Assembly (NCBI GenBank): GCA_964016885.1
Contig: OZ024742.1
Span: 128,526,001-128,590,000, forward strand
Length of the DNA: 64,000 nucleotides
Direction of reading: 5' to 3'
DNA from: Eledone cirrhosa
Taxonomy: Eukaryota
The notes under the pieces are model-generated. The model saw only the letters and a program-made list of their open reading frames with translations, had not been told where the DNA came from and ran no database searches. Position 1 is the stretch's first letter. Each line of letters begins with the position of its first letter. This document shows positions 1 to 64,000 of this stretch, piece by piece. The position numbers and the translations under genes were made by a program.

Positions 1-3000
1 CTGCGATGGACTGGTCTCCTGCCCAGGGGAGTCTATTAGCAATAACTAGGGTTTTAACACTGCGATGGACTGGTCTCCTGCCCAAGGGGTGGGGTCTATA
101 ACCAATAACTAGGGTTTTAACACTGCGATGGACTTGTCTACTGCCCAGGGGTGTCTATTACCAATAACTAGGGTTTTAACACTGCAATGGACTGGTCTCC
201 TGCCCAGGTGAGTCTATTACCAATAACTAGGGTTTTAACACTGCAATGGACTGGTCTGCTGCCCTGGGGGGGGGGAGTCTATTACCAATAACTAGGGTTT
301 TAACACTGCGATGGAGTGGTCTCTTGCCCAGGGGGGGAGTCTATTACGAATAATTAGGGTTTTAACACTGCGATGGACTGGTCTCCTGCCCAGGGGGGGG
401 GGTCTATTACCAATAACTAGGGTTTTAACACTGCGATGGACTGGTCTCCTGCCCAGGGCGGGGGGGGGCGTCTATTACCGATAACTAGGGTTTTAACACT
501 GCGATGGACTGGTCTCCTGCCCAGGTGAGTCTATTACCAATAACTAGGGTTTTAACACTGCGATGGACTGGTCTCCTGCCCAGGTGAGTCTATTACCAAT
601 AACTAGGGTTTTAACACTGCGATGGACTGGTCTGCTGCCCAGGGGGGTCTATTACCAATAACTAGGGTTTTAACACTGCGATGGACTGGTCTCCGGCCCA
701 GGTGAGTCTATTACCAATAACTTGAGTTTTAACACTGCGATGGACTGGTCTCCTGCCCAGGGGGGGGTCTATTACCAATAACTAGGGTTTTAACACTGCG
801 ATGGACTGGTCTCCTGCCCAGGGGGGTCTATTACCAATAACTAGGGTTTTAACACTGCAATGGACTGGTCTGCTGCCCTGGGGGGGGGGAGTCTATTACC
901 AATAACTAGGGTTTTAACACTGCGATGGACTGGTCTCCTGCCCAAGGGGGGGGGAGTATATTACGAATAACTAGGGTTTTAACAGTGCGATGGACTGGTC
1001 TCCTGCCCAGGGGAGTCTATTACCAATAACTAGGGTTTTAACACTGCGATGGACTGGTCTCCTGCCCAGGGGAGTCTATTACCAATAACTAGGGTTTTAA
1101 CACTGCGATGGACTGGTCTCCTGCCCAGGGGAGTCTATTACCAATAACTAGGGTTTTAACACTGCGATGGACTGGTCTCCTGCCCAGGGGAGTCTATTAC
1201 CAATAACTAGGGTTTTAACAGTGCGATGGACTGGTCTCCTGCCCAGGGGAGTCTATTACCAATAACTAGGGTTTTAACACTGCGATGGACTGGTCTCCTG
1301 CCCAGGGGAGTCTATTACCAATAACTAGGGTTTTAACACTGCGATGGACTGGTCTCCTGCCCAGGGGAGTCTATTACCAATAACTAGGGTTTTAACACTG
1401 CGATGGACTGGTCTCCTACCCAGGTGAGTCTATTACCAATAACTAGGGTTTTAACACTGCGATGGACTGGTCTGCTGCCCAGAGGGAGAGTCTATTAGCA
1501 ATAACTAGGGTCTTAACACTGCGATGGACTGGTCTCCTGCCCAGGGGGAGAGTCTATTACCAATAACTAGGGTTTTAACACTGCGATGGACGGGCTTGCT
1601 GCCCAGGGGGGGGAGTCTATTACCAATAACTAGGGTTTTAACACTGCGATGGACTGGTCTCCTACCCAGGGGGGTCTATTACCAATAACTAGGGTTTTAA
1701 CGCTGCGATGGACTGGTCTCCTGCCCAGGGGAGTCTATTACCAATAACTAGGGTTTTAACACTGCGATGGACTGGTCTCCTGCCCAGGGGAGTCTATTAG
1801 CAATAACTAGGGTTTTAACACTGCGATGGATTGGTCTCCTGCCCAGGGGAGTCCATTACCAATAACTAGGGTTTTAACACTGCGATGGACTGGTCTCCTG
1901 CCCAGGGGAGTCTATTAGCAATAACTAGGGTTTTAACACTGCGATGGACCGGTCTCCTGCCCAGGGGGGTCTATTACCAATAACTAGGGTTTTGACACTG
2001 CGATGGACTGGTCTCCTGCCCAGGTGAGTCTATTACCAATAACTAGGGTTTTAACACTGCGATGGACTGGCCTGCTGCCCAGGGGGGGGGGTGTCTATTA
2101 CCAATAACTAGGGTTTAACACTGCGATGGACTGGTCTCCTGCTCAGGGGCGTCTATTACCAATAACTAGGGTTTTAACACTGCAATGGACTGGCCTGCTG
2201 CCCAGGGGGGGGGGGGGTGTCTATTACCAATAACTAGGGTTTAACACTGCGATGGACTGGTCTCCTGCTCAGGGGCGTCTATTACCAATAATTAGGGTTT
2301 TAACACTGCGATGGACTGGTCTGCTGCCCGGGGGGGGGGTCTATTACCAATAACTAGGGTTTTAACACTGCGATGGACTTGTCTGCTGCCCAGGGGAGGG
2401 GGGGGTCTATTACCAATAACTAGGGTTTTAACACTGCGATGGACTGGTCTCCTGCCCAGGGGGGTCTATTACCAATAACTAGGGTTTTAACACTGCGATG
2501 GACTGGTCTCCTGCCCAGGTGAGTCTATTACCAATAACTATGGTTTTAACACTGTAATGGACTGGTCTCCCGCCCAGGGTGGGAGTCTATTACCAATAAC
2601 TATGGTTTTAACACTGCGATGGACTGGTCTCCTGCCCAGGGGAGTCTATTACCAATAACTAGGGTTTTAACACTGCGATGGACTGATCTCCTGCCCAGGG
2701 GAGTCTATTACCAATAACTAGGGTTTTAACACTGCGATGGACTGGTCTCCTGCCCAAGGGGGTGGGGTCTATTAACAATAACTAGGGTTTTAACACTGCG
2801 ATGGACTGGTCTCCTGCCTAGGGGAGTCTATTAGCAATAACTAGGGTTTTAACACTGCGATGGACTGGTCTCCTGCCCAAGGGGGTGGGGTCTATTACCA
2901 ATAACTAGGGTTTTAACACTGCGATGGACTGGTCTCCTGCCTAGGGGAGTCTATTAGCAATAACTAGGGTTTTAACACTGCGATGGACTGGTCTCCTGCC

Positions 3001-6000
3001 CAAGGGTGTGGGGTCTATTACCAATAACTAGGGTTTTAACACTGCGATGGACTGGTCTCCTGCCTAGGGGAGTCTATTAGCAATAACTAGGGTTTTAACA
3101 CTGCGATGGACTGGTCTCCTGCCCAAGGGGGTGGGGTCTATTACCAATAACTAGGGTTTTAACACTGCGATGGACTGGTCTCCTGCCTAGGGGAGTCTAT
3201 TAGCAATAACTAGGGTTTTAACACTGCGATGGACTGGTCTCCTGCCCAGGGGGGTCTATTACCAATAACTAGGCTTTTAACACTGCGATGGACTGGTCTC
3301 CTGCCCAGGTGAGTCTATTACCCATAACTAGGGTTTTAACACTGCGATGGACTGGTCTTCTGCCCAGGGGGGGAGTCTATTACCAATAACTAGGGTTTTA
3401 ACACTGCGATGGACTGGTCTCCTGACCAAGGGGGTGGGGTCTATTACCAATAACTACGCTTTTAACACTACGATGGACTGGTCTCCAGCCCAGGTGAGTC
3501 TATTACCAATAACTAGGGTTTTAACACTGCGACGGACTGGTCTCCTGCCCAGGGGAGTCTATTACCAATAACTAGGGTTTTAACACTGCGATGGACTGGT
3601 CTCCTGCCCAGGGGAGTCTATTAGCAATAACTAGGGTTTTAACACTGCGATGGACTGGTTTCCTGCCCAGGGGGGTCTATTACCAATAACTAGGGTTTTG
3701 ACACTGCGATGGACTGGTCTCCTGCCCAGGGGAGTCTATTACCAATAACTAGGGTTTTAACACTGCGATGGACTGGTCTCCTGCCCAGGGGGGGGGGTCT
3801 ATTACGAATAACTATGGTTTTAACACTGCGATGGACTGGTCTCCTGCCCAGGGGGGGGGGTATATTACCAATAACTAGGGTTTTAACACTGCGATGGACT
3901 GGTCTCCTGCACAGGGGGGGGGGGGTCTATTACCAATAACTAGGGTTTTAACAATGCGATGGACTGGTCTCCTGCCCAGGGGAGTCTATTACCAATAACT
4001 AGGGTTTTAACACTGCAATGGACTGGTCTCCTGCCCAGGGTGGGTGGGATCTATTACCAATAACTAGGCTTTTAACACTGTAATGGACTGGTCTCCTGCC
4101 CAGGGGGGGGGTCTATTACCAATAACTATGGTTTTAACACTGCGATGGACTGGTCTCCTGCCCAGGGGGGGGGGGAGTCTATTACGAATAACTATGGTTT
4201 TAACACTGCGATGGACTGGTCTCCTGCCCAGGGGGGGGGGGGGGTATATTACCAATAACTAGGGTTTTAACACTGCGATGGACTGGTCTCCTGCACAGGG
4301 GGGGGGGGTCTATTACCAATAACTATGGTTTTAACACTGCGATGGACTGGTCTCCTGCCCAGGGGGGGGGAGTCTATTACGAATAACTATGGTTTTAACA
4401 CTGCGATGGACTGGTCTCCTGCCCAGGGGGTGGGGTCTATTACCAATAACTAGGCTTTTAACACTGCGATGGACTGGTCTCCTGCCCAGGGGAGTCTATT
4501 GCCAATAACTAGCGTTTTAACACTGCGATGGACTGGTCTCCTGCCCAGGGGGTGGGGTCTATTACCAATAACTAGGCTTTTAACACTGCGATGGACTGGT
4601 CTCCTGCCCAGGGGAGTCTATTGCCAATAACTAGCGTTTTAACACTGCGATGGACTGGTCTCCTGCACAGGGGGGGGGGGTCTATTACCAATAACTATGG
4701 TTTTAACACTGCGATGGACTGGTCTCCTGCCCAGGGGAGTCTATTGCCAATAACTAGCGTTTTAACACTGCGATGGACTGGTCTCCTGCCCAGGGGGTGG
4801 GGTCTATTACCAATAACTAGGCTTTTAACACTGCGATGGACTGGTCTCCTGCCCAGGGGAGTCTATTGCCAATAACTAGCGTTTTAACACTGCGATGGAC
4901 TGGTCTCCTGCCCAGGGGGTGGGGTCTATTACCAATAACTAGGGTTTTAACACTGCGATGGACTGGTCTCCTGCCCAGGGGGTATATTACCAATAACTAG
5001 GGTTTTAACACTGCGATGGACTGGTCTCCTGCACAGGGGGGGGGGGTCTATTACCAATAACTAGGGTTTTAACACTGCGATGGACTGGTCTCCTGCCCAG
5101 AGGGGGGGGGGTCTATTACCAATAACTAGGGTTTTAACACTGTAATGGACTGGTCTCCTGCCCAGGGGGGGGGGGTCTATTACCAATAACTATGGTTTTA
5201 ACACTGCGATGGACTGGTCTCCTGCCCAGGGGGGGGGAGTCTATTACGAATAACTATGGTTTTAACACTGCGATGGACTGGTCTCCTGCCCAGGGGGTGG
5301 GGTCTATTACCAATAACTAGGGTTTTAACACTGCGATGGACTGGTCTCCTGCACAGGGGGGGGGGGGGTCTATTACCAATAACTAGGGTTTTAACACTGC
5401 GATGGACTGGTCTCCTGCCCAGGGGAGTCTATTGCCAATAACTAGGGTTTTAACACTGCGATGGACTGGTCTCCTGCACAGGGGGGGGGGGGGGTCTATT
5501 ACCAATAACTAGGGTTTTAACACTGCGATGGACTGGTCTCCTGCCCAGGGGGTATATTACCAATAACTAGGGTTTTAACACTGCGAAGGACTGATCTCCT
5601 GCCCAGGGGAGTCTATTGCCAATAACTAGCGTTTTAACACTGCGATGGACTGGTCTCCTGCCCAGGGGGTGGGGTCTATTACCAATAACTAGGGTTTTAA
5701 CACTGCGATGGACTGGTCTCCTGCCCAGGGGGTATATTACCAATAACTAGGGTTTTAACACTGCGATGGACTGGTCTCCTGCCCAGGGGAGTCTATTGCC
5801 AATAACTAGGGTTTTAACACTGCGATGGACTGGTCTCCTGCACAGGGGGGGGGGGGGGGTCTATTACCAATAACTAGGGTTTTAACACTGCGATGGACTG
5901 GTCTCCTGCCCAGGGGGTATATTACCAATAACTAGGGTTTTAACACTGCGGTGGACTGGTCTCCTGCCCAGGGGAATCTATTGCCAATAACTAGGGTTTT

Positions 6001-7777
6001 AACACTGCGATGGACTGGTCTCCTGCACAGGGGGGGGGGTCTATTACCAATAACTAGGGTTTTAACACTGCGATGGACTGGTCTCCTGCCCAGGGGGTGG
6101 GGTCTATTACCAATAACTAGCGTTTTAACACTGCGATGGACTGGTCTCCTGCCCAGGGGGTGGGGTCTATTACCAATAACTAGGGTTTTAACACTGCGAT
6201 GGACTGGTCTCCTGCCCAGGGGGTATATTACCAATAACTAGGGTTTTAACACTGCGATGGACTGGTCTCCTGCACAGGGGGGGGTCTATTACCAATAACT
6301 AGGGTTTTAACACTGCGATGGACTGGTCTCCTGCCCAGGGGGTATATTACCAATAACTAGGGTTTTAACACTGCGAAGGACTGATCTCCTGCCCAGGGGA
6401 GTCTATTGCCAATAACTAGCGTTTTAACACTGCGATGGACTGGTCTCCTGCCCAGGGGGTGGGGTCTATTACCAATAACTAGGGTTTTAACACTGCGATG
6501 GACTGGTCTCCTGCCCAGGGGGTATATTACCAATAACTAGGGTTTTAACACTGCGATGGACTGGTCTCCTGCCCGAGGGGGGAGTCTATTACCAATAACT
6601 AGGGTTTTAACACTGCGATGGACTGGTCTCCTGCCCAGGGGAGTCTATTGCCAATAACTAGGGTTTTAACACTGCGATGGACTGGTCTCCTGCACAGGGG
6701 GGGGGGGGGGTCTATTACCAACAACTAGGGTTTTAACACTGCGATGGACTGGTCTCCTGCCTAGGGGAGTCTATTAGCAATAACTAGGGTTTTAACACTG
6801 CAATGGACTGGTCTCCTGCCCAGGGGGGGGGGTCTATTACCAATAACTATGGTTTTAACACTGCGATGGACTGGTCTCCTGCCCAGGGGGGGGGGAAGTC
6901 TATTACGAATAACTAGGGCTTTAACACTGCAATGGACTGGTCTCCTGCACAGGGGGGGGTATATTACCAATAACTAGGGTTTTAACACTGCGATGGACTC
7001 GTCTCCTGCCCAAGGGGGTGGGGTCTATTACCAATAACTAGGGTTTTAACACTGTGATGGACTGGTCTCCTGCCCAGGGGGGTCTATTAGCAATAACTAG
7101 GGTTTTAACACTGCAATGGACTGGTCTCCTGCCCAGGGGGGGGGGGGTCTATTACCAATAACTAGGGTTTTAACACTGTGATGGACTGGTCTCCTGCCCA
7201 GGGGGGGAGTCTATTACCAATAACTAGGGTTTTAACACTGCGATGGACTGGTCTCCTGCCCAGGGGGGGAGTCTATTGCCAATAACTAGGGTTTTAACAC
7301 TGCGATGGACTGGTCTCCTGCCCAGGGGGGGAGTCTATTGACAATAACTAGGGTTTTAACACTGTGATGGACTGGTCTCCTGCCCAGGGGGGGAGTCTAT
7401 TGCCAATAACTAGGGTTTTAACACTGCGATGGACTGGTCTCCTGCCCAGGGGCGGGGGGGGGGGTCTATTACCAATAACTAGGGTTTTAACACTGCGATG
7501 GACTGGTCTCCTGCCAAGGGGGGTCTATTACCAATAACTAGGGTTTTAACACTGCGATGGACTCGTCTCCTGCCCAAGGGGGTCTATTACCAATAACTAG
7601 GGTTTTAACACTGCGATGGACTGGTCTCCTGCCCAGGGGGGTCTATTACCAATAACTAGGGTTTTAACACTGCGATGGACTGGTCTCCTGCCCGGGGGGG
7701 GGGGATATTACCAATAACTAGGGTTTTAACACTGCGATGGACTGGTCTCCTGCCCAGGGCGAGGGGGGTCTATTACC
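1..7777. repeat. Tandem satellite, ~59-68 bp unit, roughly 125 copies, runs off the left edge
   Basis: Unit ctgcgatggactggtctcctgccca-[G-rich variable]-tctattaccaataactagggttttaaca repeats continuously; first period is 59 bp (positions 1 to 60); length variation sits in the G tract. Confidence 0.98.
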
Positions 7778-7850
7778 TTCAGTTGCTGCACACCATGGAA
7801 ACTGGGATAAGCACCGGCCTGATGAGGCTCCATGTTTCAGACAGACATTA
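7732..7850 (+). mobile_element. SINE 3' part (MetaSINE-like domain) continuous with the last satellite unit
   Basis: ctgcgatggactgg...ccagggg...gttgctgcacaccatggaaactgggataagcaccggcctgatgag resembles, from memory, the conserved Meta-domain SINE body. Confidence 0.55.
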
Positions 7851-8625
7851 GACTTAAAAACCTTCCATCATAGTTCTATATAAGAACCTTTGTTAAGTTA
7901 TGCTCCAAACAGCAGGTTAACTCTTTTGATACCAAACCACTTGAAACCATTTCTCATTGTATAATGCTAAACTGTTTATTGGAATTTCTTTATATTTATC
8001 TAACAACAATCATAGTTCTATGTAAGAATCTTTTATTGTAGTATCAGCACAAGAGAGACAGTCATGTCATCACTTTCACAGAAAAGCCCATTCAACCCTT
8101 TGCTTGATAATTTTTCTACAACTGAATGCCCTTCCTATCACCAATCACTTTATGGGGTGTACAAGATACATTTTATTGTGGCAACAATAAAAAGGTTGTT
8201 GTGCTCTTGACACACTTGATAAAACCTGCCATTCCCCTTGAGTGGGCCCGAAGTTGTGTCAGTACTCAATTGAATTTAACACCTCACGACCCTTGCTTTA
8301 TTTTGAATCAGTTTTTAACCTATATAATAGTTTTCTATTTAAGTAATTAGATTGATCTAATTTCTTAATTTTTATTAATGAATATGTTTTCTTTACTTTC
8401 TTCAATCAAAGTATTACCTTAGCTACATAATATCAAATAAATATGTAATGAACTATACGTGTAATACCACCTTTTTTCTGTAATCACTGAGGCATTTTCA
8501 GTTCATATATAAATAGCACTTACATAGCCTGTTTGATCGATGCACGTACTAGAACAGGCTGAAACTTGTCACATTAGAAATTAGCTATCTGTTCTTTCTT
8601 TTGTTATATATACACATACATATGC

Positions 8626-8661
<36 letters not shown>

Positions 8662-8740
8662 CCAAAGATTAATATGGTTTGTTCAATACAATTTTACAAT
8701 AGATTAAAAGCACTCAACAGGGAGTTTTCCTGGAGTTTTT

Positions 8741-9005
8741 AATATTATTCAGAATATTAACAAATGAAGGATATTCACATAATCAAAATATATGCTTTAT
8801 TATATATATTTCAAAGGTACTGTGTTGTTTTTTCAGTACGTCTTCATCATACAATTCCAGTACTGGAATTGTATAATCAATATCAAATCATATATTTCAT
8901 CTGATGAAGACGTACTGAAAAAACAACACAGTACCTTTGAAATATATATAATAAAGCATATATTTTGATTATGGGAATATCCTTCATTTGTTAATATTCT
9001 GAATA

Positions 9006-9008
<3 letters not shown>
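8741..9008. repeat. Inverted repeat, ~108 bp arms, 26-bp perfect palindrome in the spacer
   Basis: 8741-8848 is the near-perfect reverse complement of 8903-9008; atacaattccagtactggaattgtat at 8849-8874. Confidence 0.9.
8895..8955 (+). ncRNA. Minimal type I hammerhead-like motif in an inverted repeat
   Basis: CTGATGA (8901), stem II gtactg/cagtac, GAAA, palindromic TATATA, TA; stem I weak. Confidence 0.55.
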
Positions 9009-9063
<55 letters not shown>

Positions 9064-9147
9064 GCATATGCATATATATATGTTTATATATATATACATA
9101 TATATATCTATATATATCTACATACATGCATATGCATATATATATAA

Positions 9148-9380
9148 TCATCATCGATTAACGTCTATCTTCCATGCTAGTATGGGTTAGACAGATTTGT
9201 CCCATTTAGAGGCAAGTTGGGTCAGGTGTCTCGCTCATATAGGCGTGTTTCTGGATGGCTTTCTACAGCTGGATGCCCTTCCTAACGCCAACCACATTGA
9301 CAGTGTGTGCTGGGTGCTTTTTGTCATGACACCTAAATGATCACTTTACAGTGTGGGCTGGATGCTTTGTGGTACCAGCA
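9148..9380 (-). mobile_element. RTE-tailed SINE/LINE 3' UTR fragment with Ceph-like domain
   Basis: Reverse complement of gttaggaagggcatccagctgtagaa and of the acccat.ctagcatggaagatagacgttaa.cgatgatgat tail. Confidence 0.75.
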
Positions 9381-9499
9381 TAATATACATATATATATAT
9401 ATATATATGCACATATCATGATAATGACATACACATATATATATATTTGTGTGCATATACATAAACCATATATATGTAATAGACATACACATATCATAT

Positions 9500-9905
9500 G
9501 CCTTTTGGAATGACTGAGAGAGGTTGTCTAAAGTTTCCTCCTACTACCACCATAACCACCACCACCACCACAACAACCACCACCAACCACCACTACTACC
9601 ACCACCAACCAACCACCACTACTACTACCACCACCATCACCACCACCACCACCAACCACCACTACTACTACCACCACCACCAACCACCACTACTACTACC
9701 ACCACCACCACCGCCACCACAACCACCACCACTACTACTACTATCACCAGCATCACCACCACCACCACTACTATTACCACCACCACCACCACCTCCTGAA
9801 CCACCACCACTACTACTACTACTATCACCACCATCGCCACCACCATCACCACCATATTTGAACAAGGAGCCAAATGAATATTGCAAAGTCTTCTTTCTGA
9901 CATTC
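9500..9905 (-). pseudogene. Possible Helitron PIF1-like helicase relic interrupted by a (GGT/GTA)n expansion
   Basis: Minus strand 9560-9500 translates VVMVVVGGNFRQPLSVIPKG, close to the PIF1 motif VVLGGDFRQxLPVIPxG. Confidence 0.4.
9540..9855. repeat. (CAC/CTA)n low-complexity trinucleotide tract
   Basis: Direct reading. Confidence 0.95.
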
Positions 9906-10146
9906 TAACAAATATACCAAATCGCTGCCCATTTCTTGTATCTTTTTTGTATCCTAGGTGTCATCTCTTGTTTTTAATGAATTGCTTGCTTGATCGATCT
10001 TTTCTACACCTTCTTTACTTACATATACATCAGGTGATAGATAATTGAATGCAAACATGAACATTATATAAAGAATGTATGTGTGAACATCTAGAAGGTT
10101 TGGCAGTTGTTCAACCTGTCAGATCTCCAAATCACACTCTATTATC

Positions 10147-10394
10147 TTAACCCTTTTGATACCAAATCACATGAAACTCTCCCTGACTCGCTAATACAAA
10201 GCTGTTTATATTTATCTAAAAACCTTCCATCATAATTTTACGCTAAGAACCTTTGTTAAGTTATGTTCCAAACACCAGCTTAACAATGAGAAAGTTAATT
10301 ATAATAACAAATCCCTTCAAAATTCTTCATTTTCAAAATTATTTGAAAATCATAAGCAATGCTTTTAATTAGAAATTTGGTAATGAAATGTTAA
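10147..10394. mobile_element. TTAA-bounded MITE-like repeat; related fragments at 7852-8030 and 10960-11130 (minus)
   Basis: Ends ttaacccttttgatacca ... tggtaatgaaatgttaa are imperfect inverted repeats; internal aaaaaccttccatcat...gaacctttgttaagttatg shared with 7856-7905. Confidence 0.5.
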
Positions 10395-10699
10395 AAAATG
10401 AAAGCCATGGTGAATGATGTAGCCCTAGATGTAATATTTAAAAAAAAAAAGATGGGATGATCGTGACTGGAATGCCTTTGAATTTAAGATTAATATTATC
10501 AGGTCTACCTGGGGACTAAACAACAATAACAACAACAACAATTGACAATTTTGTTGGTTGATATTAACCCTTGCCGGTGGGGTTTTCCCATAAAATCTGT
10601 CTAGCGATTCTTTCCTGAGACATTCTAACCACATACCCATAGTATCGGAGCTGTGATCTCTCAATTGGGAAAAGTAGCATCTCTACCTAGAATGACTCT

Positions 10700-10960
10700 C
10701 TGATCTCTGAGCTACACACTTTATCAAGTAATGTTAATCCGAAGACCCTTCAGACAAAACCAACTGGCAAGAGACCCAGGGGTAGACCAACTGGCAAGAG
10801 ATCCAGGGGCAGCTCCCAAGCAAGATGGTTGGATAACATCCATGAGCTTAGCTGGTCACGCTTGGGAATCCAGCTGGATCAGTTGGAAACAATTGCTTCT
10901 GACAGGACCCACTTTGTCCCCACGACCCTCTCAGGAATAAGTGGGGAAAGAAGATATTAA
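10700..10960 (+). mobile_element. Degenerate LINE 3' end (Rex3/Expander-like RTE)
   Basis: Reads PTGKRPRGRP..RWLDNIHELSWSRLGIQ...PRP; contains a short tandem duplication (caactggcaagaga.ccagggg x2). Confidence 0.55.
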
Positions 10961-11134
10961 CCGTATCATGATGATGAAACACTGCCTGCATGTTTCAATT
11001 AGTTTTGAAAATAAAAAAAATTTGGAAGAATTTCATAAAATAATTAAAGTTTTCATTAGTAAGCTGATATATAGAATATTACTTAATAAAAATTTCTAAA
11101 ATAAAATTACGATGGTAGGTTTTAATATAAAGAT

Positions 11135-12240
11135 CATCATTATCATCATCATCATCATTGCAGCTACAATCGAACATTCCTGACAAAGTCTCTTCACAAT
11201 TTACAATTTTCCATTGCTTCTGGCAACTGCTTCCTACAGAGGTTTGTATCATCTAAAAGTTGACTGATGAAGGTCCAAGCAGATTTTCCTCTACTGTGTC
11301 ACCCACGAGTTGGTTCCCACAATAGTAACTTCTGTAACTCTTCCTGCTCACTTCTTCAGCAATGTCCTGCAAACCGTAACTGTCTTTGAGCAATTGTTGT
11401 TATTATCGTGGGCAAGTTTCCATATAAACTTTTTTTATACAAACCTAAGCATTTTAGTGTATGCACCACCTAGTTTCTTCTCAAGTGCTTATGTCAAAGT
11501 CCCAGAACCTGACCCACACAACAACACTGGCTCAAGTGCTTATGTCAAAGTCTCTGAACCTGATCCATACAATAACACTGGCTCAAGTGCTTATGCCAGG
11601 GTCCCTGAACCTGACCCACACAACTACACTGGCTCAAGTGCTTATGTCAAAGTCTCTGAACTTGATCCATACAACAACACTGGCTCAAGTGCTTATGTCA
11701 GGGTCTCTGAACCTGACCCATACAACAACAACATTGGCTCAAGTTCTTATGTCAGGATCCCTGAACCTGACCCACACAACAACACTGGCTCAAGTGCTTA
11801 TGTCAAAGTCTCTGAACTTGATCCATACAACAACACTGACTCAAGTGCTTATGTCAGGGTCTCTGAACCTGACCCATACAACAACAACATTGGCTCAAGT
11901 TCTTATGTCAGGATCCCTGAACCTGACCCACACAACAACACTGGCTCAAGTGCTTATGTCAGCGTCCCATAACCTGACCCACACAACAACACTGGCTCAA
12001 GTGCTTATGTCAGGGTCCCTGAACTTGAGCCATACAACAACACTGGCTCAAGTGTTTATGTCAGAGTCTCTGAACCTGACCCATACAACAACATTGGCTC
12101 AAGTTCTTATGTCAGGGTCTCTGAACCTGACCCATACAGCAACACTGACTCAACAGATGTTCTAAAGAATAATATTTTCATTTTTCTGGGTAGATCTGAT
12201 TTTCATACCTTTCCAAAATAAAGATAAACATTTTTAAATG
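11135..12240 (-). mobile_element. Degenerate LINE RT C-terminal fragment hosting the 51-bp array
   Basis: Minus strand reads FFRTSVESVLLYGS..ETLT on one side and ALEKKLGGAYTKMLRF on the other; (gat)n tail on the minus strand near 11135-11158. Confidence 0.7.
11480..12150. repeat. 51/54-bp minisatellite, ~13 copies
   Basis: tcaagtgcttatgtc recurs at 11481, 11532, 11583...; a three-unit block of ~156 bp is itself duplicated. Confidence 0.95.
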
Positions 12241-13119
12241 AGCAGTGGTATATTATAAATCCAGAGCTGTTTCAGGCATTCATTTCAGAGTTCATATTAG
12301 GAACAAACGTTTTCATCGTTTTTTTCACAAGTTTTCCGTACCAGCAATGTTTTACAGCTGGATGCTCTTCCTGACACCAAACCTTTTGGTGGCTTCTTAC
12401 CACACACAGGGAGAGGGTGTGCCTATTGTAAACCAGATACACACAGTGTATCTGGTTTAGGATATTAACAATAACTGGTTACACAATAAACAAGAAACCT
12501 CAAGAATTATTTAGCTTAAGGCTGTGATTTCTCAACTTTTTTTTACTCATGGAGTTCTTTAAAATAGGTAAAAATATTTGGTGGTACTTTGTACCTAAAT
12601 TTCAAAAAATTATTCAAAATCCCTCCAGTGAAACACATTATATGAATTATATAGTTAGCAGGCAAGATATTAACTACCCTTCTGCATATCTAAAGTCCAT
12701 TTTAACATTGTTGATTACACTTGCTATGACAAAGATGGTAGAGGCACACCCTGAACACACACACACATGCACAAACACACACAGACGCACGCGCACACAC
12801 ACACACACACACACACTCACACACACAAGCAAACAGGCATAATGTAGGAAAATAGATAATCAAAAATACAGTAAAATTATTTATACTTCTTTATTTAGTC
12901 AATAAATGGAGCAAAGTTAACAATGAAAAGTATATGTATGGAATTTATTGGACATATTACAATCGTGTCTCTGGCGACCAGCTCGAGGCACGATCGATGT
13001 GATGTGTATATATATATATATATATAATTGGTGTTGGATGCTTAAAGCGTCCATATGCGGTAGGACGTATGAGCACTCGATGCTATCACATAGGAAAATC
13101 TGCTTTGTAGAATCAAGAC

Positions 13120-13209
13120 GTATCTGAGGACCTTGCGATTTTCAGAGTCAGGTTCGATCATCACATTGATCGTGCCTCGAGCTGGTCGCCAGAGAAACGA
13201 TTGTAATAT
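13120..13209 (+). ncRNA. Hammerhead-like motif with long stem II; its 3' part is duplicated inverted at 12938-13005
   Basis: tat-CTGAGGA-ccttgcgatt...ggtcgccaga-GAAA-cgattg-TA-ata. Confidence 0.55.
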
Positions 13210-13255
13210 GTCCAATAAATTCCATTCGTCGCAACACTGATTCTCTTTTTTTCTG

Positions 13256-13290
<35 letters not shown>

Positions 13291-13549
13291 TAAAAAGATG
13301 GAAGGTTATGTCTGAAGTTGGTAGAGCACTCAGTCCCAAGGATGAGTTCGGTATAGAGTTAGTTCCACAACAAATTAGCAAACCATATTTGAGGACATGT
13401 GTAACACCAGAGGGATTTTCAACAATGGTTGTGATGAGAATGGAAATATATCTGAGCTGACTGGATTCTGCACAGTAGTTTAATGACAAGGGAGACAACT
13501 CAAATTCAACTGTTGTAGGAGGGACAACTTTCGTTTGTGTTAGTTCAAT

Positions 13550-14480
13550 CCGGGTTAAACTAGAACTAGAAAATAAATTCTGATTATGGAAACTAAATTT
13601 GGAATAAAAAGGTCTGAGAGTAAACTTAGCCAAAACTAAAGCGCTAGTGGTTAGAAAAGAAGATGGGACCCTGATTCCCTCAGGGAAGTGGCCATGCTCA
13701 ATATGCTGAAAAGAAGTGGGCATAAACTCCATACAATGTGCACAATGTAAATCTTGGGTACACAAAAGATGTAGTGGGATAACGGGTAGACTAACAGGAA
13801 GAGGAAGACTTTGCATGTAGAAGATGAACAGAAGAAATTGAGGGGAAGAATGCCAATGATATAAACCTTTTCCAGTCAAAAGAAGGATCCATAGAAGTGG
13901 TTGATAGCTTCTGCTATCTAGGTGACCTAATTAGAAGTAGAGGAGAGTGTACCGAGAGTATACCCTTCTCTGGCTAGAATAAGGATAGGATGGAAGAAGT
14001 TTAGAGAGCTACTTCCACTGTTAACAACAAAAGGTTTCTCCCTAAATGCAAATGAAAGGCTGTATGATACCTGTGTGCAGTGCGCGATGCTGCATAGTCG
14101 TGAAACATGAAGCAACCATGTTTTGTTGGATGTGCAATGGAAATGTGAGAGAAATACAGAGCCTGGACAAGCTGAGGGATAAACTGGGTTTAAGGGGAAT
14201 CTGAGGTGGTGTACAGAAGTGAAGACTGCGTTGGTATGAACATGTGATGTACATGGACAATGACCAATGGATGAAGAAATACCAGGAAATTCCAGTGAAA
14301 GGAGGCTGCAGTAGAGGATGACCAAGAAAGACCTGGGCAGAGGTTGTGAGAGCTGACATCAAATCACTAAGACTGGAAGAGAAGATGATGAAGGAACGCG
14401 ACAACTGGAGAGATGCCTTGCTGAGAAGGGCCCATCCAACCCATGCAAGCATGGAAAAGCAGACATAAAAAGGATGATAT
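13550..14480 (+). mobile_element. RTE LINE 3' fragment, degenerate
   Basis: VNLAKTK, GKWPCSIC, SFCYLGD, RLRWY motifs with stops; ends cccatccaacccatgcaagcatggaaaagcagacataaaaaggatgat then (TA)n. Confidence 0.9.
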
Positions 14481-14521
14481 ATAATATATATATATATACA
14501 CATACAGCCTCCACACACACT

Positions 14522-14584
<63 letters not shown>

Positions 14585-14640
14585 GCAAACGAATCAAATG
14601 TTATTATTAATATTCGAAAAACTCAGATTACATATATATA

Positions 14641-15218
<578 letters not shown>

Positions 15219-15370
15219 ATAAATGATGATATATATATGTAATCTGAGTTTTTCGAATATTAATAATAACATTTGATTCGTTTGCAATTATGCAAACAAC
15301 CTCATTTTTAAAGCCATATCAGTAGAATGAACCCTTCATTCTTGCTCTTGTGTTGGCATGTTTATATGCC

Positions 15371-15401
<31 letters not shown>

Positions 15402-15407
<6 letters not shown>

Positions 15408-16320
15408 GTGTAGGTAGGAACTCTATTCTCTACCCCAAATGCAAACAATGGGTTCACAAGAGATGTAGTGGGATCTCAGGAAGCTTAACTAAGAATGTAG
15501 GCTTCACATGTAGCAGCTGTGCTGGGACAGCAAGCAGTAAACAGCCACAGGAAAAAAGTACCACCAATCTCTGGGAGGGCTCTGTAGAAACAGTAGACAG
15601 CTTCTGCTACCTAGGTGACTGAATTAGCAGCGGAGGTGGGTGTTCAGAAAGTACAATAACTAGGGTAAGAACGGGATGGAAGAAGTTTAGGGAGCTACTG
15701 CTACTGCTAGCTGCAAAAGGCTTTTCCCTCAAGATGAAAGGCAGACTGTATGATGCGTGTATACGAACAGCAATGTTACATGGTAATGAGACCTGGGCGC
15801 TGTCTGTGGAAGACTAGCGTAGATTAGAGGAAACGAAACCTGCATGCTCCGATGGATGTGTAATAGTAATATACGCGAACGGCAAAGCATAAATGAATTG
15901 AGAGAGAGACTGAGCATAAGAGGAATCAAATGCTGTGTGCAGGAGAGGCGGTTGCGCTGGTATGGACATGTGATGCGGATGAAGGATGACAGCTGTGTAA
16001 AAAGGTGCAGAGCACTAGAAGTCGATGGAAACCGCGGAGTGGGGAGACCCAAGAAGACCTGGGATGAGATGATAAAAGCCGACCTTACCCAATTACACCT
16101 CTCAAAGTTGTGACACATGACCGTGACCTCTGGCGTCATGCAGTAAGACAGAAGACCTGACCCCCCCCCCTCCCCCACGGGTACAAGCCGAAGCTGAAGC
16201 ATATAGATAATATGCCCCATACCTTCCCACTGTGGAGGTGCCACGGCAAAAAAGCACCCAGCCCACACTGTAAAGTGGACGGGTAGGCGCCACGGAAAAA
16301 AAGCACCCAGCACTCACTAT
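15402..16320 (+). mobile_element. RTE LINE 3' fragment (subfamily C), degenerate
   Basis: Highly similar to 44085-44940; [32 protein letters not shown]. Confidence 0.9.
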
Positions 16321-16492
16321 CTTCTATTTTACTTTTTTACATCTGAAACTTCTCTATCTATTTACCATACATGTTTTACTATCGATGTTATTGTTTTAAT
16401 TATACGCTATTTTATTATTAATGTTATTGTTTTGGTGTTACGCTACTCCTCTATATAAGTCTTGCCTCGAGTGAACTATTTTCATATCTACA

Positions 16493-16601
16493 TACTCTGA
16501 TGTGTTGACCAGTGGTAAATAATGTATTGGAGGTCGATTGACGCATCCTCAAGCGATTAGCAAACTCTAGGCTCACCTGATCAACGAAACAATTGTCAGT
16601 A
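16493..16601 (+). ncRNA. Hammerhead-like motif with long stem II and one core substitution
   Basis: tact-CTGATGT-gttgaccag...ctgatcaac-GAAA-CAATTG-TC-agta. Confidence 0.6.
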
Positions 16602-16762
16602 CTTTAAATACAGCCAACCATGTTACTCTTCTTTCTCTAACTATATATATAGAGAGATATAGATATATGTATATGTATATGTATATTTAATTATCTTCAA
16701 CATCTGTGCCTGTTAATAGGCAATGATAACTAATTAGAAATTAGATAGATTACACACACCCA

Positions 16763-16800
<38 letters not shown>

Positions 16801-16879
16801 CAGCAATTGATAATAAGCAGTAATAACAACTTAGGAATTAGATTACACTCTTGCGCACACAAACAGAAATAAATATCAA

Positions 16880-17950
16880 AGTACTACTACCACTACTACT
16901 ACTGCTGCTGCTGCTGCTACTACTGCTGCTGCTGCTGCTGCTACTACTACTGCTGCTATGGTACTACTACTAATACTACTGCTGCTGCTGCTGCTACTAT
17001 TACCACCACCAACACCAACACCAACACCATCATCACCAGCAACTACGCCACCACAATCGTCATCCCCACCACTACCAACAACAAAACAATCACAACAACT
17101 ACCACTACCATCAAAGTCATCACTGCTATTGTCACCACCATCATCATCACCAACATCACCATCATCACGACCACTATCACCATCACCAACAACATTCCAA
17201 TCACCATGACCACCACCAATACCATTACAACGAGTACCCCCCCCCCATCATCATCATCACCACCATCACTGCCACCATCACGACCACTATCACCATCACC
17301 ACCATCTTCAACAGGTTTGTTTTCATGGCCACCATCACTATGAACATCCCAACAATCACCACCATCACCAGCACCATCACTGCCACCACCACCAACACAC
17401 CTCCACCAGCACCATCACCACCATCACCTCTACCATCCCCACCACCATCAGCACCTCCACTACCATCACCATCACCACACCGTCAGCACCTCCACCACCA
17501 CCACCTCCATCACCATCACTACCAACATCAACACCTCCACCACCATCACCACTACCACCACCGCCACCACCCAAATCACCTCTACTACCACCATCACCTC
17601 TACCACCAGCATCACCACTATCACCATCACCACCACCACCACCACCTCCACCACCATCATCATCATCACAACCATCATCATCATCATAACCACCATCTTC
17701 ACCAGGTCTGCTACCATAACTGTCAGAAACGCCACCATCCTCACTGCCCCCCACCCCATTAGCACCATCCTCACTGCAATCGCGCCCCCCACGACCACTA
17801 CCACCACCATCACAACAACCATCACTACCACCACCACCACAATCCCTACTACGACCACCATCGCAACAACCATCACTTCCACCACCACCACTACTACCAC
17901 CACCATTGCAACAGACTTCACTACCACAATCCTCACTGCCATCAGTCATG
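16880..17950. repeat. (CTA/CTG/CAC/CAT)n low-complexity region
   Basis: Direct reading; gives poly-H/P/T/V pseudo-ORFs. Confidence 0.95.
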
Positions 17951-18006
17951 TCAAAGACACAACCTCTCTAGTGTTGGTGCCATGATAAAATACACTCTGT
18001 AAATTA

Positions 18007-19808
18007 GTTGATTCTTCCTCTAATAGTACCAGTCTGGTACTGGGGTTGATTCTTCCTCTAATAGTACCAGTCTAGTAATGGGGTTGATTCTTCTTCTAAT
18101 AGTACCAGTCTAGTACTGGGGTTGATTCTTCTTCTAATAGTACCAGTCTAGTACTGGGGTTGATTCTTCTTCTAATAGTACCAGTCTAGTACTGGGGTTG
18201 ATTCTTCTTCTAATAGTACCAGTCTAGTAATCGGGTTGATTCTTCTTCTAATAGTACCAGTCTAGTACTGGGGTTGATTCTTCTTCTAATAGTACCAGTC
18301 TAGTACTGGGGTTGATTCTTCCTCTAATAGTACCAGTCTAGTACTGGGGTTGATTCTTCCTCTAATAGTACCAGTCTAGTACTGGGGTTGATTCTTCTTC
18401 TAATAGTACCAGTCTAGTACTGGGGTTGATTCTTCTTCTAATAGTACCAGTCTAGTACTGGGGTTGATTCTTCCTCTAATAGTACCAGTCTAGTACTGGG
18501 GTTGATTCTTCCTCTAATAGTACCAGTCTAGTACTGGGGTTGATTCTTCTTCTAATAGTACCAGTCAAGTACTGGGGTTGATTCTTCTTCTAATAGTACC
18601 AGTCTAGTACTGGGGTTGATTCTTCCTCTAATAGTACCAGTCTAGTACTGGGGTTGATTCTTCCTCTAATAGTACCAGTCTAGTACTGGGGTTGATTCTT
18701 CTTCTAATAGTACCAGTCTAGTACTGGGGTTGATTCTTACTCTAATAGTACCAGTCTAGTACTGGGGTTGATTCTTCTTCTAATAGTACCAGTCTAGTAC
18801 TGGGGTTGATTCTTCTTCTAATAGTACCAGTCTAGTACTGGGGTTGGTTCTTCTTCTAATAGTACCAGTCTAGTACTGGGGTTGATTCTTCTTCTAATAG
18901 TACCAGTCTAGTACTGGGGTTGATTCTTCCTCTAATAGTACCAGTCTAGTACTGGGGTTGGTTCTTCTTCTAATAGTACCAGTCTAGTACTGGGGTTGAT
19001 TCTTCCTCTAATAGTACCAGTCTAGTACTGGGGTTGATTCTTCTTCTAATAGTACCAGTCTAGTACTGGGGTTGATTCTTCCTCTAATAGTACCAGTCTA
19101 GTACTGGGGTTGGTTCTTCTTCTAATAGTACCAGTCTAGTACTGGGGTGGATTCTTCCTCTAATAGTACCAGTCTAGTACTGGGGTTGATTCTTCTTCTA
19201 ATAGTACCAGTCTAGTACTGGGGTTGATTCTTCTTCTAATAGTACCAGTCTAGTACTGGGGTTGATTCTTCTTCTAATAGTACCAGTCTAGTACTGGGGT
19301 TGATTCTTCCTCTAATAGTACCAGTCTAGTACTGGGGTTGATTCTTCTTCTAATAGTACCAGTCAAGTACTGGGGTTGATTCTTCTTCTAATAGTACCAG
19401 TCTAGTACTGGGGTTGATTCTTACTCTAATAGTACCAGTCTAGTACTGGGGTTGATTCTTCTTCTAATAGTACCAGTCTAGTACTGGGGTTGATTCTTCT
19501 TCTAATAGTACCAGTCTAGTACTGGGGTTGATTCTTCCTCTAATAGTACCAGTCTAGTACTGGGGTTGATTCTTCTTCTAATAGTACCAGTCAAGTACTG
19601 GGGTTGATTCTTCTTCTAATAGTACCAGTCTAGTACTGGGGTTGATTCTTCCTCTAATAGTACCAGTCTAGTACTGGGGTTGATTCTTCTTCTAATAGTA
19701 CCAGTCTAGTACTGGGGTTGATTCTTCTTCTAATAGTACCAGTCTAGTACTGGGGTTGATTCTTCTTCTAATAGTACCAGTCTAGTACCTGGGTCAATTC
19801 TTCCTCTA
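18007..19808. repeat. 38-bp tandem satellite, ~47 copies
   Basis: gttgattcttc(c/t)tctaatagtaccagtctagtactggg; phase at 18121 and 19261 identical (1140 = 30 x 38). Confidence 0.98.
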
Positions 19809-19976
19809 TATCTCTTTCTCATTTTCTTTCTCTCTCTCACTTTCTATCTTTCTCTGGAAGAAATCTGCTGTACTCAGGCCTTGAGAGGGATGGGCTCCAC
19901 CAGGCTCAAAATGCCCAAGAAACGCTGTATGTCAATGCAGCGCCCCAGCAACCCCATCAGGAGTTACAGGACCATA
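19772..19976 (+). mobile_element. 3' body of Nin-domain-like SINE variant following the array
   Basis: Matches 30165-30355 and 31280-31415 (ttcttcctctata...ggaagaaatctgctg...ggagttacagga). Confidence 0.8.
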
Positions 19977-20229
19977 TTATACCATATTGTGGACTACATT
20001 ATCCAATTTGTCCTTCATTTTTAAAGATTTTAGGGTTTGTTTTGATGGTGATTTGGCTACTGTTTCTAGCAAGTCGATCACATATAGTCATGTTTATAGG
20101 CATGGGATTCCTGATGGGGTTGTACAGGTGCCTGCTATTACATTTAGATCTATTCCATTTATAGCTATTGATATAAAGACAAAGTCAGGTCAGGCTTCTA
20201 CCTGCTACTGGTACCATGTAACCCAGTAC

Positions 20230-20800
20230 AACTAAACCAGCAACTAAACCACCTCCTCCACTAGACCAGGGTCTGATAAGTAGGGTAAGAGGAACCCTAG
20301 CAGCACAAAAAGCAAGAGCTGTTAAATGGGCAGATGAACTCCTCAGAGTCAATGGCTATCCTCCCTAACTATGGGTTGAATAGCCTCACCAACCTGCAAT
20401 TGGCCAAGCATAGTGAGTATGGCTACCCTCTTGAAGATATGATGAAAACCAAAGAGAAAGCAGTGGAGATCAACCAGTGTGGGGTTCCTCAAACAGGAGT
20501 GAGAAGACCCTGGATTGGACTGGATATAAAGACTGCACCATTTCTATGAATTTTGCCTACAATAAAACAGGAATACCAAACGCTACTGATGACCACTTCA
20601 TCCAGAAGAATCATATAAAAGGAAACCTACAGATGGTTGTTGAACTTGCTGAATATAACAAAAGAGTGATTTGTATAATGTAGCAGTTGATAAAAAGAAA
20701 CTGGGTGATCACAGCGAAGTGCTATTGATCATAGGTTTATTTTTTTTACCAAGGCTAACTTGGGATCAAATAATAATGACAACAGCTTCATACAAGAGAT
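20230..20800 (+). mobile_element. Old LINE 5' UTR / endonuclease relic
   Basis: agagtcaatggc.atcc block shared with the minus strand of 57895-57960; coding remnants are weak. Confidence 0.3.
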
Positions 20801-20933
20801 TAGACAGTCCTTTGTGTAGAAACCTTGAAGTACTTTATCATTCTTATCTTAAGGAAATGCCCAAGTCTGAATATGACACACACAGGAAAAAGTTTAATTT
20901 AAAAAATAATAATGAAACACAGTCATGACTTTA

Positions 20934-20964
<31 letters not shown>

Positions 20965-21280
20965 CATATATATAATATAAGGACGATTTGTTAAGCCTTC
21001 ATTATGCTTATTCGTTGGTGACGCGCATTTCACTATTGATCAGTTCAAAGTTTGATCTGTATTGATCTGGCCTGACTAGGGAATCAGAAGCTTGTCGGAC
21101 CCCTGCGGTAGTAATGACAGAAAATATATATATATATATGTTCTGTTACATCAATTGACAAGATCCCAGGCTTCATTTGGTTTCCGATTAGGGTGGAACT
21201 TGCCAAATTAGACCAATGGAAATAATGTTTGCATTGGTCTTTCTGTTGCTGATACTATCTATTGGCCGCAACTTCTGGCA

Positions 21281-21282
<2 letters not shown>

Positions 21283-21328
<46 letters not shown>

Positions 21329-21339
21329 GTATATATATA

Positions 21340-21436
<97 letters not shown>

Positions 21437-21446
21437 ACATATATAT

Positions 21447-21535
<89 letters not shown>

Positions 21536-21586
21536 TATACATATATATATATATATATACATATATATACATACATATATATATAT

Positions 21587-21670
<84 letters not shown>
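21283..21670. repeat. Compound (TA)n/(CA)n microsatellite
   Basis: Direct reading. Confidence 0.97.
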
Positions 21671-21672
<2 letters not shown>

Positions 21673-21673
<1 letters not shown>

Positions 21674-22014
21674 GAGGCACATGGCTTAGTGGTTAGAGCA
21701 TTGGCCTTGCAATCGAAAGGTTGTGAGTTCACTTCTCAGACCGGGTGATGTGTGGTTTCCTTGAGCAAGACACTTTATTTCACATTGCTCCAGTTTACTC
21801 AGCTGTAGAAATGAGATGATAGGGACTGGGGTCCCTATCATTCCACTGCAAAGTGGTCGTGTAGGTGCCACGGCAAAAAAAAAAGCACCCAGCACTCACT
21901 GTAAATGAGGTAGGTGTTAGGAGGAAGGGCATCCAACTGTAGAAATCAAACCAGAATCAGTTCCCGTCCCACCCTTGCAAGCAGGGAAAAAGCGGACGTA
22001 AAATGAAAAATGAA
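21673..22014 (+). mobile_element. SINE family S1, full length
   Basis: ggaggcacatggcttagtggttagagc head, ttgagcaagacactttatttcacattgctccag body, cccgtcccacccttgcaagcagggaaaaagcggacgtaaaatga tail shared with RTE at 36068-36108. Confidence 0.92.
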
Positions 22015-22269
22015 TATATATATATATGTATATATTAGAAAGTGAGGTTTTTTTTACAAAATGAAAAATAACCGAGGTGTCCTACATGAGTGAAAGTATA
22101 AAGAAAAAAAGATGAAATCGAAAATGCAACTAGAATCTTATTTTAAAAAATATATATATATTTATTTGGTTCCTTTACCGGTTTCGCAGTTCTTCTGCTT
22201 TTCAAAAGTAGAGTTGAGATGGAGGGTCTGTGGTTTTTCTCACACACACACACACACACATATATATCT

Positions 22270-22300
<31 letters not shown>

Positions 22301-22387
22301 TATATTTAGAAATGCACTATTATTATTAAAATATAATTGTATCGATCAATTAATTCTTCATAAAATATACTTATAAATATTATCTAT

Positions 22388-22745
22388 ATAATTATTTCTA
22401 CTTTTGGTACAAGGCCAGCAATTATCCCAGTGCATTACTGATACTTTATTTTATCGACCCCATAAGGATGAAAGGCAAAGTTACCTCGGTGGGATTTGAA
22501 CTCAGGTCATAAAGGGAGGTAACTCTATGCGTCAAAGCATGGCGCCCGACCCTCTACTGATACTGCCAATCCACGGAGAGAGTCGGACGCCATGCTTTGA
22601 AGCATAGAGTTACGTTCCTTTATGATCTGAGTTCAAATCCTGCCGAGGTTAACTTTGCCTTTCATCCTTACGGGGTCGATAAAATAAAGTAACAGTAATG
22701 TACTGGGTAATTGCTGGCCTTGTACCAAAAGTAGAAATAATTATA
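22388..22745. mobile_element. Head-to-head inverted pair of Nin-domain-like tRNA SINEs (family S2)
   Basis: 22388-22575 minus and 22576-22745 plus; gagttcaaatcc B box, ctttgcctttcatccttacggggtcgataaaataaagta. Confidence 0.88.
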
Positions 22746-22753
22746 TATATAAT

Positions 22754-23125
22754 GGAGGCACATGGCTTAGTGGTTAGAGCCTTGCACTCGAAAGGTTGTG
22801 AGTTCAATTCTCAGACTGGGTGATGTGTTGTTTCCTTGAGCAAGACACTTTATTTCACATTGCTCCAGTTCACTCAGCTGTAGAAATGAGATGATAGGGA
22901 CTGGGGTCCCTATCATTCCACTGCAAAGTGGTCGTGGAGGTGCCACAGCAAAAAAGCACCCAGCCCACACTGTAAAGTGGACGTGTAGGCACCACGGAAT
23001 AAAAGCACCCAGCACTCACTGTAAATGAGGTTGGTGTTAGGAAGGGCATCCAGCTGTAGAAATCAGTTCCCGTCCCACCCTTGCAAGCAGGGAAAAACGG
23101 ACGTAAAATGAAAATGAAAATGATA
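22754..23125 (+). mobile_element. SINE family S1, full length with an extra internal unit
   Basis: Same head/body/tail as 21673; aaaagcacccag unit present twice. Confidence 0.92.
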
Positions 23126-23419
23126 ATATTATAACTCACGATTTGAATAGAACCAATAATTAATACTATCTCTCAATTTTTTTAAATTGGTATTCCACCA
23201 CTTCAACACATTTATTATTCTCATATTATTTTATAGATAATACCAAAATATATAATTATATAATTAAATAAATAATTATAATTATATCACTCTCTTTACA
23301 CCATCACTGATTTGATCCATACAATTATATTTTAATAATAATAGTGTATTTCTAAATATAATATATTTGTTTTATTATACTCATTCCTTAAATTTTCTTA
23401 CACCCTAATATTAATGTTA

Positions 23420-23525
23420 AGGATGACCGATGGGTGAAGAAGTGCCAGGAAGTCCCAATGGAGGGAAGACGCAGTAGATGTAGACCATGAAAAACATGGG
23501 TGGAGGTGGTGAGAGCAGACCACAG
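23420..23525 (+). mobile_element. Short RTE fragment
   Basis: ggatgaccgatgggtgaagaagtgccaggaa matches 35890-35990. Confidence 0.85.
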
Positions 23526-23599
23526 ATTAATATTAAAAATAAAAAAAATAAAAAATTATCCTAATAATTATTTAAATTTACCTAGCGTCTAAATATAAC

Positions 23600-23925
23600 G
23601 ATCTTTTTCAACTGTACGTTTAGCCTCATTAACATATTTCATCCTAAGATTTGAAATTTCTTTCACTATCCAAAATGAACTTAAAACGATAAGTTCTTAT
23701 TTCTGGATATGTCAATATTTATAAAACAATTTTTGTATTTTATCTGATGTGAGCATACCCAAATTTTGGTACCCTTGAAATATATACAATAAAATAAATT
23801 TGCTTATATAAAGATAGTTTCCATGTATTAATATCGTTGATATTATACTCCAGCAGAAATTCTGTAGAGTGCTTCGAATCTGTTATGAATAAATTTGTTG
23901 AATAACCAACAAATTAAATATCTAT
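23600..23925 (-). mobile_element. Degenerate PLE N-terminal fragment
   Basis: ttttggtacccttgaaatatata and flanks shared with 63820-64000. Confidence 0.6.
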
Positions 23926-24337
23926 TTGTGTGTATGTGACTGGCAACTGTGTTAAAAATTCCATGTATCAACCATTACGTTATATCTCTAAACGTGCAGA
24001 TTCCCGTTATATCTCTAAACGTGCTGAATGCCATGAATCATTACACTGTATGGATTTTATAAAGATAGGTGTCATTTCTTCTTATCTACAAATTATGTTC
24101 AAATAGTATGTGTAACAACGGTTTGTACGAAAAGTGGAAGCTGTTATGCTCTCGCTTTTCGTAAAGATGGCTGTTTATTTTGAATTTATATTTGTGTGTA
24201 TGTGACTGGCAACTGTCTTAAAAATTCTATGTATCAGCCATTACGGTTCTCACTTCCCACCCACCCACCCAACCCACCTCCACCACATTCGGTATACATG
24301 TCCGACGCTGTATGCTAACCACTCCCTCATGAATATA

Positions 24338-27300
24338 TCATAGAACAGACAAGGGGCGGACGGAGGCTCCATAAGCCGCAATGTAGGCAACTTGTCTAGG
24401 AGAGCTACCACTCCGAATAAATTGGTGCAGGGTAGAGAAGTCCTCTAAGACAACTTCCCTAGTTCTGGGGGCACGAATAAAAACACCCAGTCCATGCTGT
24501 AAAATGGAGGGGGTAGATAGGGCCCCTGAGTCCAGTAAGACGACCTCTCTAGTGCTAGTGGCACGAATAAAAACATCCAGTCCATGCTGTAAAATGGAGG
24601 GGTGGATAGGGCCCCTGAGTCCAGTAAGACGACCTCTCTGGTGTTGGTGGCACGAATAAAAGCACCCAGTCCATGCTGTAAAATGGAGGGGTGGATAGGG
24701 CCCCTGAGTCCAGTAAGACAGCCTCTCTAGTGCTGGTGGCACGAATAAAAGCACCCAGACCATGCTGTAAAGTGGTGCTGGTGTTAGGAAGGGCATCCAA
24801 CCAGTATAATAAATGCCAAATAAGAATTGCAACAACTGCGTCAACAGCAATAACACTAACCATGTTAGGGCTGCGCATGGTAGTGGGGTGGCTGGTGCAG
24901 CCAATGTGCGAGAACCCCCCCGACCATCATCAAGCAATCGCACAAAAACAACTGCGTAAACAGCAATAACACTAACCATGTTAAGGCTGCGCATGGTAGT
25001 GGGGTGGCTAGTGTGGCCATGTGTGAGAACCTCACGACCATCATCAAGCAATCGCACAACTGGAAAAAGAACGGGACGTTGCATCTCAGAGTTGCCACAC
25101 TTAATGTTGGACGCTAACAGGTAGATCTCTTGCAGAGATGTGAGAGAGAAAGCATGTGGACGTGTGCTGTGTGCAAGAGGTGCGATGGAGAGGTGCCTCT
25201 GCAAGACTAATTGCAGGCATACACAGTAGTTATAAGCTTTTCTGGGTGGGTAATGATGATGGGTTAGGCGGGGTGGGCATATTACTGGCTGAGAGATGGA
25301 TAAATAATTAAACTTAGGTTAGTTGTAGGCAAGAGACTACTGACAATCATCTCTGCCTATGCTCCCCAGGCAGGCCTAGGTAAAGAAGAGAAAGACGGCT
25401 TTTACGAGCAACCTTTACAGACAACCTCAATGACAGAGAACAGAGATATCGTTATGCTATCAGGGGACTTCAATGGTCATGTTGGACAGCTCCAGGATGG
25501 ATACACTAGGGTACATGATGGGTACGATTACGGCTCAAGAAGTGAAGAAGGAGTGACGCTTCTTGAATTTTGTGATGCAAATGCACTAACCATTTGCAAC
25601 ACTAACTTCCAGAAGCCTACCAACCACCTAATAACCTACAAATCAGGTGAGCACATAAGCCAGATTGACTTCCTGCTAATTAGACAGCGAGACAGACTGA
25701 TGGTGTCAAATACTAAGGCTTACCCTGGGGAAGAATGTACCCCACAGCATAGGTTAGTCGTTAGTGAAATCTCAGTAAGCTAGAATGAGACATACAGGAA
25801 GGTGTGGAAAAGAAAGGTCTGGAAGCTAAAAGACCTTTCATCAAAATATAAATTTAGCAAAGCCCTTCAAGATGCATACGACGAAAAATAAGACGATTTA
25901 GAGTTGTATGACATAGATGATAACTGGAATTTCTTGCGTGACAACTTACTGCAGGCTACAGAAGAAACTTGTGGTTGGGGCAGAGCTTCAACCAGACAGA
26001 ATGACCTGGTAATGGAACAGCACGGTAGATATGTAGACACAAGTCTGGCAAGGAAAACTTGGAAAAATGGTCGTAGTAGAGACAGATACACATCCGCTAA
26101 GAAAGAAGCTAGACGCCAGGTGTACTTAGCACGCAGGGAGGCGGAGAGTAGGAGGTTTGCCAATGTTCTGCGACGGGAAGATCAGAGATGTGCGGTGTTC
26201 CGCATTGCAAGGCAGTGTGTCAGTGCAAATCAGGATGTTGTTGGAGATAAGTGTGTCCGGAATGATGCTGGTGTACTTAGTGTTACGAATGATCAAAAGA
26301 AGGAGGCCTGGAAATGTCATTATGAGAGACTGATGAATGTAGAGAACAAATGGGACAGAGAGGAATTACCCCCAGTAGACTCGACAGAGGGACCAGCTAT
26401 TGAGATTGATGAATATCGGGTCCAAGAGGCGATTAAGGAAATTAAAAATGGTAAGGCTGCTAGGCCGTTGGGGATAGTTGCTGAGATGCTGAAGGCTTCA
26501 GGAGAAGTAGCCACTAAACTGGTTGCACGCATCATTAATCAAGCTATATATGGTGGTTGGTGTCATAACCAAAAACTGGTGCAGCAGTATTCTCATAAAT
26601 TGCTACAAAGGTAAAGGGGATGCTCTGGAGAGGAGAAATTATAGGGGCATAAAGCTGATGGATCAGGTTATGAAAGTGGCAGAAAGAATATTAGTTTAAC
26701 TGATTAGAGAAAGGGTCAAACTAGATGAGATGCAGTTTGGTTTTGTATCTCGGAAAAGTACAACAGATGACCTCTTCATAGTGAGGCAACTACAAGAGAG
26801 GCTCTTAGAGAAGAATAAGCCACTATACTTAGCCTTTGTTGACTTAGAGAAGGCCTTTGATAGGGTACCCTGATCTGTCATCTGGTGGTCCCTAAGGAAA
26901 CTAGGTGTAGAGGAATGGCTTGTGAGGACAGTGCAAGCTATGTACAGGGGTGCTGTCAGTAAAGTGAGAATAGGAATGAAGTTTAGTGAGGAATTCCAGA
27001 TACAAGTAGGTGTACATCAAGGCTCGGTCCTCACTCCACTCTTGTTCATTATAGTCCTCCAAGCCATAACAGAGGAGTTTAAGACTGGATGCCCATTGGA
27101 ACTTCTCTATGCTGATGATCTGGTTCTTATAGCAGAATCAGTAGAGGAGCTAGAGAATAAATTCTGGCTATGGAAATAGCAGTCGGAATCAAGAGGACTG
27201 AGAGTGAACATAGCTAAGACAAAAGTGTTGATGAGTAGAAAAGAGGACAAAACTCTGATTCCGTCAGAGAAATGGCCATGTTCGATATGCAGAAAAGGAA

Positions 27301-27963
27301 CTGGCATAAATTCCATAAAATGTACACAATGCAGATCTTGGGTACACAAGAGATGTAATGGGATAGCAAGTAAACTAACAGGTAAGGAAAAATATGTATG
27401 CAGTAGATGTACAGGGAAAGTTGGCAGTAGTAATCACTGTGATAGACTCATTTTTCGAATGCAGGTGGGTTCTATAGAAGTGGTTGATAGCTTCCGGTAC
27501 CTAGGAGATCAGATTAGCATGGGAGGGGGTGTTCTGAGGCCATAGTATCTAGAATAAGGACGGGTTGGAAGAAGTTTAGGGAGCTGCTTCCTCTGCTGAC
27601 AAAGAAGGGTTTCTCCCTGCATACGAAAGGATGGTTATATGATGCCTGTGTGAGATGCGCAATGCTGCATAGTAGTGAGACAAGGGCATCAACTGCAGAA
27701 GATATGCGACGGCTGGAGAGAAATGAAGTAAGTATACTCCGTTGGATGTGCAATGTCAATGTGCGTGAACGACCAAGCATAGACGAGTTGAGAAAGAAAC
27801 TGGGTATAAGAGGGATAAGTTGTGGTGATCAGGAGAGAAGGCTTAGATGGTATGGACATGTGATGCGCATGGAGGATGACCGATGGGTGAAGAAGTGCCA
27901 GGAAGTCCCGTCCAACCCTTACAAGCAGGGAAAAGCGGACGTCAAATGATGATGATGATGATG
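24338..27963 (+). mobile_element. Near-full-length RTE LINE (subfamily A), inactivated: 5' UTR, APE endonuclease, RT
   Basis: LRVATLNVG, VQEVRW, ISAYAPQ, GDFNGHVG, SQIDF, AFVDLEKAFDRVP, GVHQGSVL, LYADDL in shifting frames; (gat)n tail then (TA)n. Confidence 0.95.
24465..25060 (+). repeat. Tandem repeats in the RTE 5' UTR (~89-90 bp x3.5, then ~119 bp x2)
   Basis: ggcacgaataaa at ~24470, 24560, 24649, 24738; caacaactgcg...caagcaatcgcacaa duplicated. Confidence 0.85.
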
Positions 27964-27964
27964 A

Positions 27965-28070
<106 letters not shown>

Positions 28071-28094
28071 TATGTATATAAATGTGTGTATATA

Positions 28095-28621
<527 letters not shown>

Positions 28622-28625
<4 letters not shown>

Positions 28626-28770
28626 CTCAGAACAGAGCCCTGGTGGACACCGACGTGTATGCTAAACTCCTCGCTATAGTTATTACTAATCCTAACTTTG
28701 CTGACTGCTCCCCTATACATGGCTTGTACAGCTTTCACAAGCCATTCATCTACTCTTAGTTTTCTCCAGA
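28622..28770 (-). mobile_element. RTE RT fragment
   Basis: Minus strand RKLRVDEWLVKAVQAMYRGAVSKVRISNNYSEEFSIHVGVHQGSVLSP. Confidence 0.88.
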
Positions 28771-28869
28771 TCAACGAATGCCAGGTAGAGCGGCTTACTT
28801 TTAGCTATGTATATATATATATATTCTTTATTTCAGACGCGGATGGCTAACATACAACATTCAGTCCTA

Positions 28870-29135
28870 AATAAATGAGGTCGTGTAGGTGTCATGGCAA
28901 AAAAATACATAGTCCACGCTGTAATGTGGCCGTCTAGCTAACATGGTAAAAACCTCCCAGTCCACACTATAAACATGGTTGGTGTTAGGAAGGGCATCAA
29001 GCTGTAGAAAACCTGCCAGACTGTCCTATATGAGTGAGAAAACCAATCTTGCTTCAAGTGGGACAACTCCCCTCTAAACCCATGCTAGCGTGGAAGATAG
29101 ACGTTAAACGATGATGATGATGATGATGATGATGT
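28870..29135 (+). mobile_element. RTE subfamily B 3' UTR copy
   Basis: Matches 43430-43690; ends ggaagatagacgttaaacgatgatgat. Confidence 0.85.
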
Positions 29136-29221
29136 TGATATATATATACATATATATTTGTTTTCACTCTTAACACGGTGGATACCTAAATGTATTTATG
29201 AGTGAATAATAATAATATTAT

Positions 29222-29410
29222 AATTGTTTCTACTTTTGGCACAAGGTCAGCAATTATCCCAGTGCACTACTGGTACTTTATTTTATCGACCCCATGAAGA
29301 TGAAAGGCAAAGTCTGTTGGTGGGATTTGAACTCAGACCGTAAGGGGGCGTAACTCTATGCTACAAAGCAGGGCGACCGACCCTCTACCGATACTGTCAA
29401 TCCACCCTCC
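29222..29410 (-). mobile_element. SINE family S2
   Basis: Reverse complement of 30465-30655. Confidence 0.88.
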
Positions 29411-30030
29411 TTGATAATATTACAATATCATGATATTATCAATATTCAGTTTGTTTGCCTGTAAACAGCCTCATAAACCCCACGTGTTAGATGACAACAC
29501 CATCCTTTTGTTCCAGCAATAGCTGCTGCCTTCTCATTGTTTTTGATGGCTCTCCTTTGGCTTACTCCCATAATGCCTATAGTTCAAATGGCTTCTAACG
29601 TTTGGCTGCCAATCTGAAATATATTATTGTTTTAACACTTGCATGTATTAAATGATTTTTTAATGTTAATTTTATATCACAATTGGTGAACAATATTGCT
29701 GTTCATTACAGATATCAAATAGGCCATTGATCGGTTCACTGCATTTCTGACAGCAAGAGTAATAAAGTATTATCTGTGTAACTCAGTGTGGAGAAATATC
29801 ACAAATGGTGCTTTTATTTCAAAGCACCATTTTTTTTTCTCAGTAATATGCACATACAGTTTAATGAAGGGGAGCCCTAAAACACAAATGGGCTCAACAC
29901 AGATTAATGAAACTTACCTTATTGGCCAATACTGAATAATCAACCACTGATTATCAACTATGGAATTATATAATTATGTACTGCGATATGAAGATGCATA
30001 TTATAATTGTATGTAAGTAATATATTATAA

Positions 30031-30355
30031 GGTGATGAATTGGCAGAGTCGTTAGAACATGGGATAGAATGCTTTGGGGTATTCATTTCAGCTCTCTTCT
30101 TTCTGAGTTCAAATCCCACCAAGGTCAACTTTGCCTTTCATCCATTTCAGGTTGATAAAAAAAAAGTACCAGTTTAGTACTGAAATTGATTCTTCCTCTA
30201 TACCTTTTTCTTATTTCCTCTCTCTCGCTCTCTATCCTTCTCTGAAAGAAATTTGCAGTATTCAGTCCTAGAAAGGACTGGGCTCTGCCAGGTTTTAAAA
30301 TGCTCTAGAAATGCTGTATGTCAATATGGCACCCCTCACTCAGGAGTTATAGGAT
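30031..30355 (+). mobile_element. Nin-domain-like SINE, long-tail variant
   Basis: tggcagagtcgttag A box, gagttcaaatcc B box, tttgcctttcatcc core, tail shared with 19772-19976. Confidence 0.8.
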
Positions 30356-30464
30356 GATGCATGCTATGCTAATATTTTGTAATTAATCATAATTATGAAA
30401 GTATATGATATATGAGCCCGCTTTGAAAAATGGTGAAATTTTGATGTTTTTACATTATAATATA

Positions 30465-30655
30465 GGGCAGTGGATTGGCAGTATCGGTAAAGAGTCTGAC
30501 GCCATGCTTTGTAGCAAAGAGTTACGGCACTTCATGGTCTGAGTTCAAATCCCGCCGAGGTTAACTTTGCCTTTCATCCTTACAGGGTCGATAAAATAAA
30601 GTACCAGTAATATACTGGGATAATTACTGGCCTTGTGCCAAAAGTAGAAATCATT
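30465..30655 (+). mobile_element. SINE family S2, full length
   Basis: gggcagtggattggcagtatcggta...gagttcaaatcccgccgagg...ggccttgtgccaaaagtagaaa. Confidence 0.9.
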
Positions 30656-31198
30656 ATAATATATGAGTTCTTAAATTTGATCCTTAAATTTTATTTTTTG
30701 CCTAAGTAAGTAAAGATAACAGGAATCATTATTACTGGAGGGTTTTTGAAACCTTTAAATAAGCGTATAATTGGAATTTAAAAAGAATAATTCCATTTTA
30801 AAATATCAATTAAACACATATCCTCTCAGGTGGATAGCAGAGTCTTTTTTCTACATTGAGCCCCTTAAGCCTAGAGGGAGTTACATTCCCTGGGCAGTTT
30901 CAAGTAATTTCCAGTTGTCTAGATCAGCATGTTTGAGCTCTAGAAACAAAGTTATATTACAGTGGTCGACATAGATTGTATATCCTAAGAAATAATACAT
31001 GTTTCTTATGTATTTCTACATGATGAAAGCAATGTGGTTTCTGTTTAAACGCAAGACCAACAATTTTTGGGGAGGGGAAAGTCGATTAAATCAATCCCAG
31101 TGTGTTACTGCCACTCTATTTTATCTACCCAGTAAGGATGAAAGTAAATCTAACCATGGCATGATTCGGACTCATATAACTATACCTATCAATAATAA

Positions 31199-31415
31199 GG
31201 TGGCAAATTGGCAGAGTTGTTAAAACATCTGATAGAGGTCAACTTTGCCTTTCATCCTTTCGAGGTCAATAAAAAAAATTACCAGTCTAGTACTGGGGTG
31301 GATTCTTCCTCTATATCTCTTTCTCATTTCCTCTCTCTCACTGTCTATCTTTCTCTGGAAGAAATCTGCTGAACTCAGGCCTGGAGAGAAATGTTGTATG
31401 GAGTTACAGGACCAT
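31199..31415 (+). mobile_element. Nin-domain-like SINE, long-tail variant with deletions
   Basis: Contains taccagtctagtactggggtggattcttcctcta, one copy of the 38-bp satellite unit. Confidence 0.8.
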
Positions 31416-31434
31416 ACATACATACATACATACA

Positions 31435-31465
<31 letters not shown>

Positions 31466-31865
31466 CAATAATAATAAAGAAAAACAATAATGACCAATTA
31501 TCAAAACTGTTTAATTATTATTAACCTTTCTTTTCCAATTAATCAGCAAAATGTCTGATATGGCTGGTACTGATTATCTCCTAATTAGTCAGTGTGCTAC
31601 TTGTCTAAAGTATATCTGACATGATGCTTTTTAAAATCAATAAACTAAGAAAGTATCTGTTCTTTTGAATCAATTTCTTGTATTGGACATAATATAAGCT
31701 ACAAGAGTTGCAGGTAACTAAGTTTTATGAGAAATAACCGATGAAACAGTCAAGTGGATAAGGTCATTGTGTTGTGGAAGTAGCTAAGATACTAACAACA
31801 TAACATTGACTTAACTGGAAATAGATAATACAAAGGACCATCATCAATTGTTGCTGCTTTTATTG

Positions 31866-31922
<57 letters not shown>

Positions 31923-31923
<1 letters not shown>

Positions 31924-32109
31924 TTGAAAAAAATGAAGACGAAATTTCATTTCTCACTCTTAGTATGGCACTTACTTAAATGTAAGTATGTATGTATACG
32001 TACATACATATATGTATACAGACGTACAGTAGCATGCATATATATACATATATATATATGATGCGTGCATATATGTATGTGTACCTGTATGTATATATGT
32101 ATATATATG

Positions 32110-32140
<31 letters not shown>

Positions 32141-32597
32141 GCATGCTACTGTACGTCTGTATACATATATGTATGTACGTATACATACATACTTACATTT
32201 AAGTAAGTGCCATACTAAGAGTGAGAAATGAAATTTCGTTTTCATTTTTTTCAACTTATCGTTTTCGGTATGCCTGACCGATTTAACTCACTCAATATGC
32301 AAATTAGGCTGCTCAGCCGTTAATTTTCATAAGGAAAGTATATACTTTCGAACGTTCAACTATCTGGCAGATGGGTAAACGGTGCTGATGATAGCTAACA
32401 AGCTTGAAACTAGTACATCGTTCCTGTGTCAGTGTTGAACAAAAAGGTGACGTGGTTGCCTTAACACCGTATGGCATAAATTCAGGCTGTTCGGTTTGTT
32501 GACAAACAAACGAACAAAGCGGCGTTGTAATAAACGTCCGCTAAACTGATGCGTGCATATATGTATGTGTATCTGTATGTATATATGTATATATATG

Positions 32598-32630
<33 letters not shown>

Positions 32631-32683
32631 GCATGCTACTGTACGTCTGTATACATATATGTATGTACGTATACATACATACT

Positions 32684-32690
<7 letters not shown>
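31923..32690 (+). mobile_element. Family H1: inverted 5' arm plus ~1.3 head-to-tail monomers (period ~488 bp)
   Basis: 31923-32058 inverted against 32120-32256; 32061-32198 directly repeated at 32549-32688. Confidence 0.88.
32378..32422 (+). ncRNA. Minimal type I hammerhead ribozyme
   Basis: aacggtg-CTGATGA-tagct aaca agctt-GAAA-CTAG-TA-catcgtt. Confidence 0.85.
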
Positions 32691-32717
<27 letters not shown>

Positions 32718-33302
32718 CTGTAAATGAGGTGGGCGTTAGGAATGGCATCCAGCTGTAGAAATGAAGCCCAAATCAGTTCTGTATGAGCAAGACATGGTCG
32801 CTTGACCTGGCATTGCCCACAACCTGTCTAACCCATGCTAGTGTGGAAGAATGGACGAAAAACTATGATGATGATGATGATGTTGATGATATATATATAT
32901 ATATATATGTATGTATATATATATATAAATATTATATATATTTATGCATATTATGTACATATGTATACATATATATATATTAAGACAGTGGGGAATAAAA
33001 AATGGCTTCACTTGTGCTTTCAACAAATTTATTTTCTTCACAAAATCCAAAAAGAATTTTTTTCTGGATTAGAAAAAAAATTTTTCTTAGAAAAAATTAT
33101 TTTATAAATTAAGTTGTTGGTTGTTGGTTAGGTCTTAGGAGTTCTTGGTTAACGTAGGAGGTATTGTTTCGTTTTTAGAACGACCTTTCACGCTGAGGTG
33201 CGCTTGTCAAACTGATGTGTATGTGGTGTGTTGTTCTATATATAGGGATTTAACATGTCTGTCTTAATATACCTAACTGTACCAAGGATTACACACATTT
33301 TC

Positions 33303-33344
<42 letters not shown>

Positions 33345-33389
33345 AATTTATACATATATATGTATATATAATATATATATTTATACATA

Positions 33390-33437
<48 letters not shown>

Positions 33438-33442
<5 letters not shown>

Positions 33443-36130
33443 GACGGAGACATCGTTATGCTAGCAGGAGACTTCAATGGTCATGTTGGACAGCTCCAGG
33501 ATGGTTACACTGGGGTACATGGTGGGCACGGTTACGGTTCAAGAAATGAAGAAGGAGTGAGACTTCTTGAATTTTGTGATGCAAGTACATTGACTATTTG
33601 CAACACAAACTTCCAGAAACCTGCCAATCACCTAATAACATACAAATCTGGTGAGCACATAAGCCAGATTGACTTCCTGCTAGTTAGGCAGCGGGACAGG
33701 CAGATAGTGTCTAATACCAAGGCATACCCTGGGGAAGAATGTACCCCACAGCATAGGTTAGTTGTTAGTGATATCTCAGTAAGCAAGAGATGGAATGAGG
33801 CATATAGGAAGGTGTGGAGAAGAAAGGTCTGGAAGCTAAAAGACCTTTCACTAAAATTCAAATTTAGGAAAGCCCTTCAAGATGTATATGACGAAAAAGA
33901 AGACGATTTAGAGACGTATGACATAGATAATAACTGGAAGTTCTTACGTGACAACTTGCTGCAGGCTACTGATGAAACCTGTGGCTGGAGCAGAGCTCCA
34001 ACCAGACAGAGAGTGACCTGGTGGTGGAACAGCACAGTAGATAAGGCTATTAGAGACAAAAGACTAGCATGGAAGCCTTGGAAAAAGGGTGGGAGTAGGG
34101 AAGAATATACAGCCACTAAGAGAGAAGCTAGACGTCAGGTGTACTTAGCACGCAGGGAGGCAGAGAGTAGGAGGTTTGCCAATGTTCTGCGATGGGAAGA
34201 TCAGAGGCGTGCGGTGTTCCACATTGCAAGGCAGTGTGTCAATGCAAATCAGGATGTTGTTGGTGATAAATGTGTCCGGGATGATGCCGGTGTACTTAGT
34301 GTCACGAATGACCAGAAAAAGGAGGCCTGGAAATGTCATTATGAGAGACTGATGAATGTGGAGAACGAATGGGAGAGAGAGAAATTACCCTTGGTAGATC
34401 CGACAGAGGGACCAGCTATTGAGATTGACGAATATAGGGTCCAAGAGGCGATTAGGGAAATGAAAAATGGTAAGGCGGCCGGACCATCGGGAATAGTTGC
34501 TGAGATGCTGAAGGCATCAGGGGACGTAGGCACTAAACTGGTTGCACGCATCATCAATCAGGCTATATATGGTGGTGTCATACCCAAAGACTGGTGCAGC
34601 AGTATTCTCATAAATTGCTACAAAGGTAAAGGGGATGCTTTGGAGAGGAGCAATTATAGGGGTATAAAACTGATAGATCAGGTTATGAAAGTGGCAGAAA
34701 GGATTTTAGCACAACTAATTAGAGAAAGGGTCAAACTAGATGAGATGCAGTTTGGTTTTGTGCCTGGGAAGAGTACAACAGATGCCCTCTTCTTGGTGAG
34801 ACAAATGCAAGAGAGGTTCTTAGAGAAGAATAAGCCACTATACTTAGCCTTTGTTGACCTAGAGAAGGCCTTTGATAGGGTACCCCGATCTGTCATCTGG
34901 TGGTCCCTAAGGAAGCTGGGTGTTGAGGAATGGCTTGGGAGGACAGTGCAAACTTTGTACAGAGGTACTCTCAGTAAAGTCAGGGTAGGAATGGAGTTTA
35001 GTGAGGAATTCCAGATACAAGTAGGAGTACATCAGGGTTCGGTCCTCAGCCCGCTCTTGTTCATTATAGTCCTCCAAGCCATAACAGAGGAGTTTAAGAC
35101 TGGCTGTCCATGGGAACTTCTCTATGCTGACGATCTGGCTCTTATGGCAGAATCAGTAGAGGAGCTAGAGAATAAATTCCGGCTATGGAAACAGCAGTTG
35201 GAAGCAAGAGGACTGAGAGTAAATCTAGCTAAGACAAAAGTGTTGATGAGTAGAAAAGAGGACAAAAGCCTGATTCCGTCAGGGAAATGGCCATGTTCGA
35301 TATGCAGAAAAGGAACTGGCATAAATTCTATAAAATGCACACAATGCAGGTCCTGGGTACACAAGAGATGTAGCGGGATAGCAGGCAAACTAACAGGTAG
35401 GGAGAAATATGTATGCAGTAGATGTACAGGGAAATTAGACAGTAGAAGTCGCACTGATAGACACATTTTTCAAATGCGAGAGGGCGCTATAGAAGTGGTG
35501 GATAGCTTCCGGTACCTAGGAGATCAGATTAGCATGGGAGGAGGGTGTTCGGAGGCCATAGTATCTAGAATAAGGACGGGTTGGAAGAAGTTTAGGGAGC
35601 TGCTTCCTCTGTTGACGAAGAAGGGTTTCTCCCTGCGTACGAAAGGCCGGTTGTATGATGCCTGTGTGAGGAGCGCGATGCTGCATGGTAGTGAGACATG
35701 GGCAGCAACCGCAGAGGATATGCGACGGCTGGAGAGAAATGAGGCAAGCATGCTCCGTTGGATGTGCAGTGTAAATGTGCGTGAACGACCCAGCATAAAT
35801 GTGTTGAGAGAGAAACTGTGTCTGAGAGGGATAGAATGTAGTGTACGGGAGAGGAGACTGAGGTGGTATGGACATGTGATGCGCATGGAGGATGACCGAT
35901 GGGTGAAGAAGTGCCAGGAAATGCCAGTTGAAGGAAGACGTGGTAGAGGTAGACCACGAAAAACATGGGCGGAGGTGGTGAGAACAGACCTCAGATCATT
36001 GAAGCTCACGGTGGAGATGACGAGGGACCGTGACGAGTGGAGGGAGAGATGCTGTGCTGAATAAGACCCGTCCCACCCTTGCAAGCAGGGAAAAGCGGAC
36101 GTAAAATGATGATGATGATGATGATGATGA
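33438..36130 (+). mobile_element. RTE LINE (subfamily A), 5'-truncated, inserted in (TA)n
   Basis: (TA)n on both sides; uninterrupted ORF; ~50-bp 3' UTR then (gat)n. Confidence 0.97.
33458..36064 (+). CDS. RTE polyprotein: C-terminal half of APE endonuclease, reverse transcriptase, inserted PHD-type finger (N-terminus missing)
   Basis: 868 aa; GDFNGHVG, SQIDF, QFGF, AFVDLEKAFDRVP, GVHQGSVLSP, LYADDL, CSIC-x10-CTQC-x4-H-x2-C-x14-[27 protein letters not shown]. Confidence 0.93.
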   Translation: MLAGDFNGHVGQLQDGYTGVHGGHGYGSRNEEGVRLLEFCDASTLTICNTNFQKPANHLITYKSGEHISQIDFLLVRQRDRQIVSNTKAYPGEECTPQHRLVVSDISVSKRWNEAYRKVWRRKVWKLKDLSLKFKFRKALQDVYDEKEDDLETYDIDNNWKFLRDNLLQATDETCGWSRAPTRQRVTWWWNSTVDKAIRDKRLAWKPWKKGGSREEYTATKREARRQVYLARREAESRRFANVLRWEDQRRAVFHIARQCVNANQDVVGDKCVRDDAGVLSVTNDQKKEAWKCHYERLMNVENEWEREKLPLVDPTEGPAIEIDEYRVQEAIREMKNGKAAGPSGIVAEMLKASGDVGTKLVARIINQAIYGGVIPKDWCSSILINCYKGKGDALERSNYRGIKLIDQVMKVAERILAQLIRERVKLDEMQFGFVPGKSTTDALFLVRQMQERFLEKNKPLYLAFVDLEKAFDRVPRSVIWWSLRKLGVEEWLGRTVQTLYRGTLSKVRVGMEFSEEFQIQVGVHQGSVLSPLLFIIVLQAITEEFKTGCPWELLYADDLALMAESVEELENKFRLWKQQLEARGLRVNLAKTKVLMSRKEDKSLIPSGKWPCSICRKGTGINSIKCTQCRSWVHKRCSGIAGKLTGREKYVCSRCTGKLDSRSRTDRHIFQMREGAIEVVDSFRYLGDQISMGGGCSEAIVSRIRTGWKKFRELLPLLTKKGFSLRTKGRLYDACVRSAMLHGSETWAATAEDMRRLERNEASMLRWMCSVNVRERPSINVLREKLCLRGIECSVRERRLRWYGHVMRMEDDRWVKKCQEMPVEGRRGRGRPRKTWAEVVRTDLRSLKLTVEMTRDRDEWRERCCAE

Positions 36131-36203
36131 TATATATATATAAATATATATATATATATTTATACATATATATGTATGTATATATATATATATATATAAT
36201 GAT

Positions 36204-36245
<42 letters not shown>

Positions 36246-36250
<5 letters not shown>

Positions 36251-36390
36251 GTTTCTACTTTTGGCACAAGGCCAGCAATTAACCAGTGCATTACTGGTAC
36301 TTTATTTTATCGACCCCGTAAGGATGAAAGGCAAAGTCAACCTCGGCGGGATTTTGATCTCAGATTGTAAAGGGACGTAACTATGCTGGA
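36246..36390 (-). mobile_element. SINE family S2, partial
   Basis: tttctacttttggcacaaggccagc...ttatcgaccccgtaaggatgaaaggcaaag. Confidence 0.85.
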
Positions 36391-36409
36391 AAGATGTATA
36401 TATAATGAT

Positions 36410-36455
<46 letters not shown>

Positions 36456-36458
36456 GGT

Positions 36459-36499
<41 letters not shown>

Positions 36500-36500
<1 letters not shown>

Positions 36501-36591
36501 TTGTAATAAAATGAAAACGAAATTTCATTTCTCACTCTTAGTACGGCACTTACTTAAATGTAAGTATGTATGTATACGTACAGTAGCATGC

Positions 36592-36622
<31 letters not shown>

Positions 36623-37110
36623 TATACATACAGGTACACATACATATATGTACGTATCAGTTTAGCGGACGCTTATTATAGCGCCCGCTTTGTTCGTTTG
36701 TAAACAAACTGAACAGCCTGAATTTATGCTGCACGGTGTTAAGGCAACCACGTCACCTTTTTGTTCAACACTGACACAGGAACGATGTACTAGTTTCAAG
36801 CTTGTTAGCTATCATGCGCATGACCGATTTAACTCACTCGATATGCAAATTGGGCTGCTCAGCCGTTAATTTTCATAAGGAAAGTATATACTTTCGAACG
36901 TTCAACTATCTGGCAGATGGGTATACGGTGCTGATGATAGCTAACAAGCTTGAAACTAGTACATCGTTCCTGTGTCAGTGTTGAACAAAAAGGTGACGTG
37001 GTTGCCTTAACACCGTGCGGCATAAATTCAGGCTGTTCAGTTTGTTTACAAACGAACAAAGCGGGTGCTAAACTGATACGTACATATATGTATGTGTACC
37101 TGTATGTATA
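36500..37110. mobile_element. Family H1 fold-back copy (minus arm 36500-36815, plus arm 36820-37110)
   Basis: 36625-36814 inverted against 36934-37110; junction palindrome tcatgcgcatga at 36812-36823. Confidence 0.88.
36925..36967 (+). ncRNA. Minimal type I hammerhead ribozyme
   Basis: acggtg-CTGATGA-tagct aaca agctt-GAAA-CTAG-TA-catcgt. Confidence 0.85.
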
Positions 37111-37153
<43 letters not shown>

Positions 37154-37154
<1 letters not shown>

Positions 37155-37545
37155 CATCATCATCATCATCAACGTTTAACGTCCGTGTTCCACGCTTGCA
37201 TGGGTTTGGACGGGAGTAGTCCCACTTGAGGCAAGAGTGATTGTCTTGCTCGCATAGGACTGTCTGGCAGGTTTTCTACAGTTGGATGCCCTTCCTAACA
37301 CCAACCACATTTACAGTGTGGGGCTGGGAGGTTTTTACCGTGTTGCCTACACGGCCACATTACAGCGTGGACTGTGTGTTTTTTTGTCGTGACACCTACA
37401 CGATCTCATTTGTTTCGGCCTGGATGGTGCGGCACCAACATAACTTTACATAGAACGGGGTGGTGTGGATGGGGTGGGGGTGGTGGCGGGACGGGGTGTA
37501 TTTTGTTAGAGATGCCTACTGGCAAGGCGGGTCTTCTCTGTTACT
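37154..37545 (-). mobile_element. RTE subfamily B 3' end, truncated
   Basis: Reverse complement of 43270-43690. Confidence 0.88.
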
Positions 37546-37577
37546 GAGATACATGTATATATACATATGTATACACA

Positions 37578-37745
37578 TATCATCATCATCATCCTAATTT
37601 TACGTCCGCTTTTCCCTGCTTGCAAGGGTGGGACAGGTCCTATTCAGCACAGCATCTCTCCACTTGTCACGGTCTTTCGTCATCGCCTCTGTGAGCTTCA
37701 GCGATCTGAGGTCCACTCTCACCACTTCCACCCATGGTTTTCCTG
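37578..37745 (-). mobile_element. RTE subfamily A 3' end, truncated
   Basis: PWVEVVRVDLRSLKLTEAMTKDRDKWRDAVLN plus tail. Confidence 0.9.
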
Positions 37746-37749
37746 GTGT

Positions 37750-37787
<38 letters not shown>

Positions 37788-38222
37788 ATACACAAAGGAA
37801 TTGTGGTAAGGAACCAGATGGACCATAATGCACCAGAGTACTCAATACTTAGGGTAGTAGAGTGGGTAATAGGAAAAAGTATGACCCCGACGGCAGAACT
37901 CAAGCCGTTTTGATGGCTATTTTGGACTAAATTAGAATTTTTAGCCTGGTAAATAAATAGCCGAACTTGTCAAGGGGTACTTCCTTATATATATATACAA
38001 GAAGAAAAGAAAATTTCAATGATACAAAAGATTTCTTGGTGGAAGTTCAGGTGTAGTCTGGGTTGGTATCCAGTTTCGGGGTGAGAATCCAATTAGAAAA
38101 TCCAACAAAACGCCAGCACCAACAGTTTTGCAAGAGATGTCAACATGAATGGACCTGTTATATATATATGTTAGCGTGGAAAATAGACATTAAACAATGA
38201 TGATACATATATATGTACAAAT

Positions 38223-38559
38223 GGAGGCACATGGCTTAGTGGTTAGAGCATTGAGCTTTCAATCGAAAGGTTGTGAGTTCAATTCTCAGACCGGGTGATG
38301 TGTTGTTTCTTTGAGCAAGACACTTTATTTCACATTGTTCCAGTTTACTCAGCTGTAGAAATGAGATGATAGGACTGGGGTCCCTATCATTCCACTGCAA
38401 AGTGGTCGTGGAGGCGCCATGGCAAAAAAGCACCCACCACTCACTGTAAATGAGGTTGGTGTTAGGAAGGGCATCCAGCTGTAGAAATCAAGCCAGAATC
38501 AGTTCCCGTCCCACCCTTGCAAGCAGAGAAGAAAGGACGTAAAATGATGATGATGATGA

Positions 38560-38563
<4 letters not shown>
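38223..38563 (+). mobile_element. SINE family S1, full length
   Basis: Same head/body/tail as 21673. Confidence 0.92.
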
Positions 38564-38605
<42 letters not shown>

Positions 38606-38624
38606 AAATATATATATATTATAT

Positions 38625-38908
38625 GGTTGGTGTTAGGAAGGGCACCCAGCCGTAGAAAACCCGCCAGACGTGTAGGTGTCACTACAAAAATAACACACAG
38701 TCCACATGTAACGTGGCTGTGTAGGTAACACGGTAAAAACCTCCCAGTCCACACTGTAAACGTGGTTGGTGTTATGAAGGGCATCCAGCCGTAGAAAACC
38801 CGCCAGACAGTCCTATAAGAGCAGGACGACCAATCTTGCCTCAAATGGGAAAACTCCCGTCCAAACCCATGCAAGCGTGGAAGATGGACGTTAAACGATG
38901 ATGATGAT
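38625..38908 (+). mobile_element. RTE subfamily B 3' UTR-like copy
   Basis: Matches 43440-43690. Confidence 0.85.
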
Positions 38909-39702
38909 ATATATATATTGAGTTAAGAACTCAGAGTAGTCTCTTACAATTAAATAGCTCTAAGAAAAACGCTTTTCCGAGTCATACAATATAATTGAAT
39001 AAACAAGAGAGATGAACACTAATATATATATATATACACACACATAATAGATTAATATATAATATAATGTATATATTTGTGCCAGTGTTATAAAGAAGTA
39101 TTGTAAAACATAAAATAAATTCTTATTAATATCAATTTGAAAATAAAGAAAATTAGACACGCACGGAATAACATTTATTCATCAATATTTTCTATACTTT
39201 AATCCCACACAATATCCTTAGGTTAATATGTCCTTATGTATTGATCTGTATCTGCGTGTGTCAGGGAGGGGTTGTATGCTTGTAATAAAGACGCCTACGA
39301 AATTCCGCACAGGTATATATCATTATCAACATTGTTTAATGTCCATTTTCCATGCTAGCATGGGTCAGATGAGTTCTCCTTTTTGAGGCAAGTCTAGATT
39401 AGATGACCATGTCTTACTCATACAGAACCAATTTTGAGTTGATTTCTATGGCTGGATGCCCTTCATTAGTCTTATTGAATTTTGAATTATATATATATAT
39501 ATATATTCATTAGTTAAGCAATTGTTTGGCGGCCATCTTGTTACCCATAAGCAGGTCTCACACAATGCAGCCTCGACAGAAGAATACTGCTCGACTATGG
39601 CAGACAATTGATATACCCAGGACACCATAGTGAAATACCAATATATGGAACATTACATTTATGAAACATTCTTTCCTTATTTTAATTTATATTCCTTTTG
39701 AA

Positions 39703-39821
39703 GTTCTGATGAGCTGTTCTATCTTTACCTATGTTAATTATTTTCAACTGAACCAGATCAATAATGATATATAATCATTTGATCCAGAAATATTATATGG
39801 AGTAGTGAAACAATTGTAAAC
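39703..39821 (+). ncRNA. Hammerhead-like motif with long stem II insertion
   Basis: gtt-CTGATGA-gctgttcta...tggagtagt-GAAA-CAATTG-TA-aac; stem II pairs over 9 nt using GU wobbles. Confidence 0.7.
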
Positions 39822-40127
39822 GGACATTATTATTATTATTAATATTATTATTATTATTCTCTACATTCCTTACATCAAACTAAAATATGTTGACAATCTT
39901 TTAATAATGTCTTACTTGTGAAATTTGTGGTCTTGTTTGGCTTAACCAATGAATATTTCCAGCTCTGTGCACCTAACCTCTGCATGAACCCAGCCACCTA
40001 GCTGCTTTCCACTGCATATTGCACATTGAGCACATGCCTTTACACTTTGGCTTCTAACTAATTCACCAATCTCTCCTATCGCCTCTCCCATCGCTGTCAT
40101 TCTCTTTAAGATTGGTTACTCTTGAAC

Positions 40128-40235
<108 letters not shown>

Positions 40236-40414
40236 AAATAATTTGTTCTCAAAAACGAAAACAGATAATTTTAGGTGAAGAAGTTCGAAAGCTAAAAAAT
40301 ACGAGATTTATTACAATAGGCTACAATAAGCTTACACAAGGCTACATATAATTTTATAGAAAGGTATGAAATCCTAATATGAATGATTATGAATTCACAT
40401 AGAGCAAAAAATAT

Positions 40415-41150
40415 TTTTAAAATTAAAACCAAACACTGTTAACAATATCATATTTCAATTTACATATGTTTCAACCTTAATATTAAGACCTCAATATTCG
40501 GATTCCTCAGAATTAAATAACATATAACTACCTTAACTCCAACATTTTGTCAAAAAATATATCATACCAAAGCACTTTGTTTGCATTGAAAAAAAAAACA
40601 CAGCATCATACTTGGATATAGTACTTACCACGAGAATCACAACTATAATTATTCACATGGGCCCTCAGACAAATAAGCATGCATTATATGAATATTATAA
40701 TCATAGTTATAAGCAATATATCTTTTTTTCACAATAAATTCAGTATAAATATTAAAATTTTCAAGAAGGAGATTAAGTTTCACATGCTAAATTATAGACA
40801 CACCACCATACATACATATAATCCAATATGTATGGTACCATACATATGTATACATTTTGAGTTAAATATTTATACTGAATTTATTGTGCAAGAAAAAAAT
40901 ATTTTGCTTATAACTATGATTATAATATTCATATAATGCATGCTTATTCATAAGATGGTGCGTTTTTTTTTTTAAATGTAAACAAAGTGCTTTGGTACAA
41001 TATATTTTTGGACGAAATGTTGTGGCTAAGGTAGTTACATCTTATTTAATTCTGAGGCTTCTTAATATTGAACTCTTAATATTAAGGGTGAAACATATGT
41101 AAATTAAAATATGATATAGTTAGCGCAATGTTTGGTTTTAATTTTCAAAG
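40415..41150. repeat. Diverged inverted repeat (~200 bp arms), each arm with a hammerhead-like motif
   Basis: 40415-40610 vs 40950-41150, e.g. taccaaagcactttgttt / aaacaaagtgctttggta. Confidence 0.85.
40457..40514 (-). ncRNA. Hammerhead-like motif; partner at 41048-41105 (+) has CTGAGGC
   Basis: Minus strand aatt-CTGAGGA-atccgaatattga ggtc ttaatattaaggtt-GAAA-CATATG-TA-aatt. Confidence 0.7.
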
Positions 41151-41386
41151 TATATATATATATATATTATATATGTCTGTCAGCCACCCTCTGTTACTCT
41201 GTTACTTTTGCCGAGATTAAGTAAGTGACATAGTCACAACTTTAAAACCCATAGCGAATGGTCTTCTAAATGATTTTAATTAAACATACAGTATATTGCC
41301 AAATATACTATACATTCATACCCTTGCAAGCAGGGAAAAAGAGGACGTAAAATGAAATGATGATGATCATGCTGATGATATATATA

Positions 41387-41417
<31 letters not shown>

Positions 41418-41421
<4 letters not shown>

Positions 41422-43694
41422 GGACCAAAAACGTGAGGTGTTCAGGATTGCTAGGCAATGTGTCAAGGAAAACCGTGATATTGTCGGGGAGAAGTGTGTA
41501 CTTAATGATGATGGCATACTTGCCATCACTGACGCTGATAAGAAGGTAGCTTGGAAGTGTCACTATGAAAGGCTTCTAAATGAGGAGAACAAATGGGAGA
41601 AAGACAGTCTCCCCCACATCGACTCAATAGAGGGACCAGCAGTGTTAGTCGAAGGTAGTATAATAAGTAAGGCAATCAAAGATATGAAGACGGGTAAGGC
41701 AGCTGGGCCTTCGGAAATAGTTGCTGAGATGCTGAAAGCCTCTGGAACGGTGGGACACACCATGGTCACCCGGATAGTAAACCAAGTCATACAGAATGGG
41801 GTTGTTCCGAAGGACTTGCATAGCAGCATCATCATTAACTGTTACAAGGGTAAAGGAGATGCCCTAGATAGGTGTAACTATAGAGGCATTAAATTAATCG
41901 ACCAGGTCATGAAGGTCACGGAAAAAGTAATAGCGCAACTAATCAGAGAGAGAATTGATCTAGATGAAATGCAGTTCGGGTTTGTGTCAGGCAAAAGTAC
42001 CACAGACGCTCTTTTCATTGTACGACAACTACAGAAGTACCTAGCTAAAAGTAAACCCCTATACTTAGCTTTTGTTGACTTGGAGAAAGCCTTCGACAGA
42101 GTCCCCCGTTCCATTATCTGGTGGGCTCTTAGAAAACTAGGTGTTGACGAATGGCTTGTGAGAGCTATACAAGCCATGTATAAAGAAACAGTCAGCAAGG
42201 TTAGAATTAACAACGAATATAGTGAAGAGTTTAGCGTAAAAGTTGGTGTCCATCAGGGCTCTGTTCTTAGCCCCCTACTATTTATTATTGCCCTTCAGGC
42301 TATAACAGAGGAGTTCAAGACCGGCTGCCCATTGGAACTCCTATACGCAGACGACCTGACACTCGTAGCGGAATCAATGGCCGAGCTAGAGAAGAAATTC
42401 CAAACATGGAAGCACGGCCTAGAATCAAAAGCCTTAAAATTAACCTGGCTAAGACTAAAGTTCTAGTTTGTAGGAAAGAAAATAAGGCAGCGGTCCCTTC
42501 CGGGAAATGGCCATGCTCAGTGTGTAGGAAAGGCGTAGGTAGAAACTCCATTTTATGTCCCCAATGCAAAGTATGGGTGCATAAAAGATGTAGTGGGATC
42601 ACAGGTAAGCTAACTAAGAACATAGATTTTTACATGTGGCCGGTGCTCTGGTGCAATAAGTAGCAGCAAGTGCCCACAGAATACTAGCTCTTTCAATTGC
42701 GCAGAGGGTTCTATAGAAATAGTGGACAGCTTCCGTTACCTGGGTGACAAAATCAGCAGTGGGGGAGGGTGCTCTGAAAGTACAGTAGCTAGAGTCAGAA
42801 CTGGATGGAAAAAGTTCAGAGAGCTTATACCACTATTAGCTGCTAAAGGGTTCTCCCTAAAAATGAAAGGCAGGTTATACGATGCCTGCATACGAACAGC
42901 AATGCTACATGGCAGTGAGACCTGGGCATTGTGTGCAGAGGATATACGCAGACTAGAGAGGAACGAAGCTTGCATGCTCCGCTGGATGTGCAATAGTAAT
43001 ATACGTGAACGGCTAAGCATAAACGAACTAAGGAATAAATTAGAAATAAGAGGGATCAGATGTTGTTTACTCTAAAGAAGACTACGTTGGTACGGTCACG
43101 TGATGCGCATGAAAGACGATAGCTGTATAACAAAGTGCAGGGTAATAAAGATAGACGGTAGCCACGGAGTAGGCAGACCCAGAAAAACCTGGGACGACAT
43201 GATAAATTCCGACCTCACACGCTTACACCTCTCCAAGACAATGTCACTGGACCGAGACCTTTGGCGGTACTCAGTAATAGAGAAGACCCGCCTTACCTAA
43301 ATACAAAGTAAAAACCTACTACAGTCAGTAGGCTTCTCTATCAAAACACACCCCCGTCCCACCACCTCCACCCCATCCACACCGCCCCTTTCAATGTAAA
43401 GTTATGTTGGTGCCACAACATCCAGGCCGAAACAAATGAGATCGTGTAGGTGTCACGACAAAAAAACACACAGTCCACGCTGTAAATGTGGCCGTGTAGG
43501 CAACACGGTAAAAACCTCCCAGCCCCACACTGTAAATGTGGTTGGTGTTAGGAAGGGCATCCAGCTGTAGAAAACCCGCCAGACAGTCCTATGCGAGCAA
43601 GACAACCACTCTTGCCTCAAGTGGGAAAACCCACGTCCAAACCCATGCAAGCGTGGAACACGGACGCTAAACCTGATGATGATGATGATGATGA

Positions 43695-43695
<1 letters not shown>
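41418..43695 (+). mobile_element. RTE LINE (subfamily B), 5'-truncated, frameshifted, long 3' UTR
   Basis: ORF pieces 41418-42466, 42406-42663, 42722-43075, 43100-43300 with RT and PHD-type motifs; (gat)n tail, (TA)n flanks. Confidence 0.95.
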
Positions 43696-43736
<41 letters not shown>

Positions 43737-43754
43737 CGAAGGAGTTGTGGTTCC

Positions 43755-45093
43755 TTAGGATTAGCAATGAGTATAGCGAAGAATTTAGCGTACAGGTCAG
43801 TGTCCACCAGGGCTCTGTTCTTAGCCTTCTCCTGTTCATCATAGTCCTGCAGGCAATAACTAAGGAGTTTAAGACTGGATGCCCATGGGAACTCCTATAT
43901 GCAGATGACCTCGCACTTCTAACTGAATCTATGGTAGAACTAGAGAAGAAATTCCAAACTTGGAAGCAGGGACTAGAAAGAAAGGGTCTCAAAGTCAACC
44001 TGACAAAGACTAAGGTCCTTGTAAGTAGACGAGAAAACAGAACCCAGATCCCCTCTGGGAAATGGCTTTGCTCAGTATGTAGGAATGGTGTAGGTAGGAA
44101 CTCCATTCTCTGCCCCAACTGCAAACAATGGGTACACAAGAGATGTAGCGGGATCTCAGGAAGTTTAACTAAGAATGTAGGCTACACATGTAGCAGCTGT
44201 GCTGGGACAGCAAGCAGCAAACAGCTACAGGAAAAAAGTACCACCAAACTCTGGGAGGGCTCTGTAGAAACAGTAGACAGCCTCTGCTACCTTAAGTGAC
44301 CGAATTAGCAGCGGAGGTGGGTGTTCAGAAAGTACAATAACTAGGGTAAGAACGGGATGGAAGAAGTTCAGGGAGCTACTGCCACTGCTAGATGCAAAAG
44401 GCTTTTCCCTCAAAATGAAAGGCAGATTGTATGATGCGTGTATACGAACAGCAATGTTACATGGTAGTAAGACCTGGGCGCTGTCTGTAGAAGACTTGCG
44501 TAGATTAGAAAGAAACGAAGCCTGCATGCTTCGATGGATGTGTAATACTAATATACGCGAACGGCAAAGCAGAGACTGAGCATAAGAGGAATCAAATGCT
44601 ATGTGCAGGAGAGGAGGTTGCATTGGTATAGACATGTGATGCGTATGAAGGATGACAGCTGCATAAAAAGGTGCAGAGCACTAGAAGTCAATAGAAACCG
44701 CAGAGTGGGGAGACCCAAGAAGACCTGGGATGAGGTGATAAAAGTCGACCTTACCCAATTACACCTCTGAAAGGCGATGACACACAACCGTGACCTCTAG
44801 CGTCATGCAGTAATACAGAGTACCCGACCCCCCATGAGTACAAGCCGAAGCTGAAGCATATAGACAATATGCCCCCACACCCTCCCATTGCAAAGTGGTC
44901 GTGGAGGTGCCACAACAAAAAAGCACCCAGCACTCACCGTAAATGAGGTTGGTGTTAGGCAGGGCATCCAGCTGTAGAAATCAACCCAGAATCAGTTCCT
45001 GTATGAGCAAGACAAGGTCAGCCGACCGGACACTGTCCACAACAGGACAACCCATCTAACCCATGCTAGCGTGGAAGAACGGACGTAAAACGG

Positions 45094-45124
<31 letters not shown>

Positions 45125-45125
45125 A
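43755..45125 (+). mobile_element. RTE LINE (subfamily C), 5'-truncated, degenerate
   Basis: VHQGSVLS, LYADDL, CSVC..CPNC..WVHKRC; tail ccatgctagcgtggaagaacggacgtaaaacggtgatgat. Confidence 0.93.
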
Positions 45126-45445
45126 TATATATATAATCATTTAGTATAGAAATGGCTTCTACAGGACTAGAACTGTTTCATCTGTATGAAATCATCAAAT
45201 ACCAAGTGACATAAAGGTTGGTTGATACTTTATAGGTTTCCTAGTGGATGAGGATGGTGGTGGTAGGGGGGGGGGGGGCTTATTACAAGGAGCAGATATC
45301 TAGTAGAAAATTAGAGGGGGTTTGGAGATGAGGGAAAGGGTGAGGTAGGATTTGGGTAGAAAGAAAGGGAAGAAATGAAGAAATTCTTTGAGTAGGTGGA
45401 AAAGAATTTCAAAAGATAGAATTCTTTATATATACCAAAAATGAG

Positions 45446-45561
45446 TTGTACCTGTAATTCAAGGGGCTAGCCTAGTCACACACTGAATCTCCCTGAAAAC
45501 TATGTTAAGGGTGCTCATGTCTTACACATGAAAAGGCTGGTCTTTAGAATTACAGGTACAA
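45446..45561. mobile_element. 116-bp MITE-like element
   Basis: Perfect 15-bp terminal inverted repeats ttgtacctgtaattc / gaattacaggtacaa, extending imperfectly inward. Confidence 0.7.
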
Positions 45562-45772
45562 TCCATTTGACAGGTTTCCAAACGGATTCCATCTACTCTA
45601 ATTTCACTGACAAGGCATGGGTTGAAGTGAAGCTATGGTAAATGACATTTGCCCACAGTGGGATCAAACTTGAGACATAATGATTGTGAAGCGAAATTCT
45701 TAATCCTACAGCGATGCTGTGTTTACAGACATATAAGCAATAATAAATTAACCAACTTTGATATCAAACTTT

Positions 45773-45947
45773 TTCATTGCTTTTATTTACATATATTCTT
45801 TATTTTGTTAAGATCAATCATTGATTATCTAGATAAGGGACAATAGAAACCAATAGAAACCAATGTCATTGGTTTCTATTGTCCCTTATCTAGATAATCA
45901 ATGATTAATCTTAACAAAATAAAGGATATATGTAAATAAAAGCAAAA
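45773..45947. repeat. Long hairpin, ~75-80 bp arms
   Basis: ttgcttttatttacatata...ggacaatagaaaccaat / attggtttctattgtcc...tatatgtaaataaaagcaa. Confidence 0.9.
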
Positions 45948-45976
45948 GATCAAAAGATGGTTAAAAGAGTTTCATG

Positions 45977-46047
45977 TATTTTATTATGCGCATTTCAAAA
46001 ACAAATATCATCATGCAATAACATTTGCGTTTTCGTCAGATAAAATA
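45977..46047 (-). ncRNA. Type I hammerhead ribozyme in the inverted pLTR
   Basis: Reverse complement of 49317-49387. Confidence 0.85.
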
Positions 46048-47133
46048 GGGAGACATGATATGAAGGTTAAAAAACACTTGTGAATAGTGCAGTTTTAAAT
46101 CAACATATGAAAAGTAGTTTTAGATTGATGTGTGATATTGGGAAAAAAAAAATGTTGAGGGGGTGCGGCTGGAAAGGATGAAAAAGAGGAGGAGATGAGA
46201 TTAAAAAGTGGAGGGGGAGGAGTATAATGAGGAAGGATGAGATAGGAGGAGAGATGGGTGATAGAGAGAGAGAGATAGTTTTATAACTGAGAAAAATATA
46301 TTGTTTTACATAGAGAGGGTAAAAAAACGTCGGAAGATAATGTATAAATTAAAAGAATTTGAAAATTAACGAAGAGAAAAAATTTAGAATAATGTTAAAT
46401 TAAATTAAGGTTTGTATATTGAAGGGTTTAATAATATGTGCGATGAAAAGAAATTGTTAATATGTATTAAGAATAATATTTAAGGGTTTAATAATATGTG
46501 CGATGGAAAGAAATTGTTGATATGTATTATTAAAAAATATGAAAATATAACAATAGTAATGTAATTAAGGATATATTGTGTCAAGATTAAGAGATACATC
46601 CAAGAAATTAGCTAGTTTGATGCTGTTATCAAATTCAATTTTTAAGTTATGTTGGTTAAAGAGATTACGTATATTGTTCTTAATAATATTAAGGTTAACT
46701 ATGTTGCAATTTAAGATAGTAAAGAGTCCATCGTCACGATAAATTCCATCGCGAAGTTGAGGAATTTTCCGATTCAAAGAGTTCAAAATAAAGATACCAA
46801 TTAAATCTGTCAATTAGGATGAATCGGATGCTCCAATTGTGATGTCAAAGTTGTTAGAGGTATCAGCTCTGGTCCAATATTCATTGTTGAACTCTAGGAT
46901 GGTTTTACGTGCGGTGAGAATGATGTGAAGTTCATCTGTGGTGACGTCTGAATATTTGTAAGCGAAAGATAGAGCATTGTTGAGAAGTGAGGGCGAAATA
47001 GAAGAATAGTAGCTGGCAATATCAAATTGAATAAATTTTTGTTTATTTTTCTTATTCAATTTGTTGAACCAGCCAATCACTTCAGAAGTACCAAACCATA
47101 AATTTAAGTTCAAAGAAGAGCAATTAGAACAAA

Positions 47134-48344
47134 CTAATTTCTTGGATGTATCTCTTAATCTTGACACTGGCCTATATTACCCTTACCATAAAAACAATGA
47201 GAACCTAAATTATGTTAATTTTAAATCTAACCACCCCACTAATACTAAGAATGCTATAGTTAGTAATATTGGAAAAAGAATATCCAACCTATCTTCTAAT
47301 AAAAACATCTTTGATGCTAACGCCAATTACTATAATAACGCGCTTTCTAAAGCTGGTTATCCCGATAAAATCAAATATAGTAAAGAAACAAATTCTAGAA
47401 GATCTTACAGTAGAATAATTAATCATGATCATTCCAATAACTTTAATAAAAGACCTAGATACAAAAACATAATCTGTTATAATGCTCCTTTCTCCATCTC
47501 TATTAATAATAATATTCCTAAATTATTCTTTAGTGCCTTAAATAAATGCTTCCCTCCCTCACATATCTATAGTAAAATATTTAACAAACACACTATAACA
47601 TTTTCCTATTTGACCTCCTTCAACATCTCCAACATTATCTCTAAACACAACAATAAAATACTAAATACTAAATCTCTTCCTTCCAACACTGAATATCATA
47701 ATAATAGTAATAGTACTCCCGACGTCATTGTTAACTCTAGGCTAATTTCTGCAAACCCAAATACAACGTCAAACGCAACTTCGTTAAATGTTCTTAATCC
47801 CATTCTAAATCAAGAAACTATTATTCCTATCGTAAATAACTTCTCCAATCCAATTCCTTCTATAGATAACACTAGGTCACTTGTTAATAACTCTGTTAAT
47901 TTCTTTAATCGCAATTGTAATTGCCCTGTTAAAAATAAATGTCCTCTCAACAACCATTGTCTTGAAAAAAACTTAACCTACGAATGTAAAGTTATAACTG
48001 ACACCAATTCCTTTACCTATTTTGGCTCCACTTCCACCTCCTTTAAAGCTCGTCTTTATAATCATCATTCATCTTTTAAATACCAACTTAAAAGAACCAA
48101 CACGGCACTCTCAGAACTCATATGGTCCTTGAAAGACAAAAATATTAACTATAACATCTCTTGGAAGAAGGTTTGTTCTGCTTCTCCATACTTGAATGGT
48201 TCTCTATCCAAGACATACAATCTCTGTTTATGTGAAAAATTTACCATTATATCTAATTTAGATTCTATAATAAATAGACGCATTGACTTGTTTTCTCTCT
48301 GCTTGCATAAATTCCACAGAACATTCCATAAAGTATACAGCTAA
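47134..48344 (+). CDS. PLE RT C-terminus plus GIY-YIG endonuclease (5'-truncated, frame open)
   Basis: NFLDVSLNL, SNHP, CNCPVKNKCPLNNHCL..TYECKV..YFGSTSTSFKARLYNH, LCLCEK, CLH. Confidence 0.85.
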
Positions 48345-49316
48345 TATCTAATACTTTACCAATTTAAAATCCTTTTCTCAAAGGCACATATATATATATA
48401 TATATATACATATATATTTCTTTAAAAATATACCCATCTTTCTACCTTATTTCAATGGTATTTATTATACATTATATACTAGTTACTCATTCAATATCAC
48501 TTCCCTTTCTTTCTTTTTTCCTTTTTTCTTTTCTTTTTTTCTTTTTCTTTTAATTTCTAACCTCTAATCTGTACATTTTCTTCCTAGATACTTCTCAATT
48601 CTCATTATTACTCAGCACAATATATCCTTACTTCATAATATCACCTTGAAAAAATCCTTCGTAAACATAAACATTTTTTTGACGTTAGATTATTCATCCT
48701 CAATTGATTATTTTTTTCTCCCTTTCATGCTCATCTAACTTATACATATTACACTTATTCATCCACTCTTCTACTTCTTTTCACAATATATCCTTAATTA
48801 CATTACTATTGTTATATTTTTATATTTTTTAATAATACATATCAACAATTTCTTTCCATCGCACATATTATTAAACCCTTAAATATTATTCTTAATACAT
48901 ATTAACAATTTCTTTTCATCGCACATATTAAACCCTTCAATATACAAACCTTAATTTAATTTAACATTATTCTAAAATTTTTCTCTTCGTTAATTTTCAA
49001 ATTCTTTTAATTTATATATTATCTTCCAATGGTTTTTTTAACCTCTCTATGTAAAACAATATATTTTTCTCAGTTATAAAAGCTATCGCTCTCTCTCTAT
49101 CACCCATCTCTCCTCCTATCTCATCCTTCCTCATTATACTCCACCCCCTCCACTTTTTACTCTCATCTCCTCCTCTTTTTCATCCTTTCCACCCCACCCC
49201 CTCCCTCTCAAAAAAATGTTTCCCAATATCACACATCAATCTAAAACTACTTTTCATATGTTGATTTAAAACTGCACTATTCACAAGTGTTTTTTAACCT
49301 TCATATCATGTCTCCC

Positions 49317-49387
49317 TATTTTATCTGACGAAAACGCAAATGTTATTGCATGATGATATTTGTTTTTGAAATGCGCATAATAAAATA
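49317..49387 (+). ncRNA. Type I hammerhead ribozyme in the pLTR
   Basis: tattttat-CTGACGA-aaacgcaaatgttat...atgatatttgttttt-GAAA-TGCGCA-TA-ataaaata; 8-bp stem I. Confidence 0.85.
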
Positions 49388-49508
49388 CATGAAACTCTTT
49401 TAACCATCTTTTGATCTTATATATTATTTATACTCCAGTCCTACAAACTGTAGAGTGCTACTTAACCGATATCTACATTGCTTTATTGTACTACAATAAA
49501 ACTCACCT

Positions 49509-49596
<88 letters not shown>

Positions 49597-49651
49597 CTGT
49601 GTCATTGGTTTCTATTGTCCCTTATCTAGATAATCAATGATTGATCTTAAC

Positions 49652-52290
49652 GTAGGCATTTTCCTGGCTGAGAGATGGATCAATAAGACAATAGAGGTAG
49701 TTCGAGTTAGTAATAGAATAATTAAGCTTAGATTAGTTGTAGGCAGGAGACTACTGACAATCATCTCTGCCTATGCTCCCCAAGCAGTCCTAGGCAAAAA
49801 TGAGAAAGACTGCTTTTACGAGCAACTTTTACAAACAACCGCAATGACAGAGGACGGAGACATCGTTATGCTAGCAGGGGACTTCAATGGTCATGTTGGA
49901 CAGCTCCAGGATGGTTACACTGAGGTACATAGTGGGCACGGTTACGGCTCAAGAAAGGAAGAAGGAGTGAGACTTCTTGAATTTTGTGATGCAAGTACAC
50001 TGACTATTTGCAACACAAACTTCCAGAAACCTGCCAACCACCTAATAACCTACAAATCTGACGATTTAGAGACGTATGACATAGATAATAACTGGAATTT
50101 CTTACGTGACAATTTACTGCAGACTACTGATGAAACTTGTGGCTGGAGCAGAGCTCCAACCAGACAGAGAGTCACCTGGTGGTGGAACAGCACAGTAGAT
50201 AAAGCCATTAGAGACAAAAGACTAGCATGGAAAGCTTGGAAAAAGGGTGGGAGTAGGGAATAATATACAGCCGCTAAGAGAGAAGCTAGACGTCAGGTGT
50301 ACTTAGCACGCAGGGAGGCTGAGAGTAGGAGGTTTGCCAATGTTCTGCGACGGGAAGATCAGAGATGTGCGGTGTTCCGCATTGCAAGGCAGTGTGTCAG
50401 TGCAAATCAGGATATTGTTGGAGATAAATGTGTCCGGAACGACGCCGTTGTACTTAGTGTCACGAATGATCAAAAGAAGGAGGCCTGGAAATGTCATTAT
50501 GAGAGACTGATGAATGTGGAGTACGAATGGGAGAGAGAGAAATTACCCTCAGTAGATCCGACAGAGGGACCAGCTATTGAGATTGACGAATATAGGGTCC
50601 AAGAGGCGATTAAGGAAATGAAAAATGGTAAGGCTGCTGGACCATCGGGGAGATTGCTGAGATGCTGAAGGCATCAGGGGACGTAGGCACTAAACTGGTT
50701 GCTCGCATCATCAATCAGGCTATATATGGTGGTGTCATACCCAAAGACTGGTGCAGCAGTATTCTCATAAATTGCTACAAAGGGGATGCTCTGGAGAGGA
50801 GCAATTATAGGGGTATAAAACTGATGGATCAGGTTATGAAAGTGGCAGAAAGGATATTAGCACAACTAATTAGAGAAAGGGTCAAACTAGATGAGATGCA
50901 GTTTGGTTTTGTGTCTGGGAAGAGTACAACAGATGCCCTCTTCTTGGTGAGACAATTGCAAGAGAGGTTCTTAGAGAAAAATAAGCCACTATACTTAGCC
51001 TTTGTTGACCTAGAGAAGGCCTTTGATAGGGTACCCCGATCTGTCTTCTGGTGGTCCCTAAGGAAACTAGGTGTTGAGGAATGACTTGTGAGGACAGTGC
51101 AAACTTTGTACAGAGGTACTCTCAGTAAAGTTAGGGTAGGAATGGAGTTTAGTGAGGAATTCCAGATACAAGTAGGAGTACATCAAGGTCCGGTCCTCAG
51201 CCCGCACTTGTTCATTATAGTCCTCCAAGCCATAACAGAAGAGTTAAGACTGGTTGTCCATGGGAACTTCTCTATGCTGACGATCTGGTTCTTATAGCAG
51301 AATCAGTAGAGGAGCTAGAGAATAAATTCTGGCTATGGAAACAGCAGTTGGAAGCAAGAGGACTGAGAGTGAACCTAGCTAAGACAAAGGTGCTGATGAG
51401 TAGAAAAGAGGACAAAACTCTGATTCCGTCAGGGAAATGGCCATGTTCGATATGCAGAAAAGGAACTGGCATAAATTCTATAAAATGCACACAGTGCAGA
51501 TTCTGGGTACACAAGAGATATAACGGGATAGCAGGCAAACCTACAGTTTGGGAGAAATATGTATGCAGTAGATGTACAGGGAAATTAGACAGTAGAAGTC
51601 GCATTGATAGACACATTTTTCAAATGCAGGCGGGTGCTATAGAAGTGGTGGATAGCTTCTGGTACCAAGGAGATCAGATTAGCATGGGAAGGGGGGGTGT
51701 TCCGAGGCCTTAGTATCTAGAATAAGGACGGGTTGGAAGAAGTTTAGGGAGCTGCTTCCTCTGCTGACGAAGAAGGGTTTCTCCCTGCGTACAAAAGGCC
51801 AGTTATATGATGGCTGTGTGAGGAGCGCGATGTTGCCTGGTAGTGAGACATGGGCAGCAACTGCAGAGGATATGCGACGGCTGGAGAGAAATGAGGCAAG
51901 CATGCTCCGTTGGATGTGCAGTGTCAATGTGCGTGAACGACCCAGCATGAATGTGTTGAGAGAGAGACTGTGTCTGGGAGGGATAGAATGTAGTGTACGG
52001 GAGAGGAGACTGAGGTGGTATGGACATGTGATGCGCATGGAGGATGACTGATGGGTAAAGAAGTGCCAGGAAATGCCAGTTGAAGGAAGATGTGGTAGAG
52101 GTAGACCACAAAAAACATGGGCGGAGGTGGTGAGAGCAGACCTCAGATCGCTGAAGCTCACGGTGGAGATAACGAAGGACCGTGACAAGTGGAGAGATGC
52201 TGTGCTGAATAAGATCCGTCCCACCCTTGCAAGCAGGGAAGAGCGGACGTAAAATGATGATGATGACGATGATGATGATGATGATGATAT
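49652..52290 (+). mobile_element. RTE LINE (subfamily A), 5'-truncated, stops, frameshifts and an internal deletion near 50058
   Basis: Highly similar to 33438-36130; flanked by a ~60-bp direct repeat. Confidence 0.95.
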
Positions 52291-52384
52291 ATATACTGTG
52301 TCATTGGTTTCTATTGTTCTTTATCTAGGTAATCAATGATTGATCTCAACAAAATAAAGAATATATGTAAATAAAATCAATGAA

Positions 52385-52850
52385 CTGGTTCCGTTTCAAC
52401 CAGCATTCTCGTCGCTCTAACATTATGTGGGCTGAGCTCTCCACAACCGATGGCGTTGCAATGACATTGTCATCAAACCCGCTGACAATGGTGGCACTGT
52501 GGTGGTTTGAAACATTGACCTCTATAAGGCTGAGGCCGTCCGACTCCAATCCTGGCTACCAATAATTTGTGACCTTCACCATCCACCAGCTCATCTCCTT
52601 CTCTCTCCTAGCCCCCACAGCCAACAACTTTATTGTACACACCCCTTGCACATCCACCATCTACTTCCTCTCCAAAATACACAAACAAAATAATCCCAGT
52701 TGTCCTGTTGTTTCCGCGTGCAACTGCCCCGCCGAGATCATTTACGAATATTTAGATACCGTCCTCGCCCCGTCAGTCGTCAATCTTCCCTCCCACATCC
52801 ATGATACCAATCATGCCCTTAGACTCTTGAACTCCTCCTTCCCTCCTTTC
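52385..52850 (+). pseudogene. PLE RT N-terminal relic
   Basis: DIVIKPADNGGTVVV, YFLSKIHKQNNPSCPVVSACNCP, YLDTVLAP..LPSHIHDT. Confidence 0.8.
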
Positions 52851-52851
52851 A

Positions 52852-53046
52852 ATAATTGTTTCTACTTTTGGCACAAGGCCAGCAATTATCTCAGTACATT
52901 ACTGGTACTTTATTTTATCGACCCCGTAAGGATGAAAAGCAAAGTTAACCTCGGCGGGATTTGAACTCAGACCATAAAGGGCCGTAACTCTTTGCTGCAA
53001 AGCATGGCGTTTGACCCTCTACCGATACTGCCAATCCACTGCCCTT
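52852..53046 (-). mobile_element. SINE family S2, full length
   Basis: Reverse complement of 30465-30655. Confidence 0.9.
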
Positions 53047-53305
53047 TCAATAATGACCTTTGGTCTTTCACACTCACTCAATATATATATCTGGGAGAGT
53101 GTGTATGTGTGTACATGTACATGTGTATATAGAGATTTATATATGTATACATACATGTTTTCATCTTGTACAAAAATCATTCTCCCTAGGGACTTTAGAT
53201 TGAAGAACTGACCACTAATTGATTTTACATGTCTTTAACCCATTGATATCAAAAATATTTTGTCAGAAGCTAGTGTATATGTGCATGTATGTATATATAT
53301 ATATA

Positions 53306-53679
53306 TCTAGGAGAAGGAAAACTCTGATATAACACCTGCAACCCTGATGGTATCCAATGATGTTGACTTGTTATTCTTTTTGGTAAATATCATCTTGGTT
53401 AAGAGAGTGGGACTGGCTTTGTGCAGTGCCTTTGCTCACTATAAAAGCTTCACGGCACAGGTATTGTTTTGTATCTGGAGATCTCTCTGCACTTGTTGTT
53501 ACATGGTACCATGGGCCCAGCACTATGTGTCAATAATTGTCACAAGTGTAGTGTTTGTACCAGAGTTTTCAAGTCGCTGTCTGGACTAAAATGTCACAGT
53601 CGTTCAGCGCATCGGTAGGGATTCTCCTACATGGATATACAGTAGTGGCCGTACTCGAAAACGAGTTGGCAGCCACCAT
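53306..53679 (+). mobile_element. LINE 5' UTR-like repeat; second, longer copy at 57480-58070 (minus)
   Basis: ctaggagaaggaaaactctgatataacacc...cgagttggcagccaccat present twice in opposite orientation. Confidence 0.6.
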
Positions 53680-54129
53680 GTTTTTAATATAGAAAGGCTT
53701 CTACATGACTAGAACTGTTTCATTCTGGAGAAATTATCCGGAAGCCGACTGTCCAAGTAATATGGTGGTATTTATGTCTTTTCTGGTGATAGGAGAGGGT
53801 GGTGATTGGGATGGGTGGAGGTCAAGAAAACGGAATTCTTTAGAATAACAAAGGCAGAAAGAATTCTTTAGACAGGTTCACTCTAGGGGTGCCACTCCTG
53901 ATTTTTAAGGTTCACTTGAGCTAACAATGCCTTTGGTCAGGTGTCTACAAGCACATTCACACACACACACACATACATATAATGTCCTTACTACCACACA
54001 CTCGCAAAGACACACACTCTTATACCTATTTAAAGGATCTATCAACTTTCGTCAAATCGGACAGATGAAACAATGTTTCCGTTGGTCTTTCCAATTGCTA
54101 GTACTATCTATCGGTCGCAACTCCAGGCA

Positions 54130-54247
54130 GAAGGAGCAACGTGAAATAAAGTGTCTTGCTCAAGGACATAACGCATCGCCCGATGCGGAATCGAACTTAC
54201 AACCTCAAGATTGCAAATCCAATTCTCTAACCACTCAGCCACACGCT

Positions 54248-54250
<3 letters not shown>
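54130..54250 (-). mobile_element. tRNA-derived SINE head
   Basis: Minus strand gtggctgagtggttagag...agttcgattcc...ttgagcaagacactttatttcac. Confidence 0.8.
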
Positions 54251-54313
<63 letters not shown>

Positions 54314-54392
54314 TATATATATATATATATATGTATATTTATTAAAATAACAGATTAAAGTTTAAGCAAAGAATCGCTATATATATATATAT

Positions 54393-54436
<44 letters not shown>

Positions 54437-54440
<4 letters not shown>

Positions 54441-56410
54441 TGATGTGGACGAATATAATGCAGACCAACAAAAGGACTGCCAACAACTTCCAGGCCTGGA
54501 ACAATGACGTGCCGGCGTTGTATGGGCTTCGAAAAGACCATAAAACGGGCTGGGACCCTGTCGCGGGACCACCAACACGGCCAGTCTGTGGGGCTAACAT
54601 TGCTAGTAACTACAGACTGTCCTACTTCCTCTCCCTGATCATACGCCCCATCATTGAAATGTCCCCAGATGTATGTGACAGCACGGAGGACCTCCTCAGC
54701 AGAATCGGCGTGGGTAACCGATCTGGGGACCTAACAAACTGCATAATAGGCAGTATGGATGTTGTGTCCCTGTATCCATCTATTGACGTGGATTTTGCTG
54801 TGGAGAAATGCTTAGAAATGATCAGTGAGAGCAAGGTTGAGTTCCGTGGGATTGATACCAGTGAGCTGGGACTCCTACTTAAGCTTACCTATAGTAATAG
54901 TTACCTAGACACTTATGACCTTAGCAACCTGTGCCCTACAAGACCAGCAAGAGGCAGACCACCTACCATTACCTCAATGGCCAAGAAAACCCACACAGAT
55001 AGATGGAACGGGTGGACCAGAGCCATACGGACACCCGAAAACCACGATGAACTGAAGAAAATGATTGCACATGCGGTAGGGGCCAGCATAAAACTAACCC
55101 TTAAGGAACATATGTTCAAATTTAATGGAAAAACATATGCCCAAGAGGAAGGAGCAGCCATTGGTGTTAGCATTGCAGGCGACATAGCTAACTTATTCAT
55201 GGTATGGTGGGACAGTAGACTTAAACTTAAACTTAAAGAACAATTAGAAGACCCCTTAACCCTGATAATGTACTCCCGCTACGTAGATGATATAAACATC
55301 GTAGTTAAGACAACCCCACTAGAGAACAGTCAGGAACTAGAGAAAAACACAATGGAAAGCATCCAGCAAATAGCAAACTCCATCCACCAGAACATTAGAG
55401 TTACTATAGACTACCCAAGTAAACACCCCAACCATCGATTACCTGTACTAGACACAGAGCTCTGGTTAGATACCATTAACAACAAAAAATAAATCCTCCA
55501 TTCCCATTATGCCAAACCCATGACTTCCAAACATCTGATCCACCGAAACTCGGCCATTTCGGACCATACCAAAATCAACATACTGATTGCGGATTTGGTA
55601 CGGGTGATGAGAAATGTGTCCCGCATGTGCAACACCGAAGAACTAGAGAGACCCATACAACACTTCATCCACCGTATGCCGTTCTCTGGTTACAATCAGA
55701 GAGATAGAATCAGAGTGTATAGAGGAGCCAGAACCAAATGGGAAAAAATGGTAAATAATGACATAAATGGGACCTGCCCCTTGTATAGGAGCAAATTTTG
55801 GAATAGAATAGAAAGAACTAGGAACAAGGCTAATAGAATAAACTCATGGTATGATAGCAATAAATACCTGAGTGTAATGTTCATCAATACAACCCCTAGA
55901 GGTGAATTAGCTTACAAATTTAGAAGGGCCCTAAATAAACATAAACTCAATATTAAGATAGTAGAAAGACCAGGTACCTCCGTAAAAACACTTATTAGCA
56001 AGACATACCCTTTTCAAAGACCCTCATGTATAGATAAGAAATGTATAACCTGTAAAATAAGCCCCCATATTAACTGTAAAACTAGAAATGTAGTGTATAG
56101 CATAAGATGTACTGAAGGACAATGTAGAGACAAAAATATAGTGTACATAGGTGAGACAGCTCGTAGTGTAGGGGAACGGATAAATGAACACTGGCGAGAC
56201 CTTCAAGATAATAAAGAATCATCTGTACTCTACCAACATGCTAAGATAGAACACAAGGGTAAATTAGAGAACATAGAAATAAAAATAGAATCTACACACA
56301 GAAAAGACGCAATGTTTAGACAAATTACAGAGGCAATAAACATAAAAGAATTACAACCAAAATTAAATAGAAAATATGAGTGGAACAGCAACATCACAAC
56401 TTACAATTAA
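54437..56410 (+). pseudogene. PLE RT + GIY-YIG ORF broken by one in-frame TAA (55490-55492)
   Basis: LYGLRKDHK, SMDVVSLYPSI, GAAIG, YSRYVDDI, LPVLD; CIDKKCITC, NVVYSIRC, YIGETARSVGERINEH, RQITEA, LNRK; both track ORFs are in the same frame. Confidence 0.88.
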
Positions 56411-56610
56411 GGACAAAATGAAAACACACACACACATAGAACAAACAACCAACCAGTAACATGTAAATAAACAAATAAATAAATGAACATAAACACACAC
56501 AGACACCCGGATGTGGCGCATGCGCAGACTGAGCACACAACACACACACAGAAACAAAATGGCGTAGGACAGAACAAAGGAGAGGCACAGAAACAAAGAA
56601 AGGAATCCCC

Positions 56611-56655
56611 AGTCACTGAAGAGGTCACAGAGTGTGTGACGAAAGAACTATGACT
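56611..56655 (+). ncRNA. Minimal hammerhead ribozyme motif
   Basis: agtca-CTGAAGA-g-gtcaca gagtg tgtgac-GAAA-gaac-TA-tgact. Confidence 0.75.
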
Positions 56656-56797
56656 ATATATAAACAACTATATGCTTGTGGAACCAACCAACCAACCAGA
56701 AATTTATAAATTTCTAAATTTCTAAATATATAATAAATTGAAGTGAAAGCAACTGGTGCGTGTGTTTCTTATTGGCAACATGACCCTCCCAAAGTAT

Positions 56798-56847
<50 letters not shown>

Positions 56848-57398
56848 GCAGTATTCTTCTCCCCATTTTTTCACATATATTTACCTAAACTGCGATTCTG
56901 TTTTTCTCTCTCTCTCTCTTACTGCTCCCTCGTTCTCTCTGTTTCTCTTACTTTCTTTCGCCCCCTCTGTCATGTCAGTTAACACTTTCTCTCTACTGAC
57001 CTCTTCCTCACACTTCCACTCACTCACTCACTGTTTCTCCCCTTCTCACTTCACCCCGTTCGCGACGAAAACAATTTCCTTCTTTCTTACATTTGGATTC
57101 ATCTCGAAAGGTCTTTTTTCTACGCGCTCATATATTCACCCACCTTATGCTGACAGAATAACTATGTAGCTTGTGCCCTTCCTATCTACGGTTAGCTTTC
57201 CTCTTTGTTGTTACTTGTCTCACTCGCTTTACGCGTTTTAATTGTCCTAATAACTTAATTTAGTTATTATTGCACCAACGTGAGGTATATGATTTTTAAT
57301 GCAATGAAATATCTATGATCGTTGGCAAATCACTGATGAGGGACTCATTTTATAACATGTTATCCATGTGCAACCAGCAGTTTTCTTCTCACCCATAT

Positions 57399-57479
<81 letters not shown>

Positions 57480-57482
<3 letters not shown>

Positions 57483-58070
57483 TGGCTGCCAACTCGTTTT
57501 CGAGTACGGCCACTACTTTATATTCATGTAGGAGAACCCCTACGGATGCGCTGAACGAGTGTGACTTTTTAGTCCAGCCAGCGACTTGAAAACTCTGGTA
57601 CAAACACTACACTTGTGACAATTATTGACACATAGTGCTGGGCCCATGGTACCATGTGACGACAAGTGCAGAGAGATCTCCAGATACAAAGCAATGCCTG
57701 TGCCGTGAAGCTTTTATAGTGAGCAAAGGCACTGCACAAAGCCAGTCCCACTCTCTTAACCAAGATGATATTTACCAAAAAGAAGAACATGTCAACATCA
57801 TTGGATACCATCAGAGTTGCAGGTGTTATATCAGAGTTTTCCTTCTCCTAGAATTCTGCCTTGACAAAGCTAAGGGGTCATCTCTCCCGGTGATTTTGGA
57901 TGGCCATTGACTCTTAAGAGCTCCTTTGCCCTTTGACAGGTTTTGTTTTTAGTCCTGCAGGATGTCCAAAGTCACCCTCCTCACCAAGAAACCTTGGTGG
58001 GGTTGCCAGTTTAGTCGCCAAACACCCGACCATGGGACAGGTTGTACTTGAATACATGTTACCATTAGCA
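57480..58070 (-). mobile_element. LINE 5' UTR-like repeat, longer copy
   Basis: Inverted match to 53306-53679 plus ~220 bp further upstream. Confidence 0.6.
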
Positions 58071-58454
58071 CACATACATACATACATACACACATATATA
58101 TATATACATACACACATACATACACACAGATACATACATATAAATACACACACACACAATATATACATACATACACATACATACACATACACACACACAC
58201 ATACCTATATGTATATGTATATATATATATACATACATAAACATCCGTCTAACCCTTGCTAGCGTGGAAGATGGACATTAAACGAAGATTATGATGACAC
58301 ACACATACATATACAGAGATATGCGTGTGTGTGTGTGTGTATATATATATATCATCATCATCATCATCGTTTAACGTTTACCTTCCACGCTAGCATGGGT
58401 TTAGACGGGAATTGTCCCACATATGTATATATATATATATATATATTTATATAT

Positions 58455-58670
58455 CATTTCATTTCATTTCATTTTACGTCTGCTTTTCCCGGGAACTGAT
58501 TCTGGCTTGATTTCTACAGCTGGATGCCCTTCCTAACACCAACCTCATTTACAGTGAGTCCTGGGTGCTTTCTTTCCGTGGCGCCTACACGTCCACTTTA
58601 CAGTGTGGGCTGGGTACTTTTTTTGCCGTGGCACCCCCACGACCACTTTGCAGTGGAATGATAGGGACCC
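58455..58670 (-). mobile_element. SINE family S1, 3' half
   Basis: Matches 14650-14830. Confidence 0.85.
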
Positions 58671-59313
58671 CATATATATATATATAGTTTAATAAATGAA
58701 CAGAGAACAAAAAACAGAGAGGCAGTACAAATGATATGGTTTTTAGTTTCACGCTATATATATGCCGCATTACATGTAACACCTTGCCACACAATACTCG
58801 TATATAAATGAGACGCACTTGCATGCTCTATGTATGACTAACGCATACACGATCTACTAGATCTGATTATCGAACTATCCTCTTGCATTATCTGTGTTAT
58901 CTGCCGCATGTATTTTAATTTTGATTTTAAATTTGAATTGCTGTACAAATATAGTATAGTATAATATATGTCACTCCACTGTACATCAATATATATATAT
59001 GTATCTGTATGTCTCTTGCGTTGGATAGGAGGTCAATTATATGTACAAGCATTGAAAAATGCTCCGAAGACTCCAAGCCTAGGTTTGGATGAAACAATTG
59101 TAAGTGAATAAATGCTTTGAACATAGCTTTGATTCTTGTGAATTCTATATATATATATATATAAATTTTGAGTATATGTTGGTTGTATACCAACACCTCA
59201 GTATGCAGATTGGAGCACTCGACGAAGTGCGCAGGTTGGTTTGGTTACTCCGGAGTAATTTAAAATAAACTAAAATAAATAAGTCAAATATTTAAAATTT
59301 GGCTTTGTTTATT

Positions 59314-59368
59314 ACTGCTATATATATTTCGGTGACAGCCATCTTTGGCTGTGACCTCTTCAGGCAGT
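59314..59368 (-). ncRNA. Minimal type I hammerhead ribozyme
   Basis: Minus strand actgc-CTGAAGA-ggtcacagcca aaga tggctgtcacc-GAAA-TATATA-TA-gcagt. Confidence 0.85.
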
Positions 59369-59519
59369 CAGAATTAGTGTGGTAGAGACGAGTACACATG
59401 TTGAGGTGTTTAACTTTGTCAATACTCTGATATGCCAAGTTCCTGGTTGGGTTGTTATTTCACTGAGGAACTGGAATCATATGAATTTAAACAAAAGAAT
59501 TTCAGCGTCAAAGGACACC

Positions 59520-61710
59520 CTCTCCTCCCATTGGTCAGTTGTGAGAACATTCCTCAGTCAAAAGTCTATAGAAATTCGTTCTAAGGCGAGGCAATCTGTA
59601 GTGGTTGTTTTTGTTATTGTTAAGTACATCTGACCTCTACCCTTATGTTGGTAGTGGTGTTGGTGCTTGAGTCAGCTTAATTGCAGCTGCTGCTGATTTT
59701 AGATGGATCTGTGTGTGTGTTGGCATCTATCCTGCCACCATGGTGGCAGGATAGATGGTGACGAGTACGCTTAACCATGCCAAGAAACCCAATACGAGTA
59801 GCAGTCTCAGGGGTGATACTAACCACCCCGGGCCCGACGACCCCAACCGCAGGACACGTGGTGGTGGGGGGGGGGGGGGTAACGGGGGACGATCCCATCG
59901 TGGATCTCCCAGCGCGGGCAACAACCACCCCACAGATTCGGGTCGAGAAGATAGCAAAACACATAGCGCCTAAAGGGGAAGTAACAATGCGGGAACCACT
60001 AGCAACCCAACAACTCTCCAACCACACACGACGCCCTCAACTCACCCATATAGGAGTAGACGCAGAAAAATCACGTGGCACAACCCACCCTACTCAGCGG
60101 CCCTAAAGAACAGCTTGGCCCGATCATTCTTTGGAACACTTGATAAATGCTTCCCGAGGGACCATAGATACCACAAGATCTTCAACAGACACACTGTGAA
60201 GCTCTCGTATTCCACCACGAGAAATCTGGCCCAACACATAGCTAGCATCAACAGGAGTAGGCTTAAAAACCACACACAACCAGAAGCTGGCAATATAAGC
60301 ACCCAGCAGAACCATGTGAAAGGAGAGAATGGTGGACCCAGTGCCCACCCAAGAAACTCAAACAGACCCCGGGACCCCCCACCGGGCCCGGGGGAAGACC
60401 ACCATGTAACACTAACGAGAACTCCACACTAGGCACGCAGAGGTCGACCACCCTCTGCAACTGCAGAAACCCCGAATCGTGCCCCCTTAGTAATGAATGC
60501 CTTAGGAAGAACCTAATATATGCATATAGAGTAAAAAAACCCAACTCCGAACACCTTTACATAGGAGCCAAAACAACGAGCTTTAAAGACCGTTGATATA
60601 ACCATCGCCATTCCTTCAATAAGGAGGTCAAAAGGAAAAGTACGGCTTTTTCCGACCTGATCTGGAAGCTTAAGCTGGACAGGACCCCGTACTCTCTGGC
60701 CTGGTCCATAATCAAGAAAGTACCACTCGATAAAGGGGGATCTGGCATATGCAAACTATGTCTGAGCGAGACCCTCGAGATACTAACAGGTGGAAGCCGC
60801 CTGATAAACCTCAGAACCGACTTCTTCTGGACATGTAGACACCTCAGGGCCGGGACCTTCCTCAATCTATATGGACAGTAACAACAAACTGAGATGTGAA
60901 CTCCCCTCAAGCTATATGGACTTCTCCAGAACATGTAGACACCTCTGGGCCGGACCTCCCTCAAGCTATATGGACAGTAACAACACCGTAGGTTGGGAAC
61001 TCCCCTCAAGCCATAGGGACCCATCCAGGCTGAGCAGACACCATGATAGCCTAGAGATTGATTCTGACACAGCCTTTCTAATTTGGCCAACATCTTTCTA
61101 ACTTTGAGATTGGTTATAACACACACATATTTTATTTGAATCTTCATTTTTTTTATTTTTCATTTATTTTCTATTTTCTTCATTTTATTGCCTTTTATTT
61201 CTTCACATGCATGGCACAACCCCCCCCCCCCCCTCCACCACCACCACCACGAGAAATGGTGGCAGGATGGATGCCAACACACACACAGAGATCCTTCTAA
61301 AATCATCAGCAGCAAGACCTAGGCTGACCGCAGCACCAATACCACTACCAAAATAAGGGTAGAGGTCAGATGTACTTAACAATAACAAAAACAAACACTA
61401 CAGATCGCCTCACCTCAAAGAATTTCTATAGACTTTTGACTGAGGAATGCTCTCACAACTCACCAATGGGAGGAATGGATCTTACAAATCTTTCTAACTT
61501 TGAGATTGGTTATAACACACACACATTTTATTTGATTATCTTATTTTATTCTTTTATCATCTTATTCCTTCTACCATTTTATCATTTTTTTGTTTAATTA
61601 TTTGCTTATATTATCTTATTTTCATTTTCTATTTTCTTCATTTTATTGCCTTTTATTTCTTCATATGCTTGGCACCCACCCACCACCACGAGAAATGGTG
61701 GCAGGATAGA
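59520..61710 (+). mobile_element. Degenerate Nematis-type PLE 3' part with inverted terminal repeat
   Basis: FFGTLDKCFPRDHRYHKIFNRHTVKLSYS, CNCRNPESCPL..CL, YIGAKTTSFKDR, CKLCLSE..CRH at 60115-60870; 59520-59740 inverted against 61257-61470; 34-bp palindrome 59724-59757. Confidence 0.8.
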
Positions 61711-62502
61711 TTATATGAAGAATTATGGTTGTAAGTACATTTTATCTTATTACATTACAACAGGTTGTAAGTATATAAATATCTATATAGATTAATAATT
61801 GTGCAAGTATAAGTATTATTGGTGATTTTAAAGAAATAAACCACAATTATTAATTGTTTATATTTCTCATATGAGTTACGAAGGGTGTTGATTTTACATT
61901 TTACATAACAAAAATTTAAGAAAAAGTCGTAGTTCAAGTTGTAAGAGGAGAACAATTTGTAGATTCAAATATTTTGTTCCAGCATTGAAAATGTTTTCAG
62001 AATATTGTTAATTTAGCGAAGTTATATAGTTTATCATACAAGTTAAAATGTTTATGTTTGTTCAATTGTAAAGGAAAAGATAACTCTAATCTTATTTGCT
62101 AAACATTAAATTTGATGAATGGTTTACTCAGAAAGTATGTAGAGAAAATTATATATTATTTTGTGTGAGATTATTTTTTTCAAGGATGAGAATTTCAATT
62201 ACACATTATTTACGTCGAAAGATGTGTGAAAAGTTTGAAGATTAAAAAGAGGAAAATAGTATTATGCATTTCGAAGAACTATCGTAAAGAGGATATCTTT
62301 CAGAATGTCAATTAAAGATTATCAATCCACATCTAAAAGAAGAAAAAAAAAAGATTAAGAAGAGTATCATTAGGAAAAGAATATCAAAAGGTAAAAATGC
62401 TAAATTTAAGAAGGAAGATCATTTAAAAAAATACTCAGTAAATAATAGGATCATTTTAAAGGTGTATAAGATATAGTCAAGTGTAATGAATATCTGAAAG
62501 TT

Positions 62503-64000
62503 CTAGTTTTTTTTGTTTGGTTTACTATTTAAGTTGAATTGCTTATTGTTATTATAATGAATTCTAGGATGATTTATCATGTTATTGTTATCTAAATATT
62601 TAATTTTATTCGAGTATCCTGCTCTATGTAAAGCCTCATTGTAATATTCTGCCTTATCATCAAACATATTTTTATTAGCAGAGATGCGTGAAATCCGTTG
62701 CTGGACGCTATTGACAATAGTGTTTTTTATATTTTTAGGATGATTAGAATTGAAACTTACGTAATTTAGATTTTCGTTAATTTTATGGATTGGATAGTAA
62801 AGACATGAGCTAAGGTTTAAGGTTACATCTAAGAAGTTAACGATTTTGTAATTATTCTCGATTTCTAAATTAAGGTTGTAGTTGTTGAAAAATTGTATTA
62901 TGGATTTCTTTTTTCCTATTAATTTCCCTATTGCTATGGTTTTCAATTAAAAGTAACATATCGTCGCAATATAAACCTCCGGTGATCTCTGGCATTACAT
63001 TATTAATAAATAATCCCACGAGGTCCGTTACTTGCGCCGAGTCAAATGATCCCATAGTGATATCAAAATTGTTTTTTCTGTCGGCTCTAGTCCAGAGATG
63101 ATTATTAAATTCTATTAGGGTTTTACGTGCTGTTAGAATGATATTCATTTCTTCACTAGATAGGTCTGTATGTTTAGAAGCGTAGATAAGTGCCTTATTA
63201 AATAAGCTAGGGGTAATAGAGGAGTAGTAATTAGCAATATCCATTTGAATGAATTTTTTCTTATGTTTTAATTTTATGTTTTTAAACCAATCTATTACTT
63301 CATTAGAACCGTTCCATAGTTTAAGGTGTGATTTTTCTTTAAGTAGTGGTATAATTCTATCTAGTATATGCTTGCTAATTATGCCTAAATCAGATTTAGA
63401 TGGTGCGATGAGTCTGACTGGTAGTTCCACTTCAAAATTTCTTTTGTGGTCCTTCAAGTTAATCTTCGGTTTTCTAGGTATAAAGGGTTCAGTCCTATTT
63501 TGAATGCCTAATTTATAAATAATTTCCGAAGCTTCTCTATTTAAGGTTGAAAGATCTTCATTTGATGTCATTTTGTAGTTTTTCCTGAGTTCTTTCAGTA
63601 TTATGTTATTATAGTCGTCCTTTTCCATACCATATAAATTATTTGTTTTGTCAGATTTTACAAGGATCTTCTTTGTTTTTTCTAGATTGTCTATTTTATT
63701 CTTGAGGCCTCTAGGGTACTCCTGGCCGATAAATTGGTTTCTTTTAAATTTAATGTTTTGTATAATGGAGATTACTTCGATTTCAAATTCGGCTAGTAGT
63801 TTGTTGCTATTGTATTTTATCTGATGAGAGCGTACCAAAGTTTTGGTACCCTTGAAATATATATAATAGAATAAATATGGTTTTATAAATATAGTTTCCA
63901 TTTATTTAATATCATTGAATATTATCCTCCAGAAAACTTTTCGAGTGCTTTGGATCAGTTATAAACATTTATATTTGTTGAATTACCAACAATTAAATAT
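62503..64000 (-). mobile_element. Nematis-type PLE RT, frameshifted, endonuclease not seen
   Basis: VKSDKTNNLY, KDHK..PVRLIAPSKSDLG, IQMDIANYYSSI, ITMGSFDSA, YCDDML, NFLDVTLNL, SNHP; homologous to 46565-47400. Confidence 0.88.

Follow-up and report, generated by a model that had tools for sequence, protein, structure and literature searches.

A 64,000-nucleotide stretch of the Eledone cirrhosa genome (the window; 128.53-128.59 Mb of contig G000:C3, in an assembly of 3.0 Gb) carries a repeat with a predicted hammerhead and without an open reading frame (ORF) that probably relies, in trans, on the reverse transcriptase (RT) and endonuclease of an autonomous Penelope-like element (PLE) for its copying, with insertions that start at two sites and leave two arms head to head; we put the probability of this reading at about 0.8. 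Given the two fixed ends, the inverted arms, the (TA)n targets and the finding that no copy examined stood as the pLTR behind a PLE ORF, the repeat is best regarded as a non-autonomous PLE passenger, i.e., a non-LTR retrozyme. An initial annotation had proposed a non-autonomous hammerhead retroelement mobilised by a PLE, and the two-start tail, the head-to-head inversion, the (TA)n targets and the absence of an attached ORF support that proposal, with PLE mobilisation being likely.

The repeat constitutes a real, young and very abundant family of tandem type I hammerhead units that lack an ORF. Exact matches to the hammerhead core numbered 25,012 genome-wide and a pattern allowing closures other than U.U yielded 1,051 more, with zero matches for both reversed controls. 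The units are about 420-510 nt long (538 nt at most among those measured), have GC contents of 0.35-0.38, carry no conserved ORF and occur in copies ranging from single units to arms of 14-16 full units. Pairs of cores were spaced at 416-436 nt in 2,496 cases and at 466-496 nt in 4,796 cases, and at neither spacing in the controls. The best 40 full-length matches to the unit of the window were 100% identical, lay on four contigs and were located mostly within arrays. Contigs of four sequencing runs also showed the subfamily variation; they carried no insertion ends and have no bearing on expression.

Positions 31919-32691 of the window constitute one insertion, sandwiched between two (TA)n tracts and consisting of a forward arm and an inverted arm (Table 1). 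The 3' end of the inverted arm (~31919-31923) corresponds to the long end of the family, including a tail of ~58 nt, and its inner boundary (~32060) is approximate, falling inside a (TA) tract. Hairpins are predicted at both starts of the tail; the folds were obtained for six of the seven subfamily references and the short-end hairpin for five. Sequence comparison bore out the occurrence of the family at three loci in the window (near 28, 32 and 36.5 kb), the head-to-tail junction, where the tail end abuts cgttttcgg at 32259/32260, and the repetition of 32061-32198 at 32549-32688 (138 versus 140 nt, with one substitution and a 2-nt tract change, at a period of 488). Two further descriptions in the initial annotation required correction: 31923-32690 is not all tandem, given that 31919-~32060 is an inverted arm, and the 36.5-kb locus is not one copy but two opposed arms, the second of which extends to ~37150. 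The view that the sequence holds no meaningful ORF was confirmed, with ATG-initiated ORFs over 31919-32691 encoding 25-89 aa and arising chiefly from read-through of (TA) tracts. The window also contains minisatellites at 1-7777 (period 59, 127 copies) and 18007-19808 (period 38, 47 copies, 96% matches).

Table 1. Parts of the insertion at 31919-32691 and the other copies of the family in the window.
Feature	Positions	Strand	Basis or remarks
(TA)n target microsatellite, left flank	31869..31921		TRF and sequence
Inverted 5'-truncated arm	31919..32060	-	31919-32048 is the reverse complement of 32130-32259 (98.5%)
Forward arm, ~1.3 units of the 488-nt monomer	32061..32691	+	5'-truncated at ~32061; 3' end is the short end, 32688-32691
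Tail between the two inferred reverse-transcription starts	32199..32259	+	Short end 32198-32201, long end 32255-32259; end counts
Type I hammerhead motif	32379..32421	+	Pattern match, folding, conservation
Internal (TA)-rich tract of the unit	32563..32636	+	Slips; length often array-specific
(TA)n target microsatellite, right flank	32692..32716		Sequence
Older-subfamily copy, exactly one unit, 81% identical	28191..28623	-	Long end into (TA)n
Inverted arm of third insertion	36496..36815	-	Long end at 36496; 5' end within hammerhead core
Forward arm of third insertion, 95% identical	36818..37150	+	Intact core at 36931; 3' part absent, stops in internal (TA) tract

Insertion ends were mapped in a sample of 95 loci, in which 188 arms were chained using seven natural units as references; the loci were chosen by core or similarity and a few of the arms are segmental duplicates. 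The arm ends fell at reference position 51-59 in 73 cases, at 105-113 in 75, in the internal tract in 13 and elsewhere in 27, so that 148 of the 188 arms stop at one or the other of a pair of fixed 3' points, which are separated by ~58 nt; most of these arms lead into (TA)n. Because these loci had been picked by core or similarity, a second sample was drawn on the short-end/(TA)n junction, which has 6,470 exact matches genome-wide against one for the control. It consisted of 90 loci from the first 100 listed; two duplicates were dropped, 85 of the remaining 88 were parsed and 80 were clear of locus edges. A head-to-head inverted arm was present in 54 of these 80 short-end insertions and the partner arms ended at the long site (105-113) in 44 of the 54 and at the short site (51-59) in one. 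Target site duplications are unreadable since the ends are embedded in (TA)n. Three arms (L063 2161-2351, L119 4473-4663 and L327 1086-1271) stop at reference position 198-200, next to a TATATA microhomology, and this is possibly a minor third start site.

The 5' ends behaved differently from the fixed 3' ends. From a total of 134, the 42 located in or beside a (TA) tract were dropped as unplaceable, and the 92 scored were uniformly distributed (KS p 0.34). None of the 92 lay within 2 nt of the predicted cleavage site (1.2 expected) and 53 of the 80 short-end arms read through it. Genome-wide, breaks at the cut site were seen in 172 copies and breaks at a control position 10 nt downstream in 476; these counts are unnormalised and the control includes small indels. 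A pile-up of 5' ends at position 114, immediately behind the long end, noticed by eye in core-selected loci, was reduced to one of 92 in the end-anchored sample, with 1.2 expected. Random circular permutation is rejected because the 3' ends are fixed. Of the circularly permuted ~1.3-mer originally proposed for the insertion, the ~1.3 units therefore stand and the random permutation does not, the 3' end being one of the two fixed ends and the 5' end alone varying, and permuted endpoints, which had been suggested as a sign of a circle, are not supported by the mapping.

This end geometry resembles that of the Poseidon element PAc of Anolis carolinensis, whose PLE protein cleaves the two strands of AT-rich DNA and initiates reverse transcription internally, at two positions that delimit the tail seen in the genome (PMC11167929). 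PAc and the repeat share the two internal starts bounding a tail, the AT-rich targets, the hammerhead and the lack of any sign of cleaved RNA as a template, whereas PAc is autonomous and was tested in vitro, and the repeat lacks an ORF and its starts are deduced from genomic ends. By analogy with PAc, a PLE protein would nick both strands of a (TA)n tract, one cDNA would be primed from each of the two internal starts of the RNA, short and long, and these 5'-truncated products would then be joined head to head. Autonomous PLEs of the same genome also exhibit the two-end/(TA)n layout, with tails of ~59 and ~45 nt.

All these end features being PLE features, the copies could simply be pLTRs left by 5' truncation of an autonomous PLE that escaped detection in full-length form; most metazoan minimal hammerheads are described as truncated-PLE remnants (PMC4209133), and a few hundred insertions were looked at among many thousand. 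However, upstream of the hammerhead the sequence re-enters its own tail, up to 16 times per arm. Moreover, a same-strand PLE ORF match within 700 nt of a free 5' end was found in only two of 80 cases, one adjoining the copy in mid-ORF and the other lying 411 nt away, with the copy beginning downstream of its hammerhead; pLTR geometry was thus seen at none of the 80 free 5' ends (three loci being counted twice). Among 27 older-subfamily loci, none showed an upstream ORF end within 1.5-kb flanks. With an RT and GIY-YIG ORF directly upstream in 0/80 and 0/27 cases, copies are not always attached to a PLE ORF, in keeping with the initial annotation. For the arrays the truncated-pLTR reading is largely refuted, and overall we regard it as improbable.

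Among the results that count against a PLE passenger, no PLE 3' region homologous to the unit was detected in the fetched loci. The PLEs of the window, a young family with a CxxxxCxxC linker and matches to a relaxed hammerhead pattern were each tried as partner candidates and gave no DNA homology to the unit. The likely partner is a PLE with a CX2-5CxxC linker, a type that we take to be Neptune/Nematis from motifs (PMC8557442) rather than from a tree. The young family, which is autonomous (L078 1758-2400 and L285-L314), has several 775-aa open frames comprising RT, GIY-YIG and the CxxxxCxxC linker, with 150 of 8,038 candidates scored. Its hammerhead lies ~400 nt after the ORF and shows a U.U closure, a short helix II and a 4-nt palindrome, as in the repeat; 21 of 22 such U.U motifs stand after the ORF end of this family, and its two 3' ends are ~45 nt apart. 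The ESM Atlas indicated that the candidate partner protein is PLE-like and confirmed nothing further. The family points to a candidate partner clade rather than to the partner.

Several other hammerhead-bearing elements were observed. The window carries a PLE at 54437-56800 (+), with RT, a CxxxxCxxC linker, a GIY-YIG-like C-terminus and one in-frame stop, which bears a hammerhead of its own at 56616 and whose short end abuts (TA)n; its relatives exhibit a ~59-nt tail. Two PLE remnants of a different type (45946-49418 and 62596-63901), presumably Hydra-like as judged by motifs and not by a tree, have hammerhead motifs with a long helix II at 46039(-), 49325(+) and 63821(+), and related motifs occur at 8901 and 59363. 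Elsewhere in the genome, a second tandem hammerhead family (L087 ~6100-9000, L123 and L173, with a diverged relative in L077) has a 310-nt unit with a U.U closure and a loop 3 formed by the palindrome CGCG, and it too has inverted arms within (TA)n; a PLE ORF end preceded none of its 29 motifs. A dispersed near-palindromic motif (L036, L086, L102, L103, L116, L121 and L178) can, at some loci, be read as a hammerhead of the U.U type from either strand, and lacked an upstream PLE ORF end in 14 cases.

LINEs are also abundant near the copies, and a SINE-like element mobilised by an APE-type LINE (RT and PHD, e.g., window 33254-36064) was considered. No LINE-type simple-repeat 3' tail is present, the two alternative 3' ends and the head-to-head arms are PLE traits and no tRNA-like match was found inside the unit. 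The reading is disfavoured by the end geometry and we consider it most improbable. LINE ORFs with RT occur in the window at 33254-36064, 41351-42466 and 49634-51713, two of which encode a PHD finger downstream of the RT; the first, a 936-aa ORF between the copies, had been a candidate PLE and was rejected on the basis of its RT and PHD content.

Arrays could, in principle, also have grown locally as satellites or minisatellites, along the route put forward by Li et al. (2026), in which single pLTR insertions expand through unequal crossover. Two loci with ~50 and at least 33 diverged units (G000:C1 51.77-51.79 Mb, L144-146, and 53.36-53.37 Mb, L147-148) do look like satellite expansions with higher-order variant patterns, and L117 contains a duplicated dimer. 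Young arrays, however, are found on several chromosome-scale contigs with 99-100% identity, and multimers occur on both inverted arms, with the end of each arm at a fixed start in (TA)n, which implies that the layout was made at insertion. The satellite route accounts for a minority of loci only, and as a general explanation it is quite unlikely.

The hammerhead of the insertion comprises a helix I of 6 bp (32379-84/32416-21), CUGAUGA (32385-91), a helix II of 4 bp closed by U.U at 10.1/11.1 (32392, 32405), GAAA (32406-09), a palindromic ACUAGU forming helix III/loop 3 and a GUA triplet, with a predicted cut after 32415. The initial annotation had placed a hammerhead at each of the three loci, and intact cores do start at 28499(-), where the cut is predicted after 28469, 32385(+) and 36931(+). 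It had also stated that helix I pairing is kept between diverged copies, which holds for A-U versus G.U and extends to U.G in a third subfamily. Among 58 copies picked by 3' end, and hence unbiased with respect to the core, variation was 1.3% at the 11 catalytic positions, compared with 12.2% over positions 200-232 and 15.5% over 301-380. At the variable helix I pair, G.U occurred in 27 copies, U.G in 20, A-U in eight and no pairing in three, and the 10.1/11.1 pair was U.U in 51, C.A in six and C.C in one, the C.A copies representing an older subfamily with a GUU triplet. The core and helix I are conserved across subfamilies that are ~20% apart. Shuffles gave 1/500 for pairing, 3/500 for a covariation score and 264/500 for double changes, statistics that are weak because the 12-row alignment was hand-picked and the structure was taken from the same sequences.

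Folding predicts -6.8 kcal/mol for the ACUAGU loop-3 duplex between two copies, and in circle folds helix II formed in all six units and helix I largely in five, being improbable in the sixth. A competing non-catalytic fold, which lengthens helix I into the core, counts against an active hammerhead. The Rfam check suggested earlier gave a weak HH9 match alone that lies below threshold (18.5 versus 52 bits, E 0.041), and a scan of the whole window detected no hammerhead among 120 matches; Rfam miRNA matches in the window were dismissed as (TA)-tract artefacts. Judged by its sequence, the motif is an atypical hammerhead of the dimer type, with U.U or C.A at 10.1/11.1 and a palindromic helix III, and self-cleavage is predicted. 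Minimal dimer-acting PLE hammerheads (PMC4209133; Lunse et al. via PMC6765202) are likewise described, in the accessible parts of these sources, as type I with a palindromic loop 3 and a helix III stable only as a dimer, but they have a long helix II, G10.1-C11.1 and one extra nucleotide, as opposed to the 4-bp helix II closed by U.U or C.A in the repeat.

Concerning the template, a cleaved monomer copied by run-off is rejected, since there is no excess of breaks at the cut site and no 5' ends lie near it. Given the absence of a stop at the cleavage site, the template would be circular, a monomer that is primed anew or a multimer that was never cleaved, and DNA alone cannot tell these apart. 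We favour PLE mobilisation in each case, and consider an RNA circle to have slightly less than an even chance, and the same for an uncleaved multimer, with one monomer copied through repeated template jumps being unlikely. Our best guess is that a monomer is copied round and round, most simply as a circle that would arise when the hammerheads of a tandem transcript cleave it, in a dimer-dependent manner, and ligate the product; a few arrays grow later through DNA-level duplication.

Variation between arms bears on this choice. We compared 17 two-armed insertions with at least three full units, leaving out the two satellite-like loci. Distances between arms were similar to those within arms, except in L092 and L141, where they were larger, and in the heterogeneous L173. 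The variants comprised 138 singletons, eight common within one arm, four in subsets of both arms (L092 twice, L130 and L135) and seven that were fixed and private; the lengths of the internal tract were often array-specific. In L184 and L185, single changes had become fixed across every unit of the two arms. The subset variants shared by both arms and the heterogeneous L173 suit a multimeric template or gene conversion and not one monomer. Variants fixed across both arms imply that the template was homogeneous and that the lineage passed through a bottleneck of one monomer at some point. A circle supplies such a bottleneck simply, and an uncleaved multimeric transcript of an array that is young and homogeneous would yield the same picture. 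An ABAB pattern in L117 was evaluated as a dimer circle and attributed to later duplication, given that the 5' partial unit is out of phase. For L130 a donor haplotype was considered and discarded, as its 52-nt tract recurs on different backgrounds at nine other fetched loci, none with the same order; this test of shared unit order used one marker, which proved recurrent.

On the multimer reading, a PLE would act in trans on an uncleaved read-through transcript of a genomic array, the hammerhead would be a weak or vestigial pLTR legacy, no circle would form and DNA duplication would renew the long arrays. It is consistent with the lack of excess breaks at the cut site, with the atypical 10.1/11.1 pair, with the subset variants on both arms in three of the 17 insertions, with the existence of DNA-level expansions and with PAc, which uses unprocessed RNA and, with ribozyme mutants still inserting, does not need ribozyme cleavage for insertion (PMC11167929). 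Against it stand the conservation of core and helix I between the diverged subfamilies, the bottleneck required by variants fixed in all units of both arms and the absence of the ordered L130 haplotype, whose tract marker is recurrent, from the nine other loci.

Li et al. (2026; 10.64898/2026.07.22.740005) have concluded, in the accessible part of their paper, that animal retrozymes are non-autonomous PLE derivatives, based on 35 genomes (31 vertebrates, three insects and one anthozoan). They argue from co-occurrence and pLTR homology, the latter found for 24 of 57 Xenopus families, unlike the repeat described here, for which no homologous parent was found in the fetched loci; they also admit minimal hammerheads, accept units of 51-972 bp and report cleavage for one of nine tested elements. 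The available text of PMC7229834 describes mussel retrozyme circles with monomers of 170-400 nt, proposes PLEs as mobilisers and defines retrozymes by canonical hammerheads. As portrayed in these sources, non-LTR retrozymes resemble the repeat in lacking ORFs, in GC contents below 45% (35-38% for the repeat), in tandem type I hammerhead units occurring as monomers to multimers and in co-existing with PLEs as proposed mobilisers. The repeat unit, at 420-538 nt, exceeds the range given in 2020 and falls within that of 2026, and its hammerhead is of a non-canonical PLE type, mismatched at 10.1/11.1; its cleavage is a prediction and its circle hypothetical. Without the conserved G10.1-C11.1 pair it departs from the canonical hammerhead of the 2020 definition and, given this mismatch and the low Rfam score, it would be a retrozyme under the 2026 definition only, under which its sequence qualifies it as a non-LTR retrozyme.

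Some elements of the layout have precedents. An inverted arm and a one-sided tail are described for PLEs in the accessible parts of PMC8557442 and PMC3846280, and the former also covers Chlamys elements that are non-autonomous and arranged head to tail. Those such as MRC1 are, like the repeat, non-coding PLE derivatives with multicopy insertions in head-to-tail order, and PLE insertions are described there with an inverted arm, a one-sided tail and microsatellites as targets. The Chlamys elements, however, come from algae, share 3' similarity with their partners, mostly lack hammerheads and have tails of 30-40 bp against ~58 nt here. The available portions of PMC7229834 and Li et al. (2026) map neither two-start tails nor inverted arms for retrozymes, and both state the mobiliser and the template of retrozymes as open. 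A literature search (cephalopod, octopus and general) yielded no description of the 490-base family, with Repbase, Dfam and the supplements of the 2014 and 2020 papers, which may hold it, lying outside its scope, and the accessible part of an octopus repeat paper (PMC13282606) does not mention hammerheads or ribozymes. As far as these sources extend, what is new is the family itself and its clear PLE signature with mapped priming sites, retrozymes as PLE derivatives having been concluded already by Li et al. (2026).

The insertions themselves bear the signature of the PLE enzyme, and with the two priming sites mapped to within ~3 nt the question of mobiliser and template becomes testable with the in vitro assay already published for PLEs. 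The mismatch that is conserved at 10.1/11.1 broadens the known hammerhead variants, and Rfam thresholds miss such motifs. Tentatively, and at rather less than even odds, the arrays may be a record of rolling-circle reverse transcription, in which a circle of 420-500 nt, with a dimer-gated, mismatch-closed hammerhead, serves the PLE as a template on which each of the two nicked strands primes, the two sites lying 58 nt from one another, so that one event yields two multimers back to back. This reading draws on thousands of near-identical young insertions and on a second family built alike in the same genome and, if true, it would provide direct evidence for the retrozyme life cycle, which has been proposed and not yet demonstrated. 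A cis element of 0.5 kb that writes multimers into (TA)n tracts would represent a minimal PLE cargo signal.
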